The notes: generated by a model not told the origin, from the letters alone. A DNA stretch of 63,801 nt, filler included, from Thermodesulfobacteriota bacterium (GCA_036381125.1; 7 parts of 7 records of this genome joined end to end with filler, not necessarily neighbours in it), one strand, 5' to 3'; positions 1-63,801 are shown, counted from the whole stretch's first letter. Program-made: numbers and translations.

Positions 1-597
1 CTCGCGATGGACCGTCTCGAACAGGCCGTGGACGTCGACCAGTAGCGCCCCGGCCGCCCGCGCCGTGTCGGCGATCGCGCGGTTGAAGACCGCCACCCGG
101 TCGCGGATCGTGGCCGCCACTTCCGCCGGCAGCCCGGCCGCCCGCGGCGTGCGCGTCACGTCCGGGACGGTGGCCACGACGAGCGTCGCGCCCGTACCGG
201 AGACGCGCCGCACGACGTCGCGGAAGGCCCGCTCGAAGCGGTCCGGCGGGGTGAGCCGGGACGGGTCGGCCGAGAGGGCGGCGAAGAGGGCGTCGTTGCT
301 GCCGATCCAGACGAGGACCGTCGTGGGTGTGCTCGAGGCGACGGCCGCCGCCTGCGCGAGGGCGTCCTCCACCCGGGCGCCGGAGACGGCCGCGCACGCG
401 AGGCGGCTGCCGGCCTGCGCCGCCAGCCGCGAGGCGTAGGAGGTCCGCCGCACCGGCTCGGACGGGTCGCCGCTGCCGACGCCGACGGCCAGCGAGTCGC
501 CGACCACGGCGAGCCGGGAGAGGTCGATCGCCGCGGCGGCGGCGCGGCCGGGCGCGAGGCCGACCAGGAGCGCGAGGAGGAGGACGCCCCGGGTCAC
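1..597 (-). CDS. SGNH/GDSL hydrolase, secreted (3' end runs off window)
   Basis: Not in ORF track. Manual translation gives MTRGVLLLALLVGLAPGRAAAAAIDLSRLAVVGDSLAVG...VWIGSND...VATVPDV...LVDVHGLF, with GDSL block I and a GxND block. The GTG start overlaps the upstream TGA (GTGA, 594-597). Confidence 0.85.
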   Translation of the reverse strand, partial: MTRGVLLLALLVGLAPGRAAAAAIDLSRLAVVGDSLAVGVGSGDPSEPVRRTSYASRLAAQAGSRLACAAVSGARVEDALAQAAAVASSTPTTVLVWIGSNDALFAALSADPSRLTPPDRFERAFRDVVRRVSGTGATLVVATVPDVTRTPRAAGLPAEVAATIRDRVAVFNRAIADTARAAGALLVDVHGLFETVHRE

Positions 598-1721
598 GGC
601 GCGAGCGGGTCGTCGGCGGCCACGGCCGCCGCGTCCACCGGGGGCACGCGCGTCGCGAACCGGGCGTTGATCGCCTCGATGAAGGCGTTCGCGAGGACCG
701 CCTGGCCGGTGCGCGTCGGATGCAGGCCGTCGAGCGAGAAGACGCCGCCCCCCTGGGCTGTGGTGAGCCGGGCGTCGCCGACCGGGACCCCCTCGTCGGC
801 CGCCCGATCGAAGAGCGCGTGGACGTCCACGAGGACCGCGCCGACCTCGCCGGCCTCCCGCCGGATGACCGCGTTGAACCGCTCCACCGTGTCGCGCACC
901 TCGGCCGCCTCGGCGGCGGTCAGCACCTGATCGGGCGGGACCGGACCGTCCGCAGCGCCGGCCAGCCGGGCCGTCGCGGCCGCCACCCCCTGGGGCGTGA
1001 GCCGGTCGCCGGCGGCGAGGCCGAGCGCGCCGCCGATCGCGTCGAGCGACTGCCCCACCCGCTCGGCGAAGGTCTCCGCCGGCGTCAGGTACGCGACGCG
1101 GGTCACGTCCGGAATCGTTGCCACCACGAGCGGGGCCCCGATTGCGGCGAGGCGGTCGATGACGGCCGTCATGTCGCGCGTGAACGGCTCGAGCGGCGTC
1201 GCACGCCCGGGATCCCCCGACGTGGCGGCGCCGAGGACGTCGTTGTTGCCGAGGAAGAGGAGGACCGCCGTCGGGCGGAGCGCCTCGGCCCACTCCACCT
1301 GGCTGCGAGCGAGCCCCTGCTCGAGGCCCGGCAGGCCGAGCACGAGGTCGAGGAGGGAGTCGAGGGGGCGGTCGGGTCGGGCGGCGAGCGCCGCCCGCAC
1401 GTCGGCGCCCGGCACGGCGAGATTGCGCGCCTGCACGTCGGGGTTTGCCCGAAAGGGGCGGTCGGGGTCGAGGCGCCCGGGCTCGAGCAGCGGGAGCGGC
1501 AGGTCGGCGCCGGCCTGGGCCGCGACGCGGCTCGGGAAGGCGTCGCGCTGCGTCTCGGCCTCGATGACCCCGTTCCGGACGCCGGCGGCCACGGAGTCGC
1601 CCACGACGACGAGCCTCGAGAGGTCGATGGTCTCTGACCCGGGTGCGGCGTCCCCGTCGTCGCCGTCGCCGCAGCCGGCAAGGACGAGCAGGGAGACGAG
1701 GACGGCAAGGCGCCCTGGCAT
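594..1721 (-). CDS. SGNH/GDSL hydrolase lipoprotein
   Basis: Lipobox LAGC, VVGDS, LGNND and DGLHP catalytic motif. Start chosen at ATG 1721 (MPGRLAVL). Confidence 0.85.
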   Translation of the reverse strand: MPGRLAVLVSLLVLAGCGDGDDGDAAPGSETIDLSRLVVVGDSVAAGVRNGVIEAETQRDAFPSRVAAQAGADLPLPLLEPGRLDPDRPFRANPDVQARNLAVPGADVRAALAARPDRPLDSLLDLVLGLPGLEQGLARSQVEWAEALRPTAVLLFLGNNDVLGAATSGDPGRATPLEPFTRDMTAVIDRLAAIGAPLVVATIPDVTRVAYLTPAETFAERVGQSLDAIGGALGLAAGDRLTPQGVAAATARLAGAADGPVPPDQVLTAAEAAEVRDTVERFNAVIRREAGEVGAVLVDVHALFDRAADEGVPVGDARLTTAQGGGVFSLDGLHPTRTGQAVLANAFIEAINARFATRVPPVDAAAVAADDPLAP

Positions 1722-1799
1722 GGAGGAGTCCTCCGGTTGCGCCGCACCGGCCACCACCTTCCGTGCCGGGGCCCTGGCAGCGCGCTACGCTTGGCGATC

Positions 1800-2738
1800 G
1801 TGCGCCGGCTCGCGGTCGTCATCGCGCTGGTCCTCCTGGCGTGGCCCGCCGCGTCGCGGGCGAGCGCGGAGGCGCCCGATCCGGCCCTCGTCGCCCTCGG
1901 GCAGCAGCTCTTCTTCGACAGCCGTGTGTCGCGCACCGGCCGCGTCTCCTGCGCGAGCTGCCATCAGCCCGACCACGGCTTCAGCGACCCGCGCCGATTT
2001 TCGCCCGACGCCGACGGCCGGCCCTCGCCCCGCCACACGCCGACGATCGTCGGCCGCCGCTTCGGGCACTGGCAGGGCTGGTCCGGCCGGAACGGCTCCA
2101 TCGAGGAGCAGGTCCTCACCGAGCCGAACTTCGGCGATGCGGCGAGGCTCGCGCGTCTCGGCAACCTCCCCGGCTACCGCCGCCAGTTCGAGGCGCTGCT
2201 CGGCGGGCCGCCGACGCCCGGGCGGGTGGCCGTCGCGATCGCGGCCTACGTGAGGGCCGTGGTGTCGACCGACGCACCGTACGATCGCTTCGTGGCCGGC
2301 GACGCGGGCGCGCTCACGCCGGCGGCGCGGCGAGGGCTCTCGCTCTTCACCGGCCGAGCCCTCTGCGTCGTCTGCCACAAGGGCGATCAGTTCACGGACG
2401 AGGGGTTCCACAACCTCGGCGTCGGCACGGACGGGCCGTCGCCCGACCCCGGTCGCGCGGAGGTCTACGGCAACCCCGAGGACTGGGGCGCGTTCAAGAC
2501 GCCGACCCTCCGCGACGTGGCCAGGCGCGGGCCCTACATGCACGACGGCAGCCTGCCGACGCTCGAGGCGGTCGTCGCCTTCTACGACCGCGGCGGCATC
2601 GCGAACCGCCGGCTCTCGACGCAGCTCCGTCCGCTGCACCTGACGCCCGAGGAGCAGCGCGACCTCGTGGCCTTCCTCGAGGCGCTCACCGGCCGCATCG
2701 ACCCGGCGCTCGGCCGGATGCCGGAGCTGCCCGACTAG
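1800..2738 (+). CDS. di-heme cytochrome c peroxidase / MauG family
   Basis: Signal peptide, two CxxCH motifs (CASCH, CVVCH), and FKTPTLRDV...PYMHDG motif. Confidence 0.9.
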   Translation: MRRLAVVIALVLLAWPAASRASAEAPDPALVALGQQLFFDSRVSRTGRVSCASCHQPDHGFSDPRRFSPDADGRPSPRHTPTIVGRRFGHWQGWSGRNGSIEEQVLTEPNFGDAARLARLGNLPGYRRQFEALLGGPPTPGRVAVAIAAYVRAVVSTDAPYDRFVAGDAGALTPAARRGLSLFTGRALCVVCHKGDQFTDEGFHNLGVGTDGPSPDPGRAEVYGNPEDWGAFKTPTLRDVARRGPYMHDGSLPTLEAVVAFYDRGGIANRRLSTQLRPLHLTPEEQRDLVAFLEALTGRIDPALGRMPELPD

Positions 2739-2789
2739 CGTGGATCACCGTGGCACGAGGCACGGGGGATGGGCCGGCTGCGGCCCGCG

Positions 2790-2950
2790 GAGAACGAGTG
2801 GGGTCAGCCCCCAACGTTTGCCCGTCTGGAAAATGGCAAGGCCTGACCCCACGGAAAATGGAAAGACCTGACCCCCTGGAAAACGAGTGGGGTCAGACCC
2901 CACGGAAAATGGAAAGACCTGACCCCCTGGAAAATGGAAAGGCCTGACCC
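2790..2950. repeat. tandem cluster of ~25-bp REP-like units
   Basis: Four units of GGAAAATGG(A/C)AAG(A/G)CCTGACCC and two of AACGAGTGGGGTCAG(A)CCCC; from 2827 onward the units abut without spacers. Confidence 0.85.
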
Positions 2951-2997
2951 TACGGATGCGGCCTGGCGGCCCGAATCTGGCAGGGTACGATGCGGCC

Positions 2998-4377
2998 ATG
3001 AGCGAGCTCTTCGCCGCGCGGACGCAGATGGCGCTGTCGCTCGGGTTCCACATCGTCTTTGCCGCCGTCGGCATGGCGCTGCCGATCATGATGCTCGCGG
3101 CCGAGGGGCGGTGGCTCAGGACGGGCGACGGCGACGCGCTGCGGCTCGCGAAGACCTGGGCCAGGGTCACGGCGGTCCTCTTCGCCGTCGGCGCCGTCTC
3201 GGGGACCGCGCTGTCGTTCGAGCTGGGCCTCCTCTGGCCGACGTTCATGGAGTTCGCGGGGCCGCTCTTCGGCCTCGCGTTCACCATGGAGGGCTTCGCC
3301 TTCTTCATCGAGGCGATCTTCCTCGGCCTCTACCTCTACGGCTGGAATCGTCTCTCGCCGCGGGCCCACTGGCTCTGCGGCATCCCGGTGGCGGTGAGCG
3401 GCGCGGCCTCCGGCATCCTCGTGCTGTCGGCCAACTCGTGGATGCAGACGCCGGCGGGCTTCGACCTCACGCCCGAGGGGCGCGTGGTGAACGTCGACCC
3501 GATCGCGGCATTCTTCAACCCGGCCTACGGGCTCATGGCGCTCCACTCGACGCTGTCGGTCTACCAGGCCGTCGGCTTCGCCGCGGCCGGCGTCTACGCG
3601 TACGCGCTCCTGCGGGGCCGGCGCCCGGAGCGCGCCGCGTACAACCGGCGCGCGCTCGCCATCGCCATGGCGCTCGGCGGCGTGACGGCGATCCTGCAGC
3701 CCATTGCCGGCGACCGGCTGGCCAAGCAGACGACGCGCCACCAGCCGGCCAAGCTCGCGGCCATGGAGGCGCAGTTCGAGACGGAGCGCGGCGCGCCGCT
3801 GCGCATCGGCGGCTGGCCCGACGAGGAGGGTCAGCGGATCGACTACGCCATCGAGATCCCGGGGCTGCTCTCGTACCTGGCGACCGGCGACTTCGACGGC
3901 GAGGTGAAGGGCCTCGCCGACTTCCCGCGCGACGAGTGGCCTCCGGTCCGCGTGGTCCACGTCGCCTTCCAGGTGATGGTCGGCTGCGGGGTGCTCATGG
4001 CGGCGCTGGCCGTCTGGTTCGGCGTCGCCTGGTGGCGCGACCGCCGGGCCGGCCGTGATCCGACGGCTCGCCGCGGACTCCTCCGGGCGCTCGTCCTCGC
4101 GGCCCCGCTCGGCTTCGTGGCGATCGAGGCGGGGTGGACCGTCACCGAGGTGGGCCGGCAGCCCTGGATCGCCTACGGCGTCATGCGCACCGCCGAGGGG
4201 GTCACCCCGGCCACGGGCGTCCCCGTGACGCTCGCGCTCTTCACGCTGCTCTACCTCGGCCTCACCGTCACGCTGATCGTCCTCTTGCGGCGCCTCTCGC
4301 GCGGCGAGGGGGACAGGGCGCGCGCAGCCGACGGCCCCGCGTCCGCCCATGCCGGAGGCTCGCATGCCGGCGTATGA
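2998..4377 (+). CDS. cydA: cytochrome bd ubiquinol oxidase subunit I
   Basis: GFHIVF, FAVGAVSG, EGFAFFIEA, QPAKLAAME and EVGRQPW motifs. Confidence 0.95.
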   Translation: MSELFAARTQMALSLGFHIVFAAVGMALPIMMLAAEGRWLRTGDGDALRLAKTWARVTAVLFAVGAVSGTALSFELGLLWPTFMEFAGPLFGLAFTMEGFAFFIEAIFLGLYLYGWNRLSPRAHWLCGIPVAVSGAASGILVLSANSWMQTPAGFDLTPEGRVVNVDPIAAFFNPAYGLMALHSTLSVYQAVGFAAAGVYAYALLRGRRPERAAYNRRALAIAMALGGVTAILQPIAGDRLAKQTTRHQPAKLAAMEAQFETERGAPLRIGGWPDEEGQRIDYAIEIPGLLSYLATGDFDGEVKGLADFPRDEWPPVRVVHVAFQVMVGCGVLMAALAVWFGVAWWRDRRAGRDPTARRGLLRALVLAAPLGFVAIEAGWTVTEVGRQPWIAYGVMRTAEGVTPATGVPVTLALFTLLYLGLTVTLIVLLRRLSRGEGDRARAADGPASAHAGGSHAGV

Positions 4378-5404
4378 GGTGGTCGCCCTCGTCACGCTCC
4401 TCGGGGTCCTCGCCTACGCCCTCCTCGGCGGTGCGGACTTCGGCGGCGGCGTCTGGGACCTCTTCGCCAGCGGTCCGCGCAAGGAGGCTCAGCGCCGGGC
4501 GATCGCCGTGGCCATGGGGCCGGTGTGGGAGGCGAACCACGTCTGGCTGATCTTCGTCATCGTCGTCCTCTTCACCGCCTTCCCGGTGGCCTTCCGGGCG
4601 ATGAACGTGGCGCTCTTCTGGCCGTTCCACCTGGTGCTCGTCGGCATCGTGCTGCGGGGGGCGGCCTTCGCCTTCCGCGCGCACGGGCACGAGGCGGCCG
4701 GCGTGCCGCTCGACTGGGGCCGGGTCTTCGGCGCGGCCAGCGTGATCACGCCGGTCCTGCTCGGCGCCAGCCTCGGCGCCCTGTCGAGCGGGCAGGTGCG
4801 GGTGACCGACGGCGTCGTGGCGCAGGGCGGCGAGACGGCGTGGCTCGGGCCCTTCCCGCTCGCCGTGGGGGTCCTGGCGCTCGCGGTCTGCGCCTACCTG
4901 GCGGCGGTGTACATCACGCTCGAGACGGAGGGGCCGCTGCGCGAGGACTTCCGCCGCAAGGGGCTCTGGGCCTGGCTCGTCGGCGGGGTCGTCTCGCTCG
5001 GCACGCTGCTCCTCACCAGGACCGAGGCGCCGCGGCTCTGGGGCGCGCTCACGACGCCGCCGGCCGGCCTCGTCGTGGTCGCCGGCGTCCTCCTCGCGCC
5101 CGCGTCGGCGGTCGCCCTGTGGTATCGCCGCTTCGCGTGGGCCCGCGTGCTCGCAGCGGGGCAGGTGGTCCTCCTGCTCGCCGGCTGGGCCATGGCCCAG
5201 TGGCCGTTCCTGATCTACCCGGACCTCACCGTGGCCGACTCGGCGGCCCCGCCCGCCACCCTTCGCGCCGTCCTCTGGGTCGTGCCGATCGGCATGCTCC
5301 TCCTGATTCCCTCCCTCTGGTACCTCTTCGCCGTGTTCAAGGGCGAGAACCCGTCGGCCGCTCGTGACGCGGCGCGAGACCACGAGCGCTCTGCCGGCCG
5401 CTAG
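4364..5404 (+). CDS. cydB: cytochrome bd ubiquinol oxidase subunit II
   Basis: GADFGGG and GPVWEANHVWLIF motifs; overlaps cydA. Confidence 0.95.
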   Translation: MPAYEVVALVTLLGVLAYALLGGADFGGGVWDLFASGPRKEAQRRAIAVAMGPVWEANHVWLIFVIVVLFTAFPVAFRAMNVALFWPFHLVLVGIVLRGAAFAFRAHGHEAAGVPLDWGRVFGAASVITPVLLGASLGALSSGQVRVTDGVVAQGGETAWLGPFPLAVGVLALAVCAYLAAVYITLETEGPLREDFRRKGLWAWLVGGVVSLGTLLLTRTEAPRLWGALTTPPAGLVVVAGVLLAPASAVALWYRRFAWARVLAAGQVVLLLAGWAMAQWPFLIYPDLTVADSAAPPATLRAVLWVVPIGMLLLIPSLWYLFAVFKGENPSAARDAARDHERSAGR

Positions 5405-5818
5405 GCGCTTGCCCATCGGGGCAGGTACCGAATGCCCTGATCCCGCCATCGGTTCCTCGTCGTGCCGGCGCACGTCGCCGGTTCGCCATGGACGGTCGGA
5501 GCGGGGCGAGACGATCGACGAGGGCCCCTTCGTCGTGAATCTCGAGGAGGGGGTCCCGGAGCGCCTGGTGCCGGGCTCCTCTCCGCCTCACGGAGGAGTC
5601 GGCCGGTGGTCACCTGTCGATCTGGCGCAACGCCGGAGGCCCTGACCGGGTTCCATGGTCCGAACCCGGCTGCGTCGGTCGGGAGCCCGGGGACGGGGAC
5701 GGGACGCGTGGCCGTCAGGTGCGGGGCAGTGCGAGCCGAGCCGAAGTAGAGGAGAACCATGCAGCGGGCGGCCGGGCCGGCGGCGCCCGGTGGGCAGGTG
5801 CCGCCGGCTCGGGACGGC

Positions 5819-6118
5819 CTAGGATGCGACGCTCGCGCGACGACGCTCGAGCGACGGCATCGTCTCGGGACGGCGAGCCGCCTGCACGATCCAGTCGATC
5901 ACCACCCCGATGAGCGCGGCCACGATCGCCGTGGCCGGGTGCACGCCGCTGAAGGCCGGGCCGACCGGTGCATAGGCCTCCCCGATCACCATCAGGACGA
6001 ACGGGTACGCCGCGATGCGCCACGGGGCCTCCGGGAGGGTGGCGGGCAGGAGGTCGTACCAGAAGACGCCGAGCCCGTACGCGAGCGCGACCATGAGTAG
6101 CCAGGTTCCGAAGTCCAT
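5819..6118 (-). CDS. small membrane protein, hypothetical (99 aa)
   Basis: AAGGAG RBS before MDFGTWLLMV; three hydrophobic segments; high-GC3 codon usage. Confidence 0.7.
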   Translation of the reverse strand: MDFGTWLLMVALAYGLGVFWYDLLPATLPEAPWRIAAYPFVLMVIGEAYAPVGPAFSGVHPATAIVAALIGVVIDWIVQAARRPETMPSLERRRASVAS

Positions 6119-6335
6119 ACGAGTTCTCCTTTCGATGGGGCGGCGGGCGGCGAGGGCCCCTGGGCGGGCGGCGAGGCCGGAACCGTGGCAGGGGCGACCC
6201 GGAATCCGCGCCCCAACCTTTATCGTGGCGCGCCGCGAGTTCCCTGGCAACGGGCGGGCCGCCGGCAGGCATGGATGTCCGGGCCGCGTCGGCGACGCGA
6301 GCGCGCTCCACGCGATCGGGCGCTAGGATGGAGGC

Positions 6336-7067
6336 GTGACCGGCTTCCACGGCAAGCGGGCCCTCGTCACGGGCGGCACCAGCGGCATCGGCGCGGCGGT
6401 GGCCGAGGCGCTGGCGGACGCCGGGTGTCGCGTGACGGCCACCGGCCTCACCGAGGCGGAAGTGGCCGACGCGACGGCGCGCTTCGCGCGCGCCGACCGA
6501 CCGATCGAGGTGGTCCCGCTCGACGTGTCCCGGACCGACGCGGTGCAGCGGCTCGTCGGCGGCCTCGACCGCCTCGACGTCCTCGTCAACTGCGCCGGCA
6601 CGATCCGCCGCCTCGAGGAGTACGACCTGGCGGTCTTCGAGCGGGTCGTGGCCGTGAACCTCACCGGCACCATGGCGGCCTGCACCGCGGCCCGCCCGCT
6701 GCTCGCCCGTCGGGGCGGCGCGATCGTCAACACCGCCTCCATGTTCACCTTCTTCGGCGGGCCGCTCGTCCCGGCCTACACCGCCAGCAAGGGCGGCGTT
6801 GGCCAGCTCACGAAGGCGCTCGCGGTCGCCTGGGCGCCGGAGGGGATCCGGGTGAACGCCGTGGCGCCGGGCTGGATCGAGACGCCGCTCACCGCGCCGG
6901 TCCGCGAAGACCCGCAGCGCAACGCCGCCATCGTGAACCGCACGCCGATGAAGCGGTGGGGGAGGCCGGAGGAGGTGGCGGCCGCCGTCCTCTTCCTCTG
7001 CTCCCCCCAGGCCGCCTTCGTGACCGGCATCGTGATGCCGGTCGACGGCGGCTTCTCCGCGATGTAG
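6336..7067 (+). CDS. SDR family oxidoreductase
   Basis: TGGTSGIG, NCAG, YTASKG and VNAVAPG motifs. Confidence 0.95.
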   Translation: MTGFHGKRALVTGGTSGIGAAVAEALADAGCRVTATGLTEAEVADATARFARADRPIEVVPLDVSRTDAVQRLVGGLDRLDVLVNCAGTIRRLEEYDLAVFERVVAVNLTGTMAACTAARPLLARRGGAIVNTASMFTFFGGPLVPAYTASKGGVGQLTKALAVAWAPEGIRVNAVAPGWIETPLTAPVREDPQRNAAIVNRTPMKRWGRPEEVAAAVLFLCSPQAAFVTGIVMPVDGGFSAM

Positions 7068-7080
7068 TTCGGAGGACCCC

Positions 7081-7590
7081 ATGGCCATCGCGATGCCCCG
7101 CCCGTACCAGCTCCCGCAGCCGCCCGACATGCGGCCCGACTTCGTGCAGAAGGCGATCCCCGACGACGAGCGCGTCTGGGTCCCGCTCGAGGACCAGGTC
7201 TGGTTCCGCCCGCTCCACCTCAACATCACCCAGGGCTTCTGGTGCAACCTGCTGCGCGTGCGCCGGGCCGGCGTGCTCTCCCGCCATCGCCACCCGGCCC
7301 CGGTCTACGGCTACGTGATCAAGGGCTCGTGGCGCTACCTCGAGCACCCGTGGACCGCGGAGGCGGGCAGCTTCGTCTACGAGCCGCCCGGCGAGACGCA
7401 CACGCTCGTCGTCGATCCCGACGTCCCCGAGATGATCACTTTCTTCCAGGTGAACGGCGCCATGATCTACGTGGACGAGTACGGCAAGGCGGTCGGCTAC
7501 GACGACGTCCACACGCGGGTCGACCTCTGCCGCCGCCACTACGAGAAGGTCGGCCTCGGCGCCGGCTTCGTGAACCAGTTCATGAGGTGA
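7081..7590 (+). CDS. cupin, 2,4'-dihydroxyacetophenone dioxygenase-like
   Basis: HRHPAPVYGYVIKGSWRYLEH and EPPGETHTL cupin metal motifs. Confidence 0.8.
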   Translation: MAIAMPRPYQLPQPPDMRPDFVQKAIPDDERVWVPLEDQVWFRPLHLNITQGFWCNLLRVRRAGVLSRHRHPAPVYGYVIKGSWRYLEHPWTAEAGSFVYEPPGETHTLVVDPDVPEMITFFQVNGAMIYVDEYGKAVGYDDVHTRVDLCRRHYEKVGLGAGFVNQFMR

Positions 7591-7592
7591 CG

Positions 7593-8564
7593 ATGCAGTA
7601 CACGACCCTCGGCAGGACCGCGCTCAAGGTGAGCCGGCTCTGTCTCGGCACGATGAACTTCGGGCCGCTGACGAGCGAGCCCGACAGCTACCGCATCATG
7701 GACGCGGCCCTCGACATGGGCATCAACTTCTTCGACACGGCCAACGTCTACGGCTGGAAGAAGGGCGAGGGCTGGACCGAGCAGATCCTCGGCCGTTGGT
7801 TCGCCCAGGGCGGCGGCCGGCGCGAGCGGGTCGTCCTGGCCACCAAGGTCTACGGCTCCATGGGCGACTGGCCGAACCAGCAGGGGCTCTCGGCGCTCGG
7901 CATCCGTCGGGCGTGCGAGGGGAGCCTCAAGCGGATGCAGACCGACTACATCGACCTCTACCAGATGCACCACGTCGACCGGTCGGCGCCGTGGGACGAG
8001 ATCTGGCAGGCGATGGAGCAGCTCGTCCGCGAGGGGAAGGTGCTCTACGTGGGCAGCAGCAACTTCGCCGGGTGGCACATCGCCACGGCGAACCAGACGG
8101 CGGCCCGCCGGAGCTTCCTCGGCCTCGTGTCCGAGCAGAGCCTCTACAACCTGCGTGACCGGACGGTCGAGCTGGAGGTGATCCCGGCCTGCCGCCACTA
8201 CGGTCTCGGGCTCATCCCGTGGAGCCCCCTCTCGGGCGGGCTCCTCGGCGGCGCGCTCGAGAAGGCGCGCGAGGGGCGGCGCGCGGAGGCCCGCGTGCAG
8301 GAGAAGATCGAGCGGCACCGCCAGCAGCTCGAGCGCTACGAGGCGCTCTGCCGGGAGATCGGCGAGGCGCCGGCCAACGTCGCCAACGCCTGGCTGCTCG
8401 CGAACCCGGTGGTGACCGCGCCCATCATCGGCCCCCGCACCCTCGCCCAGCTCACCGAGAGCGGACGGGCCGTGGAGATCCGACTCGACGAGGCGACGCT
8501 CAAACGGCTCGACGAGATCTGGCCCGGGCCGGGGGGCGAGGCGCCCGAGGCGTACGCCTGGTAG
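7593..8564 (+). CDS. aldo/keto reductase
   Basis: LCLGTMNFG, FDTANVYG, DYIDLYQMH and WSPLSGG motifs. Confidence 0.95.
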   Translation: MQYTTLGRTALKVSRLCLGTMNFGPLTSEPDSYRIMDAALDMGINFFDTANVYGWKKGEGWTEQILGRWFAQGGGRRERVVLATKVYGSMGDWPNQQGLSALGIRRACEGSLKRMQTDYIDLYQMHHVDRSAPWDEIWQAMEQLVREGKVLYVGSSNFAGWHIATANQTAARRSFLGLVSEQSLYNLRDRTVELEVIPACRHYGLGLIPWSPLSGGLLGGALEKAREGRRAEARVQEKIERHRQQLERYEALCREIGEAPANVANAWLLANPVVTAPIIGPRTLAQLTESGRAVEIRLDEATLKRLDEIWPGPGGEAPEAYAW

Positions 8565-8583
8565 CGCCGGGAGGCCGGGTGCG

Positions 8584-9360
8584 CTAACGAGGGGGCGCGA
8601 TCCCGACCGCCGCCCACGCGCGGTGCGGGATGTCCAGCGGCTCGTCCGGGAACTCGGCCGCGAGGAGCGCGGCCAGCTCCGCGTCGAACCGGGCGACCGC
8701 GTCGGGCGGCAGGCTCGCCCCCACGCCGGCGCTCGCCCGCACGCGGCCTCGCCACGCGTCGTGGCCGTAGCGGACCGTCACGTCGAACGAGAAGGTCTCG
8801 ATCCCCTCGAAGCCGGACGTCGCCATGTCGGTCAGCCACTCGGGGTGGAGGCCGGCGGTTCCGCCGAGCCGCCAGCCCGGGTTGTGCCCCGAGATCAGGC
8901 GGGCAGTCGCCTCCATGACGCTGCCGGGCAGCGGGAGGCTGTCGAAGTGCGCGATGACGAGCCGGCCGGCCGGCCGCAGCACGCGGCGCGCCTCGCGCGC
9001 GGCGCGCGGCCGGTCGAACCAGTGCCAGCACTGCCCGGCCGTGACCGCGTCGAAGGCCGCCTCGGGCAGGCCGGTGTCCTCCGCCAGTCCCTCGACGTAC
9101 CTGACCCGGACGTCCCCGGCCTCGCCGTCGAGGCGCCTGGCTTCGGCGAGCAGCGCGGCCGACCGGTCGAGGCCGGTGACGCGGCAGCCACGGCGGGCCA
9201 GTCCGCGGGCCAGGGTGCCGGTCCCCGTCCCGAGGTCGAGGACCCGATCGCCGGGCGTCACGTGACCGGCCGCGAGGAGCCGGTGGAAGAACGCGTCGGG
9301 GAAGCCGGCGCGGTGCCTCGCGTAGCCGCCGGCAACCCGGCCGAAGTCGACGGCCGTCAC
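8584..9360 (-). CDS. class I SAM-dependent methyltransferase
   Basis: VLDLGTGTG and AGQCWHWF motifs; GTG start overlaps the upstream stop. Confidence 0.9.
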   Translation of the reverse strand: MTAVDFGRVAGGYARHRAGFPDAFFHRLLAAGHVTPGDRVLDLGTGTGTLARGLARRGCRVTGLDRSAALLAEARRLDGEAGDVRVRYVEGLAEDTGLPEAAFDAVTAGQCWHWFDRPRAAREARRVLRPAGRLVIAHFDSLPLPGSVMEATARLISGHNPGWRLGGTAGLHPEWLTDMATSGFEGIETFSFDVTVRYGHDAWRGRVRASAGVGASLPPDAVARFDAELAALLAAEFPDEPLDIPHRAWAAVGIAPPR

Positions 9361-9572
9361 CCGCGGTCCACCCGCTCGAGGAAGCGCGGCGAGAAGGCGC
9401 CGCGGAGCCCGGGGTCGTCCTCGAGCCGCACCCTGACCTTCGCGCCCTCGGTATATCCGGTCACGATGTAGACGCGCGGCGGGCCGACGAGGTGTCGGAC
9501 GCGGGCGCCGACCTCGAGCCGCCTCGCCTCGATGAGGGCCCGGTTGCGCGCCGGGTCGTCGCGGACGCTCAC
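9357..9572 (-). CDS. small hypothetical protein (71 aa, SH3-like beta pattern)
   Basis: VSVRDDPARNRALIEARRLEVGARVRH...; coupled by GTGA overlap to the methyltransferase. Confidence 0.55.
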   Translation of the reverse strand: MSVRDDPARNRALIEARRLEVGARVRHLVGPPRVYIVTGYTEGAKVRVRLEDDPGLRGAFSPRFLERVDRG

Positions 9573-9747
9573 GGCCTGCGCCGCTCGCCCGGCTGCCGAC
9601 CGCCGCCGAGGCGTCCGTCGATCCCCCGCGCCACCATGGCAAGCGCATGCACGAGCATGTCGACATTGTCGGCTATCGGCGTTACCCGCGCAAGCGCCGG
9701 GAGCCTTTCTATCGCGCGTCGTCGAGCGCGAAATCGCGCGACTCGAA

Positions 9748-9776
9748 TTGACAGCCTTTGTGTGCGCCGGTAGATT
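9748..9776 (+). promoter_or_regulatory. sigma70-type promoter
   Basis: TTGACA-17 bp-TAGATT upstream of the ORF at 9852. Confidence 0.7.
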
Positions 9777-9851
9777 GACCGCGTACGATGCGGTCGTTCG
9801 AGTGGTCGTCTGTGCAAAGAACCGGGTGAGATGAATCGAGGGACGTCGATC

Positions 9852-10241
9852 ATGGCGAAAAAGATCGGGCTCGAGCAGCTGGTGGAGATGATGGCGGACC
9901 AGATCCGGGACGGCGTCACGGCCAACGTCCGGGGCCTCCTCGACGACCAGCTCCGGCGCATCGAGGCGTTGGTGAAGAGCGGGCGGCTCGCCGGCAACGG
10001 CGGCGTTCGCCGGCGCGGGAGGCCGCGCAAGGCCGCGCAGCGCGCGTCCGGTACGAACGCGGCGATCGAGAAGCGGCGCAAGAGGGCGCTCGAGATCGTC
10101 CTCGCCTCCTCGGACGGCATCACGAGCGTCGACGTGGCGAAGCGGATGCGCGTGGACGCCCGCGGGGTGGGCAAGCTCCTCGCCGGCCTGGCCCGCGACA
10201 AGGCCGTCAAGAAGGACGGGCGCCTCTACTTCCCGGCGTGA
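9852..10241 (+). CDS. small basic DNA-binding protein (AT-hook-like RGRPRK plus C-terminal winged HTH)
   Basis: N-terminal amphipathic helix, RRRGRPRK, then GITSVDVAKRMRVDARGVGKLLAGL..KKDGRLYF (wHTH-like pattern). Confidence 0.65.
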   Translation: MAKKIGLEQLVEMMADQIRDGVTANVRGLLDDQLRRIEALVKSGRLAGNGGVRRRGRPRKAAQRASGTNAAIEKRRKRALEIVLASSDGITSVDVAKRMRVDARGVGKLLAGLARDKAVKKDGRLYFPA

Positions 10242-10266
10242 TGCCGGTCGCACGGGGGCTCGGCGA

Positions 10267-10770
10267 ATGTCGGCTCGGCGCATCGAGGTCGTCGTCGGCG
10301 ACCTGACGGAACAGGCGGTCGACGCCATCGTCAACGCGGCCAACACCGAGCTGGAGCTCGGCGCCGGCGTCGCCGGCGCCATCCGCAAGAAGGGCGGTCC
10401 GACCATCCAGGCGGCGTGCCGGCGCATCGGGCCCATCCCCCTCGGCGAGGCCGCCGTCACCGAGGCGGGGCGCCTGCCGGTCCGCCACGTCATCCACGCG
10501 GCCAGCATGGGGCCGTCGATGCCGACCACCGAGGCGTCGCTGCGCGACGCGGTCCGCAACAGCCTGCTGCGCTGCGTCGAGTACGGCATCCGCACGGTGG
10601 CCTTTCCCGCGATCGGCACCGGCGTCGCCGGCTTCCCGATGGCGCGCTGCGCCGAGATCATGGTCGACACCGTGCAGGCCCACCTGGCCCGCAACGCCCT
10701 CCCCGAGCAGGTCCGCTTCGTGCTCCTCGACGAGGCGGCGGCCGCGCACTTCCGGGCGCAGCTCGGCTGA
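10267..10770 (+). CDS. macro domain protein (YmdB/Appr-1-p family)
   Basis: GDLT..VDAIVNAAN, GAGVAGAI and AFPAIGTG motifs. Confidence 0.92.
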   Translation: MSARRIEVVVGDLTEQAVDAIVNAANTELELGAGVAGAIRKKGGPTIQAACRRIGPIPLGEAAVTEAGRLPVRHVIHAASMGPSMPTTEASLRDAVRNSLLRCVEYGIRTVAFPAIGTGVAGFPMARCAEIMVDTVQAHLARNALPEQVRFVLLDEAAAAHFRAQLG

Positions 10771-10786
10771 CCATGCTCGGCGTTGG

Positions 10787-10816
10787 TTGACAGCCCCCTC
10801 CGCGGGCCGCTACACT
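10787..10816 (+). promoter_or_regulatory. sigma70-type promoter for tRNA-Arg
   Basis: TTGACA-18 bp-TACACT, about 20 bp upstream of the tRNA. Confidence 0.6.
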
Positions 10817-10835
10817 CGCAGGTCCTGACCCTTAC

Positions 10836-10913
10836 GCGCCTGTAGCTCAGCCCGGATAGAGCGCCGGCCTCCGAAGCCGTAGGTCGCGTGTTCAAATCAC
10901 GCCAGGCGCACCA
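10836..10913 (+). tRNA. tRNA-Arg(CCG)
   Basis: GCGCCTG/CAGGCGC acceptor stem, anticodon loop CT-CCG-AA, GTTCAAATC T-loop, encoded CCA. Confidence 0.93.
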
Positions 10914-10978
10914 TTCCCCTTGAGGACAGTCCGTCCCCGCTCCGTCCCGCCCCCCGAGCCCGCTCGGGGGCCGGGGCG

Positions 10979-10994
10979 TGGCACGCCCGTTGCT
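10979..10994 (+). promoter_or_regulatory. sigma54 (-24/-12) promoter
   Basis: TGGCAC-GCCCG-TTGCT upstream of the patatin gene. Confidence 0.65.
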
Positions 10995-11031
10995 TTGCGC
11001 TTGGCCGTAAGCCGGGCGAAGGGAGGGCGCC

Positions 11032-11964
11032 ATGCGCGCGGTACGGGTGGGACTGGCACTGGGCAGCGGGGCGGCGCGTGGCCTCGCGCACATCGGCGTC
11101 CTCGAGGCGCTGGTCGAGGCGGGCATCGCGCCCGCGGCGGTCGCCGGAACGAGCATGGGCTCGCTCGTCGCCGCCCTCTACGCCAGGTGGCTCGACCCCG
11201 GCCGCGTCCGCGAGCACCTGCTCGGCGCCTTCCGGAACCCGGCCTTCACCCGGATCCTCGGCAGCTACTGGGAAGGGGTGCGGGCGGCGCGACGCTCGGC
11301 CGGCATGCGGCAGCGGCTCGGCGAGCTCAAGCGGGCGTTGCTCCGGGCCACGGTCGTCGCGCGCCCGTCCATGGTCTCGCGGGCCCAGTACGCCGGCCTG
11401 ATGCAGCTCCTCGTCGGCGCGGACGAGCCGCTCGAGACGACCCGCATCCCCTGCGTGGCCGTCGCCGCGGGCCTCCGGAGCTGGCGCGAGCGGATCCTCG
11501 TGGGCGGCTCCACGCAACGCGCGGTGGCCGCGTCGTGCTCGGTCCCGGGCATCTTCCCGCCCATCCCCGACGGCGACGACGAGCTGGTCGACGGCGGCAT
11601 CCTCCTGCCCGTGCCGGTCACCCCCGTGCGCGCGCTCGGCGCCGAGTTCGTGATCGCGGTGGACGTCGGCACGGAGGAGCTGACCGAGACGGCCGCGATC
11701 CCCACCGGGCTCGACATCGTGCTGCGCAGCGCGTCGATCTCGCGCGACGCGCTCGCCCGGATCGAGCTGGCCCGCGCGAACCTGGTCATCGCGCCCGATG
11801 TGACGCACCTCGACTGGTTCGACTTCCACCGGGCGGAGGAGGCCATCGCGCGCGGGGCCGAGGCGACGCGCCGCGCCATCGAGCCGTGGCTCGGCCGGCT
11901 GCGCGCCCGAGGGGGCGCCCCCATCGATGGCCCGCCGGGCGGTCGCCAGGCGGCCGCGGGCTAG
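11032..11964 (+). CDS. patatin-like phospholipase
   Basis: GSGAARG, GTSMG nucleophile elbow and DGG motif. Confidence 0.92.
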   Translation: MRAVRVGLALGSGAARGLAHIGVLEALVEAGIAPAAVAGTSMGSLVAALYARWLDPGRVREHLLGAFRNPAFTRILGSYWEGVRAARRSAGMRQRLGELKRALLRATVVARPSMVSRAQYAGLMQLLVGADEPLETTRIPCVAVAAGLRSWRERILVGGSTQRAVAASCSVPGIFPPIPDGDDELVDGGILLPVPVTPVRALGAEFVIAVDVGTEELTETAAIPTGLDIVLRSASISRDALARIELARANLVIAPDVTHLDWFDFHRAEEAIARGAEATRRAIEPWLGRLRARGGAPIDGPPGGRQAAAG

Positions 11965-11990
11965 GGTCCTCGGGGCCGCTGGCCCCGAGG

Positions 11991-12006
11991 CGGTACGGCG
12001 GTTGCT
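11991..12006 (+). promoter_or_regulatory. possible sigma54 promoter
   Basis: CGGTAC-GGCGG-TTGCT (GG-N10-GC) upstream of the 25-aa ORF. Confidence 0.45.
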
Positions 12007-12043
12007 GGAAAAGCCAGGAGGGAGGACCGGAAGGAGGTCCGTG

Positions 12044-12121
12044 ATGGGCTACATCATTGCCTGGCTGCTCGGTGTCCCGGCCGTCGTGCTCGCGATCATC
12101 TGGCTCCTGAACAACGGGTAG
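12044..12121 (+). CDS. 25-aa single-TM small protein
   Basis: Strong AAGGAGG RBS; MGYIIAWLLGVPAVVLAIIWLLNNG. Confidence 0.65.
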   Translation: MGYIIAWLLGVPAVVLAIIWLLNNG

Positions 12122-12407
12122 TGCGCCGTGTCGGAGCGCCGCGACCGCGACCCGCCCGAGCCGGGCCCCGAGCCGGCATCCGGGGGGACCCGCGCGCCGG
12201 ACGCGGGTGGAGAGGCAGCCGGCACGGCTGGAGGCCCGGGCGCCCGATCGAAGGAGGTCCGCCAGGATCCTCGCACGGGAAAAGGCGAGGACGAGCCGCC
12301 CGAGAGGGGTCGCCAGGACCCCTTGCGGCGCGGGCCTCCCGCCTGATTTTCCGACGCATCTCCGCCGTCTTCGGGTACACTTCGACCGAGGGCCCGGGAG
12401 GGGGTGC

Positions 12408-12917
12408 ATGGCGCTCGATCCGGCGCGACTACGAGACGTGATGCGGCGCGTGCCTCAGCCCGTCGTCGTCGTGACGGTGCGGGCGGGGGACGAGGTGCGC
12501 GGCATGACCGCCGCGTCGTTCACGTCGGTCGCCTTCGCGCCGCCCCTCATCTCGATCGACGTGAAGACCGGCGCCCGTACCCACCGGCTGATCTCCGAGG
12601 CCGGCGCCTTCAGCGTCAACATCCTGGCCCACGATCAGGGCCACCTGGCCGAGCGTTTCGCGCGCCCCGACCTCGAAGGGGCCGAGCAGTTCGCGGAGGT
12701 GCCCCACATCGCCCCGGACGGGGCCGCGCCGCTCATCGAGGGGGCGGTCGGCTATCTCAGGTGCCGGGTCACGGCCGGCTACCCGGGCGGGGACCACACG
12801 ATCTTCGTCGGCGAGGTCGAGTGCGCCGAGGTCGGGCGCGACGCCCCGCCCCTCATCTTCGTCGCGCGCGACTACCACACCACGGGCGGGCGGGTGCCGG
12901 GCCGTGGCCACGGCTAG
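12408..12917 (+). CDS. flavin reductase-like protein
   Basis: GMTAASFTSV, FSVNIL and GDHTIFVGEV motifs. Confidence 0.92.
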   Translation: MALDPARLRDVMRRVPQPVVVVTVRAGDEVRGMTAASFTSVAFAPPLISIDVKTGARTHRLISEAGAFSVNILAHDQGHLAERFARPDLEGAEQFAEVPHIAPDGAAPLIEGAVGYLRCRVTAGYPGGDHTIFVGEVECAEVGRDAPPLIFVARDYHTTGGRVPGRGHG

Positions 12918-13589
12918 CGGGCCCGCCGGCTCGCGGGCGTTCGTGGCGGCGGCGGTTGCCGTGCTGCCGGTGCTCATTGCCGGCGGTGTGGCGCTGGTCC
13001 TCGCCGCGCGCCGCGAGGCGGCGCGGGCGACCGCGGCGGCCGAGACCGCCGCGACCGTCGCCGCTGCCGCGGCCGACGTGCGCCTCGACCTCCTGCGCGC
13101 ACGCCTCGACTCGCTTGCCGCCGACCCCGAGACGGCCCGTTCGGGTGACGCCGCGACGCTCGTGCGCGCTCTCGCCGAGGAGCCGGCCTTTGCCGCCATT
13201 CACCGGATCGGCGCGGACGGCACCCCGCTCGCGGCGGCGCCGCCGGTGAGCGCGCTCGACCGGTCCGCGCTTCGCCTCGAGGCGCCCATCGGCGAGGCGC
13301 CGGGCGAACGGCTCGTCGCCACCGTCTCGCCCGACGCGCTCGTCGCCCCGCTGGCCGAGCGGCTCGACGCGCCGGCCTTGCCGTCCGCGCTTCCGGTCGG
13401 CACGCGTGTGCGGCTCGTGCGGGAGGGGACGCCGGCGTCCGGGTCCGACTCTCCGGTCGCGGCCGAGGCGCCGCTCGGCCATGCCGGGTTCAGGGTCCGC
13501 GTCGAGCTTCCGGCGGCTGCCGGCCGGGCCGCGGCCTTCGGGCGGCTCGGCGCCGGCCTCCTCGGCCTCGCCGGCGCCGCCGCCGCCGG
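12904..13589 (+). CDS. membrane protein with extracytoplasmic domain, probable sensor N-terminus (truncated by gap)
   Basis: TM, then a periplasmic segment, then the start of a second TM at the contig end. Confidence 0.45.
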
Positions 13590-13689
13590 NNNNNNNNNNN
13601 NNNNNNNNNNNNNNNNNNNNNNNNNNNNNNNNNTTAATTAATTAANNNNNNNNNNNNNNNNNNNNNNNNNNNNNNNNNNNNNNNNNNNN
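13590..13689. other. artificial contig linker
   Basis: N44-TTAATTAATTAA-N44 (stops in all six frames). Confidence 0.98.
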
Positions 13690-13754
13690 GCCAGCGCCTG
13701 GACGCCGCCGAAGCGCGCGTCCACCCCCTCGACCGCGAGCAGGGGGGCGGTCAT
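13690..13754 (-). CDS. branched-chain amino-acid ABC ATPase (LivG-like), N-terminal fragment
   Basis: MTAPLLAVEGVDARFGGVQAL; follows the LivM-like gene. Confidence 0.75.
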
Positions 13755-14728
13755 TGTCTCGGCTCCGCCGCGGCGGCGGGCGGCGCCGCGTTCGGCGCCG
13801 CCGCCGGCCCGGCCGGCCGGCGGCGGCCGAGCCAGGCCGCCGCCGTCGGCACGATCCCCTTGGGCATGAAGACCACCACGGCGAGCAGGATGACCGCGTA
13901 GACGACGAGCCGCCACTCCTGGGCCGCGCGCAGCCACTCCGGCAGAAGGGTGAAGAGGATCGCGCCGAGCACCGGCCCGGCGAGCGTTCCCTGACCGCCC
14001 GCCACGACCATGATCACCATGGTGACCGTGTACCCGAACGAGAAGACCTCGGGCGACATGAAGGCCTGGTGATGCGCGTAGATCCCGCCCGCCACGCCGG
14101 CCATCCCGGCGCTGAGCGCCGAGGCGACCACGAGGTGCCGGTAGACGTCGATGCCGATCGAGCGCGCGAGCGGCTCGTTCTCCCGCAGGGCGACGAGCGC
14201 CCGGCCCGTGCGGGAGCGGACGATCCGGTGGCAGGCGACGAGGCTCGCCGCCGCCAGCGCGAGCGCCGCGAACCAGGCGGACGTCTTGCTGCCGAACGGC
14301 GTGATCCCCGGCAGGCCGAGGGGGCCCTGCGTGACGTCCATCCAGTTGAGGGCGATCAGCCGGATCACCTCGGCGAACGAGACGGTCAGGATGACGAAGT
14401 ACGCCCCCCGAACCTTGAAGGCGAGCCCGCCGATGACCAGGCCGGCCGCGGCCGCCAGGGCCCCCCCGGCGGCGAGCCCGGCCCAGATGGGCGCCCCGAG
14501 CTCGAGGTTCGCGAGGGCCGCGGCGTAGGCGCCGAGACCGAAGTAGGCCACGTGCCCGAGCGAGAGCTGCCCCGCGTACCCCAGGAGCAGGTTCAGCGAG
14601 AGGGCGAGGGCGGCGTAGAGGGCCGCCATGATGGCGAGGTGCAGCGCGTAGCCGCCCGGCGCGAGCCACGGCACCGCCAGCGCGAGGACGGCCGCCGCCG
14701 CGAGGAGGACCGGGCGCAGCGCGCTCAT
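13751..14728 (-). CDS. branched-chain amino-acid ABC permease (LivM-like)
   Basis: GYAGQLSLGH, RENEPLARSIGID and GGQGTLAGP motifs. Confidence 0.92.
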   Translation of the reverse strand: MSALRPVLLAAAAVLALAVPWLAPGGYALHLAIMAALYAALALSLNLLLGYAGQLSLGHVAYFGLGAYAAALANLELGAPIWAGLAAGGALAAAAGLVIGGLAFKVRGAYFVILTVSFAEVIRLIALNWMDVTQGPLGLPGITPFGSKTSAWFAALALAAASLVACHRIVRSRTGRALVALRENEPLARSIGIDVYRHLVVASALSAGMAGVAGGIYAHHQAFMSPEVFSFGYTVTMVIMVVAGGQGTLAGPVLGAILFTLLPEWLRAAQEWRLVVYAVILLAVVVFMPKGIVPTAAAWLGRRRPAGPAAAPNAAPPAAAAEPRQ

Positions 14729-15597
14729 CCGATCCGCCCCGCGCGCCCGAAGAGCCCCTCGGGGCGCACCAGCAGGACGAGGATGATCATCAGGAAGCCG
14801 ACCGCGTCCTTGTAGGCCGAGGAGACGTAGCCCGCGCCGAGGCTCTCCGCGACGCCGAGGGTGAGCCCCGCCGCCGTGGCGCCCGCCACGTTGCCGAGGC
14901 CGCCCATGATGACGACCGAGAAGGCCTTGAGCGACGCCAGGTCGCCCATGGACGGGTAGACGACGAAGACCGGGCCGAGCAGGGCGCCCGCGGCCGCCGA
15001 GAGCCCCGCCCCCAGGGCGAAGGTGATCGTGTAGACCCGGTCCACCGGGATCCCCATGAGCGCCGCCGTCCGGCGGTCCATGAAGGTGGCGCGCATGGCG
15101 CAGCCCCACCGGGTGTGCGCGAGCCCCAGGTGGACGAGGACGATCGTGGCGGCGGCCGAGAGGAACACGAAGACGTAGATCGGCTGCAGGAGGATCGGGC
15201 CGACCTCGATGGGGAAGGGCGAGAAGGGGTTCGGGATGCTCTGCGGGATCCCGCCCCAGATCGCCAGCTCGAGGTTCTGCATGAGGATCCAGAGCCCGAT
15301 CATGACGAGCATCGTGGTCTCGATCGACTCGGCGCGCAAGGGCCGCAGGACCGTGCGCTCGACGAGGGCGCCGAGCACGACGCCGCCGACGACCGCGCCC
15401 GCGAGGCTCGGGTAGAAGGGGAGGCCCGCCTTCACCAGCAGCGCGTACGTGCCGAAGGCGCCGGCCGCGTAGAACTCCCCGTGGGCGAAGTTGACGACGT
15501 TCATGATCCCGAAGACCAGCGTGAGGCCGATCCCGAGGAGGGCGTAGGTGCCCCCGAGCATGAGGCCGTTCACGAGGTGCTGGAGGAGCGTCTCCAC
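14725..15597 (-). CDS. branched-chain amino-acid ABC permease (LivH-like)
   Basis: GLTLVFGIMNVVNFAHGEF and RPEGLFG motifs. Confidence 0.93.
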   Translation of the reverse strand: METLLQHLVNGLMLGGTYALLGIGLTLVFGIMNVVNFAHGEFYAAGAFGTYALLVKAGLPFYPSLAGAVVGGVVLGALVERTVLRPLRAESIETTMLVMIGLWILMQNLELAIWGGIPQSIPNPFSPFPIEVGPILLQPIYVFVFLSAAATIVLVHLGLAHTRWGCAMRATFMDRRTAALMGIPVDRVYTITFALGAGLSAAAGALLGPVFVVYPSMGDLASLKAFSVVIMGGLGNVAGATAAGLTLGVAESLGAGYVSSAYKDAVGFLMIILVLLVRPEGLFGRAGRIG

Positions 15598-15604
15598 GTC
15601 CCGG

Positions 15605-17734
15605 TTACCTCGCCCCGCCGGCCTGGCCGGCCGGCACGATCAGGCAGTCGAGGGCACGCACGCCGCGGCCCTCCTCGAGCACGGCGGCCGGGTTGATCTC
15701 GACCTCCGCCACCCGGTCGCGGAAGTCGGCCACGAAGCGGGAGACGGCCGCGATCACCCGCGCGACGGCCGCCAGGTCGCCCCGCGGCCGGCCCCGGAAG
15801 CCGGAGAGGAGGCGGAGGGCCCGCGTCTCCGCGAGCATCTCGAGCGCCGTCGTCTCGCTCACCGGGGCGAGGCGGACGGCCGCGTCCCGGTAGAGTTCGA
15901 CCAGGACGCCGCCGCCGCCCGCGACGACGACCGGCCCGAAGTCGGGCTCGACCCGGCCCCCGACGAGCAGCTCGGCCACCGGCCGCACCATCTCCTGCAC
16001 GAGGAGCGCGGCCGGCGCCGCGCGGCTGCCGAGCATCGCGCGGGCCGCCTCGCGCACCTCGGCGTCCGACCGCAGCCCGACCTCCACGAGCCCGGCCTCG
16101 GTCTTGTGGAGGACCCCCTCGGCGATCCCCTTGAGCACCACCGGATAGCCGAGCGCGCGCGCCGCCGCGACGGCCTGGTCCGCCGTCGCGACGACGGCCT
16201 CCCGCGGCCCCTCGATCCCGTAGGCCTCGAGGATCCGCCTGGCCTCCGGCTCGGTCGGCGGCCGCGAGGGGGGAACGGCCGCCAGCCGGCTCGCGGCGGC
16301 GCCGGCGGCGGCGCCGTCGCGGACGCCGGCCTCCTCCCCCGATGGGGCCGCGGCCCATCGCGCCAGGCGAGCCACGGCGAAGAGCCCTTCCTGCGTGCCG
16401 CGCAGGCAGGGCGCCCCGGCGTCGCGCGCCGCGGCCTCGAAGGCCGGGTGCAGGTCGCCCGCCAGGTTCGAGACGACGACGAGCGGCTTGCCGGCGGCCG
16501 CCGCCCCGGCGGCCACGCCGGTGAGGACCGCGGCGTATCGCGAGGCCTGCTGGGGGCCGAGGCCTCGCGGCGCGTCCTGGAGGAGCACGAGGAGCCCCAC
16601 GTCCGGCTGCGAGCCCAGGATCTCGGCGCACCGCCGCGCGACCGCGGGGTCGTAGAGGCCGGCCCAGGTGAGGTCGAGCGGGTTGCCGACGTTCGCGAAC
16701 TCCGGGAGGATCGCCTCGAGGGCGGGCCGCGCCCCGTCGAGGGCGGGAAGCTCGAGGCTCGCGGCCTCGGCGACGTCGAGCGCGAGCGCGATCTCCCCGC
16801 CGGAGGGGCTCAGCATCGCCACGCCGGTCGCCGCCGGCGCCCGCGGGGAGGCCGCCGCCAGGACGGCGGTCTCGATCAGCTCGTCGAGCGAGGCCACGCG
16901 GATCACCCCGGCCGCCCTGAACGCCGCGTCGCAGACCTCGTCGCGCCCGGCCACCGCGCCCGTGTGCGCGGCCGCCGCCAGGCGTCCTCGCTCGGAGCGC
17001 CCGGTCTTGAGGACGATCACCGGCTTGCCGAGCGCGCGGGCCTTGCGCGCGGCGGCCACGAACCGATCGGGCCGGCGCAGTTGCTCGAGGAACGCGACGA
17101 CGACGCGGACCTCCGGGTCTTCCGCGAGGACGTCGATGTAGTCGGCCGCCGTCGTGACCGCCTCGTTGCCCGACGTGACCAGGTAGGCGAGGCCGAGCCC
17201 GCGGTCGGCATTGAGGAGGGCGATGCCGGCCGAGCCGCTCTGCACCACGGCCGCGACCGGACCGGGGGCGATCCGCTCCGGCAGGGCGGTGCCCCAGAGG
17301 GCCGAGCGAGCGGCCGGGCCGATGAGGCCGAGGCAGTTCGGCCCGCAGACGGCAAGCCCGCTCGTCTCGGCGACCGCGACGAGGCGCGCCTGCGCCGCGG
17401 CCCCCTCGGGGCCCGCCTCCGCGAAGCCGCCGGTGAGGACGGCGGCGCCGCCCGCGCCCTTCGCCGCGGCCTGCTCGAGGACGGCAGGCACCGCCTCGCG
17501 CGGGACCGCCACGAACACCGCGTCGATCGGCCGGGGGATCGCCTCGACGGAGGGGAACGTCGGCCGATCGAACAGGCTCGTCCGCTTCGGGTTCACGAGG
17601 AAGACCTCGCCCTCGTACCCGACCTGCTCGAGCGCGCGGAACGCGTTGAAGCCGGGGCCCACGCGGTCGGACGCGCCGACGATGGCGATCGACTTCGGGG
17701 CGAGCAGGCGCGCGAGGCCGGTCGGGCCCGGCAT
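15605..17734 (-). CDS. ADP-forming acyl-CoA synthetase (acetate-CoA ligase family)
   Basis: PKSIAIVGAS, GPNCLG, SGNEA, AHTGA phospho-His, GNPLD and a C-terminal ATP-grasp (HKTEAG, EINP). Confidence 0.92.
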   Translation of the reverse strand: MPGPTGLARLLAPKSIAIVGASDRVGPGFNAFRALEQVGYEGEVFLVNPKRTSLFDRPTFPSVEAIPRPIDAVFVAVPREAVPAVLEQAAAKGAGGAAVLTGGFAEAGPEGAAAQARLVAVAETSGLAVCGPNCLGLIGPAARSALWGTALPERIAPGPVAAVVQSGSAGIALLNADRGLGLAYLVTSGNEAVTTAADYIDVLAEDPEVRVVVAFLEQLRRPDRFVAAARKARALGKPVIVLKTGRSERGRLAAAAHTGAVAGRDEVCDAAFRAAGVIRVASLDELIETAVLAAASPRAPAATGVAMLSPSGGEIALALDVAEAASLELPALDGARPALEAILPEFANVGNPLDLTWAGLYDPAVARRCAEILGSQPDVGLLVLLQDAPRGLGPQQASRYAAVLTGVAAGAAAAGKPLVVVSNLAGDLHPAFEAAARDAGAPCLRGTQEGLFAVARLARWAAAPSGEEAGVRDGAAAGAAASRLAAVPPSRPPTEPEARRILEAYGIEGPREAVVATADQAVAAARALGYPVVLKGIAEGVLHKTEAGLVEVGLRSDAEVREAARAMLGSRAAPAALLVQEMVRPVAELLVGGRVEPDFGPVVVAGGGGVLVELYRDAAVRLAPVSETTALEMLAETRALRLLSGFRGRPRGDLAAVARVIAAVSRFVADFRDRVAEVEINPAAVLEEGRGVRALDCLIVPAGQAGGAR

Positions 17735-18519
17735 CAGATGTCCTCGAAGCGCGGCTCGCGCTTCTCGAGGAATGCCGCGAGCCCCTCGCGCGAGTCGGGG
17801 TGCTCGAAGACCTGCCGGCAGAGTTCCTCCTCGTAGCGGACCATCTCGTCCCAGCCGTGCCGCAGGTTGTACGCGACCGCCTTGCGGGTGGCGAGGATGG
17901 CCTGGGGGGAGGCCTTCGCGATCCGCTCGGCGGCCGCTGCGGCCTCCTCCCGCAGGCGGGCCGCCGGCACGACGCGCGACACGAGGCCGAGGTCGCGGGC
18001 GGTCGCCGCGTCGAAGTTCTCGCCCAGGAGGAGGAGGTCGAGCGTCCGGTTGCGGCCGATGAGGCGGGGGAGCCTGAGGAGCCCCATGCCCCAGCTCGGG
18101 ACGATCCCGAGGTAGGCGTCGCCGGCCCGGAAGACCGCGTTGTCGGCCGCGATCCGGTAGTCGCAGGTCCAGGCGAGCGCGGTACCGCCCCCGATGCAGT
18201 AGCCATGCACGGCGGCGACGATCGGCTTCGGGAAGCTCTCGATCCGATCCAGGGTCCGCCGCCCGTACTCGCGGAAGGCCCTGGCGACCGCGGCGTCCCT
18301 GAACTGCGCCTCCTCGCGGATGTCGGCGCCCGCGCAGAAGGCCCGATCGCCCGCGCCGGCGAGGACCACGCTCCGGATGCGCGGCTCGCGCTCGACGGCG
18401 TCGAGGGCGCGGTGGAGGGCGTCGAGCATCGGGGTCGACATCGGGTTCATGGGGGGGCGGTTCAGCGTGACGGTCGCGTACCGCTCCGCCAGGTCGATCG
18501 TGACGAGGTCGTCGGTCAT
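17734..18519 (-). CDS. enoyl-CoA hydratase/isomerase (crotonase) family
   Basis: LNRPPMN, FCAGADI, PKPIVAAVHGYCIGGG and AFLEKREPRF motifs. Confidence 0.92.
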   Translation of the reverse strand: MTDDLVTIDLAERYATVTLNRPPMNPMSTPMLDALHRALDAVEREPRIRSVVLAGAGDRAFCAGADIREEAQFRDAAVARAFREYGRRTLDRIESFPKPIVAAVHGYCIGGGTALAWTCDYRIAADNAVFRAGDAYLGIVPSWGMGLLRLPRLIGRNRTLDLLLLGENFDAATARDLGLVSRVVPAARLREEAAAAAERIAKASPQAILATRKAVAYNLRHGWDEMVRYEEELCRQVFEHPDSREGLAAFLEKREPRFEDI

Positions 18520-18548
18520 TCCACTCCCTTTCCCGCAAGACGCCTGGA

Positions 18549-19321
18549 TCACACGTTGCGCCGGTCGAGCCGTTCCGGCTCCGCCCAGAAGACGACGGAA
18601 CGGTGGAGCGTCCGCACGGCGGCGTGCAGCGTCGTCCCCATCAGGGCGAGGACGATCAGCACGGCGAACATCCCGGCGATGTCGAGGTTGAAGTTGAACT
18701 GCAAGAGGAGCGTGCCGAGCCCGCGCTTGGCGCCGATGAACTCGCCCACGAGCGCGCCGGTGATGCTCAGCACGATGCCGACGTTGAGGCCGGCGAAGAT
18801 GAACGGCAGCGCGTTCGGGAAGCGGACGATCCGGAAGATCTGCCACTCGGAGGCGACGAGCGACCGCATCAGCTCGAGCTTTCCCGGGTCGACCGTGGAG
18901 AAGCCGATCATGGAGTTGATCAGCACCGGGAAGAAGGCGATGATCGTGGCGATCGCGATCTTCGAGCCGATCCCGAAGCCGAGCCAGACGACGAGCAGCG
19001 GCGCCAGGGCCACCTTGGGGAGCGCCTGGAGCCCGACGAGGTAGGGGAGGAGCGCCCGCTCCACGAGGGCCGACCGGGTGATGAGGGCCGCGCAGACGAC
19101 GCCCGCGACCGAGCCGAGGGCGAAGCCGGAGAGCGCCTCGGTCAGCGTGTAGAGGAGCGCGTCGAGGATGAGGCCCCGCCCGATCTGGGTCCAGAGCGCC
19201 CCGAAGACGAGCGAGGCCTTCGGGATCAGGAGCTGCGGCAGGCCGATGGCCGGCGGCAGCAGCTCCCAGACGAGGAGGAGCGCGAGCCCCACGACGACGG
19301 CCGGCCCGTACTGTCGCGCGA

Positions 19322-19325
<4 letters not shown>
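18549..19325 (-). CDS. NitT/TauT/SsuC-type ABC permease
   Basis: QALPKVALAPL and GALVGEFIGA motifs. Confidence 0.9.
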
Positions 19326-19942
<617 letters not shown>

Positions 19943-20042
19943 NNNNNNNNNNNNNNNNNNNNNNNNNNNNNNNNNNNNNNNNNNNNTTAATTAATTAANN
20001 NNNNNNNNNNNNNNNNNNNNNNNNNNNNNNNNNNNNNNNNNN
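19943..20042. other. artificial contig linker
   Basis: N-run with TTAATTAATTAA. Confidence 0.98.
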
Positions 20043-20062
20043 CGCCGGGTGCGCGGCGGCGC

Positions 20063-20509
20063 TTACGCGGCGATGGGGATGACGCGCGGCTTGGCGGCCG
20101 CGGCCTTGGGGATGGTCACGGTGAGGACGCCGTCCTTGAACCTCGCCTCGACCTTGCCGGCCTCCACCTGCGCCGGGATGGAGAAGCTGCGGACGAACTG
20201 ACCGTACGCCCGCTCCATGCGGTGGCAGGTCTGGTCCTTGAACTCGTCCGCGAACTTCCGCTCGCCCTTGAGCGTGAGCACGTTGTCCTTCAGCTCGATC
20301 TGCACGTCGTCCTTCGTGAGCCCGGGCAGCTCGGCGACGACCACGTACCGGTCGGCGTTCTCGTAGACGTCCACGGCCGGGGACCAGTTGCCGGTCAGCT
20401 CCGAGGGCTCGCCTGTACGGGTGCGGCTCAGCGTCTCGTCGAAGAGCCGGTTCATCCGCTCGTGGAGGACGGCGAGGTCACGGAACGGGTCCCAACGCAC
20501 GATCGCCAT
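20063..20509 (-). CDS. Hsp20/alpha-crystallin small heat-shock protein
   Basis: MAIVRWDPF, PAVDVYE, ERAYGQFVRSF and FKDGVLTVTIPK motifs; AAGGAGG RBS. Confidence 0.95.
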   Translation of the reverse strand: MAIVRWDPFRDLAVLHERMNRLFDETLSRTRTGEPSELTGNWSPAVDVYENADRYVVVAELPGLTKDDVQIELKDNVLTLKGERKFADEFKDQTCHRMERAYGQFVRSFSIPAQVEAGKVEARFKDGVLTVTIPKAAAAKPRVIPIAA

Positions 20510-20585
20510 CTGTCTTGCCTCCTTCCGTAAGGGTCGGGTGCGCGGCACCCGGCAAACCCGGGCACCGCTACTGCGCGACCGTGAC

Positions 20586-20601
20586 AGCAACCGACGTGCC
20601 G
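20586..20601 (-). promoter_or_regulatory. sigma54 promoter for hsp20
   Basis: Minus strand reads CGGCAC-GTCGG-TTGCT. Confidence 0.6.
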
Positions 20602-20998
20602 ATCTCTAACCGCGCGAAACCTCTCCCCTTTGCTTGCCTTGCCCGCGCGCCGTGCCGGGGCGGCGTGCCACACCGGCCGAAGCCGGCGTCAACGTGACAA
20701 GGTGACGGCGAGCCCGGCCAGCCGTAGCGGCCGGCCAGGAGCGTGGCCACCCTGAACGTGGCCGAGGCATGCCCCGACGGGGCAGCAGCGGGACAGCGGC
20801 GCCCGCCAGGAGCGAGCACGATCAGGGAGAGGAGGCGGGGCTCGACCTGCCCCGCCTCGGCTCGAGCCTCGTCCACCGGACGCCGGGATCGGCCCCGCGT
20901 GTACCACCAGGATCACCGCGGCGAAGGTCGTCGCCGCTCCCCGGAGCCCCACGCGTGCGCCCCCCGGAGACGGCACGCGTGTAGACAAGTCAAGGTCC

Positions 20999-21682
20999 CT
21001 AGCGCTTCAGCACGCGATCGAAGAGGTCGAGCACCTTGCCCCAGGCGTCCTTCGCGTGCTCCGGCCGGTAGACCTCGGGGCGAGTGTCGTTGAAGAACGC
21101 GTGCGGCGCCGGGTAGGTGACGACCCGTCCCCGCACCCCTCCGGCCTTCAGCGCCGCTTCGAGGCGCCGCACCTCGCCGACCGGGACGAAGGGGTCCTGG
21201 TCGCCGTAGATGTAGAGGACCTCGGCGCCGATCCGCCTGAGCGTGTCGTCGTCGGGGACCGGCACGCCGTACCACCCGGCCGACGCCTTGACCCGCGCGT
21301 CGTTCGCGGCCAGCAGGAGGGCGAGCCGGCCGCCCATGCAGAAGCCGGTGACCCCGATCCGGTCGGCCCTCGCCGCCGGATGCGCCGCCAGGTGGTCCAC
21401 CGCCGCCTTCAGGTCGCGCACGGCGTCGTCCACCTTGAGCGCGTTCATCAACGCGCCCGCCTCGTTCGCGTCGGTCGTGACCTTCCCGTGGTAGAGATCC
21501 GGCGCGACCGCCAGGTAGCCCTCCGCCGCGACGCGTCGCGTCACGTCCTTGATGTGCTCGTTGAGGCCCCACCACTCCTGGATCACCACGACCGCGGGGA
21601 ATGGCCCGGTCCCCGAGGGCTTCGCCTCGTAGGCGCCCGCCCCGGTGGAGAGCGTGACCATTCGGGTCTCGACCTGTGCCAT
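20999..21682 (-). CDS. dienelactone hydrolase family
   Basis: QEWWGL, GFCMGG and HAFFN motifs. Confidence 0.93.
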   Translation of the reverse strand: MAQVETRMVTLSTGAGAYEAKPSGTGPFPAVVVIQEWWGLNEHIKDVTRRVAAEGYLAVAPDLYHGKVTTDANEAGALMNALKVDDAVRDLKAAVDHLAAHPAARADRIGVTGFCMGGRLALLLAANDARVKASAGWYGVPVPDDDTLRRIGAEVLYIYGDQDPFVPVGEVRRLEAALKAGGVRGRVVTYPAPHAFFNDTRPEVYRPEHAKDAWGKVLDLFDRVLKR

Positions 21683-21717
21683 CGTCACCTCCTCTGTGGA
21701 CTGGGACAGATGCGAGG

Positions 21718-23025
21718 TTACCTCACGAGGCGCCGCATTCGCTGCACGAAGAAGCCGTCGAGGCCGCCGTCGGCGGGGTGCGTCACGAGGCGTGCCTCGG
21801 CCTCGTACTCCGGATGCCCGGCGAGGAACCCGTCGACGACGCCGGGCCCCTCCTCCGCCGTCGTCGTGCAGACCGAGTAGACGAGTCGGCCGCCCGGGCG
21901 GACCGCCGACGCCGCGACCTCGAGGATGGCCCGCTGGGTCGCGGCGAGCGGGGGAACGTCCTCGGGACGCCGCCGCCAGAGGATGTCGGGGTTGCGCCTG
22001 ACGACGCCGAGCCCCGAGCAGGGGGCGTCGACCAGGACGGCGTCGTAGGGGCCGGCGAGCGGCGCCGGCAGGGGGGTCGTGGCGTCGTGCGCCGCCACCG
22101 TGACCCGATCGGCGACGCCGAGGCGGGCGACCGTCTCGCGAACTCGCCCGAGGCGGGCGGGGTCCACGTCGAGCGCCACGACGCGCCCGTGCGGCCCGAC
22201 GAGGTCCGCGAGATGACCGGTCTTGCCCCCCGGCGCCGCGCAGAGGTCGAGGACGCGGGCGCCGGTCGGAGGGTCGACGAGCCTGGCCACGAGCTGGGAG
22301 GCCTCGTCCTGCACGGCAAAGGCCCCCTCGGCGAACCCGGGGAGGGCCGCCACGCCGCCGGGCGGCAGCGATCCCGGCTCGATCACCACCGCGTCGGGCG
22401 CCACGCGCCCGGGGCGCGCGGCGACGCCCGCCGCGGAGAGTCGCGCGCGCAGGCGCTCCACCCCCTCCCGCGCCCGCAGGACCAGCGGCGCCGGCGAGGC
22501 GTCGGCGCCGAGCCGGCGCGCGGCCTCCTCGACCCCGTGCGCCGCCACCTCGCGCTCGACCATCCAGCGCGGGTGCGAGGTCTCGACGGCCAGGCGCTCG
22601 ATCGGATCGGCCGGCAGCGGCACGTCCCCCCCTTCGTCCGCCACGCGCCGCAGGAGCGCGTTCGCGAAGCCGGCCGCGCCCCGCGCGACCCGCTTGACGT
22701 GCTCCACCGCCTCGTCCACGGCGGCGTGGGCCGGGATGCGATCGAGATGGCGGAGCTGGTAGGCCGCCAGGCGGAGGGCGGCGCGGACCTCCGGGTGGAG
22801 GGTGCGGAGCGGACGCTTCGCGAAGTACGAGAGGACGTGGTCGAGGCGCCCCTGCCAGCGCAGGGTGCCGTAGACCAGCTCGGTCAGGAGGGCGCGGTCG
22901 CGCGGGTCCGCGAGGGAGGCCAGGGCGGCCTCGAGGAGGCGGTCGGCGAAGGCGCCCCGCTCGACCCGCGCGAGGATCCGCACGGCCACGCCCCGTACGC
23001 CGGCGCGGCCGCGCGGCGGGCGCAT
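21718..23025 (-). CDS. rsmB: 16S rRNA m5C967 methyltransferase
   Basis: NusB-like N-terminus, VQDEAS, DLCAAPGGK, DAPCSG and YSVCT motifs. Confidence 0.93.
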   Translation of the reverse strand: MRPPRGRAGVRGVAVRILARVERGAFADRLLEAALASLADPRDRALLTELVYGTLRWQGRLDHVLSYFAKRPLRTLHPEVRAALRLAAYQLRHLDRIPAHAAVDEAVEHVKRVARGAAGFANALLRRVADEGGDVPLPADPIERLAVETSHPRWMVEREVAAHGVEEAARRLGADASPAPLVLRAREGVERLRARLSAAGVAARPGRVAPDAVVIEPGSLPPGGVAALPGFAEGAFAVQDEASQLVARLVDPPTGARVLDLCAAPGGKTGHLADLVGPHGRVVALDVDPARLGRVRETVARLGVADRVTVAAHDATTPLPAPLAGPYDAVLVDAPCSGLGVVRRNPDILWRRRPEDVPPLAATQRAILEVAASAVRPGGRLVYSVCTTTAEEGPGVVDGFLAGHPEYEAEARLVTHPADGGLDGFFVQRMRRLVR

Positions 23026-23033
23026 GCCCGTCG

Positions 23034-23912
23034 TCAGACCCAGCTCGGCCGCACGCTCCCCATCGCCATCGCCTCGAGGCGCGCGACGCGCTCCTCGGTC
23101 GGCGGGTGGGTGCTGAAGAGCCGCGCGAGTCCGCCGCCCGCGAACGGGTGGACGATGAACATGTGCGCCGTCCCCTCGTTGCCCGCCGTCATCGGGATGC
23201 GGTGCGCGTAGGCGTCGATCTTCCGGAGCGCGTTCGCGAGCGAGAGCGGAGCCCCCGAGAGCCGCGCGCCGGTCGCATCGGCCGAGAACTCGCGCGTGCG
23301 GCTGATGGCCATCTGGACGATCATCGCCACGATCGGGGCGATGATGATCGTGGCGAGCAGGCCGACGATGTTGCCGCCGTCGCCCTCCTCGTCCGAGCGC
23401 CCGCCGAGGCCGCCGAAGATCGCCCCCCACTGGAGGATGTTGGCGATCATCGAGATGGCGCCGGCGATCGTCGCGGCGACCGACGAGATGAGGATGTCGC
23501 GGTTCCTCACGTGACCGAGCTCGTGCGCGAGGACCCCGCGCAGCTCGTCGCGAGAGAGCAGGCGCATGATGCCCTGGGTCACCGCCACGGCCGCGTGCGA
23601 CGGGCTCCTGCCGGTCGCGAAGGCGTTCGGCTGCTCCTGCGGGATGATGTAGAGACGGGGCATCGGCATGCCCGCGCGCCCCGCCAGCTCGCGGACCATG
23701 GCGTACAGCTCGGGGGCCTCGCGCTCGTCGACCTCGTGCGCCCCGTACATCTTGAGCACGATCTTGTCGCTGAACCAGTAGCTCACGAAGTTCATCGCGC
23801 CGGCGAACACGAGCGCGATGACCATGCCCTGCTGCCCGCCGAGCATCCCACCGATGGCGACCAGGATGCCGGTCAGGGTGGCCAGCAGGATGGTCGTCTT
23901 GATGGCGTTCAT
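23034..23912 (-). CDS. htpX: zinc metalloprotease HtpX
   Basis: [21 protein letters not shown] and THPP motifs. Confidence 0.95.
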
Positions 23913-23966
23913 CGATCTCCTCCGGGAGGGACGCCCTGCCCCTCCACCACGAACATCGTTTCGAGG

Positions 23967-24905
23967 TTATGCAAGCGCCGTTCCGGGGCCGATCCGCGCG
24001 CCGCGGGCGAACTGCGCGCCCGACATCGGCTTTCGGCTCTCGGGCTGCACCTCGAGAAGGAGGAGGACCCCCTCCCCGGTCGCCACCGCGATGCCGTCCG
24101 GGACGACCGCCAGCACCTCGCCCGGCCTGCGGGCGGAGGCCTCGTAACCGTTCGAGACGTAACGAGTTCTCAGAATCTTCACCGGCCGGCCCGCCACCGC
24201 GGTCACCGCGCCCGGCCAGGGCTGGAACGCCCGCACCTGATCGTGGATCGCCCGGGCGGGCCGCGTCCAGTCGATCCGGGCGTGCTCGCGCGTGAGCATC
24301 GGCGCCAGCGTGGCAGCCGCGTCATCCTGGCGCTCGGCCGTCGCCGTGCCCGCGTCAAGCCGGCCGAGTACCTCGACGAGCGCCTCGGCGCCGAGCGACG
24401 CCAGGCGCTCGGTCACCGTCGGCGCGTCCTCGTCCGGGCCGATCGGCGTTCGACGGACATGATACACGGGGCCGGTGTCGAGGCCGGCCTCCATGCGCAT
24501 GATCGACACGCCGGTCTCGCGCTCGCCGTGGTAGATGGCCCACTGGACCGGCGCCGCGCCGCGGTACTTCGGCAGCAGCGAGGCGTGGACGTTGACGCAG
24601 CCGTGCCGCGGGATGTCGAGGATGGCCTGCGGCAGGATCCTGCCGTAGGCGGCCACGACGATCACGTCGGGCGCCAGGGCGCGCAGGCGCGCGCGGGCCT
24701 CCTCGGTGCGGATCGTCTCGGGCTGCCAGACCGGCAGCCCGAGCTCGAGGGCGGCGACCTTGACCGGCGGCGGCGTCGGCGCCTGCCCGCGCCCCGCCGG
24801 CCGGTCGGGCTGGGTCACCACCACCGGCACCCGGTGCCCCGCCGCCACGACCGCCCTGAGCGACGGCACCGCGAAGGCCGCGGTGCCCATGAACGGGACG
24901 ATCAC
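23967..24905 (-). CDS. fmt: methionyl-tRNA formyltransferase
   Basis: FMGT, TQPDRPAGRG and NVHASLLPKYRGAAP motifs. Confidence 0.95.
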   Translation of the reverse strand: MIVPFMGTAAFAVPSLRAVVAAGHRVPVVVTQPDRPAGRGQAPTPPPVKVAALELGLPVWQPETIRTEEARARLRALAPDVIVVAAYGRILPQAILDIPRHGCVNVHASLLPKYRGAAPVQWAIYHGERETGVSIMRMEAGLDTGPVYHVRRTPIGPDEDAPTVTERLASLGAEALVEVLGRLDAGTATAERQDDAAATLAPMLTREHARIDWTRPARAIHDQVRAFQPWPGAVTAVAGRPVKILRTRYVSNGYEASARRPGEVLAVVPDGIAVATGEGVLLLLEVQPESRKPMSGAQFARGARIGPGTALA

Positions 24906-25408
24906 TCGGCTGCGGCCAGGTACTTCCTGTACCGGCGACGGAAGAGGTCGCGCTTGACCGGCCCCAGGCGGTCGACGAAGAGCAGTCCGTTGAGGTGGTC
25001 GATCTCGTGCTGGAAGCAGCGCGAGAGGAGGTCGCGCCCGGTGATGACCTGCTCCTTGCCGTCGAGCCCGAGCCCCTTCACCGTGCACTCGGCGTAGCGG
25101 ACGACCGGCGCCGAGTACTCCGGCACCGACAGGCAGCCCTCCTCCTCCTTGAGCTCCCCCTTCACCTCGACGATCTCCGGGTTGATCATCGTGATGAGCT
25201 GCCGGGGCTCGCCCTCGCCGTGACAGTCGGCCGTGAAGATCCGCAGCGATACCCCTACCTGATTGGCAGCCAGGCCGACGCCCGGAGCGGCGTACATGGT
25301 CTCGGCCATGTCACGGCAGAGCTGGACGATCTCGGGTGTGATGCGCTCGACCGGCTCGGCCCGCCGCTTGAGCACGGGGTCGGGATAGTGGCGGATCGGA
25401 AGGATCAT
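24902..25408 (-). CDS. def: peptide deformylase
   Basis: GVGLAANQVG, EGCLS and QHEIDHLNG motifs. Confidence 0.97.
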   Translation of the reverse strand: MILPIRHYPDPVLKRRAEPVERITPEIVQLCRDMAETMYAAPGVGLAANQVGVSLRIFTADCHGEGEPRQLITMINPEIVEVKGELKEEEGCLSVPEYSAPVVRYAECTVKGLGLDGKEQVITGRDLLSRCFQHEIDHLNGLLFVDRLGPVKRDLFRRRYRKYLAAAE

Positions 25409-25465
25409 GCAGTCCTCAAATCCCTGTAATCAAAGGAGAAATGATAGCGTGCCGGGCGGCCGGTG

Positions 25466-28009
<2,544 letters not shown>

Positions 28010-28147
28010 GGGCGCTGATTGTGCCGCCCAGGGCCGGGCGCGGTCAATCCGCCCGGCGCGAGCGGCGCCCCTCGCTTGACGCTCCCACGGGCGTCGGGTA
28101 GACTTTCCGCGCGTTTCCAGCCGCGTGGTACCGGCCGCGAGCCGTTG

Positions 28148-28315
28148 CGGGTTCATCCCGGGCGGAGCGGACGCCGGCCGCGAGCCGTTGCGAGAGGTGT
28201 GGCGTGAGCCGCACCGGGAGGCGAGCGGCCACCGGTGGTTGGCGGCCCGCAGGGCCGCCGACGAGCGGAGCCCGGGTTCATCCCGGGCGGAGCGGACGCC
28301 GGCCGCGAGCCGTTG
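28148..28315 (+). repeat. 43-bp exact direct repeat (28148-28190, 28273-28315), plus a partial copy at 28131-28147
   Basis: CGGGTTCATCCCGGGCGGAGCGGACGCCGGCCGCGAGCCGTTG occurs twice. Confidence 0.9.
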
Positions 28316-28320
28316 GAAGT

Positions 28321-28396
28321 GGGGCTGTAGCTCAGCTGGGAGAGCGCTGCGTTCGCAACGCAGAGGTCGGCGGTTCGATCCCGCTCAGCTCCACCA
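28321..28396 (+). tRNA. tRNA-Ala(CGC)
   Basis: GGGGCTG acceptor with G3:U70, anticodon loop TT-CGC-AA, CCA end. Confidence 0.95.
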
Positions 28397-28554
28397 CCTC
28401 TCTTCTCCTCCTCCAGGTCCTCCCCTTCTCCTCCGGGTCGAGCGCGTTCACCCCCTGGCGCACGTGACGTTACGAGCGTCGGCCCTGGCACCGGCGTGCG
28501 TCCTCGACCGGCGTCGATGGGGGACGGCGAGGGGCCGGGCGCCCGTGGCGTCGG

Positions 28555-28788
28555 ATGGCGATCGCCGGCGCCGTGCCCGTCGTCGTCGCCGGCCTGGCCG
28601 CCTGGCCGCACATCCGGGCCCCGACCTTCTCCCCCGAAGGCTTCGCGTCGGGAAACGGGCGCATCGAGGCAACCGGGTACGACGTCGCCACCGCGCGGGC
28701 CGGCCGGCTCGACATGGACACGAAGGACCTCGAGGCGCAACTGCGCGGGGCCGAGGCGCAGGTCGCGCAGGCGCGCGAGGACAACTGA
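28555..28788 (+). pseudogene. truncated HlyD/YhiI-like membrane-fusion protein remnant
   Basis: GFASGNGRIEATGYDVAT..AGRL/DMDTKDLEAQL resembles a YhiI/YbhG N-terminus but lacks the lipoyl half-motif and stops at 77 aa. Confidence 0.6.
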
Positions 28789-28850
28789 TCCCCGGGCAGA
28801 GGTTACGCCCGGACCCGAGGAGTCCGGGGCCGGCGAGGTAGAGTAAATCC

Positions 28851-29393
28851 ATGGCCGTGGGTTCGTCGCTCCTCGACCGGCCGAGCGTCGCCTGGCGGGT
28901 CTTGCGGACAGCCTGCCTCGTCGCGCGCCTGCGCTGCCCGTCCTGCGGCCTCGGCCGCATGGGGGCCGGCGGCCTCGCCGTCCACCTGCGCTGCCCGGTC
29001 TGCGGGGTCGTCTTCGAGCGCGACCCCGGCGAGGTCGCGGGCGGCATCTGGGTGAACTCCATGGTCACGACGCTCGGCATCTGCGGGCTCGCGAGCTACC
29101 TGGAGTTCTTCACCGCCCTGCCGCGCACGCTCCTCACGCCGCTCGTCGTCCTCTTCGCCGCCGTGTTCCCCGTCGCCTTCTACCGGCACTCGCGCGCCGT
29201 CTGGATCGGCGTCCTCCACCTGGCCGGCCTGGTGCATCGCGACGAGGCGGCCGACCCCGAGCCGGTCATCCGCCCCTGGCCGCCGGACGGCCCCGGCGGA
29301 GGCGGCCCCACGACCGGCGCCGAGTCGGCCCGCGAGCCGGTCTTCGTCGGGACCGGCCGCCCCCTCGACGGCCCGCGCGGCGGCGCGTCATGA
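28851..29393 (+). CDS. DUF983-like zinc-ribbon membrane protein
   Basis: RCPSCG..CPVCG..ERDPG followed by two TM segments. Confidence 0.7.
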   Translation: MAVGSSLLDRPSVAWRVLRTACLVARLRCPSCGLGRMGAGGLAVHLRCPVCGVVFERDPGEVAGGIWVNSMVTTLGICGLASYLEFFTALPRTLLTPLVVLFAAVFPVAFYRHSRAVWIGVLHLAGLVHRDEAADPEPVIRPWPPDGPGGGGPTTGAESAREPVFVGTGRPLDGPRGGAS

Positions 29394-29947
29394 CGCGGCG
29401 CGCCACGATCGCCGCGCGCCTCCGGCGGCTCGCGGCCGCCATCCGCCCGAGGCCGCTCGCCTCCTGCGCGGCTCTCGCCGCACTGCTGGTCGCCGGTTGC
29501 GCGAGTCACCCGATCTCCGAGCCGCTCCGCGCGGCGGCGAAGGACCAGCCGCCGTTCGCGGCGCTGGCGGCCGATCCGGCGGCGTACGTGGGCCGGGCGG
29601 TCGTGCTCTCGGGCATCGTGCTCGGCGCCTTCCCGGGACCGAGCGGGGGGACGGTGCTCGAGGTGCTCCAGACGCCGGCCGACGGCGCCGGCCGTCCCGG
29701 CGACCCCGACCGATCGCAGGGGCGCTTCCTCGCGGTGGACGCGAGACGTCTCGACCCGGCGATCTACGCGCCGGGCAGACGGGTGGCCGTCGGCGGCGAG
29801 GTGGTGCGGACGGAGACGCGCGAGGTGCCGGGCGGCGGAACGATCACCTACCCGGTCGTCGAGGCACGCGAGCTGCACCTCTTCCCGGTGGAGCGGCGGG
29901 GTGGCCCGCCCGTGAACCTCGGGATCGGGATCGGCATCGGGTTCTAG
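29390..29947 (+). CDS. Slp family outer-membrane lipoprotein
   Basis: VAGC lipobox, SQGRFLA..LDPAIY..GRRV and YPVV motifs. Confidence 0.85.
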   Translation: MTRRATIAARLRRLAAAIRPRPLASCAALAALLVAGCASHPISEPLRAAAKDQPPFAALAADPAAYVGRAVVLSGIVLGAFPGPSGGTVLEVLQTPADGAGRPGDPDRSQGRFLAVDARRLDPAIYAPGRRVAVGGEVVRTETREVPGGGTITYPVVEARELHLFPVERRGGPPVNLGIGIGIGF

Positions 29948-31053
29948 GCCGCGTTCGGCCCGGGCGTCCCGGTCTGCCTGAGCGCCTCGACGAGGCTCGC
30001 GTTGCGGATGGCCGCCGCGGCCGACGCGGCGAGGCTCACGAGGAGGTCCTGGTCGTCCTCCGTGAAGGCGTCGAGCCGGTAGTGGTCGACGTTGATGACG
30101 CCGATGACGGCGCCGTCCCAGCTCATCGGCGCGGCCAGCTCGCTGCGCACGTTCTCGTTGGCGAGGACGTAGCGAGGGTCCTTCGTCACGTCGCCCACGC
30201 GCAGCGGCGTGCCGTGCGCGGCGACCCACCCGGTGATCCCCTCCCCTTTCCGGAGCCGGATGCGGCGGCGCGCCTCGGCCGAGAGACCGCGCGCCGACCG
30301 GATGACGAGCCGCTGGTCCGCCGGGTCGAGCAGCATGACCGAGCCGGACGAGGCGTGCATCAGCTCGATCGCCTTGTCGACGATGAGGTCGAGGAGGGCG
30401 TCCACCTCGACGGTCGAGGTCATCGCCTGCGCCACCTCGAGGAGCCCGCGCAGCCGGTCGGCCCGGGCGCGCAGCCGCTCGACCAGGGTCGCGTTCTCCT
30501 CGGCGATGGCGGCGAGGTTCGCGAGGACCGTGAGCAGGCGGAGGTCGCCGTCGGTGAAGGGCCTCCGGTCGCGCTTGGTGTCCGCGGTGATCACGCCGAG
30601 CGTGCGGCCTCCGATGGTTAGCGGCGCCACGAGGAACGACCGGACGCCGGCGCGGCCGAGGATCCCCTCGAACGCGTCGGGCTCGTCGGCCGCATCGCGG
30701 ACGATCGCCGGCTCGCCGGTCTCCGCGACCCGCCCGATGACGCCCGTGCCCTTCGGCACGCGAAGCCCCTCGAGGAGCGGCTCGGAGAGCAGCCCGCTGC
30801 CCGAGCGCGCCACCAGGTCGCCGGTCCCGGCCTCCCGGAGGAGCAGCAGGCTGCGCTCCACGCCGAGGATGACGGTGACCGCCTCCGTGATGAGCTTGAG
30901 CGTCAGCTCCACCGACTGCATGGACGAGGACATCGCCCGGCCGATCTCGAGCAGCATGGCCGTCTGCGCGGCGAGCTGCCCCGGGGAGGCATGCTCGGCC
31001 GCCCGGCTCCGATCGGCCCGCAGGAAGGCCTTGAGCCCGCTCACCAGGCTCAC
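29944..31053 (-). CDS. tandem GAF-domain protein without output domain
   Basis: Two GAF repeats (G.GVIGRVA / GEGITGWVA, F...D..LL); ends right after the second GAF. Confidence 0.85.
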   Translation of the reverse strand: MSLVSGLKAFLRADRSRAAEHASPGQLAAQTAMLLEIGRAMSSSMQSVELTLKLITEAVTVILGVERSLLLLREAGTGDLVARSGSGLLSEPLLEGLRVPKGTGVIGRVAETGEPAIVRDAADEPDAFEGILGRAGVRSFLVAPLTIGGRTLGVITADTKRDRRPFTDGDLRLLTVLANLAAIAEENATLVERLRARADRLRGLLEVAQAMTSTVEVDALLDLIVDKAIELMHASSGSVMLLDPADQRLVIRSARGLSAEARRRIRLRKGEGITGWVAAHGTPLRVGDVTKDPRYVLANENVRSELAAPMSWDGAVIGVINVDHYRLDAFTEDDQDLLVSLAASAAAAIRNASLVEALRQTGTPGPNAA

Positions 31054-31412
31054 GCCGCGCTGCCCTTCAGCGCGCGCCGGACGGCCTGCTTGAGCTCGGC
31101 GAGGTCGGAGGACTTGACGACGTAGGCGTCGCACGCCCAACTGCCGAAGTCGGCCTTGTACTCGTCGTACGCGGTGCAGAGGATGACCGGGAGCTTCCGG
31201 TGGTGCTCCTTGATCGTCCGGAGCACCTCGATGCCGTCCATGCCCGGCATCTTGATGTCGAGCGTCACCACGTCGGGCTGGAAGCTGTCGAGGGCGGCGA
31301 GTGCCTCCTGCCCGCTCGCGGCGGTCTTCACCTCGTAGCCCTCGTCCTCGAACTCTTCCCTGTAGAGGGTGCCGATGGACGGCTCGTCGTCGACGATGAG
31401 GATTCGGGGCAT
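31050..31412 (-). CDS. single-domain response regulator
   Basis: ILIVDDE, LDIKMPGMDG, CTAY and VVKS motifs. Confidence 0.93.
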   Translation of the reverse strand: MPRILIVDDEPSIGTLYREEFEDEGYEVKTAASGQEALAALDSFQPDVVTLDIKMPGMDGIEVLRTIKEHHRKLPVILCTAYDEYKADFGSWACDAYVVKSSDLAELKQAVRRALKGSAA

Positions 31413-33787
31413 CAGGAGCCTCCGACCGCGGCCGCCGGCTCCGCCGGCGTCTCCCCGGAGATCAGCTGGTCGGGGCGAAGCGGCAGCCGCAGGATGAACG
31501 TCACGCCGTGACCGGGTCGGTTCGCGACCTCGATCGAGCCGGCGTGATTCTGGACGATCCGCTTGACGATGGCGAGGCCGAGGCCGGTCCCGCTCTCCTT
31601 GGTCGTGTAGAAGGGCCTGAAGACGTGGTCCATGACGGTCTCGTCGAGCCCGCCCCCGGTGTCCTCGACCTCGGCGACCAGGTGCGGCCCGAGCCCGCGC
31701 CCGTCGGCCGAGGCGAGGCGGACCGTGAGGGTCCCGCCCGTGCTCATCGCCTCGCGGGCGTTGTTGAAGAGGTTCACGAAGACCTGGCGGATCTGCGTCC
31801 CGTCGCAGACGATGGACGGCAGGCCGGCGTCGAACCGCTTGACGACCCGGACGCCGTTCTCCTTGAACGCCTCGGCCATCATCTGCAGCGTCGAGTCGAC
31901 GATCGCCTCGAGCGACTGCGGCTCGTAGGCCGTGCTCCGGTGCTCCTTGGAGAAGGCGAGGATCTCGTTGAGGATGCGCTCGAGCCGGCTCACCTCCTTG
32001 AGGATGATCTCCGTGTACGCGCGGTCGGGCGAGTCGTCGCCGATCCGCTTGTGGAGGCGACGCGCGAAGCCGCCGATCGACACGAGCGGGTTCCTGATCT
32101 CGTGCGCCACCTGCGCCGCCATCTCGCCGAGCGCCGCCAGCTTCTCGTTCTGGACCAGCCGCTGGTGCATCGCGCGCTGCTCGCGGTTGGCCACCTCGAG
32201 GTTCCGATAGAGCGTGGCCGACTCCACGGCGAGCCCCGCCTGGTTGGCGAACATGAGGAGGAACCTGAGGTCCTCGTTGGTGATGGGCCGCTGGTTGAAG
32301 CGGTTGTCCACCAGGATGACCCCGAGCGCGCGGCCCTTGGCGAGGAGCGGCACGGTGGCGAAGGCGGCGAGGTCGAGCTTGTCCGCGAGCCAGCCCGGCA
32401 CCCCAGGGTCGCGCCGCCCCTCCGGCACGTTGTGGCCCTGCTTGTCGAGGAGCGTGCGCACCAGGACGTTCGACTCGTCGGTCATCGGGATCCGGATGGA
32501 CTGCACGGTGCGGTTGAGGCGCGTGTCCAGGCTCACGTCGAAGTCCTCGTTGCGCACGAGGTCGCCGAGCGTCCGCCGCTCGGACGCGAGCCGGTGCCAC
32601 ACCGCGCCCGCCTCCTCCGGGCTCTCGGGCCCCACGCCGAGGATGCCGTCCACGGTGCCTTCCGCCTCGTTGTGGAGGAAGAGGAACGCCCGGTTGAAGC
32701 CGAGCCCGTCGCCGATGGTGACGGCGGTGAGGATGGTGTGCAGGAGCCGGTCCCGCTGGATGGTCGTCATCATCGCCTGGCCGACCTCGTAGAGGATCGA
32801 CAGCTCCCGGTTCTTCAGCTCGAGGTCGCGCGCCAGCGTCTCCATGCGGTTGAAGACGACGGCGTTGCCGATGGCGTTGGCGATCTGGCTCGCCATGGTG
32901 GAGAGCAGGTACCGGTCGTCCTCGTCGAACCCGCGCTCGCGCACCGGCGCGTCCCCCTCCTTGTCGAAGAGCGAGAGGGTTCCGATGACGCGCCCCTTGA
33001 AGGTGAGCGGGACGCAGAGGATGGACGAGACGATCTGCCGGCCCCGGTCGAGGACCCTCGGGTCGTTGCGGGCGTCCTTGACCAGGATGGGGAGGCCCGT
33101 GGCCGCCACCTCGCCGGCGATGCCCTCGCCCACCTTGATGGGGTCGCGCGTGCCGGGGACGTCGAGGAGGCCGAAATCGGCGGTGACCTTCAGCTCGCCC
33201 GACGCCTCGTCGAGCAGGCGCAGCACGGCCGCGCGCGCGCGGATGATCTTGACGCTGGTCCTGACGATCAGCGCCAGCAGCTCGTTCAGCTCGAGGGTCG
33301 ACGAGCAGGCCTTGCCGATCTCGTAGAGCGTCGTCAGCTCGCCCACCATCTTCTTCGCCTCGAAGTAGAGCTGGGCGTTGCGGATGGCGCCGGCGATCTC
33401 CCGCGCCACGATGGCGAGGAGCCGGACGTCGCGGTCCGGCAGCGGCCCCGGCTCGCGCCGCAGGGCGAGCAGGACGCCGTAGGAGAAGGTGTCGTCGACG
33501 ATCGGCACGGCGGCGGCCGAGGCGAACTCGCGCCAGTCGGCGGGAAGCCCCCGGCGCGGATCGGCGAGGTCGTGCCAGGGCGCGCCGCAGTCCGCGACGA
33601 CGACCGGCTCACGCCGGGCCGCCGCGAGCCCCACCAGGCCGCCGGCCCCGCCGCTCGGCCCCCCGGCCACGGAGACCGGCAGCCTGAGCGGCTCGGACGG
33701 GGCCGGCACGCCCGTGAGGAGCCTGAGCGTCAGCTGCTCCTTGGCGCGGTCGAGGGAGAAGATGGCGCAGGCGTCGAGCCCGAGCTC
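31412..33787 (-). CDS. multi-GAF sensor histidine kinase (5' truncated)
   Basis: At least three GAFs, AHEIRNPL H-box, NLFNNA, DTGGG and GTGLGL motifs. Confidence 0.93.
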   Translation of the reverse strand, partial: ELGLDACAIFSLDRAKEQLTLRLLTGVPAPSEPLRLPVSVAGGPSGGAGGLVGLAAARREPVVVADCGAPWHDLADPRRGLPADWREFASAAAVPIVDDTFSYGVLLALRREPGPLPDRDVRLLAIVAREIAGAIRNAQLYFEAKKMVGELTTLYEIGKACSSTLELNELLALIVRTSVKIIRARAAVLRLLDEASGELKVTADFGLLDVPGTRDPIKVGEGIAGEVAATGLPILVKDARNDPRVLDRGRQIVSSILCVPLTFKGRVIGTLSLFDKEGDAPVRERGFDEDDRYLLSTMASQIANAIGNAVVFNRMETLARDLELKNRELSILYEVGQAMMTTIQRDRLLHTILTAVTIGDGLGFNRAFLFLHNEAEGTVDGILGVGPESPEEAGAVWHRLASERRTLGDLVRNEDFDVSLDTRLNRTVQSIRIPMTDESNVLVRTLLDKQGHNVPEGRRDPGVPGWLADKLDLAAFATVPLLAKGRALGVILVDNRFNQRPITNEDLRFLLMFANQAGLAVESATLYRNLEVANREQRAMHQRLVQNEKLAALGEMAAQVAHEIRNPLVSIGGFARRLHKRIGDDSPDRAYTEIILKEVSRLERILNEILAFSKEHRSTAYEPQSLEAIVDSTLQMMAEAFKENGVRVVKRFDAGLPSIVCDGTQIRQVFVNLFNNAREAMSTGGTLTVRLASADGRGLGPHLVAEVEDTGGGLDETVMDHVFRPFYTTKESGTGLGLAIVKRIVQNHAGSIEVANRPGHGVTFILRLPLRPDQLISGETPAEPAAAVGGS

Positions 33788-33887
33788 NNNNNNNNNNNNN
33801 NNNNNNNNNNNNNNNNNNNNNNNNNNNNNNNTTAATTAATTAANNNNNNNNNNNNNNNNNNNNNNNNNNNNNNNNNNNNNNNNNNNN
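33788..33887. other. artificial contig linker
   Basis: N-run with TTAATTAATTAA. Confidence 0.98.
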
Positions 33888-34358
33888 CTCACGGTCCACG
33901 CGTCGGGGGGCGAGACCATGCTGCTCGAGGCCTGGCAGGGCGCGGTCGAGGGCGCCGGCACCGCCAGGCCGCCGACGCTCCTCGCCGTCACCGTGCTCAC
34001 GAGCCTCGACGCCGCCGGCCTCGCCGCGGTCGGCGTGCAGGGCTCGCCCGAGGAGGCGGTGCTGCGGCTCGCACGCCTCGCGATCGCGTCGAGGATCCCC
34101 GGCCTCGTCTGCTCGCCGCTCGAGGTGCGGGCCCTGCGGGCCGCACTCGGGCCGGATCCCCTCCTCGTCACCCCCGGCATCCGCGGAGCCGAATCGTTGC
34201 CGGACGATCAGCGACGGACGTTGTCCCCCCGGGAGGCGGTCGAGGCGGGGAGCGACTACCTGGTCATCGGCCGGCCGATCCTCGCCGCTCCCGATCCGAT
34301 CGTGGCCGCCGAGCTGATCGGCCAGCAGATCGCGGCCGCCGATGCGTCGAGGCCCTGA
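33888..34358 (+). CDS. pyrF: orotidine-5'-phosphate decarboxylase (5' truncated)
   Basis: TVHASGG, AVTVLTS, VTPGIR, DDQRR and VIGRPI motifs. Confidence 0.93.
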   Translation, partial: LTVHASGGETMLLEAWQGAVEGAGTARPPTLLAVTVLTSLDAAGLAAVGVQGSPEEAVLRLARLAIASRIPGLVCSPLEVRALRAALGPDPLLVTPGIRGAESLPDDQRRTLSPREAVEAGSDYLVIGRPILAAPDPIVAAELIGQQIAAADASRP

Positions 34359-35160
34359 CCGGCAGCGGCCGACCGGGGAGGGGACCGGGCCCGCCTGGAT
34401 CGCCGGCGTCCACCCGGTGCACGAAGCGCTCCTCGCGGCGCCGGCCGGAGTGCGCGAGGTGCTCGTCGCCCGGGAGGCGGAGGCGAGACGACTCGCTCCC
34501 ATCCGCGAGGCGGCGGCCGCGGCCGGCGTGCCGGTCTCGCTGCGCGACCGGTCGGACCTGAGCCGCATCCTGGGCCACGACCGGCACCAGGGGGTCGCCG
34601 CGCGCCTGCGCGGCCTGCCGGGCTACGTGGCGCTCGAGGATCTCCTCTCTCGCGTGGACGCCGACCGGGCCGCCGGTCGGCGCGCGCTCCTCGTCCTCCT
34701 CGACGGCATCGTCGACCCGCAGAACCTCGGCGCGATCATCCGCTCGGCCGAAGGGGCGGGCGCCCAGGGGGTGGTCATCCCGAAGGACCGGGCCGCCGGG
34801 CTGACGGCCGCGGTCGTCCGCGCCTCGGCGGGCGCCGCCCACCACCTGCCGGTCGCGCGGGTGACGAACCTCGTGGCCGCCATGGCCACGCTCGCGGAGC
34901 GCGGGATCTGGACGGTCGGGACGGTCGCGCCCGCCCCCGGGGCGGGGGAGCGGGCGCAGGCGTACCACGAGGCGGACCTCGCCGGCGACCTCGCGCTCGT
35001 GATCGGCGCCGAGGGGCGGGGCCTGCGGCGCCTCGTCGCCGAACGGTGCGACCGACTCGTGACGATCCCGCTCCACGGGCGGGTCGGCTCGCTCAACGCG
35101 GCCGCCGCCGCGGCCGTCCTCCTCTTCGAGGCCAGGCGGCAGCGAGCCGCCGGCGGCTAG
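34342..35160 (+). CDS. rlmB: 23S rRNA Gm2251 methyltransferase (SPOUT)
   Basis: HQGVAA, DPQNLGAIIRSA, IGAEGRGL and SLN motifs. Confidence 0.92.
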   Translation: MRRGPDRQRPTGEGTGPAWIAGVHPVHEALLAAPAGVREVLVAREAEARRLAPIREAAAAAGVPVSLRDRSDLSRILGHDRHQGVAARLRGLPGYVALEDLLSRVDADRAAGRRALLVLLDGIVDPQNLGAIIRSAEGAGAQGVVIPKDRAAGLTAAVVRASAGAAHHLPVARVTNLVAAMATLAERGIWTVGTVAPAPGAGERAQAYHEADLAGDLALVIGAEGRGLRRLVAERCDRLVTIPLHGRVGSLNAAAAAAVLLFEARRQRAAGG

Positions 35161-35180
35161 GGCAGACCGCGCCTCCTCCG

Positions 35181-35295
35181 CGGGCCGCAGCCGACCCGTC
35201 TCCCGCGCCTCACGCCACGGTGATCCGCGTCAGCGCAGCCGGGGCGTCGGCACGCGCCGCCGCCGCGCGCCCATGAAGACCGGCCCGAGGAGCAT
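35181..35295. repeat. 115-bp direct repeat copy A (duplicate of rhomboid 3' end)
   Basis: About 7 mismatches against 36237-36351. Confidence 0.9.
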
Positions 35296-35311
35296 CACCG
35301 CACGCGTCCCG

Positions 35312-35854
35312 TCAGGGCTCCGGCTCCACGTCGTTCAAGCACGCGACTCCGGACGCGGGAATCGGCTCGAACGCCGCCCTCGAGCGGTCGGCGCGCCACG
35401 CCTGCTCGATGCTCGTGAGCACGGCGTCGCTCCCGGGCCGTACGATCGCCACGATCTCCGGGTCGACGGCGATGTCGTCCGGCTCGAGGCTGCCCCCGGC
35501 GCCCTCTCGGCGCATCCCGCAGACGGCCAGCATCAGCCACCTGTCCCCGGAAAGCGGAGGGAGCGCCAGGACATCCATGACGGTCCATGTCTGGCCGGTC
35601 GCCGTCATCCGCGCTCGCCGAGCCAGCCACAGCAGGTGCTGCCCTTGCACGCGCATCTCGGCGAGCGCGAACGTTGCCGAGTCGGCCGGGCCGATCGTGG
35701 TGCCCCGCAGGATCACGACCTCTCGTGGCACCGGTGGGTACTGGGTGCCGACCCATGCCTTCCCTGCGTCTCCGACAGCGGCGCCGGCGGCCATGCCTGG
35801 GCCGCCGGCCGCGGCGAGTACGGCGAGCAGCGCCGTCGCGGCGGTGGCGATCAT
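35312..35854 (-). CDS. secreted hypothetical protein
   Basis: Signal-like [18 protein letters not shown], ending [18 protein letters not shown]; in frame with the upstream SRPBCC remnant. Confidence 0.55.
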
Positions 35855-36190
35855 GGCACCCCGGCCCCACAGCGCCGTGACGGCGGTGACGAGCTGATCG
35901 AGGGCCTTCCCCCAGCCCTCGTGGAAGCCCATGTCCGCGTGCGTCTTGCAGTCCCCCACGTCCCCGTGGATGGCCAGCGCGGAGTACTTCGTCCCGGTCC
36001 CGAGTGCTTCGAGCGTGATGACCGCCGTGAAGGGCGGGACCTCGGAGGACGCCCTGGAGGGCCGGTAGCCGGGGCCGAGGCCGGTGGTCCAGACGAGCTT
36101 CTCGTTCTCGATGACCTCCGGGCAGCGGCCGACGCGCTCCAGCAGGAGGTCGAGCCTGGGGTCTGATCGGTGGACCTTCGAGCCAGTCAT
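35855..36190 (-). pseudogene. SRPBCC/AHSA1 family remnant with internal deletion
   Basis: [10 protein letters not shown] is joined directly to [13 protein letters not shown]...[17 protein letters not shown]; the central VW.AWT..W segment is missing. Confidence 0.65.
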
Positions 36191-36203
36191 CGATTCCGCT
36201 CCT

Positions 36204-36223
36204 TCAGGCCTTGCCATTTTCCA
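36204..36223 (-). repeat. REP-like unit
   Basis: Reverse complement TGGAAAATGGCAAGGCCTGA is identical to 2827-2846. Confidence 0.8.
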
Positions 36224-36236
36224 GGCGCATTCTCCA

Positions 36237-36351
36237 CGGGCCGCAGCCGGCCCGTCCCCCGCGCCTCACGCCACGGTGATCCGCCTCAAAGCAGCCGGGG
36301 CGTCGGCACGTGCCGCCGCCGCGCGCCCATGAAGACCGGCCCGAGCAGCAT
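36237..36351. repeat. 115-bp direct repeat copy B
   Basis: Matches 35181-35295 and contains the rhomboid stop codon. Confidence 0.9.
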
Positions 36352-37011
36352 GCCGGCGACGAAGCCGCCGATGTGCGCGTACCAGGCCACCCCCACGCCG
36401 CCGCCGAGGGAGCTCAGGATCTGCCCGAGGAACCAGATCACGAGCCAGACCCCGGCCGGGATCCAGACGACCCAGGCGAGGACGAGGGGGACGACGGTCA
36501 GGATGCGGGCGTTCGGGAAGCGCAGCAGGTAGGCGCCGAGGACCCCGGCGATGGCCCCGCTCGCGCCGACCATCGGCATCGGCGACCCCGGGTCCACCGA
36601 CGCCTGCGTGATCGCCGCCGAGACGCCGCTGGCCAGGTAGAAGACGAGGAAGCCGCCCGGGCCGATCTCGTCCTCGACGTTGTTGCCGAAGATCCAGAAC
36701 GACCACATGTTGCCGAGCAGGTGGAGCCACCCTCCGTGGAGGAACATGGACGTGAGCACGGTGGCGGGGACCGGCACCGACGGGTCGTAGGCCAGGTAGA
36801 GCCGTATGGCGGTCGGGTCGAGGAGGGGCGGCAGGTCGAGCCCGAACGTCTCGGCCAGCGCCCGCGGCACCATGGCGAACGCGAGGAGGCCATACCCGTT
36901 GCTCGGGCCCTGGCCGAGCTGCCAGAGGAAGACCAGCACGTTCGCCCCGATGATCAGGACGGTCATCACGGGGGTCGAGCGGAGCGGGTTGTCGTCCTTG
37001 AGGGGGAACAT
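36286..37011 (-). CDS. rhomboid family intramembrane serine protease
   Basis: MFPLKDDNP, HGGWLHLLGNM, GASG and AHIGG motifs. Confidence 0.95.
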   Translation of the reverse strand: MFPLKDDNPLRSTPVMTVLIIGANVLVFLWQLGQGPSNGYGLLAFAMVPRALAETFGLDLPPLLDPTAIRLYLAYDPSVPVPATVLTSMFLHGGWLHLLGNMWSFWIFGNNVEDEIGPGGFLVFYLASGVSAAITQASVDPGSPMPMVGASGAIAGVLGAYLLRFPNARILTVVPLVLAWVVWIPAGVWLVIWFLGQILSSLGGGVGVAWYAHIGGFVAGMLLGPVFMGARRRHVPTPRLL

Positions 37012-37063
37012 GCCCTCCACTATACTCGGGCGGGACCCCTCGCGATCCCTGTCCGAGGCGGAG

Positions 37064-37138
37064 GCTGGCGTAGCTCAACGGTAGAGCACCGGTTTTGTAA
37101 ACCGTAGGTTGCGGGTTCGAGTCCCGCCGCCAGCTCCA
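37064..37138 (+). tRNA. tRNA-Thr(TGT)
   Basis: GCTGGCG/CGCCAGC acceptor, anticodon loop TT-TGT-AA, CCA. Confidence 0.93.
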
Positions 37139-37985
37139 CACGCACCCCGTCGATCGTCCAGCCGCCGCCGCGACGCCCCGCCCGAGGTCTCACCGGATGC
37201 CGTCATCGGGACGCCGATCCGGCAGGCGCGGGGACGACCGGCCGGCGGCCGACGGATGGTCATGCGGCGCAGGGGCAAGGCGCACGGAGGTCCACCGATC
37301 CAGTGGTCCGGCCGCCCGGGAGGGGAGATCACGGGCGGCCCCGAGCCCCCGTGCGCACTGCGGCATTGCTGCAAGCCAGGCGCCAGCGCGCGGTGCGGCG
37401 TCTCGGGCGACCGCCGCACTGCGGCAGGCGCGCGAGCGGCCGCTCGGCGAGCGCCCCCTGGCTCGCGGACCCCTGCGGACCGCCGGCCGTCCTCGGCCCG
37501 CGCCTCGGCCGCGATCGCCTCGAGGTCGAGCGGCGCGGCGCCACGGCGAAGAGCCGCCCGATCTCGCCGTTCGTCGATCCGATCCGCCGCTCGCCGAGAA
37601 GGATCCGCCGCTCGCGCGGGGGACGCCGGGCCGCCTCGTAGCCCGTCGCGCCATGCGCCTTCATGGCAGCCGGCATCGTCGCCCCACCGGGGAGCCCTCG
37701 CCAGCAGCCTTGCCGAGAGGACACCGGCAACGCGCCACGACACCGCCCTTGTCCGAGCGCATCGAGACGCCGGGCGCCGGCGCGCGCCACGGCGTTCCTC
37801 GCGGCGGCCGGCCGAGGGAAGCGGCCTGCTCCCCGCTCGTCCGGCCGCCCACCGCGACGTCTCACCCGACACGTGCACACGTCTTGCGACGCCGGCAGAC
37901 CTCTGGTCGCCGCCCGGCGCGATGCGGGGGCGTTCTCTCGCGGCACGCGAATCCCGGCGAGCGATCGACGACAGGGGGAAGGACG

Positions 37986-39413
37986 ATGAAGAGTCTGACG
38001 GTGGTCGCCGGTACGGCGCTGCTCGCGCTGGCCGCGCCGGCGTTCGGTGCACCGGTCCCACAGAAGCCGGATCAGGTCGCCCAGCTCGGCGGTCGGATTC
38101 CGGGCAACCCGTCCATTGCTCTGGTAAAGGTCGCCGACGGCCTCAACGACCCGACGAACGTCGCGTCGGCCAACGACGGCTCGGGCCGGCTCTTCGTCAC
38201 CGAGCGGGTCGGGAGGATCCGGATCGTGCAGGACGGCAAGCTGCTGCCGGAGCCGTTCCTCGACCTCACCAAGATCAACCCGCTCGGCTCCGAGGTGCAG
38301 ACCGGCTTCGTCGAGCAGGGCCTCTATTCGGTCGCGTTCCATCCCCGGTTCCGCGAGAACGGCTACTTCTACGTCCACTACGCCTCGCTGCCGTTCAACG
38401 GCGACGGGCTGATCGTCCGGTATACGGTCTCCAAGGACGACCCGAACAAGGCCGACACCCAGACGGCCAAGGTGATCATGCGGATCCCGCAGCCCTACTA
38501 CAACCACAACGGGGGGCAGATCGCCTTCGGCCCCAAGGACGGCTTCCTCTACATCTCGAGCGGCGACGGCGGCTGGGAGGGCGACCCGCTCGGCGCAGGG
38601 CAGGACCTCGCCACCTGGCTCGGGAAGGTCCTGCGCATCGACGTGAACGTCGAGGACGACCGGCAGCCGTACCGCGTCCCACCGTCCAACCCCTTCCTCG
38701 AGGCGTCGAAGGAGCGCTTGATGTTCCTCTTCGGCATCACCGAGGAGCAGTTCGCGAAGCTCAAGACGACCGCGAAGCCCGAGATCTGGGCCTACGGCCT
38801 GCGCAACCCCTACGAGATGAGCTTCGATCCGCGGACCGGCGACCTCTTCATCGCCGAGGTGGGGCAGAACCACTGGGAGGAGATCGACTACCAGCCGGCC
38901 GGCAGCAGCGGGGGCGAGAACTACGGCTGGAACTTCAACATGGGGACCCACTGCTTCCCGATCGAGGCGAAGGAGTGCCCCCAGGTCGGCGTCCTCCCGG
39001 CGGCCGAGTACGAGCACACGCAGGGCGGCTGCGCCGTCATCGGCCTGGGAGTCGCGTACTACGGCGGCATGGAGGGGACCTACCTCGCGGGCGACTGGTG
39101 CTCGGGCAAGGTGTTCGGGCTCGCGTACGACCAGGGCGCGGGGAGGTGGCAGTTCCAGGAGCTGGCCCAGACAGGGCTTCAGTTCACCGGGGGCGGGGAG
39201 GACGAGCAGGGATTCGTGTACGCGGTGAACTGCGACTGCTTCTACACCGAGGACAAGGGGCCGCTCAACAACCCGCCGGGTGCGCTCTGGCGGATCGTCC
39301 CGGCGAACCAGGTGCCGCAGGGGGCCGTCATGGCTCCTGCCCCGAAGGTCACGGGAGCGTCGGGCGCAGCGCCCGCCGCCGGCGCGCCGCAGCCCCAGCC
39401 CTCGCCGCAGTAG
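37986..39413 (+). CDS. PQQ-dependent sugar (glucose/sorbosone) dehydrogenase family
   Basis: Signal peptide, HNGGQIAFG, GDGG, GKVLRID, GLRNP and NYGW motifs. Confidence 0.9.
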   Translation: MKSLTVVAGTALLALAAPAFGAPVPQKPDQVAQLGGRIPGNPSIALVKVADGLNDPTNVASANDGSGRLFVTERVGRIRIVQDGKLLPEPFLDLTKINPLGSEVQTGFVEQGLYSVAFHPRFRENGYFYVHYASLPFNGDGLIVRYTVSKDDPNKADTQTAKVIMRIPQPYYNHNGGQIAFGPKDGFLYISSGDGGWEGDPLGAGQDLATWLGKVLRIDVNVEDDRQPYRVPPSNPFLEASKERLMFLFGITEEQFAKLKTTAKPEIWAYGLRNPYEMSFDPRTGDLFIAEVGQNHWEEIDYQPAGSSGGENYGWNFNMGTHCFPIEAKECPQVGVLPAAEYEHTQGGCAVIGLGVAYYGGMEGTYLAGDWCSGKVFGLAYDQGAGRWQFQELAQTGLQFTGGGEDEQGFVYAVNCDCFYTEDKGPLNNPPGALWRIVPANQVPQGAVMAPAPKVTGASGAAPAAGAPQPQPSPQ

Positions 39414-39684
39414 TGGTCGCGTCATCCCGAAAGTACGGCGGCGCCCGGCCACTCTGGCCGGGCGCCACCCGGGGGTGAGTCGGCCGTCGGCCCCACCGGT
39501 CGGTCGGCTGTGGGCTGGCCCGCCTCCTGCCTGGTAACCCGCCGTGACGCCCCGGCTCGCCGCCGCGCTCCTGCTCGCGCTGCTCACGGCCGGTTGCGGT
39601 CCTCGCCGTCAACACCGGCTCGGCCGAGCGAGGACCTGCGCCCGGCGCGTGCGGGAGCGGCCACCCCGATCGTTCTCTCAGGGC

Positions 39685-39706
39685 CAACTCGGTTCGAACC
39701 GAGTTG
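39685..39706. repeat. 22-bp perfect palindrome
   Basis: CAACTCGGTTCGAACCGAGTTG; the same sequence occurs at 49496-49517. Confidence 0.9.
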
Positions 39707-39838
39707 CGCGAGCGGACCTGTTGCTCGAAATCGGTGGTACGGGAGCCGGGGAGCGTCTACGCCCCGCCGTAGGCCGCGAGCGCGGTGGGACGACGATGTG
39801 GAGCACCTACCGCCCCGGCACCGAATAACAGGTACTAC

Positions 39839-40204
39839 CTACGGCCGGTAGACGTGGTTCGGCTGGACGGCCGTCACGTCCGGAGACGAGAGCCCTCGTG
39901 TCTCGACCGCCTCCGGGCCGGGGTCCTTCCCGATCCTCAACAGGAAGACGTCGTCGCGTACCCGCCGCAGGCCGACGACCTGGTACTCGGCGTAGAGGTC
40001 CCGGATGCGCCGCTCGTCGGTGCCGGCGCGGACGGTGACCAGGTACTCGCCGGGGACGCGCTGCGGCTGGCTGCTCATGACCGGCTCGCCTCCACGCGGC
40101 GCGCCCATGGGGCCCGCTGTCTCGGCGCATCCGAGGGCCCCGGCGAGCAGGACGAGGGCGGCCGAGACGACCAGGTGCCGGGCCGTGCGCGCGATGCCGC
40201 CCAT
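39839..40204 (-). CDS. lipoprotein resembling a subtilase prodomain
   Basis: ALGC lipobox; VPGEYLVTVRAGTD...PDVTAVQPNHVYRP parallels VPGEILVRFRPGTD...PDVAYVQPNYRYRA of the adjacent S8 protease. Confidence 0.7.
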   Translation of the reverse strand: MGGIARTARHLVVSAALVLLAGALGCAETAGPMGAPRGGEPVMSSQPQRVPGEYLVTVRAGTDERRIRDLYAEYQVVGLRRVRDDVFLLRIGKDPGPEAVETRGLSSPDVTAVQPNHVYRP

Positions 40205-40208
40205 GCCG

Positions 40209-42023
40209 CTACGGCTCCGGCGTCGCCACGACGCCGGTCGGCGGCCGGATGTAGGCGAGCGAGCCCATGGCGTTCGCGGCCCGACCGGTCGTCGTCCGGT
40301 CGGTCAGCACGGCGACCGGCGTGCCGCCGTTCTTGATCGACTCGACCACGTCCAGATAACCGTATTCCGGGTTGTACGCGAAGAGCAGGGCCGCAAGGCC
40401 GGAGACGTGGGGGGCCGCCATGGAGGTCCCGTTGACGACCTCGTACCTGGCCGTGTCGAGCTGGAGGGTGTTGATGCCGAACTCGAAGATGCCGACCCCG
40501 AGGTCCTGGCCGGCCGAGTCGGTGAGGAGCTGAAAGCCGATCGTGCAGGTCGCCGTGACGCAGTCGGCGATGTCGTACTCCCGGAAGTCCGAGAAGTTGT
40601 CGGTCGACCCGTCTATGCTCTCGAGCAAGGTCCCGCCGGCGAACGGGTCGCCTCCCGCGGGGCTGTAGGCCACCCTGAAGAAATCGGCCCCCGGCTCCGT
40701 GTCCGCGAAGAAGGCGAAGCTCACGGTCGCGGCGTCCACCCCGGCGAGGTCGAACGTCTTGTAGACCCGGTCGTCCCGGTTGTTGCCGTAGACGACATCC
40801 GGCCACATCGACGGGTTGAGGAGCATCGGCATCGTGACGGAGCCGCCGCCCGGCGCGCCGAGCGGCTTCGAGGCGTAGGCCCAGCCGCCGACCGGCGCCG
40901 CCGTCCAGTCGAGCACGCCGCCCGTGTTGAAGTCGTCGACGAAGGTCTGGACGATCCCCGACCAGGTGCTGAGGATGTTCGTGCCGGGCGCGCCGACGTC
41001 GACGGTCGTGCTGCCGTAGTTGGAGAAGCTCGCGAGCCCGTAGGCCTGGTCGAGCGCGGCCACGCAGACGATGTTGTCGTGGGCGAAGTTGCAGGGATAA
41101 CGGGGGGACGTGTTGTTGTTGCTCCCCTCGTTGCCCGCCGCGGCCACGACCACGACGCCCTCGTCCCGCGCTCTCAGGATCGCGCTGCTGAGAACAGCGT
41201 CGGAGGACGGCCCGCCCAGGCTCAGGTTGATGACCTTCGCGCCCTCGGTGACGGCGAAGTCGATCCCGGCGGCGATCGACGCCGTCGTACCCGAGCCGGC
41301 GGCGTCGAGGACGCGGACGGCCATGAGCTGCACGCGCCAGCACACGCCGGTCGTCCCGATGCCGTTGTTGCCGACGGCGCCGATGGTCCCCGCCACGTGG
41401 GTCCCGTGGCCGTGCTCGTCCATCGGGTCGCCGTCGCCGTCGATGAAGTCGTCGCCGTGGTTCGGCAAGCCGTTCCACATATTGGGCGCGAGGTCCTCGT
41501 GGTCGTAGTTGACCCCCGTGTCGAGGACGGCGACGACCACCGAGCTGCAGTCGGTCTCGAGGTCCCAGGCCGCCTCGGCCCCCATGTCCCGCCCGGCCAC
41601 GCCCGGGTTGTTCGACGCGTACGACCCGCCGGCGATCGACTGGCCGGTGTTCCTGAGCCCCCAGAGCTGGCCGTACTGCGGGTCGTTCGGGACGGCGAAG
41701 GCCCTGTACCGGTAGTTCGGCTGCACGTACGCGACGTCCGGATCGCGCTGGTACGCGTCGAGCGCGGCGGCCACGGTCTGGCCCGGGGCCAGCTTCACCC
41801 GAACCACACCCGAGCGACCCACCTCCCGCAGCACCTGGTCGCCGCGGCTCCCGACGACGTGCGCCCGCATCTGCGAGTCCGTCCCCGGCCTGAACCTGAC
41901 CAGGATCTCGCCCGGGACGTACAGGCCGCGCGCGAGGTCGAGGGGGGGCGTCGAGGCCTGCGCGCCGCCGACGACGAGGAGGGCGCCCGCGAGCCCGAGC
42001 ATGCGGAATCCGAGAGTGGCCAT
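40209..42023 (-). CDS. S8 subtilisin-like serine protease with internal insertion domain
   Basis: Signal peptide, prodomain, VLDTG, HGTHVAG, AAGN and GTSMAAPHV motifs. Confidence 0.95.
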   Translation of the reverse strand: MATLGFRMLGLAGALLVVGGAQASTPPLDLARGLYVPGEILVRFRPGTDSQMRAHVVGSRGDQVLREVGRSGVVRVKLAPGQTVAAALDAYQRDPDVAYVQPNYRYRAFAVPNDPQYGQLWGLRNTGQSIAGGSYASNNPGVAGRDMGAEAAWDLETDCSSVVVAVLDTGVNYDHEDLAPNMWNGLPNHGDDFIDGDGDPMDEHGHGTHVAGTIGAVGNNGIGTTGVCWRVQLMAVRVLDAAGSGTTASIAAGIDFAVTEGAKVINLSLGGPSSDAVLSSAILRARDEGVVVVAAAGNEGSNNNTSPRYPCNFAHDNIVCVAALDQAYGLASFSNYGSTTVDVGAPGTNILSTWSGIVQTFVDDFNTGGVLDWTAAPVGGWAYASKPLGAPGGGSVTMPMLLNPSMWPDVVYGNNRDDRVYKTFDLAGVDAATVSFAFFADTEPGADFFRVAYSPAGGDPFAGGTLLESIDGSTDNFSDFREYDIADCVTATCTIGFQLLTDSAGQDLGVGIFEFGINTLQLDTARYEVVNGTSMAAPHVSGLAALLFAYNPEYGYLDVVESIKNGGTPVAVLTDRTTTGRAANAMGSLAYIRPPTGVVATPEP

Positions 42024-42039
42024 CTGCTTCCCTCCGGCG

Positions 42040-42447
42040 CTACGGGAGCATGACCTGCGCCTGCTGGGACGGCTCGCTCGCGCTGCCGCCCGACGCTCCG
42101 GGCCGGTTCAGCGCCGAGTAGGCGACGACCTTGAAGTAGATCGTCCCGGACGGCAGGTCGTCGACGATGACCGCCGTGGGAGCGGCGCCGAGCCCCGGGT
42201 CGTAGGGGACGTCCGTGAACTCGGCGGACCCGATGTCGAAGTTGGGCGTCGAACTGTAGTAGACGCGGTAGCCCCCGCCGGGGCCGTTCACCGCGGCCTC
42301 CCGGTTGGCGGTCCAGCTCACCCGGGCGCTGTTCGGGCCGGTGAGCGGCACCGGCCTCGCGGGTTCGGGGGAGTCCGCGTCGCCGGCGGCACACCCGGTC
42401 GCCAGCGCGAGCGCGAGGACGGACATGGCGAGTGGTCGTACGCGCAT
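42040..42447 (-). CDS. fibronectin type III-like lipoprotein
   Basis: ATGC lipobox; VSW...GYRVYY...L..GTIYFKVVAY FN3 pattern. Confidence 0.75.
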   Translation of the reverse strand: MRVRPLAMSVLALALATGCAAGDADSPEPARPVPLTGPNSARVSWTANREAAVNGPGGGYRVYYSSTPNFDIGSAEFTDVPYDPGLGAAPTAVIVDDLPSGTIYFKVVAYSALNRPGASGGSASEPSQQAQVMLP

Positions 42448-42546
42448 CCGGCTGCCTCCGCGTACCAGAGGATGCAGGAGCCTGCGCTCTTGGGCAATCA
42501 GAGCGATAGGCCGCTCTCGTATCGCAGAGAACGTCCGGAGATGCAA

Positions 42547-42562
42547 TGAGAAAGATTTCACA
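42547..42562. promoter_or_regulatory. CRP/FNR-family-like operator
   Basis: TGAGA-N6-TCACA (one mismatch to TGTGA-N6-TCACA) in an AT-rich patch upstream of the protease operon. Confidence 0.4.
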
Positions 42563-42616
42563 TGACCGACGCCAGGTCCTTGCCCGGGGCGCCGTTCGCC
42601 CCTTCGGAGGCCCGAC

Positions 42617-43192
42617 CTAGAGCGACCGTTCCGGCCCTGGTGCCGGGACGGCGGCGCGGGCGGCGAGGGCGATGGCGCTCATGGCGGCGAACTCGATGAA
42701 GGCCGTGGCGACGACCGGGGCGCGCGGGGCGCCTGGCGCCAGGGTCAGGAGGGTCGGCACGGAGGCGACGCCGGCCGTGACGACGACCTGCAGGCCGAGG
42801 AGCGCCCCGCCCCGGTAGGCGCCGGCCAGGGCGACGACGAGGTAGAAGAGCGCGACGACCGGGCTGTCGGCGCCTCCGGAGAGGAGCGCCCCCCACAAGA
42901 TCAGCCCATCGGCGGCCGGGCAGGCGAGGAGGAACCACCGGGGGTCGTACCGGGTCCACGGGAACGTCAGGCAGAAGGCGCCGATCATCATCGACAAGAG
43001 CGCCGGGATCAGGATCGCCTGCGGCGGGTCCTCGAGAAGCCCTCCCGTGTGCGTGGCGAGCGCGATGCAGAAGCCGCCGAGGATGAAGCAGGCACCCGAG
43101 AGCCGCCTCACCTGCTCCTGGCGGGCCTCGGCGACCGGGCCGACGTCCCTGGGCGGATGCGAATCGCAGGCGGGTCGCACGTGGTCGGGCAC
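42617..43192 (-). CDS. multi-pass membrane protein, hypothetical
   Basis: Five to six hydrophobic segments; the SGGADSP motif resembles membrane sensor modules, but no output domain follows. Confidence 0.6.
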   Translation of the reverse strand: MPDHVRPACDSHPPRDVGPVAEARQEQVRRLSGACFILGGFCIALATHTGGLLEDPPQAILIPALLSMMIGAFCLTFPWTRYDPRWFLLACPAADGLILWGALLSGGADSPVVALFYLVVALAGAYRGGALLGLQVVVTAGVASVPTLLTLAPGAPRAPVVATAFIEFAAMSAIALAARAAVPAPGPERSL

Positions 43193-43492
43193 CCCCTTCA
43201 GGTCCCCCGTAGACGGTGATCGGGCCGCCGGCCGGCGGGCGCCTCCTCCGGGGGCGAAACGGCGCTCGGATTGTACGACAGCGGCTCGGGGAATGCCCGA
43301 ACAATCTCCCCTGCCGCGGCTCGTGCGTCTTGCGGTCGCACTACCCCTGGCAATTCCGGTGGCATGGTGCTAACCTCTGCGGTCCGTTGGCGATTCGTGG
43401 CCGGAAGCCCTGGAGCGTGCCCATGCGGGGTGGGCCGAAGGCGAGGCGGGCCTGACACTCCGGGTTCTCGATTTTCCTGGACACATACGTGC

Positions 43493-43578
43493 GGAGAGGT
43501 GCCCGAGCGGCCAAAGGGAGCAGACTGTAAATCTGCCGGCGTATGCCTTCGAAGGTTCGAATCCTTCCCTCTCCACCA
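43493..43578 (+). tRNA. tRNA-Tyr(GTA)
   Basis: Long variable arm, anticodon loop CT-GTA-AA, CCA. Confidence 0.96.
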
Positions 43579-43610
43579 GTTGATGCGGCGAGGCGGCTCG
43601 ATCGTTACGG

Positions 43611-43685
43611 GCGGGCGTAATTCAGTGGCAGAATGCCAGCCTTCCAAGCTGGACGTCGCCGGTTCGATCCCGGTCGCCCGCTCCA
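43611..43685 (+). tRNA. tRNA-Gly(TCC)
   Basis: GCGGGCG/CGCCCGC acceptor, anticodon loop CT-TCC-AA, CCA. Confidence 0.96.
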
Positions 43686-43840
43686 TCATCTGAGGGCGCG
43701 CTCCCACGCCGTGCCGGCCGGCCGGCGGGGACGGCGCGCCCGCTCGCGCCCCGGCGGAGCCGGGGCGCTCGCAACCGTCGCAGACGGGCCCACGCCGCAT
43801 GGCGGGGCTCGCGGCGGGCGGGGCGGCAAAGAACGCGTAC

Positions 43841-43913
<73 letters not shown>

Positions 43914-44076
43914 TGTACCATCCGACGCGGCGCTCCGGTCCGGAAGCGGACGTGGCGGTGCCGCGGCTCGCGGTCAGGTTCCGGCCTGATCGCTCGCAAC
44001 GTCGTCAAGTAGGCCGGGCCCACAGCACGGTTGGCCGCGGAGGCGGTCGGGACAGGGCAGGAGGCAGTAAGGCGCA

Positions 44077-44217
44077 ATGGCGAAGGCCAAGTTCGAGCGG
44101 AAGAAGCCGCACGTGAACATTGGGACGATCGGGCACGTGGACCACGGCAAGACGACGTTGACGGCGGCGATCACGCGGGTGCTGGCGAAGCAGGGGATGG
44201 CGGAGTTCAAGGGGTAC
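44077..44217 (+). CDS. tuf: elongation factor Tu (3' truncated)
   Basis: [33 protein letters not shown]. Confidence 0.98.
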
Positions 44218-44317
44218 NNNNNNNNNNNNNNNNNNNNNNNNNNNNNNNNNNNNNNNNNNNNTTAATTAATTAANNNNNNNNNNNNNNNNNNNNNNNNNNN
44301 NNNNNNNNNNNNNNNNN
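44218..44317. other. artificial contig linker
   Basis: N-run with TTAATTAATTAA. Confidence 0.98.
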
Positions 44318-44497
44318 GCCGAAGTGGGCGAGGAGGGAGACGAGCGTGCCGAGGTGGAGGGCCACGTCGAACTGGAGCCCCGGGTCGGGCCAGCCGAACA
44401 GCCACGGCAGCAGGATCAGATGGCCCGAGGAGCTGATGGGGAGGAACTCGCCGAGCCCCTGCACGATGCCGTAGACGACCGCCTGTCCGATGCTCAC
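44318..44497 (-). CDS. uppP: undecaprenyl-diphosphate phosphatase (3' truncated)
   Basis: [18 protein letters not shown] motif. Confidence 0.93.
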
Positions 44498-44587
44498 GAC
44501 GCCTCTCCCCTCGAAGCCGGGTGTCCGTTCGGGGCGCGCACTCTACCGGGCGGAAGCTCGGCCCACAAGGGGAAAGTCGCCAGGTGT

Positions 44588-45400
44588 CTAGTCGAGGACG
44601 GCAGGCACCGCGTGGTTCACCGGACCCCGGCCGCTCCCGACGGGGAAGCCGTGCACGAGGCCGTCCCAGACGAAGCGCTTGGCCCTCAGCGCCGCCTCGT
44701 GGAGGGGCCAGCCGCGGGCGAGGCCGGCGGCGAGAGCCGACGAGAGGGTGCAGCCGGTCCCGTGCGTGTGCTCCGTGTCGACCCAGGGGAGCGCCAGCCG
44801 ATGCATCCGATCGCCGTCGTACAGGAGGTCGACCGACTCCCGGGGATGGTGCCGTTCGCCGTCCGCGACGGCGTGCCCCCCCTTGAGCAGCACGGCCCGC
44901 GGCCCGAGGGCCGCCAGGGCGCGGGCGGCGTCGGCCGCCTCGTCCGGCGTGCGGATGGCCCGGCCGAGGAGGGTCTCGGCCTCCGGGCGGTTCGGGGTGA
45001 TCACCGCGGCCGCCGGCAGCAGCGCGTCGCGGACGGCGTCGACGGCGTCGCGCTCGAGGAGCAGGTCGCCCGACGTGGCGACCATCACCGGATCGACGAC
45101 CAGGTTGGCGATGGGGCGGCGGGCGGCGAGGTCGGCGAGCGCGCGGACGATGCCGGCGTTCGCGAGCATCCCCGTCTTGGCGGCGGCCGGCGGGATGTCG
45201 TCGAGCACCGCCTCCACCTGGGCGATCACGAAGGCCGGCTCGAGGGCCACGAACCCCCGCACCCCGCGCGTGTTCTGCACGGTGAGCGCGGTGAGCGCCG
45301 CCATCCCGTAGACGCGAAAGGCCGCGAAGGTCTTGAGATCGGCCTGGATGCCGGCTCCCCCGCTGGGGTCCGAGCCGGCGATGGACAGGACCGGCTGCAT
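44588..45400 (-). CDS. thiD: hydroxymethylpyrimidine/phosphomethylpyrimidine kinase
   Basis: IAGSDPSGGAGIQADLK, DPVMVATSG and HGTGCT motifs. Confidence 0.96.
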   Translation of the reverse strand: MQPVLSIAGSDPSGGAGIQADLKTFAAFRVYGMAALTALTVQNTRGVRGFVALEPAFVIAQVEAVLDDIPPAAAKTGMLANAGIVRALADLAARRPIANLVVDPVMVATSGDLLLERDAVDAVRDALLPAAAVITPNRPEAETLLGRAIRTPDEAADAARALAALGPRAVLLKGGHAVADGERHHPRESVDLLYDGDRMHRLALPWVDTEHTHGTGCTLSSALAAGLARGWPLHEAALRAKRFVWDGLVHGFPVGSGRGPVNHAVPAVLD

Positions 45401-45451
45401 GGCTCCTCCCTGCTGGCCCCGGGCCTCCGCCGCGACGCGCCGTCGGCGCGG

Positions 45452-45691
45452 TCAGAAGGTGGAGAGCGTCCCGCGATCGGCGTTGATCCGCTCGGCCGTC
45501 CGGTAGGCGTCGTAGATCGCGTAGATCCAGACGACGGGAACCAGCAGGACGCCGATGACGACCCACACGAGCGCCCAGGCGACCGCATGGACGACGACGA
45601 GGGCCAGGCCCTTGGCGATCTGACCATTGTAGATCTGGCCGACGCCCGGCCAGAAGAACGACAGCACGGCCGCGAGTCCAGGGCTCTTCAT
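45452..45691 (-). CDS. small membrane protein (TM2-like)
   Basis: AAVLSFFWPGVGQIYNGQ..KG...IYDAY pattern. Confidence 0.8.
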   Translation of the reverse strand: MKSPGLAAVLSFFWPGVGQIYNGQIAKGLALVVVHAVAWALVWVVIGVLLVPVVWIYAIYDAYRTAERINADRGTLSTF

Positions 45692-45692
45692 G

Positions 45693-46064
45693 TCAGGCGT
45701 TCCGAAGCTCGCGCACGAGCTGGTTGATCTGCGCCTTGGCCTCGCTGTCGAGCTCCTCGAAGCGGATGCCCATGCCGGGGTTGATCCCCTTCGTCGTGCG
45801 CTCGTTCACCCAGACGACCTCGCCCTCCACCTGGATCGGGGTGGTCCGGTTCGGCAGGAGGAACTGTAGCGTGAGCCGCGTACCCGGCGGCAGCGGCTTC
45901 GTGGTCTTGATGTAGAGCCCCCCCTGGTTGATGTTGCTCGCAAACTCCGAGAAGAACGCGTCGACCGTCTGGTAGTCGATGCGCAAGTTGACCGGCGTGC
46001 GGGGCTCGCGCCTCCGCTCGACGGGGGGCGCCTGCTCGGTACGCTTCCCCTTCCCCCTGCTCAT
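45693..46064 (-). CDS. PilZ domain protein (TIGR02266-like)
   Basis: RREPR, NINQGGLYI, GEVVW and GMGIRF motifs. Confidence 0.88.
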   Translation of the reverse strand: MSRGKGKRTEQAPPVERRREPRTPVNLRIDYQTVDAFFSEFASNINQGGLYIKTTKPLPPGTRLTLQFLLPNRTTPIQVEGEVVWVNERTTKGINPGMGIRFEELDSEAKAQINQLVRELRNA

Positions 46065-46089
46065 CCCCTCCGCTCTCCCGGCAGGCCTG

Positions 46090-46395
46090 CTAGGCCCGTA
46101 CCAGATAGACGATGAGTCCGATCGCCACGACCGCGAGGACGCCGCCCTGCGCCCAGAGGGCGATGGCGAGGACGTCCATGCGGCGCTCCAGGGCCGCCTG
46201 CCGCGCCGCGACCTGCGCGAGGTCGGTGGAGAGCCGGTCGAGGGCCTCGGTCGTCCGCGCCAGAGCGGCCTCGACGTCGGCGCCGTCGGCCGCAGGCGGC
46301 GTGACCGGCGTGGTCTCGCGCTGCCGGCGCACCTCCCGCGCGACGTCGAGGATGACCGGCACCGCCGGCAGGAGCATCCTGAGCCAGCTCGCCAT
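46090..46395 (-). CDS. hypothetical coiled-coil protein with C-terminal TM
   Basis: Clean ORF with a heptad-like segment and a hydrophobic C-terminus. Confidence 0.65.
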   Translation of the reverse strand: MASWLRMLLPAVPVILDVAREVRRQRETTPVTPPAADGADVEAALARTTEALDRLSTDLAQVAARQAALERRMDVLAIALWAQGGVLAVVAIGLIVYLVRA

Positions 46396-46509
46396 AGCGG
46401 GGTGAGAATACCCGACCAGGCCGGCCGCTGTCCATGTAGCCGAATAACCGGCCCCGCGCCCCGTCTCCTCAGACGAGCCACGGAGTTACACGGCTTCCGG
46501 AGGTGCCCC

Positions 46510-47754
46510 GTGCGCCGAGTCCTGCCAGCCCTGCTGCCCGCGCTCCTGCTCGCCTGTGTCCCGGTGGCCCGGGCCGAGGCGTCCGGGGAGCCGGCCGCCC
46601 GCCTCGCCATCGCGGTGGGACCGGTCGAGTACCTCGGCCCGGAGACCGATGCGTACCAGGCCGCCCCGGTCAACCTCGCCCTCCAGCCGGGAGACAGGCT
46701 CCGGACCGGGGCCGAGGCTCGCGCCGAGGTGCAGTTCGAGGGGGGTGCCGTCGTCCGGCTCGGCGCCGGCAGCGAGGCGGAGATCCTGGCCGTCGGTCGC
46801 AGCCCCGTCGTCCGGCTCCTCGAGGGGCGTGCCTACGGCCGGGGCCCGCGCGTCCCCAGCGAGAGCCTCACGCTCGAGGCCGGCCTGCGGACCGTGGGGG
46901 CGGCCGACGGCAGCGCGTTCCGCGTGACCCGCCGCGCGGACGAGCCGCGGGGCGAGGTCACCGCGACGACCGGTACGGTGGCCGTCGAGACCGAGGGGGA
47001 GCGGGTCGAGCTCGGGCGCGGATCGCAGCTCGCGGCCGGCGAGCGGACACGTCCCACCGCCGCCGTTCTCGTCCGCGACGACTTCGACCGGTGGAACGCC
47101 GAGCGCGACGCCGTCCTCGCCCGCGCGGCCGTGGGGTCGTACGCGCCGTCGCACCTGCCCGGCCTCGGCGACCTCGACGCCTCGGGCTCCTGGGTGCGGA
47201 CCGAGGAGCACGGCTACGCCTGGCGGCCCCACGTGGCGGCCGGATGGCGTCCCTTCACCAGGGGCCGCTGGATCTATCGACCCTACTACGGGTGGGTCTG
47301 GCTCGCGGCGGAGCCCTGGGGCTACACCACCTATTACTACGGCCGCTGGGTGCCGAGCGGCCTCTACGGCTGGATCTGGATCCCGGGGCCCCGCTTCGTG
47401 GTCTCGATCGGCGCGCCCTACGCGCCGCCGCCGCCGCCGGTGGTGGTCAGGCCGCCCGTCGTGGTCGTCCCGCCGCCGGTCCACGTCGTCCGGCCGCCGA
47501 TCGTCGTGCACCCGCAGCCGCCGAAGGTGATCAGGCGGCAGCCGCTGCCCGTTCGGCCGCCCACGGTGATCGAGCGCCCCGCGGTCCCGCGCGCGCCGCG
47601 GGTCGTGCAACCCTTGCCGCGAGCCGTGCAGCCCGCACCGCGGGTCGTACAGCCGCGGGTCGTCAGGCCGGCGCCGCGCGTCGTCCAGCAGACGCCGGCC
47701 CGCCCCGGCCCGCAGCCGGCCGCCGCCTTCCGGCGCCAGCCGCTGCCGAGGTAG
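46510..47754 (+). CDS. FecR-domain / DUF6600-like secreted protein with Pro/Val-rich tail
   Basis: Signal peptide, GDRLRTG..ARAEVQF, DDFDRWN, W-rich GWRPF..GRW..GWVW..EPWG..YYGRW. Confidence 0.8.
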   Translation: MRRVLPALLPALLLACVPVARAEASGEPAARLAIAVGPVEYLGPETDAYQAAPVNLALQPGDRLRTGAEARAEVQFEGGAVVRLGAGSEAEILAVGRSPVVRLLEGRAYGRGPRVPSESLTLEAGLRTVGAADGSAFRVTRRADEPRGEVTATTGTVAVETEGERVELGRGSQLAAGERTRPTAAVLVRDDFDRWNAERDAVLARAAVGSYAPSHLPGLGDLDASGSWVRTEEHGYAWRPHVAAGWRPFTRGRWIYRPYYGWVWLAAEPWGYTTYYYGRWVPSGLYGWIWIPGPRFVVSIGAPYAPPPPPVVVRPPVVVVPPPVHVVRPPIVVHPQPPKVIRRQPLPVRPPTVIERPAVPRAPRVVQPLPRAVQPAPRVVQPRVVRPAPRVVQQTPARPGPQPAAAFRRQPLPR

Positions 47755-47760
47755 GAACCC

Positions 47761-48444
47761 TTATCGCCGGGGCATTCGTCGCCCCGGCGCCTCCTCCACG
47801 TCGATCAACCCGTGCCGCCGCCAGCCGGTCCGCAGGAGCCAGGTCCTGGCCGGCACGACCGGCGGCTCGCCCGCCGGAACCCCGCCGTACCGTCCCTTCC
47901 ACCCGTCGAACCACGGCGCCGACGAGCAACGATCCAGGACCAGCGCCTCCGAGCCGTGCTTCTTCCAGTTGTTGAGCACGTAGACCAGCGCGTTTCGTAC
48001 TTCCCTGGGCGTCGTCAGGACCCTGGCGTGATACCGATCACCCCAAACCCTGCCGGTCCGGCCGAGCGCGCGGTTCACCGCCCGTGCGACGCGGATCGCG
48101 AGGCCCTGCACGCCTCGAGACAGGGCCTCGCGGCTCGACGCCTCGACGAGCATGTGCAGATGATCGTGCTGCACGGAGAAGTGCACGACGCGGAATCGCT
48201 CCGTTGATGCGAGACCCAGCGCGCCACGGACGGCCGCGAAGACGCGAGCCGATCGCAGGTTCGGGAGACCGGCTCCGGCCCGGAGCGTGACGTGAACGGG
48301 GTGGTCGCGGCGGTGCGGTGGTCGCGGGACGCGTGGGACCCAGGGACGCGGCCCCGGCTTCCGGCCGGCTCCGGCGCGCTTGCCGCCCCACGTGGGTCGA
48401 GCGTGCAACGGCAGCGGGATCTGCGTCGGGTGGGTCGCGGCCAC
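47761..48444 (-). mobile_element. Y1 HUH transposase (IS200/IS605 superfamily, RAYT-like)
   Basis: HVTLR, SVQHDHLHMLVEA (HUH), RYHARVL and catalytic Tyr in ALVYVLNN; no tnpB next to it. Confidence 0.85.
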
Positions 48445-48473
48445 GTCGGTCTCCGTCGCAACTTGATTCCTGC

Positions 48474-48502
48474 ATTAAATATCGATTCGGACGGAAGCGC
48501 AA
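48474..48502 (-). promoter_or_regulatory. sigma70-like promoter of the transposase
   Basis: Minus strand reads TTGCGC-17 bp-TTTAAT in an AT-rich patch. Confidence 0.5.
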
Positions 48503-48755
48503 GGCAGTTCTCCAGGGTTCAGGTGAGATCGGTTACGGACACGTTGGACTCATGACATCCCCGACGGCTGACGGTTTCCCAGACGGGCGGGCGCCCGAGG
48601 CCGCCGGCCGAGGCCGACGGGTGGAGATCGCAACGTGACGTGATGGAGGGCTCAACGGATGGACGAGGAGTACCTCCTCGCCGTTCTCGAAGCAGCGAGG
48701 AACGCAGGCTTCGACGGATCGGACACAGGGATCGGCTTCGCGTGACGGGGAGCGA

Positions 48756-49247
48756 TCACGAGCCTCGCGTCATCTCCAGGAGATTGAGGACGGTGTTCCA
48801 GTTGCGGCCGGTGCCGCGAGTGCCGAGCCTGTCCTCGATCAGCGCCGTCGTCAGCTTCGAGCGGCCGATGCCGTCCGGGTAGACGACGTAGGCGTGCCTG
48901 CCCGCGACGCGAACGGTCTCCCGCCCCTTGATGGCGGCCTCGAGCGCCTTCACGTCCTCCGCCTCGCGGGGGAATGGATTGCGGGCGACGATCTCCTTCC
49001 ATTCCCTGGCGGTCCGGATCAGGTAGTCGGCGCGGACCTTCAGGCGCCGTTCCGTCTCCGCCTCCAGGAGGCCTTCGAGTTCGGCGCCCGTCCGTCCGTC
49101 GCTCTCGAAGACGAGGTTTCCGCTCTGGAGCAACGACCTTGCGCCGGGAAAGCCCAGGTCGGCGAGAATCGCCTTCAGGTCGGACATCGCGATCTGGTTT
49201 CGGCCGCCGACGTTGACGCCGCGCAGGAGCGCGATGTGGACGCGCAT
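48756..49247 (-). CDS. DUF1697 family protein (possibly with short internal deletion)
   Basis: ALLRGVNVGG, QSGNLVF, NPF, GRSKL and TGRNWNT motifs. Confidence 0.88.
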   Translation of the reverse strand: MRVHIALLRGVNVGGRNQIAMSDLKAILADLGFPGARSLLQSGNLVFESDGRTGAELEGLLEAETERRLKVRADYLIRTAREWKEIVARNPFPREAEDVKALEAAIKGRETVRVAGRHAYVVYPDGIGRSKLTTALIEDRLGTRGTGRNWNTVLNLLEMTRGS

Positions 49248-49337
49248 GGCGGCGATTCTAGCTCCCGCGGCCGCCCGCGGCGGGCCGCCGCTACAGGAGC
49301 GAGTGCCTGAGCGCGCTGTCCCACGGGGTCATCCCAC

Positions 49338-49361
49338 GGGGTCAGGTCTTTCCATTTTCCA
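49338..49361 (-). repeat. REP-like unit
   Basis: GGGGTCAGGTCTTTCCATTTTCCA is the reverse complement of the consensus. Confidence 0.85.
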
Positions 49362-49494
49362 CGCCGCTCCGCCCGGCCCGCCGCGTCCCGGTGTCCGCCG
49401 GCCGGCGTGTCTCGGCCGGTCTCGTCGACCGGCCCCTGCCGCCAGCCACTGGCGCCCGTGACGAACCGACGGCGCCGGGCGTCACGTGGCGCCG

Positions 49495-49518
49495 CCAACT
49501 CGGTTCGAACCGAGTTGG
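49495..49518. repeat. 24-bp perfect palindrome
   Basis: CCAACTCGGTTCGAACCGAGTTGG. Confidence 0.9.
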
Positions 49519-49732
49519 GCGCGCGCCGCGGCGGCCGCGTCGTTGAAGAACTCGAAGAATTCTCTTGACAGCCCGCGACGACGAGGCGGCGGCGTGGCGC
49601 GGAGGCCGCGTGGACAGGCTCCGTACGGCCGGCCATCGCCCGCCGGGCGCGACTTCGAGGCTCGAGGGCCGCGTCGAGGTGGTCGGAGACTCGCGCGTCG
49701 CACGGGGGCGCACCGGGAGCCTGCCGAAACCC

Positions 49733-49832
49733 NNNNNNNNNNNNNNNNNNNNNNNNNNNNNNNNNNNNNNNNNNNNTTAATTAATTAANNNNNNNNNNNN
49801 NNNNNNNNNNNNNNNNNNNNNNNNNNNNNNNN
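49733..49832. other. artificial contig linker
   Basis: N-run with TTAATTAATTAA. Confidence 0.98.
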
Positions 49833-49856
49833 TGGAAAATGGAAAGACCTGACCCC
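49833..49856 (+). repeat. REP-like unit at contig start
   Basis: TGGAAAATGGAAAGACCTGACCCC. Confidence 0.85.
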
Positions 49857-49897
49857 GGGATGCCGGCGACGCCGGTCTCCGTGCTACAGTCCGGGGG

Positions 49898-50830
49898 ATG
49901 AGCCGGTATCCTGCGTGCGTCACCGTCACGGACGTGGGGCCCCGAGACGGCCTGCAGAACGAGGCCGTCGCCCTGTCGACCGACGACAAGCTCCGGCTGG
50001 TCGAAGCGCTGGTGGAGGCCGGCGTCGGGCACGTCGAGGCCACGTCGTTCGTCCACCCGAAGTGGATCCCGCAGCTCGAGGACGCCGATCGGCTCTTCCC
50101 GCGCCTGCCGCGACGTGCGGGGGTCGTCTACAGCGCCCTCGTGCCGAACGATCGCGGCTACGAGCGGGCGCGCGCGGCGGGCTGCGACCACATCGTGGTC
50201 TTCCTGTCCGCCTCCGACAGCCACAACAGGGCGAACGTGAACCGCACCACCGAGCAGTCGCTCGACGCGCTCGAGCCGCTCGTCCGGCGCGCGAAGGCCG
50301 ACGGCGTGCACGTCCAGGCGGCCGTCTCCACCTCCTTCGGCTGCCCGTTCGAGGGGCGCGTGCCCGCCGACCGGGTGCTCGCGGTCGCCGGCCGGCTCGC
50401 CGCGGCGGGGGCCGACGCGGTGGGGCTCGCCGACACGGTGGGCCACGGCAACCCCGCGCAGGTCCGCGACCTCTTCGAGCGCGCCCGCGAGGTCCTGCCG
50501 GCCAGGGTGGAGCTGGTGGCGCACTTCCACGATACGCGCGGCCTGGGGCTCGCCAACGCGCTGGCCGCCCTCGAGGCGGGCGTCACCCACTTCGACGCCT
50601 CCATCGCGGGGCTCGGCGGCTGCCCCTACGCGCCGGGGGCGACCGGAAATATCGCCACCGAGGAGCTCGTCTACATGCTCGGCGAGATGGGCATCGAGAC
50701 GGGCATCGATCTGCCGGCGCTCCTCGAGGCGGCCGAGCTGGCCGACCGGCTCCTGGGGCGCCAGGCGCCCGGCCGGCTGCGGCGCGCCCTGCGGGCGGCG
50801 CGTAGCACGCCCCACGCGACCGCGTCCTGA
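49898..50830 (+). CDS. hydroxymethylglutaryl-CoA lyase
   Basis: VGPRDGLQNE, SFVHPKWIPQL, HFHDTRG and GGCPYAPGATGN motifs. Confidence 0.95.
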   Translation: MSRYPACVTVTDVGPRDGLQNEAVALSTDDKLRLVEALVEAGVGHVEATSFVHPKWIPQLEDADRLFPRLPRRAGVVYSALVPNDRGYERARAAGCDHIVVFLSASDSHNRANVNRTTEQSLDALEPLVRRAKADGVHVQAAVSTSFGCPFEGRVPADRVLAVAGRLAAAGADAVGLADTVGHGNPAQVRDLFERAREVLPARVELVAHFHDTRGLGLANALAALEAGVTHFDASIAGLGGCPYAPGATGNIATEELVYMLGEMGIETGIDLPALLEAAELADRLLGRQAPGRLRRALRAARSTPHATAS

Positions 50831-50844
50831 TCCCCACGGTCGGA

Positions 50845-50874
50845 TTGACACGCGCGCGGCGCCGGGGATATAGT
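50845..50874 (+). promoter_or_regulatory. sigma70-type promoter
   Basis: TTGACA-18 bp-TATAGT upstream of the LOG gene. Confidence 0.6.
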
Positions 50875-50959
50875 CCCGCGCTCTCGCCGGCTCGGCGGCA
50901 GGAGCCGTGCCGGCGGGCCCACGCGTGGCTGGTGCACGACGGAACGGAAAGCGACTGAG

Positions 50960-51565
50960 GTGACCATTCGAAGCATCTGTGTGTTCTGCGGGTCCATGCC
51001 GGGGGGCGATCCGGCCTTCGGTGAGGCGATCGCCGCCTTCGGCGGCGAGCTGGCGCGGCGCCGCATGCGTCTCGTCTACGGCGGCGGCAAGGTCGGACTC
51101 ATGGGGCGCGTGGCCGACGCGGCCCTCTCGGCGGGCGGGGAAGTCCTCGGCGTCATCCCCGACGCGCTCCTCCAGCGAGAGATCGGCCACGGCGGCGTCA
51201 CCGAGCTGCGCGTGGTGAGCACCATGCACGAGCGCAAGGCGCTCATGTTCGAGCAGAGCGACGCCTTCGTCGTCTTCCCCGGCGGCTACGGCACGCTCGA
51301 CGAGCTGTTCGAGATCACCACGTGGCGGCAGCTCGGGCTGCACGCGAAGCCGATCGTCCTCGTCAACGTGAACCGGGCGTTCGACCCGCTGGTGACGCTG
51401 GTCGAGCGGATGGCGGAGAACGGGTTCGTGCGGCCGCAGCACCGGCGGCTCATCGAGGTCGTGCCCGACGTGCCGAGCTGCTTCGCCTTCCTCGAGCGCT
51501 ATCGCCCGGAGCCGACCCCGCCGATCAGCTGGGTGGTGCCGAGCGGCAACGGCGTCGGATCCTGA
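50960..51565 (+). CDS. LOG family protein (TIGR00730-type)
   Basis: CVFCGS, VYGGG..GLMG, MHERK and PGGYGTLDE motifs. Confidence 0.95.
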   Translation: MTIRSICVFCGSMPGGDPAFGEAIAAFGGELARRRMRLVYGGGKVGLMGRVADAALSAGGEVLGVIPDALLQREIGHGGVTELRVVSTMHERKALMFEQSDAFVVFPGGYGTLDELFEITTWRQLGLHAKPIVLVNVNRAFDPLVTLVERMAENGFVRPQHRRLIEVVPDVPSCFAFLERYRPEPTPPISWVVPSGNGVGS

Positions 51566-51591
51566 CCGGACGGGAGCCTGAGCGCGACAAC

Positions 51592-51614
51592 GGGGTCAGG
51601 TCTTTCCGTTTTCC
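51592..51614 (-). repeat. REP-like unit
   Basis: GGGGTCAGGTCTTTCCGTTTTCC (one mismatch to consensus) between convergent genes. Confidence 0.8.
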
Positions 51615-51640
51615 CGGCGTGCCGCGCCGGCGCGGCAGCG

Positions 51641-52033
51641 TCAACGCCCGACCCCTTCCTCCTCGACGACGAGCTGCCGCACCCGGAGCCGGCCCACCTC
51701 GAGGTCGCCCACCCTGAGCTGGCCCACCTCGAGCCGCCGGACGCGCGCGCGGCCCACCGCGAGGGCGCCGATCGCCACGGCCCCGAACGCGATGGCGCCG
51801 AGCGCGACGGCGGCCACGGCCACGGCGCCGATGCCGACGGCCCCGGTGCCGGCGAGCCCCAGGGCCTGCGCGGGCACCACCTCGGCCGGCCGCGAGGGCG
51901 GGCGCCAGCCTTCCGGAACGGGCCCGTAGCCCTCCGCGCCCAGCACGACGACCTCCCCGCGTTCGCCCTCCTCGTCCCGCGAGCCCATCCGGCCGACGAG
52001 GCGATTCCAGAGTCGGTTCCCGGTATCCGTCAC
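51641..52033 (-). CDS. hypothetical protein with Gly/Ala hydrophobic stretch and LxV repeats
   Basis: GAIAFGAVAIGALAVG followed by RLEVGQLRVGDLEVGRLRV. Confidence 0.6.
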   Translation of the reverse strand: MTDTGNRLWNRLVGRMGSRDEEGERGEVVVLGAEGYGPVPEGWRPPSRPAEVVPAQALGLAGTGAVGIGAVAVAAVALGAIAFGAVAIGALAVGRARVRRLEVGQLRVGDLEVGRLRVRQLVVEEEGVGR

Positions 52034-52034
52034 G

Positions 52035-54155
52035 TCACGATCTCCCGAAGCGTTCGATGAGCTGCGGTAGCGCGGCCGGATCGGTGACCGGGGGCGCGCA
52101 CTGCACGCCGGCGCAGACGAAGGCCGTCGGCCCGGTCGCGGTCGCCACCATTCCCTGCACGGCCGCGGGGAGCCGGCCGATCTCGCCGGCGCCGCCCCCA
52201 GGGTGCACCACGGTCACCACCGTGCCGGGCCGTGTGGCGCCGAGCGCCGCGAGGTGGAGCCGTTCGGTCGCCGCGCCGCGCGGCCCGACGATCACCACGT
52301 GCGCCGGCTCGTCGAGCCACTCGTCGACGGCGAGGACATAGGTGGCCGCCATGAGGCCGTGGCTGCGCGCCGACCCGGCGAAGGCGGCGAGCGTCCGCTC
52401 GGCCTTCTCCCGATAGCCGGGCGCGCTCGTGTGGTGCCCGAGCCTGACCAGGACGCGGGCGAGCACCGCGTTGGCCGCCGGGCTCGGCGCGTCGGCGAAC
52501 GGTTTCGCGGCAAGCGCCGCGACGCCGGGTCTGGGCGACGCCTGGGCCGACGGGCTCGCGTCGCGCGCCACGTCGTAGCACCCGCCGCCGGCCTCGTCCC
52601 AGTACCGGGCGAGGACGTGGCTGGTGAGCGCCTCGGCGGCCGCGAGGAATCGCGCCTCGCCGGTGGTCTCGTACGCCCGCACCGCCGCCCACGCGACCTG
52701 CACCTGGTCGTCGAGGAACCCCTCGTGCAGGCCGCCCTCCGGCGTCAGCAGATGGTAGAGGCCGCCGTCCGGCGCACGGCCCTCGGCGAGGAGGCGGTCG
52801 AGCGTCTTCACGGCGAAGTCGCGGCAGTCCCGCCGGCCGAGGTGCGCCCAGGCGTCGAGGTAGGCCGCGGCCATCATCCCGTTCCAGGAGACGATGATCG
52901 ACGTGTCGATGTAGGGCGCCTTGCGCGCCTGCCTGGCGGCGAAGAGCTTGCGCGCCCCCGAGTCGAGGAGACGGCGCACCTCGTCCTCCGGTCTGCCGAG
53001 GCGGGCCGCGACGTCGGCCGGCTCCATGGCGAGGAAGAGGACGTTGCGCGACGGGTCGAGGTGCATCTCGCCGCGCGGGTGGATGTCGTAGCGGAGCTGG
53101 CAGGCGGCGAACTCCTCGGGCGTCAGCGCCGCCTGCGCCTCCTCGACCGTCCAGGTGAAGTAGTCGCCGTCGTCGTCCGTGCCGACGTCGGCGTCCTGGC
53201 TCGCGTAGAAGCCGCCGCGGTCGCGGTCGCTCCCCTCGCGATCGTAGTAGCCGACGATCGAGTCGGCCACCTGGCGGAAGAACGCCTCCCCCGTGAGGTG
53301 CGCGGCCTCCGCGTACACCGACAGGAGCGACGCGTTGTCGTAGAGCATCTTCTCGAAGTGCGGCACGATCCACCGCTCGTCCACCGAGTACCGGTGGAAG
53401 CCGCCGCCGAGCTGGTCGTAGACGCCGCCGCGCGCCATCTTCTCGAGCGTCGACGTGGCGACGGTCCGCATCCAGGCCTCCCCCGTGAGCGCCGCGCGGC
53501 GCAGGTAGAGCGCGAGGGCGCCGGGGTGGAAGAACTTGGGCTGGCGGCCGAACCCGCCGTAGGCGACGTCGTAGAGGTACCGGATGTCGTTGACCACGCC
53601 GTCCACGAGGTCCGTCGAGACCGTCCCCGGCTGCTCGGCGCTGCGGAGATGCTCGCCGATGGCGCGGAACACCTCGTCGGCCTGCGCCTCGGCGCGGGCG
53701 CGCTGGGTGCGGTAGAAGTCCGCCGCCGCCCGCAGGACGGTGCGGAATCCGGGGCGGCCGTGCATGTCGGTGGGCGGGAAGTAGGTGCCCCCGTAGAACA
53801 CCTTGCCGTCGGGCGTGAGGAACGCCGTGAGCGGCCACCCCCCCTGCTGCGCGATCGCCTGGACGGCCACCTGGTAGCGGCTGTCGATGTCGGGACGCTC
53901 GTCGCGGTCGACCTTGATGGCGACGAAGTGCTCGTTGATGAGGCGGGCGGTCTCGGGGTCGTCGTACGACTCGCGGTCGATGACGTGGCACCAGTGGCAC
54001 CAGACGGCGCCGATGTCGAGCAGGACCGGGCGGTCCTCCGCCCTCGCACGGGCGAAGGCCTCCTCGCCCCACGGGTACCAGTGGACCGGCTGGTGGGCGG
54101 CGGACCTGAGGTAGGGACTCGTCTGCGTCGCGAGGCGGTTCGTCGTCTCGGGCAT
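52035..54155 (-). CDS. thioredoxin-domain protein YyaL/SSP411 (DUF255)
   Basis: NRLA..SPYL, WCHWCH, KVDRDERPDID and PHFEKMLYDN motifs. Confidence 0.95.
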   Translation of the reverse strand: MPETTNRLATQTSPYLRSAAHQPVHWYPWGEEAFARARAEDRPVLLDIGAVWCHWCHVIDRESYDDPETARLINEHFVAIKVDRDERPDIDSRYQVAVQAIAQQGGWPLTAFLTPDGKVFYGGTYFPPTDMHGRPGFRTVLRAAADFYRTQRARAEAQADEVFRAIGEHLRSAEQPGTVSTDLVDGVVNDIRYLYDVAYGGFGRQPKFFHPGALALYLRRAALTGEAWMRTVATSTLEKMARGGVYDQLGGGFHRYSVDERWIVPHFEKMLYDNASLLSVYAEAAHLTGEAFFRQVADSIVGYYDREGSDRDRGGFYASQDADVGTDDDGDYFTWTVEEAQAALTPEEFAACQLRYDIHPRGEMHLDPSRNVLFLAMEPADVAARLGRPEDEVRRLLDSGARKLFAARQARKAPYIDTSIIVSWNGMMAAAYLDAWAHLGRRDCRDFAVKTLDRLLAEGRAPDGGLYHLLTPEGGLHEGFLDDQVQVAWAAVRAYETTGEARFLAAAEALTSHVLARYWDEAGGGCYDVARDASPSAQASPRPGVAALAAKPFADAPSPAANAVLARVLVRLGHHTSAPGYREKAERTLAAFAGSARSHGLMAATYVLAVDEWLDEPAHVVIVGPRGAATERLHLAALGATRPGTVVTVVHPGGGAGEIGRLPAAVQGMVATATGPTAFVCAGVQCAPPVTDPAALPQLIERFGRS

Positions 54156-54225
54156 GGGCGGCTCCTCGCCAAAGCGTGCATGCTAGCACGCGTGTTACGA
54201 TGGCCCGCGATCGGGAGGGGGACGG

Positions 54226-55017
54226 ATGGACCTCGGACTCAAGGGCAAGGTAGCCGTGGTGGCGGGCGCGTCGAAGGGGATGGGGCGGGCGATCGCTCGG
54301 GGGCTCGCCGCCGAGGGGGCGGCGGTCGCCCTCCTCGCGCGCGATCCGGCCACGCTCGAGCGTGCCGCCTCGGACGTCGCGCGGGCCACCGGGTCGAGCA
54401 CGCTGCCGCTGCCGACCGACGTGACGCGGCGCGACCAGATCGAGCGTGCCGTTGCCGCCACGCTCGAGCGCTTCGGTCGCCTCGACATCCTCGTCACCAA
54501 CGGCGGCGGACCGCCCCCCGGGACGTTCGAGACCGCGACGGACGAGCAGTGGCAGGCGGCCTTCGAGCTGAACCTGCTCTCGACGGTCCGGCTGATCCGC
54601 GCGGCGCTGCCCCACCTCGCGCGCTCGGGCGCGGGCCGGATCGTCAACGTGCAGTCCACCTCCATCAAGCAGCCGATCCCCGGGCTCATGCTCTCGAACG
54701 GGATCCGCCCCGGCGTGCAGGGCCTCGCGCGGACGCTGGCCGACGAGATCGCCCGCAGGGGCGTCACGATCAACACCGTCTGCCCGGGGCGCATCAAGAC
54801 CGACCGCTTCGAGTCGCTCCTCGCAAGCCGGATGAAGGCCTGGGGCGTCTCGCGCGAGGAGGCGCTGCGGCGCGAGGAGGAGACGATCCCGATGGGCTAC
54901 GCCGGCGAGCCCGAGGACGTCGCGCACGTGGTCGTCTTCCTCTGCTCGGACCGGGCGCGCTACGTGACCGGCCAGTCCATTGCCGTGGACGGCGGCGTCA
55001 CCCGGGGCTCCTATTGA
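54226..55017 (+). CDS. SDR family oxidoreductase
   Basis: GASKGMG, NGGGPPPG and DGG motifs. Confidence 0.93.
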   Translation: MDLGLKGKVAVVAGASKGMGRAIARGLAAEGAAVALLARDPATLERAASDVARATGSSTLPLPTDVTRRDQIERAVAATLERFGRLDILVTNGGGPPPGTFETATDEQWQAAFELNLLSTVRLIRAALPHLARSGAGRIVNVQSTSIKQPIPGLMLSNGIRPGVQGLARTLADEIARRGVTINTVCPGRIKTDRFESLLASRMKAWGVSREEALRREEETIPMGYAGEPEDVAHVVVFLCSDRARYVTGQSIAVDGGVTRGSY

Positions 55018-55123
55018 TTCCCCGGCCGCGCGCCGTCCGCTCCGCCGCGGCCGAGCCGCGGCTCCGCTCCTCCGGGGCTTCGCCCCGGACCCCGACCACC
55101 GGAGCGCGGCCGGGGCCCCCGAG

Positions 55124-55732
55124 GTGATCAGGCTGATGCTCGTGCGGCACGGTCAGGTGCCGGGCGCGGCCGGCGCCTTCCCGGCGGCCGGCGCGCGCCT
55201 CACGGCCGAGGGGCGGGCCGCGGTGTCGGCCCTCGCGGCCGCGCTGGCCGCGGCCGACGTGCGTCCCGCCGCGCTCTGGACGAGCGACCTGCCGCGAGCC
55301 GTCGAGACCGCCGAGCTCCTCGGGGCCGCCCTCGGCGTGCGGCCGCGGCTCGAGCCGCGGCTGCGCGAGGCCGACCCGGGCGCCTGGAGCGGGCGCACGT
55401 CGGCCGCCCTCGCCGCCGAGCGGCCGGCGGAGGTCTCCGCCTGGCTCGCGAACCTGGCCGGCTACGCGCCGCCGGGAGGGGAGTCGCTGGCCGAGGCGGC
55501 CGCGCGCGTGCGCGAGGCGACGGCCGCGCTCCTCGAGGCGCCGGCAGGGCAAGGCCCCCGCCTGGTCGTGACGCATTCCTGGGCCGTGCGGGTCCTGCTG
55601 GCCGACGCGCTCGGCCTGCCGCTCCCTCGCGCGCTCGCGATCCGCGTGGAGCCGGCGTCGTTGACCCTGCTCGACCGCTACGACGACGGCGTCTGGGCCG
55701 TCGGCCCCGTCGGCTGGCGGCCGTGTCTGTAA
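55124..55732 (+). CDS. histidine phosphatase, probable alpha-ribazole phosphatase (CobC-like)
   Basis: RHG, SDLPRA, PGGES and VTH motifs; overlaps cobS. Confidence 0.75.
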   Translation: MIRLMLVRHGQVPGAAGAFPAAGARLTAEGRAAVSALAAALAAADVRPAALWTSDLPRAVETAELLGAALGVRPRLEPRLREADPGAWSGRTSAALAAERPAEVSAWLANLAGYAPPGGESLAEAAARVREATAALLEAPAGQGPRLVVTHSWAVRVLLADALGLPLPRALAIRVEPASLTLLDRYDDGVWAVGPVGWRPCL

Positions 55733-56499
55733 GCCCGGTGCCCGATCCCTTGCCCGCCTGGTGGCGTCCCGTCGTGGCGCTGCACGTCCTCACGCGCTTC
55801 CCGTACCCGCGCGACCTGCGCCCGGCTCCGGTCGACCTCGGCCGCTCGATGGCCTGGTTCCCCGCGGTCGGGGCCCTTCTCGGCGCCGGCCTCGCGGCGG
55901 CGCACGCGCTGCTCGCCCCCTGGCTGCCGCCCCTCGCCCTGGCGCCGCTGCTCCTCGCCGGCCTCGCGTTCGCGACCAACGCCTTCCACCTCGACGGCGT
56001 CGCCGACGCGGCCGACGGTCTGGGCGGCGGGTTCACGCGGGACGACGCCCTGCGAATCATGCGCGACAGCCGCATCGGCGCGTTCGGGGCGATCGCCGTG
56101 GCGCTGCTCCTCCTCGTCCAGGCGGGAGCGCTCGCCGCGCTGCCGCCCGAGCACGCCCTGGGCGCCCTCGTGGCCGGACCGACGGTCGGCCGGCTCGCGG
56201 CCGTCGGGCTGGCGCACGTGCTGCCCTACGCGCGCGACGGCGGCGGGCTCGGGTCGCCCTTCGCGGCGCACGCCCGGCGGCGCGACCTCGTGCCGGCCGC
56301 GGGGGTCGGCGTGGGGACGGCGCTCCTCGCGATGGGGCCGACGCGCGGGGCCGCGGCGCTCGCCGCCGCGGGGCTCGTGGCGGTCGTCGTGGGGCGCCTC
56401 GCACGGCGGCGCCTCGGCGGGGTCACCGGCGACCTGCTCGGCTGCGCGACCGAGTGGGCGACCGCCGCCGTCTGGCTGGTCGCCGCCGCGCGAGGATAG
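55723..56499 (+). CDS. cobS: adenosylcobinamide-GDP ribazoletransferase
   Basis: LTRFP, HLDGVADAADG, IMRDSRIG and GGVTGD motifs. Confidence 0.93.
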   Translation: MSVSPVPDPLPAWWRPVVALHVLTRFPYPRDLRPAPVDLGRSMAWFPAVGALLGAGLAAAHALLAPWLPPLALAPLLLAGLAFATNAFHLDGVADAADGLGGGFTRDDALRIMRDSRIGAFGAIAVALLLLVQAGALAALPPEHALGALVAGPTVGRLAAVGLAHVLPYARDGGGLGSPFAAHARRRDLVPAAGVGVGTALLAMGPTRGAAALAAAGLVAVVVGRLARRRLGGVTGDLLGCATEWATAAVWLVAAARG

Positions 56500-56556
56500 A
56501 GCAAGGTGCTCCTTCGCTTGACAGCCGCGCTCGGGCCCGGTAGCGTCCGCAGCCCC

Positions 56557-57102
56557 ATGTCCGGGTCGACCTGCCTGCGCTGCCACCAGAGCCTCGGGCC
56601 CGAACTGCCCGCGTGGCACGACGACCGCGGCGAGCCGCTCTGCGTGCCGTGCGCCATGGGCCTCGTGCTGCCCGACCGTCCCGCGGGCGCCGACGCCCCC
56701 GCGTCGCCGCGTTTCGCGCTGCCGCCCGCGGTGGCGGGCGCGATCAGCGCGGAGATCGACCTCGGCACCGGGCGCACCTGGCCGGTCGCCATCGTGGAGT
56801 TCAGCGTGGAGGGGATGCGACTCGACACGCCGGTCCCCTTCGCCGTCGGGACGCCGGCCGTGGTGGTGCTGCGCGACCGGGCGGGTCAGGTCGCGCCCGC
56901 GGTCTTCGCCGTGGAGGTGCGCTGGGTGCGGCCGTCGCCGGCGGGCCGCGGCCTGGTCGGCGTGCGCGTCATCGCCGGCGTCGACGGCCACCACGCGGCG
57001 TTCCTCTCGAGGCTCCTGGAGCGGGTGGCGGCCTCGAAAGGAGGACGCCGAAGCCCGGAACCGTCTTCGGCGCGCGATCGTTCGGCGCGCGATCGAACGT
57101 GA
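56557..57102 (+). CDS. zinc-finger plus PilZ-like protein
   Basis: CLRC..CVPC N-terminus; FSVEGMRL and VEVRWV..GVR beta-barrel pattern. Confidence 0.6.
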   Translation: MSGSTCLRCHQSLGPELPAWHDDRGEPLCVPCAMGLVLPDRPAGADAPASPRFALPPAVAGAISAEIDLGTGRTWPVAIVEFSVEGMRLDTPVPFAVGTPAVVVLRDRAGQVAPAVFAVEVRWVRPSPAGRGLVGVRVIAGVDGHHAAFLSRLLERVAASKGGRRSPEPSSARDRSARDRT

Positions 57103-57124
57103 CGGCGTCTCGGCAGCCGGCGAG

Positions 57125-57300
57125 GATGCTCGCGCCTGGCGATCGGGCAGTCCGCGTCGTCCCCCTTCGGTTCCCGGACGTCGTCCGGAGCGGCCGTTGC
57201 GGCGCTCCGGTCCTCGATCTCCAACGCCGGCGTATTCATCTCGTCGATCGAGACCGGCCGCCGACCCTTGCGATGGACGATCCCTTTCGGGTCCCGAACC
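57125..57300 (-). pseudogene. decayed AbrB-antitoxin/PIN-toxin remnant
   Basis: KGIVHRKGRRPVSIDEMN (AbrB C-terminus-like) is fused to LEIEDR..A.DD.R..KGD.ADC.I (PIN C-terminus-like). Confidence 0.45.
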
Positions 57301-57471
57301 CCCCCTTGACGAGGCGACGGTGTCATCCGGCCCGCGCGCGGAAGGCCGCGCGGTAGCCGGCCGCGCGGGGAGTGCCGCACGGCCGGCGAGGCAAGCCAAC
57401 AGCCCGAAATTGCGCGGGAAACGGTGGCCGAGCCCGCATTGCGCCCCCCGGCGGTTGCGGTAGGATGGCGT

Positions 57472-58227
57472 ATGGCGCCGGCCTGGGTCTACGAGCAGGC
57501 GGAGTGTCGCGTCGCGAGCCGCCCCGGGGCCGGCGGCGAGCCGGCCGCCGACGATCACGAGGCGCTCTCGCGCCTGCTCCTGCGGGCCATGGCGGGCATC
57601 CCTCTGCGGGGAGCCCTGGCGCTCGACGTGGGCACGGGGCGCGGTCGCCTCGCCTTCGTCCTGGCGGCACGGGCGAGTCGCGTGGTGGGAGCCGACCGGG
57701 ACGCGGCGGCGGTGGCCGCGGCGAGGGCCGAGGCGGCGGCCCGGGGCCTCGGCCACGTCACGTTCGTCGAGGCCGACGTGGAGGCCGAGGCGACCGACTA
57801 CCGCGCCCTGGCGGGCGGCGCGCCCGACGTCGTGGCGGCGCACCTCTGCCTCTCGGACGCGATCCTCGCCAAGGCGGCGAGGGCGCTTGCGCCGGGCGGC
57901 CTGGTGGCGGTGGCCGGCTTCCACGCCGACCAGTGGCGCGAGACCGGCGTCCGCTCGCGATTCGCCTACGACGAGCGGGGGCTCGAGGCGGCCCTCGAGG
58001 CGGCCGGGCTCGAGGCGCGGTTCCTCGGCGTCGAGCGCACGGTGCTCGACTTCGGCGACGACCCGATGGCGCCGCGCGACTACCTCGCCGCCACCGGCCT
58101 CGCCGAACGCTTCGCGGCGAGCGGCCGGCTCGAGGGCTTCGAGGCCTACCTGGCCTCCGGAGGCCGGCGCCTGACGACGCAGGCCCGCGTGGTGGCCGTT
58201 GCCGCCCCGCGGGCGCGGAACCGGTAG
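57472..58227 (+). CDS. class I SAM-dependent methyltransferase
   Basis: ALDVGTGRG, VVGAD and LAPGG motifs. Confidence 0.85.
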   Translation: MAPAWVYEQAECRVASRPGAGGEPAADDHEALSRLLLRAMAGIPLRGALALDVGTGRGRLAFVLAARASRVVGADRDAAAVAAARAEAAARGLGHVTFVEADVEAEATDYRALAGGAPDVVAAHLCLSDAILAKAARALAPGGLVAVAGFHADQWRETGVRSRFAYDERGLEAALEAAGLEARFLGVERTVLDFGDDPMAPRDYLAATGLAERFAASGRLEGFEAYLASGGRRLTTQARVVAVAAPRARNR

Positions 58228-58260
58228 CGCAACGACGCTGGACGGAGAGGACGACGCGAG

Positions 58261-58524
58261 ATGCCCATCTTCGAGTACCGCTGTCACCAGTGCGGTCGTC
58301 GCTTCGAGACGTTGCTGTCGCGGGCGGAGGCGGAGGCCGCCCAGCCCTGCCCCGCGTGCGGCGCCGCGGTGGGCGGCAAGGACCGGCCGCAAGACCGCCT
58401 GCTCTCGGTGTTCGCGGCCACGGGCGGCGCCGAGCGCGAAGGCGCGGGGGTGCTCCCGATGGCGGGCGGGTGCGGGCAGGGGGCCTGCGCCGCCGGCGCG
58501 GGCGGCGGTTTCGGCGGCGGCTGA
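58261..58524 (+). CDS. FmdB family zinc-ribbon protein
   Basis: MPIFEYRCHQCGRRFE..CPACG with a C-terminal CxxxxC. Confidence 0.9.
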   Translation: MPIFEYRCHQCGRRFETLLSRAEAEAAQPCPACGAAVGGKDRPQDRLLSVFAATGGAEREGAGVLPMAGGCGQGACAAGAGGGFGGG

Positions 58525-58576
58525 GCGGCCTCGTAGCCGGCGCGGTGCGCCGGCCCGAGACGATCGGGAGAGCGAG

Positions 58577-59239
58577 ATGAGCCTGGCAACGGCAACGACG
58601 CCGGTGACGGTGACCGTCTTCTCGGACTACGTCTGACCCTGGTGCTATGTCGCGGCGGTCCGCCTGCGACGGATCGAGGCCCGCTTCGGCGACGCCGTGC
58701 GGGTCGCCTGGAAAGCGTTCATCCTGCGCGACGAGGACCCGACCGCGGCGTTCAACGAGTACCGCCGCGCCCACTGGGCCCGGGCCGACGCGTACGAGCC
58801 CGAGGCGCGCTTCGTCCCCTGGCGCGGCGCGGCGCGGTTTCCCACCTGGGGCGTCCCGGCGCTGCTCGGCTCGAAGGCCGCCGAGCGGCAGGGGCGCTTC
58901 GACCCCTTCCACATGGCCTGCTTCAAGGCGATGTTCACCGACAGCCGCGACATCTCCGACCCCGAGGTGCTGACCGCCATCGCGCGGGAGGCCGGTCTCG
59001 ACCCCGCTCGCTTCGCCGCCGACCTGGCGGACCCGGAGCTGCGGCGCGCGGTCCTGGCCGACCACCGGGAGGCGGTCGAGCGCTACGGTGTGCGGGCGAT
59101 CCCGACGGTGGTCATCGGTGAGCGGGTGATCGAGGGGGCGGTGCCCGAGGACGTCTACGGGCGGGCCATCGAGACCGCGCGCCGCGGCGCGTCCGTTCCG
59201 TGCGAGTCCGGGCCGGCCGATCGGCCCGGGGAGGTGTGA
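58577..59239 (+). CDS. DsbA/FrnE family oxidoreductase, probable selenoprotein (Sec at codon 20)
   Basis: VTVFSDYV-TGA-PWCY continues in frame to GVRAIPT..IEGAVP; 220 aa if UGA is decoded. Confidence 0.85.
58649..58670 (+). promoter_or_regulatory. candidate bacterial SECIS hairpin
   Basis: GTCGC-GGCG-GTC-CGCC-T-GCGAC: 9-bp stem with a bulged U and G-containing apical loop, starting 12 nt after the TGA. Confidence 0.65.
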
Positions 59240-59241
59240 GC

Positions 59242-59775
59242 ATGCGCGTACTGATCCTGGTCGAGAAGATCTACGAGGACCTCGAGCTCTGGTATCCGAA
59301 GCTGCGGCTCGAGGAAGCGGGTCACGAGGCGGTCCTCTGCGGCCCGGAGGCGGGTGTGGAGTACCCGAGCAAGCACGGGTACCCCGCGAGGAGCGACGTG
59401 GCGGCCGGGGACGTGAAGGCGTCCGACTACGACGCGCTCGTGGTGCCCGGCGGCTACTCGCCCGATCACATGCGCCGCACGCCGGCCATGGTGGCGCTCG
59501 TGAAGGCGTTCGACCGGGAGCGCAAGCCGATCGCCGCCATCTGCCACGGCCCCTGGATGCTCTGCTCGGCGCGCGTCGTCGGGGGCCGGCGCGTCACCTC
59601 GTTCTCGTCCATCAAGGACGACCTCGAGAACGCCGGTGCGCGGTGGGAGGACGCGCCGGTGGTCGTCGACGGGCACATCATCACGAGCCGGACGCCGAAG
59701 GACCTGCCGGTCTTCACGAAGGCGCTCCTCGGCGCCCTCGAGCAGGCCCCGGCCCGCGCCGCGGCGGCGGGGTAG
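59242..59775 (+). CDS. PfpI/DJ-1 family (type 1 glutamine amidotransferase-like)
   Basis: YEDLEL, VPGG..PD, AICHGP and TSRTPKDL motifs. Confidence 0.93.
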   Translation: MRVLILVEKIYEDLELWYPKLRLEEAGHEAVLCGPEAGVEYPSKHGYPARSDVAAGDVKASDYDALVVPGGYSPDHMRRTPAMVALVKAFDRERKPIAAICHGPWMLCSARVVGGRRVTSFSSIKDDLENAGARWEDAPVVVDGHIITSRTPKDLPVFTKALLGALEQAPARAAAAG

Positions 59776-59778
59776 GGG

Positions 59779-60873
59779 ATGGCCGTTCGGGTCGAGCGAG
59801 ACCCGCTGGGGGAGGTCCGCGTCCCGGCCCACGCCTACTACGGCGTCCAGACGCAGCGCGCCCGCGAGAACTTCCCCGTGAGCGGGGTGACCGCGTCGCC
59901 CGCCTTCATCCTCGCCACCGTGCAGGTCAAGAAGGCGGCGGCCGAGGCCAACCGCGACACCGGCCGGCTCGACCCGCGCCTGGCGGCGGCCATCATCCAG
60001 GCGGCCGACGAGGTGCTCGCCGGGCGCTTCCACGACCAGTTCGTCGTCGACGTCTTCCAGGCCGGCGCCGGCACCTCGCACAACATGAACACCAACGAGG
60101 TGCTGGCCAACCGGGCCATCGAGATCCTCGGCGGCGCGCGCGGCGACTATCGGGTCGTGCACCCGAACGACCACGTGAACATGGCGCAGTCGACCAACGA
60201 CGTCTTCCCGACCGCCATGCGCGTGGCCGCGCTCACGCTCGAGCGGGACCTCGTGGCCGCGCTCTCGCACCTGGCCGGGACGCTCGAGGCCAAGGGCCGC
60301 GAGTTCGATCACGTCCTCAAGAGCGGGCGGACGCACCTGCAGGACGCGGTGCCGATCCGCCTCGGCCAGGAGTTCGCGGCGTGGGGGCTCGCCGTGCGCC
60401 GCGCGGTCGAGCGCATCGGGCGGAGCTTCCGGGCGATGGAGGAGCTGAACCTCGGCGCCACGGCCGTCGGCACCGGCCTCAACGCCGAGCCCGAGTACAT
60501 CCGCCGCGTGGTCGAGCGCCTGGCGGCCAACACGGGCCTCGCCCTCCGCACGGCCGAGTCGCTCGTCATGGCGACGCAGTTCCTCTCGCCGTTCGTCGAG
60601 GCGTCGGGGGCGCTGCGCGCCTACGCCGTGGACCTCGGCAAGATCGCGAACGACCTGCGCCTCATGTCGTCGGGCCCGCGCACGGGGCTTGCCGAGATCC
60701 GGCTGCCGGCGGTGCAGCCGGGCTCGTCGATCATGCCCGGGAAGGTCAACCCGGTGATCGCCGAGGCGACCAACATGGTCTGCTTCCAGGTGATCGGCAA
60801 CGACGTGACCATCACCATGGCGGCCGAGGCGGGGCAGCTCGAGCTGAACGTCATGATGCCGGTCGTGGCATTG
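59779..60873 (+). CDS. aspA: aspartate ammonia-lyase (fumarase/aspartase family; 3' truncated)
   Basis: YYGVQTQRA, GAGTSHNMN, SGRTHLQDA and GSSIMPGKVNP motifs. Confidence 0.8.
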
Positions 60874-60973
60874 NNNNNNNNNNNNNNNNNNNNNNNNNNN
60901 NNNNNNNNNNNNNNNNNTTAATTAATTAANNNNNNNNNNNNNNNNNNNNNNNNNNNNNNNNNNNNNNNNNNNN
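60874..60973. other. artificial contig linker
   Basis: N-run with TTAATTAATTAA. Confidence 0.98.
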
Positions 60974-61214
60974 CGTCCCCGCGGCCCGGCCCTGGGCCGG
61001 CGCCGGGCGACGCGCCGCTGCGCCCCGGGTCGGCGAAGCCCTCGGTGATCGACCAGGTGATGAGCCGCTTCTCGCTCCCCGGCGCCCCGCCGAGCCCGGG
61101 CAGCACCTCGCGGCGCAGCGCGTGTTCGACGCGCGCCTCCTCGGCCGACACGATGTAGATGATCGGGTAGGAGGCCCGGATCAGGAAGCGGAGTTCGTCG
61201 TTCGAGATCGTCAC
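60974..61214 (-). CDS. Ycf46-like AAA ATPase N-terminus (truncated)
   Basis: ELRFLIRASYPIIYIVSAEEARV...WSITEG; GTGA overlap with the SPFH gene. Confidence 0.75.
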
Positions 61215-62254
61215 TTCCCCTCGCCGCGCGCGCGGGGCTCGGCCCGCGCCGTCCGCTCGCCGTCGCGCGACTCGTCTTCCGAGAGAATGGGCCCGGGCGA
61301 CAGGATGAGCCCTTCCTGGCCCTTCGGCACGACGAGGATCTTGACGTTGCCGGCGAGCTTGTTGATCCAGAGGTACTCGAGCAACCGCGGATTGCGCTCG
61401 ATGATCCGCGTGACCGTCTCGAAGGCGGCCGCCTCGCCCGCGGCCTCGCGCTGACGCGCCTCGGCGCGCATGCGGGCCTGCTGGACGTGGAACTCCATCT
61501 CCTGCACTTTCTGCGCCGCCATCATCTTCGCCTCGACGGCCTTCTCGAAGTCGGGGCTGACGGCGACGTTCCTGAGGAGGACGTCCTCGAGCACCACGCC
61601 GTCGGCGGCGAAACGGCCCTTCAGGCGGTCGAAGATCTGCTGCTGGATGCCGGCGCGCGACGGGCCGTAGATGTCCATGACCGCGTACTCGGACACCACC
61701 ATGCGGGTGATGTTCCGGATCTGCGGGCGGACGATCTTCTCCTGGTACTCGGGGCCGACCATGGCGTGGAGGTCCGGGAGGCGATCGGGGTCTGGTCGGA
61801 ACCGGACGGTCACGTCGAGGCCGACCTTGAGGCCGTCGGAGGTCGGCGCCCAGAGCGTGTCGCTCTGCCCCTTCCGGTCCGGATCCTCGCCGCCGGCGAC
61901 CATCGAGTAGGTCTGCGACCGCACGTCGTAGGTCGTAACCTGGTTCACGAGGGGGGTCACGATGTGGAGGCCGTCGGCGAGGACCCACGGCTGGACCCCG
62001 TGGAACACGTTGAAGACGACGCCGCGGTGCCCGGCCGGCACGACGGTGAGCGACGACGCGCCGATGAGAAGGGCCAGGAGCAGGAGGCCGGCCACGATGC
62101 CGCGGCGGAGCGTGAGCCGGGCGTGGAGCCAGCCGAGAGCCGGGTTGACCCGAGGCGCTCCCGGCCCGCCGCGCGACGGCCCGCGGCTCGTCACCGACCA
62201 GACGGTCAGGAGCAGGGTGAGGAAGAAGAGGATGACGAGCAGCAGGACGATCAT
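61211..62254 (-). CDS. prohibitin/SPFH domain protein
   Basis: VPAGHRGV, GLH..P, TSDGL, VLLRNV and AVEAK motifs. Confidence 0.9.
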   Translation of the reverse strand: MIVLLLVILFFLTLLLTVWSVTSRGPSRGGPGAPRVNPALGWLHARLTLRRGIVAGLLLLALLIGASSLTVVPAGHRGVVFNVFHGVQPWVLADGLHIVTPLVNQVTTYDVRSQTYSMVAGGEDPDRKGQSDTLWAPTSDGLKVGLDVTVRFRPDPDRLPDLHAMVGPEYQEKIVRPQIRNITRMVVSEYAVMDIYGPSRAGIQQQIFDRLKGRFAADGVVLEDVLLRNVAVSPDFEKAVEAKMMAAQKVQEMEFHVQQARMRAEARQREAAGEAAAFETVTRIIERNPRLLEYLWINKLAGNVKILVVPKGQEGLILSPGPILSEDESRDGERTARAEPRARGEGK

Positions 62255-62490
62255 CTGTGACCCCTTGGCGGGTCGAAACCGTGCAAGAGCCGAGCCCTTC
62301 GACGGACTCCCGCGTCAGAGGGCGCCGCTGGCGGAGGTCGGAGAGCCGAGAGGAGCTGGCGGAGGTAGAGCGGAGCAAGCCGTGCGTGCGGGATGTTCCT
62401 CTGCGTCCACGAGCACTTTCGGTTCGAGACTCGGTATACCAGTTCCACGAGGAGGGCGGTATGCTCGGCGTCACCGGAGCCGCCGCCCAT
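62251..62490 (-). CDS. possible small hypothetical protein
   Basis: Its stop overlaps the SPFH start (ATGA); no recognisable motif. Confidence 0.3.
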   Translation of the reverse strand: MGGGSGDAEHTALLVELVYRVSNRKCSWTQRNIPHARLAPLYLRQLLSALRPPPAAPSDAGVRRRARLLHGFDPPRGHR

Positions 62491-62728
62491 CGTCCCACGC
62501 CCGCGGCAAGCCAGGCTCCCGGACCGCGCGTCGCTCGGGGCTACGCGACCCCACTCGAACCGCGCACCGGACGGCGGTCACGATGCCCGACCACGCGGAG
62601 AAGTATAGGCGCCGCTCGACAGGGGTGTCAAGCAAATGCGCCTGATTTAAAACGATGTCACGGTGCCGGGGCGCGCGGCGCCGGTCGCTATCATGGGAGA
62701 GACCCACTCGGAGGAGGCACCAGCAACC

Positions 62729-63801
62729 ATGCCCCAGGCAGTGACGCCCGACGCGGTGCGCGAGGCGCTGCGACAGGTCAGATATCCCGGCTTCTCTCGC
62801 GACGTCGTGTCGTTCGGCCTAGTCAAGGACATCCAGATCGACGGCGGGCGGGTGCGGGTCTTCCTCGCCGTGACGGCGAGGGACCCCTCGATCGCGAAGC
62901 AGATCCAGACCTCGGTTGAAACGGCGGTTCGCGCCATCCCCGGTGTGACCGGCGTCGAGATCATGGTGCGGCCGCCGGCGGCCGGCGGGCCCGCGCCGCA
63001 GCCGCAGCCGGGCGCCCGGGCGCCGGCCGCCGGCGCGAGCCCCTTCGGCGCGCCCGAGCCGACCCCGTCGCTCGCCGGCGTCAAGCGCGTCGTCGCCGTC
63101 GCGAGCGGCAAGGGGGGCGTCGGCAAGTCGACCGCGGCCGTGAACCTGGCGCTCGCGCTGGCGCGCCTCGGCCTCGCGGTCGGCCTGATGGACGCGGACG
63201 TCTACGGCCCGTCCGTCCCGCTCATGCTCGGCGTGAGCGCCCAGGGGGGGCAGGAAGGGGGGCGCGGGCCGCAGGTGGCCGGCGAGCGACGCATCACGCC
63301 GGCCGAGTCCTACGGCGTCCGCACGATCTCGATCGGCCTCTTCATGAACGAGGACACGCCCGTCGTCTGGCGGGGACCGATGGTCGCGGGGCTGGTCGAC
63401 CAGTTCCTGCGCGACGTGGAGTGGGGGAGCCTCGACGTGCTCCTCGTCGACATGCCGCCCGGCACCGGCGACGCGCAGCTCTCCCTCGTGCAGCGGGTGC
63501 CGCTCTCGGGCGCCATCATCGTGACGACGCCCCAGGACGCCGCCTCCACGGTCGCGCGGCGGGGCCTCATGATGTTCCGGCAGACCCGCGTGCCTATCCT
63601 CGGGATCGTGGAGAACATGTCGACCTTCGCCTGCCCTCACTGCGGCGAGGTCACCGACATCTTCGGCACGGGAGGCGGCGAGGCGTCGGCCCGGATGATG
63701 AACGTGCCCTTCCTCGGCGGCATCCCGATCGACCCCACGGTCCGCGAGGGGGGCGACGCCGGCCGGCCGGTCGTCGTCTCGGCGCCCGACTCCGCCGCGG
63801 C
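62729..63801 (+). CDS. mrp: Mrp/NBP35/ApbC Fe-S cluster carrier ATPase (runs off window)
   Basis: Not in ORF track. GGAGG RBS, MPQAVTPDAVREAL..V..PGFSRDVVSFGLV, ASGKGGVGKST, DADVYGPS, DMPPGTGD and ENMS..CPHCG motifs. Confidence 0.95.
   Translation, partial: MPQAVTPDAVREALRQVRYPGFSRDVVSFGLVKDIQIDGGRVRVFLAVTARDPSIAKQIQTSVETAVRAIPGVTGVEIMVRPPAAGGPAPQPQPGARAPAAGASPFGAPEPTPSLAGVKRVVAVASGKGGVGKSTAAVNLALALARLGLAVGLMDADVYGPSVPLMLGVSAQGGQEGGRGPQVAGERRITPAESYGVRTISIGLFMNEDTPVVWRGPMVAGLVDQFLRDVEWGSLDVLLVDMPPGTGDAQLSLVQRVPLSGAIIVTTPQDAASTVARRGLMMFRQTRVPILGIVENMSTFACPHCGEVTDIFGTGGGEASARMMNVPFLGGIPIDPTVREGGDAGRPVVVSAPDSAA

What the first reader, a model, noticed from the sequence alone, without database searches (positions are those of the whole stretch)
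58577..59239. Hidden selenoprotein: DsbA/FrnE oxidoreductase with a U-P-W-C motif and a SECIS-like hairpin
Seen: the ORF track splits this gene. Reading from ATG 58577 gives ...VTVFSDYV[TGA 58634-58636]PWCY..., and the frame continues to a complete thioredoxin-fold C-terminus. The TGA sits exactly at the first Cys of the DsbA/FrnE CPWC active site. Twelve nt downstream is a stem-loop with a bulged U (58649-58670). Known: bacterial Sec is encoded by UGA followed closely by a SECIS, and UxxC thioredoxin-fold selenoproteins exist. Inference: a Sec-containing redox enzyme in a methyltransferase-FmdB-DsbA-PfpI-aspA run, and a Sec-using host.
Basis: partly seen in the sequence, partly recalled or inferred. 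Interest (0 to 1): 0.75.

Follow-up and report, generated by a model that had tools for sequence, protein, structure and literature searches.

The report
Selenocysteine DsbA/FrnE-like oxidoreductase gene
This is very probably a real selenocysteine-containing thiol-disulfide oxidoreductase gene that gene callers cut short at its in-frame TGA, but it belongs to a selenoprotein family described since 2005, so it is a sound but ordinary find.

Summary
ATG 58577 to TGA 59239 is one 220-codon frame with a single internal TGA (58634-58636), and it encodes a DsbA/FrnE-fold protein. The TGA lies on the column where every full-length relative examined has the first Cys of C-P-W-C. An independently assembled relative (L001, 93% aa identity) has the same TGA. 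All 13 closest database clusters (69-92% identity) are N-terminally short, and none has a Cys form. Across the family, 21 of 46 single-domain representatives begin just after the motif. A Shine-Dalgarno site precedes ATG 58577 but not the downstream GTG. The fold needs the N-terminal strand and helix. TGA otherwise ends 25 of 54 ORFs. The same relative's contig carries a second UxxC candidate (ArsC-like).

The hairpin at 58649-58670 exists and meets the published bacterial SECIS consensus, but it has no statistical weight: 68% of window positions and 96% of synonymous recodings also pass. No sel genes or tRNA-Sec lie in the DNA available, which is uninformative.

"DsbA-like, UxxC" is a published selenoprotein family (2005, 2006 and 2026 papers). 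Verdict: a new member of a known kind, of low-to-moderate interest. The window is seven contigs joined by spacers; the gene's real neighbourhood is 49833-60873.

The parts
58566..58570 (+). Shine-Dalgarno-like GGGAG, 6 nt upstream of ATG 58577
   Evidence: Read from the sequence. Conserved in L001. No comparable site precedes the alternative GTG 58697.
58577..59239 (+). Full DsbA/FrnE-like coding sequence: 220 codons plus the terminal TGA, with one internal TGA read as Sec (U20)
   Evidence: Translation. Pfam DSBA PF01323, E 1.3e-24. AlphaFold model pLDDT 90.3, pTM 0.88. Foldseek top hits are SCO1869 (3gl5), 2in3 and Deinococcus FrnE.
58634..58636 (+). In-frame TGA, proposed Sec codon (U20) at the first position of the U-P-W-C redox motif
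   Evidence: Aligns to the Cys of CPWC in 19 of 19 distant full-length relatives and 24 of 24 covering representatives. The same TGA is in L001.
58643..58645 (+). TGC, Cys23, the resolving Cys of the U-P-W-C motif
   Evidence: The column is conserved in the full-length relatives.
58649..58670 (+). Core SECIS-candidate hairpin: 5 bp, bulged U 58665, 4 bp, apical loop GUC at 58658-58660, 21 nt after the TGA
   Evidence: -12.7 kcal/mol. Meets all four criteria of the published bSECIS consensus (PMC13188914, Fig. 2 legend). Not statistically distinguishable from background.
58638..58679 (+). Extended form of the same hairpin with a lower stem
   Evidence: -19.2 kcal/mol. Bases 58634-58680 are identical in L001, so there is no covariation information.
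58697..59239 (+). The 180-aa ORF a standard gene caller reports (GTG start); it lacks strand beta1 and the active-site helix alpha1
   Evidence: The 10 aligned close database relatives all start at or near this position. In the model, beta1 is residues 10-16 and alpha1 is 21-40.
59102..59104 (+). CCG, Pro176, the cis-Pro-loop proline of the thioredoxin fold
   Evidence: Invariant in all 30 aligned sequences. Its role as the cis-Pro is inferred from the family.
58261..58524 (+). Upstream neighbour: FmdB-family zinc-ribbon protein (CHQC...CPAC, all Cys)
   Evidence: TIGR02605, E 3.5e-13. Pfam Zn_ribbon_8. Translation.
59242..59775 (+). Downstream neighbour: DJ-1/PfpI family protein. Its ATG lies 2 nt after the DsbA-like stop, and its GGAGG SD (59230-59234) lies inside the DsbA-like gene, so co-transcription is likely.
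   Evidence: TIGR01382, E 8.1e-48. Sequence. No terminator-like site between the genes.
59779..60873 (+). aspA (aspartate ammonia-lyase), cut by the end of the contig
   Evidence: NF008909, E 1.4e-172, profile positions 4-369 of 474. Spacer at 60874-60973. L001 has the full 478-aa gene.
49833..60873 (.). The contig that actually carries the gene, bounded by artificial 100-nt spacers
   Evidence: N runs with TTAATTAATTAA at 49733-49832 and 60874-60973. Syntenic with L001 1579-12296 at 93-95% nt identity.

Best explanation
58577-59239 is one gene for a cytoplasmic FrnE-type DsbA-like thiol-disulfide oxidoreductase whose nucleophilic active-site residue is selenocysteine (U20-P-W-C23).

Inferred mechanism, by analogy with the bacterial Sec pathway. 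Translation starts at ATG 58577 behind a GGGAG Shine-Dalgarno site. When the ribosome reaches UGA 58634, SelB-GTP carrying Sec-tRNA(Sec) is tethered by the mRNA hairpin just downstream (core 58649-58670, GUC apical loop 21 nt after the UGA) and inserts Sec instead of terminating. The finished 220-residue protein has a thioredoxin fold with a helical insert. Sec20 caps the N-terminus of helix alpha1, opposite the Pro176 loop, and cycles between the selenolate and a selenenylsulfide with Cys23 to reduce or isomerise disulfides in the cytoplasm.

The gene is probably co-transcribed with the DJ-1/PfpI gene that starts 2 nt after its stop, which suggests a role in oxidative or electrophile stress defence.

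Shown here: the frame, the fold, the position of the TGA on the Cys column, its conservation, and the availability of a consensus-compliant hairpin. Inferred: actual Sec insertion, SelB binding to this hairpin, the cellular substrate and the stress role.
For: (a) The TGA is on the catalytic Cys column: 19 of 19 distant full-length relatives in alignment A1 have C-P-W-C there, and 24 of 24 covering cluster representatives have Cys there (23 CP[WFY]C, 1 CPWR). Solved FrnE and SCO1869 align SDIACPWCY to SDYV(U)PWCY.

(b) The TGA is conserved. The independently assembled relative L001 (DATCKS010000024.1, 93% aa identity) has TGA at the same codon and an otherwise open frame.

(c) There is no Cys form in the clade. 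The 13 best database clusters (P0002-P0014, 69-92% identity) cover only 63-83% of the query. The 10 that were aligned all begin after the motif, and the nearest full-length Cys form is only 45% identical.

(d) Family-wide, 21 of 46 single-domain-size representatives among the best 150 begin 5-34 residues after the motif, 10 of them at the conserved Val28 codon.

(e) The segment before the alternative start behaves as coding: codons 1-19 show 2 synonymous and 1 non-synonymous difference, codons 21-40 show 1 synonymous and 0 non-synonymous, with no indels.

(f) SD GGGAG lies 6 nt before ATG 58577 and is conserved in L001. None precedes GTG 58697.

(g) The AlphaFold model (pLDDT 90.3, pTM 0.88) puts beta1 at 10-16 and the active-site helix at 21-40, so the 180-aa ORF would lack both. 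Foldseek gives FrnE/SCO1869-type DsbA folds with TM 0.71-0.77.

(h) TGA is an ordinary stop here: 25 of the 54 closed ORFs picked end in TGA. That excludes a TGA-sense genetic code.

(i) The hairpin meets every criterion of the published bSECIS consensus: loop 3 nt beginning GU, upper stem 4 bp, spacing 21 nt, MFE -12.7 to -19.2 (criteria from PMC13188914).

(j) There is a second UxxC candidate on the relative's contig. The ArsC-like gene L001 15502-15855 has TGA at the first Cys of its CxxC. 18 of its 19 homologues are truncated after the motif, one has W at that column and none has Cys. Its hairpin has a G-first apical loop 22-23 nt after the UGA, matched by only 8.2% of recodings.

(k) DsbA-like UxxC is a published selenoprotein family. 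The relative is labelled Thermodesulfobacteriota, a phylum the 2026 review names among the most selenoprotein-rich.
Against: No selA, selB, selD or tRNA-Sec was found in the window or in L001. This is only about 84 kb of a draft genome, so it does not count strongly either way.

The hairpin carries no statistical weight:
- z = +0.41 against shuffles.
- 67.6% of window positions pass the consensus and 18.4% are as stable.
- 95.5% of 3000 synonymous recodings pass and 48% are as stable.

The only DNA of a relative that could be fetched is identical across 58634-58680, so there is no covariation test.

That the 13 close clusters and the 21 family-wide truncated representatives carry TGA is inferred from where their proteins begin. 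Their DNA was not seen, and some could be contig-end fragments.

Rfam reported no structured RNA at the site, though whether that release holds a bacterial SECIS model was not checked.

No experimental evidence exists for Sec insertion in this gene.
Confidence: 0.85

Rival explanations
1. Pseudogene: a Cys codon (TGC/TGT) mutated to TGA, and the gene is dead or dying.
For: TGC to TGA is a single base change. The hairpin gives no positive evidence for recoding. No Sec machinery was seen in the DNA available.
Against: The TGA is shared by L001 with no other lesion in 220 codons. All 13 closest clusters down to 69% identity keep an intact downstream frame and none has a Cys form. A nonsense mutation landing exactly on the catalytic Cys and then being conserved across that divergence is very unlikely. 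A second gene in the relative shows the same pattern.
Confidence: 0.04
2. UGA terminates. The real product is the 180-aa protein from GTG 58697, a DsbA-like domain without a redox motif, and the upstream 19 codons are a leader peptide or non-coding.
For: This is what gene callers output for all close relatives.
Against: The 180-aa form lacks beta1 and the active-site helix, which are integral to the fold. There is no SD before GTG 58697, while a conserved SD precedes ATG 58577. The skipped 40 codons encode the family's most conserved motif (SDYV-x-PWCYVAAVRL), identical in register to the Cys forms. P0005 and P0007 start further upstream in the same frame with conserved residues.
Confidence: 0.04
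3. UGA is read through without selenium, either by near-cognate Cys or Trp insertion or by Cys delivered on tRNA(Sec), so the protein is made but is not a selenoprotein.
For: Nothing here distinguishes which residue is inserted. The one full-length homologue of the ArsC-like gene is recorded with W at the TGA column. No selD or selA was seen.
Against: Efficient read-through of UGA in an organism that uses TGA for about half its stops (25 of 54) needs a dedicated mechanism. The known one for UxxC thioredoxin-fold genes is Sec, and this family is a listed selenoprotein family. The W in P0221 is more simply a TGA=Trp translation by a pipeline (inference).
Confidence: 0.06
4. Assembly or sequencing error created the TGA.
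For: The window is a draft assembly of short contigs joined by spacers.
Against: An independent assembly from another record has the identical codon and flanks. All close database relatives are truncated at the same place.
Confidence: 0.01

Closest known systems
DsbA-like selenoprotein ('DsbA-like protein', COG2761, UxxC; 'form 1', PF01323, in the 2026 inventory)
   Same: Same Pfam domain, same UxxC motif with Sec replacing the first Cys, and a SECIS-like hairpin directly downstream. The family is reported in former Deltaproteobacteria: Anaeromyxobacter dehalogenans and Desulfovibrio desulfuricans (Dde_1263 + upstream). Sources are PMC1088965 Tables 1 and 3, PMC1794560 tables, PMC1914089 and PMC13188914 Table 1; passages seen.
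   Different: No direct sequence comparison with the published representatives was possible, because none was fetched. This clade (at least 13 clusters at 69-92% identity) appears to be all-Sec and is recorded only as truncated ORFs in the databases searched.
Deinococcus radiodurans FrnE (PDB 5cnw and others) and Streptomyces SCO1869 (3gl5)
   Same: Best sequence matches among solved structures (E 1.6e-12 and 2.7e-11) and among the top fold matches (TM 0.71-0.75). Both have the C-P-W-C motif in the same register and no signal peptide.
   Different: They have Cys, not Sec. Identity is only about 21-27%. The C-terminal Cys-containing tail that I recall for FrnE is absent: the window's single tail Cys209 is Asp in L001.
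Escherichia coli fdhF-type bacterial SECIS
   Same: A hairpin starting about 11-12 nt after the UGA, a small apical loop with G then U, and a bulged U in the stem. The fdhF details are recalled, not taken from a call. The consensus criteria come from PMC13188914.
   Different: The bulged U is on the 3' arm here. There is no sequence similarity and no statistical or covariation support.
ArsC-like / arsenate-reductase-like selenoproteins
   Same: The relative's contig carries an ArsC-family gene with U-T-G-C in place of CxxC (L001 15502-15855). ArsC-like selenoproteins are listed in PMC1794560.
   Different: This is a different gene, absent from the window. It is relevant only as independent evidence that the lineage decodes UGA as Sec.

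Membership tests
DsbA-like selenoprotein form 1 (PF01323, UxxC) | DSBA-like thioredoxin domain | tested here: met
   PF01323, E 1.3e-24, 87.5 bits against a cut-off of 25.6. Confident DsbA-type model and fold matches.
DsbA-like selenoprotein form 1 (PF01323, UxxC) | In-frame TGA aligned with the first Cys of CxxC in Cys-containing homologues | tested here: met
   U20-P-W-C23. 19 of 19 distant relatives and 24 of 24 covering representatives have Cys at that column.
DsbA-like selenoprotein form 1 (PF01323, UxxC) | TGA and flanking frame conserved in orthologues | tested here: met
   Directly in 1 of 1 close genomic locus found (L001). Indirectly in 13 of 13 closest protein clusters, which are all N-terminally short; their DNA was not seen.
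DsbA-like selenoprotein form 1 (PF01323, UxxC) | [quoted passage not shown] | tested here: inconclusive
   All four criteria are met. However, 67.6% of window positions and 95.5% of synonymous recodings also meet them, and no covariation data are available.
DsbA-like selenoprotein form 1 (PF01323, UxxC) | Sec-decoding machinery (selA, selB, selC/tRNA-Sec, selD) in the same genome | not testable with these tools
   None found in the 63.8 kb window or in L001. The whole genome is not available. A second UxxC candidate in the relative is indirect support.
DsbA-like selenoprotein form 1 (PF01323, UxxC) | Selenium actually incorporated (75Se or MS) | not testable with these tools
   Requires an experiment.
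FrnE / COG2761-type cytoplasmic DsbA-like oxidoreductases | FrnE/SCO1869-like fold with a C-P-W-C-type motif and a conserved Pro loop | tested here: met
   Pro176 is invariant in 30 of 30 sequences.
FrnE / COG2761-type cytoplasmic DsbA-like oxidoreductases | No signal peptide or membrane anchor (cytoplasmic) | tested here: met
   Only 9 residues precede strand beta1 (10-16) in the model. Judged by inspection, because no signal-peptide predictor was available.
FrnE / COG2761-type cytoplasmic DsbA-like oxidoreductases | C-terminal tail with a second Cys pair, as in D. radiodurans FrnE (a feature recalled, not from a call) | tested here: not met
   The tail (residues 204-220) has one Cys (C209), which is Asp in L001. 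The clade instead conserves G212, P213, D215 and G218.
Periplasmic DsbA (E. coli type) | Signal peptide and a C-P-H-C-type motif | tested here: not met
   No N-terminal hydrophobic leader. The motif is U-P-W-C.
Rcas_1661 family thioredoxin-like (seleno)lipoprotein (NF041057) | Score above the curated cut-off | tested here: not met
   43 bits against a cut-off of 190; only the C-terminal half matches.

The most novel reading that the evidence does not exclude
In this FrnE-like family the SECIS may come 'for free'. The hairpin is written by the codons of the family's most conserved peptide (V-A-A-V-R-L-R), and in a 73% GC genome 96% of synonymous recodings of that peptide already satisfy the bacterial SECIS consensus at the right distance. 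If so, a single TGC-to-TGA change would be enough to turn the Cys enzyme into a selenoenzyme. That would explain why about half of the family's cluster representatives (21 of 46) look TGA-truncated, and why an entire clade (13 of 13 clusters) has no Cys form. It would also mean FrnE-like DsbA is a much larger, systematically mis-annotated selenoprotein family than the literature counts suggest. In this lineage it may work as a Sec-dependent module with the translationally coupled DJ-1/PfpI gene.
Probability: 0.3. Interest if true: 0.45.

Novelty: new member of a known kind. Interest (0 to 1): 0.25.

Why it matters
For annotation: the gene and all its close relatives in the searched databases are recorded as 180-aa fragments without an active site, so this clade's redox function and the organism's use of selenium are invisible in standard annotation.

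For biology: it adds one more UxxC thioredoxin-fold selenoprotein to a former-deltaproteobacterial lineage, which is expected rather than surprising.

The most useful general lesson is methodological. In very GC-rich genomes the published bacterial SECIS consensus is met almost everywhere. A SECIS-like hairpin should therefore not be counted as evidence there; conservation of the TGA on a Cys column should.

Tried and rejected
- Fold of 58634-58700 against shuffles: z = +0.41, no signal.
- Rfam scan of the whole window: six tRNAs only; no tRNA-Sec and nothing at the site. ARAGORN gave the same result, and found no tRNA in L001 or L002.
- The search for related loci with the broad alignment A1 failed because it had no conserved stretch. 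It was repeated with the close alignment A2. That gave 2 loci, of which only L001 is a close relative; L002 is a 24%-identity partial match and was not used.
Names and taxa of the truncated relatives are therefore unknown apart from what searches list.
- tblastn against plasmids found 42 records, all below 36% identity. The 25 rows listed all begin at query residues 15-17, so they cover the motif and are taken to be Cys forms. No independent TGA form was found.
- NCBIfam scans of 55 window ORFs and 19 L001 ORFs found no selA, selB or selD.
- The GC3-based scan for other TGA-interrupted genes gave three further window hits (40531 +, 20199 +, 63637 -) that are antisense mirrors of real genes, one L001 hit (19851 -) that I set aside as the same kind of artefact without checking, and one ordinary stop between two same-frame genes (45452 -). 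All were rejected.
- A TGA-sense genetic code was rejected, because 25 of 54 ORFs end in TGA.
- A biological truncation or rearrangement of aspA was rejected, because it is an artificial contig spacer.
- The promoter and terminator scan of 57200-60873 found nothing useful.
- No complex-prediction job was run.

Full report
**1. The observation**

From ATG 58577 the frame runs to TGA 59237-59239, with a single internal stop, TGA 58634-58636. Standard ORF finding splits it into 58199..58636 and 58697..59239.

Read through, the product is MSLATATTPVTVTVFSDYV-U-PWCYVAAVRL..., a DSBA-domain protein (PF01323, E 1.3e-24).

The stem-loop at 58649-58670 begins 12 nt after the TGA. It has 5 bp, a bulged U (58665), 4 bp and a GUC loop, at -12.7 kcal/mol. 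An extended form at 58638-58679 reaches -19.2 kcal/mol.

The neighbours are a methyltransferase (57424-58227), an FmdB zinc ribbon (58261-58524), a DJ-1/PfpI protein (59242-59775) and aspA (59779 onwards).

**2. Is the TGA a Sec codon? Comparative evidence**

- *Cys column.* In an alignment of the query with 29 database relatives (10 close, 19 distant), all 19 distant full-length relatives (at most 45% identity) have C-P-W-C where the window has TGA-P-W-C. The flanks are nearly identical (SDY[LV]CPWCYVAAVRL).
- *Close clusters.* The 13 best clusters (P0002-P0014, 69-92% identity) cover only 63-83% of the query. The 10 I aligned all begin downstream of the motif, mostly at the codon equivalent to GTG 58697. 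P0011, P0013 and P0014 were not aligned. No Cys form exists in this clade in the 5.8-billion-protein collection.
- *Genomic relative.* The one close genomic relative that could be fetched is L001, contig DATCKS010000024.1, labelled Thermodesulfobacteriota bacterium. It has 93% aa identity and is syntenic over 11 kb at 93-95% nt identity. It has TGA at the same codon and an otherwise open frame.
- *Coding-like evolution.* Between the two sequences, codons 1-19 differ by 2 synonymous and 1 non-synonymous change. Codons 21-40 differ by 1 synonymous change. Codons 41-220 differ by 15 synonymous and 12 non-synonymous changes. There is no indel before codon 199. The numbers are small but look like coding sequence.
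- *Ribosome-binding site.* A GGGAG Shine-Dalgarno site lies 6 nt before ATG 58577 and is conserved in L001. Nothing similar precedes GTG 58697.
- *Family-wide census.* An exhaustive HMMER search of 1.84 billion representatives gave 9766 hits. Of the best 150, 46 are of single-domain size. Of these, 24 cover the active site (23 C-P-[WFY]-C, 1 CPWR), 21 begin 5-34 residues after it (10 exactly at the conserved Val28 codon) and 1 is a fragment. I infer, without their DNA, that many of those 21 are further TGA forms.

**3. Structure**

An AlphaFold model built on alignment A1 is confident (pLDDT 90.3, pTM 0.88). It has strand beta1 at residues 10-16, residue 20 at the N-cap of helix alpha1 (21-40) and beta2 at 41-47. 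This is the thioredoxin-fold active-site geometry.

The 180-aa ORF would lack beta1 and alpha1. Foldseek's best PDB matches are SCO1869 (3gl5), 2in3 and Deinococcus FrnE (5cnw, 5co3 and others), with TM 0.71-0.77. The sequence search of solved structures gives the same proteins and aligns their CPWC to the window's UPWC.

Only nine residues precede beta1, so the protein is cytoplasmic (by inspection).

**4. The hairpin**

The 2026 review (PMC13188914, Fig. 2 legend; passage seen) gives the bacterial SECIS consensus:
- apical loop of 3-9 nt
- upper stem of 4-16 bp
- G in the first two loop positions
- 16-37 nt between the UGA and the loop
- MFE <= -7.5 kcal/mol

The candidate meets all of these: loop GUC, 4 bp upper stem plus 5 bp lower stem, spacing 21 nt. 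Three controls show this means little here:
- The 67-nt fold is no better than dinucleotide shuffles (z = +0.41).
- Applying the same criteria to all 63,601 + strand positions, 67.6% pass and 18.4% have a hairpin at least as stable as -19.2. Of 524 TGA triplets, 359 pass and 83 are as stable.
- Recoding residues 21-45 synonymously with the window's own codon usage, 95.5% of 3000 recodings pass and 48% are as stable.

The hairpin is therefore permissive, not evidential. L001 is identical over 58634-58680, so no covariation test was possible.

**5. Is the host a Sec user?**

No selA, selB, selD or tRNA-Sec is present in the window or in L001. This is uninformative for about 84 kb of draft sequence.

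TGA is a normal stop (25 of 54 closed ORFs), so a TGA-sense code is excluded.

Independent indirect support came from a GC3-based scan for coding signal on both sides of in-frame TGAs. Besides the DsbA-like gene and its orthologue, the only credible hit is L001 15526-15528, in a 117-codon ArsC-family gene (ATG 15502). It reads MTFYWKPG-U-TGCRNAKEFL (PF03960, E 1.1e-11).
- Of its 19 database homologues, 18 start after the CxxC motif.
- The one full-length homologue (P0221, 74% identity) shows W at the TGA column, most simply a TGA=Trp translation by a pipeline (inference).
- None has Cys there.
- Its downstream hairpin has a G-first apical loop 22-23 nt after the UGA: GUU in the free fold, GUUUC in the constrained scan. 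It is matched by only 8.2% of recodings, and 27.5% pass the model.

That gene is not in the window. The relative is, however, 93-95% identical in DNA over the shared contig.

**6. What is known**

'DsbA-like protein' (COG2761, UxxC) was reported as a new selenoprotein family from the Sargasso Sea data, with 9 sequences (PMC1088965; Tables 1 and 3 and figure legends seen as passages).

It is listed for Anaeromyxobacter dehalogenans, Desulfovibrio desulfuricans and Desulfotomaculum reducens (PMC1794560, table passages). It also appears as 'Dde_1263 + upstream' (PMC1914089, passage). The 2026 inventory lists it as 'DsbA-like protein form 1, PF01323, UxxC' among computationally predicted families (PMC13188914, Table 1 passage).

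I read only these passages, not whole papers, figures or supplements. The window's gene is therefore a new, unannotated member of a known family. I could not align it to the published representatives.

**7. Mechanism and context**

My best reading is standard bacterial Sec recoding: SelB with Sec-tRNA(Sec), tethered by the hairpin, decodes UGA 58634. This is inferred.

The product would be a cytoplasmic FrnE-type oxidoreductase. Its Sec20 selenolate attacks substrate disulfides and is resolved by Cys23. The fold and motif are shown here; the chemistry is inferred from the family.

The DJ-1/PfpI gene starts 2 nt after the DsbA-like stop, with its SD inside the DsbA-like gene, and aspA follows 3 nt after PfpI. 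No terminator-like site lies between them. Co-transcription and a stress-defence role are therefore plausible but untested.

**8. Caveat on the window**

The window is not one molecule. Six 100-nt spacers (N runs around TTAATTAATTAA) at 13590, 19943, 33788, 44218, 49733 and 60874 join seven contigs. The gene's true neighbourhood is 49833-60873, and aspA is cut by the contig end rather than by biology.

**9. Verdict**

This is a genuine Sec-encoding DsbA/FrnE-like gene with confidence about 0.85. The rivals together account for about 0.15: pseudogene, true short protein, selenium-free read-through and assembly error. It is a new member of a known kind, with interest 0.25.

Noticed in passing
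window 13590-13689, 19943-20042, 33788-33887, 44218-44317, 49733-49832, 60874-60973: Six artificial 100-nt spacers (N runs flanking the all-frame stop linker TTAATTAATTAA) show that the window is a pseudo-molecule of seven contigs. Genes abutting them are cut (for example aspA at 60873 and the ABC ATPase at 19942), and gene order across them is meaningless.
   Followed up: yes
L001 15502-15855 (TGA at 15526-15528): A second candidate selenoprotein on the close relative's contig. It is an ArsC/Spx-family protein with U-T-G-C in place of CxxC and a hairpin with a G-first apical loop 22-23 nt downstream. 18 of 19 homologues are truncated after the motif and none has Cys.
   Followed up: yes
protein P0221 (homologue of the L001 ArsC-like gene): The only full-length homologue (74% identity) has Trp exactly at the TGA column and a 22-residue upstream extension. 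This looks like a contig translated with TGA=Trp rather than a real Trp. It could not be checked without the DNA.
   Followed up: partly
proteins P0072-P0219: 104 of the 150 best representatives are 369-1196 aa long with 4-10 matched stretches, which suggests proteins built of several tandem FrnE-like DsbA domains. They were not examined further.
   Followed up: no
window 58261-58524: The immediately upstream gene is an FmdB-family zinc ribbon (CHQC...CPAC) with a Gly/Ala-rich tail. The 2026 review lists the FmdB family as a UxxU selenoprotein family in other organisms. Here, and in L001, it has Cys.
   Followed up: partly
window 52035-54155 (-): A 706-aa DUF255/Thioredox_DsbH thioredoxin-domain protein (PF03190, E 1.2e-69) lies on the same contig. 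It has a weak hit (38.6 bits, cut-off 805) to the selenoprotein TsoB model and no in-frame TGA.
   Followed up: partly
window 58919-58921 (Cys115) and 59210-59233 (C-terminal tail): The Sec clade has an invariant extra Cys (C115, in ACFKAMF) that the distant Cys forms lack. It also has a conserved C-terminal G-P-x-D-x-x-G tail of low model confidence. Their roles are unknown.
   Followed up: no
window 45452-45454 (-): A 79-aa ORF ends in a TGA and continues in the same frame into the ThiD gene (44588-45400). There is no redox motif at the TGA, so it was judged an ordinary stop between two genes that happen to share a frame.
   Followed up: partly
window 57033-57380 versus L001 8688-8802: This is the only break in the window/L001 synteny inside the contig. 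The window has about 230 nt more between the PilZ-domain gene and the methyltransferase.
   Followed up: no
window 47761-48444 (-): An ORF with a weak match to REP-associated tyrosine transposase (NF047646, E 6.7e-10, below the cut-off) on a different contig of the window.
   Followed up: no
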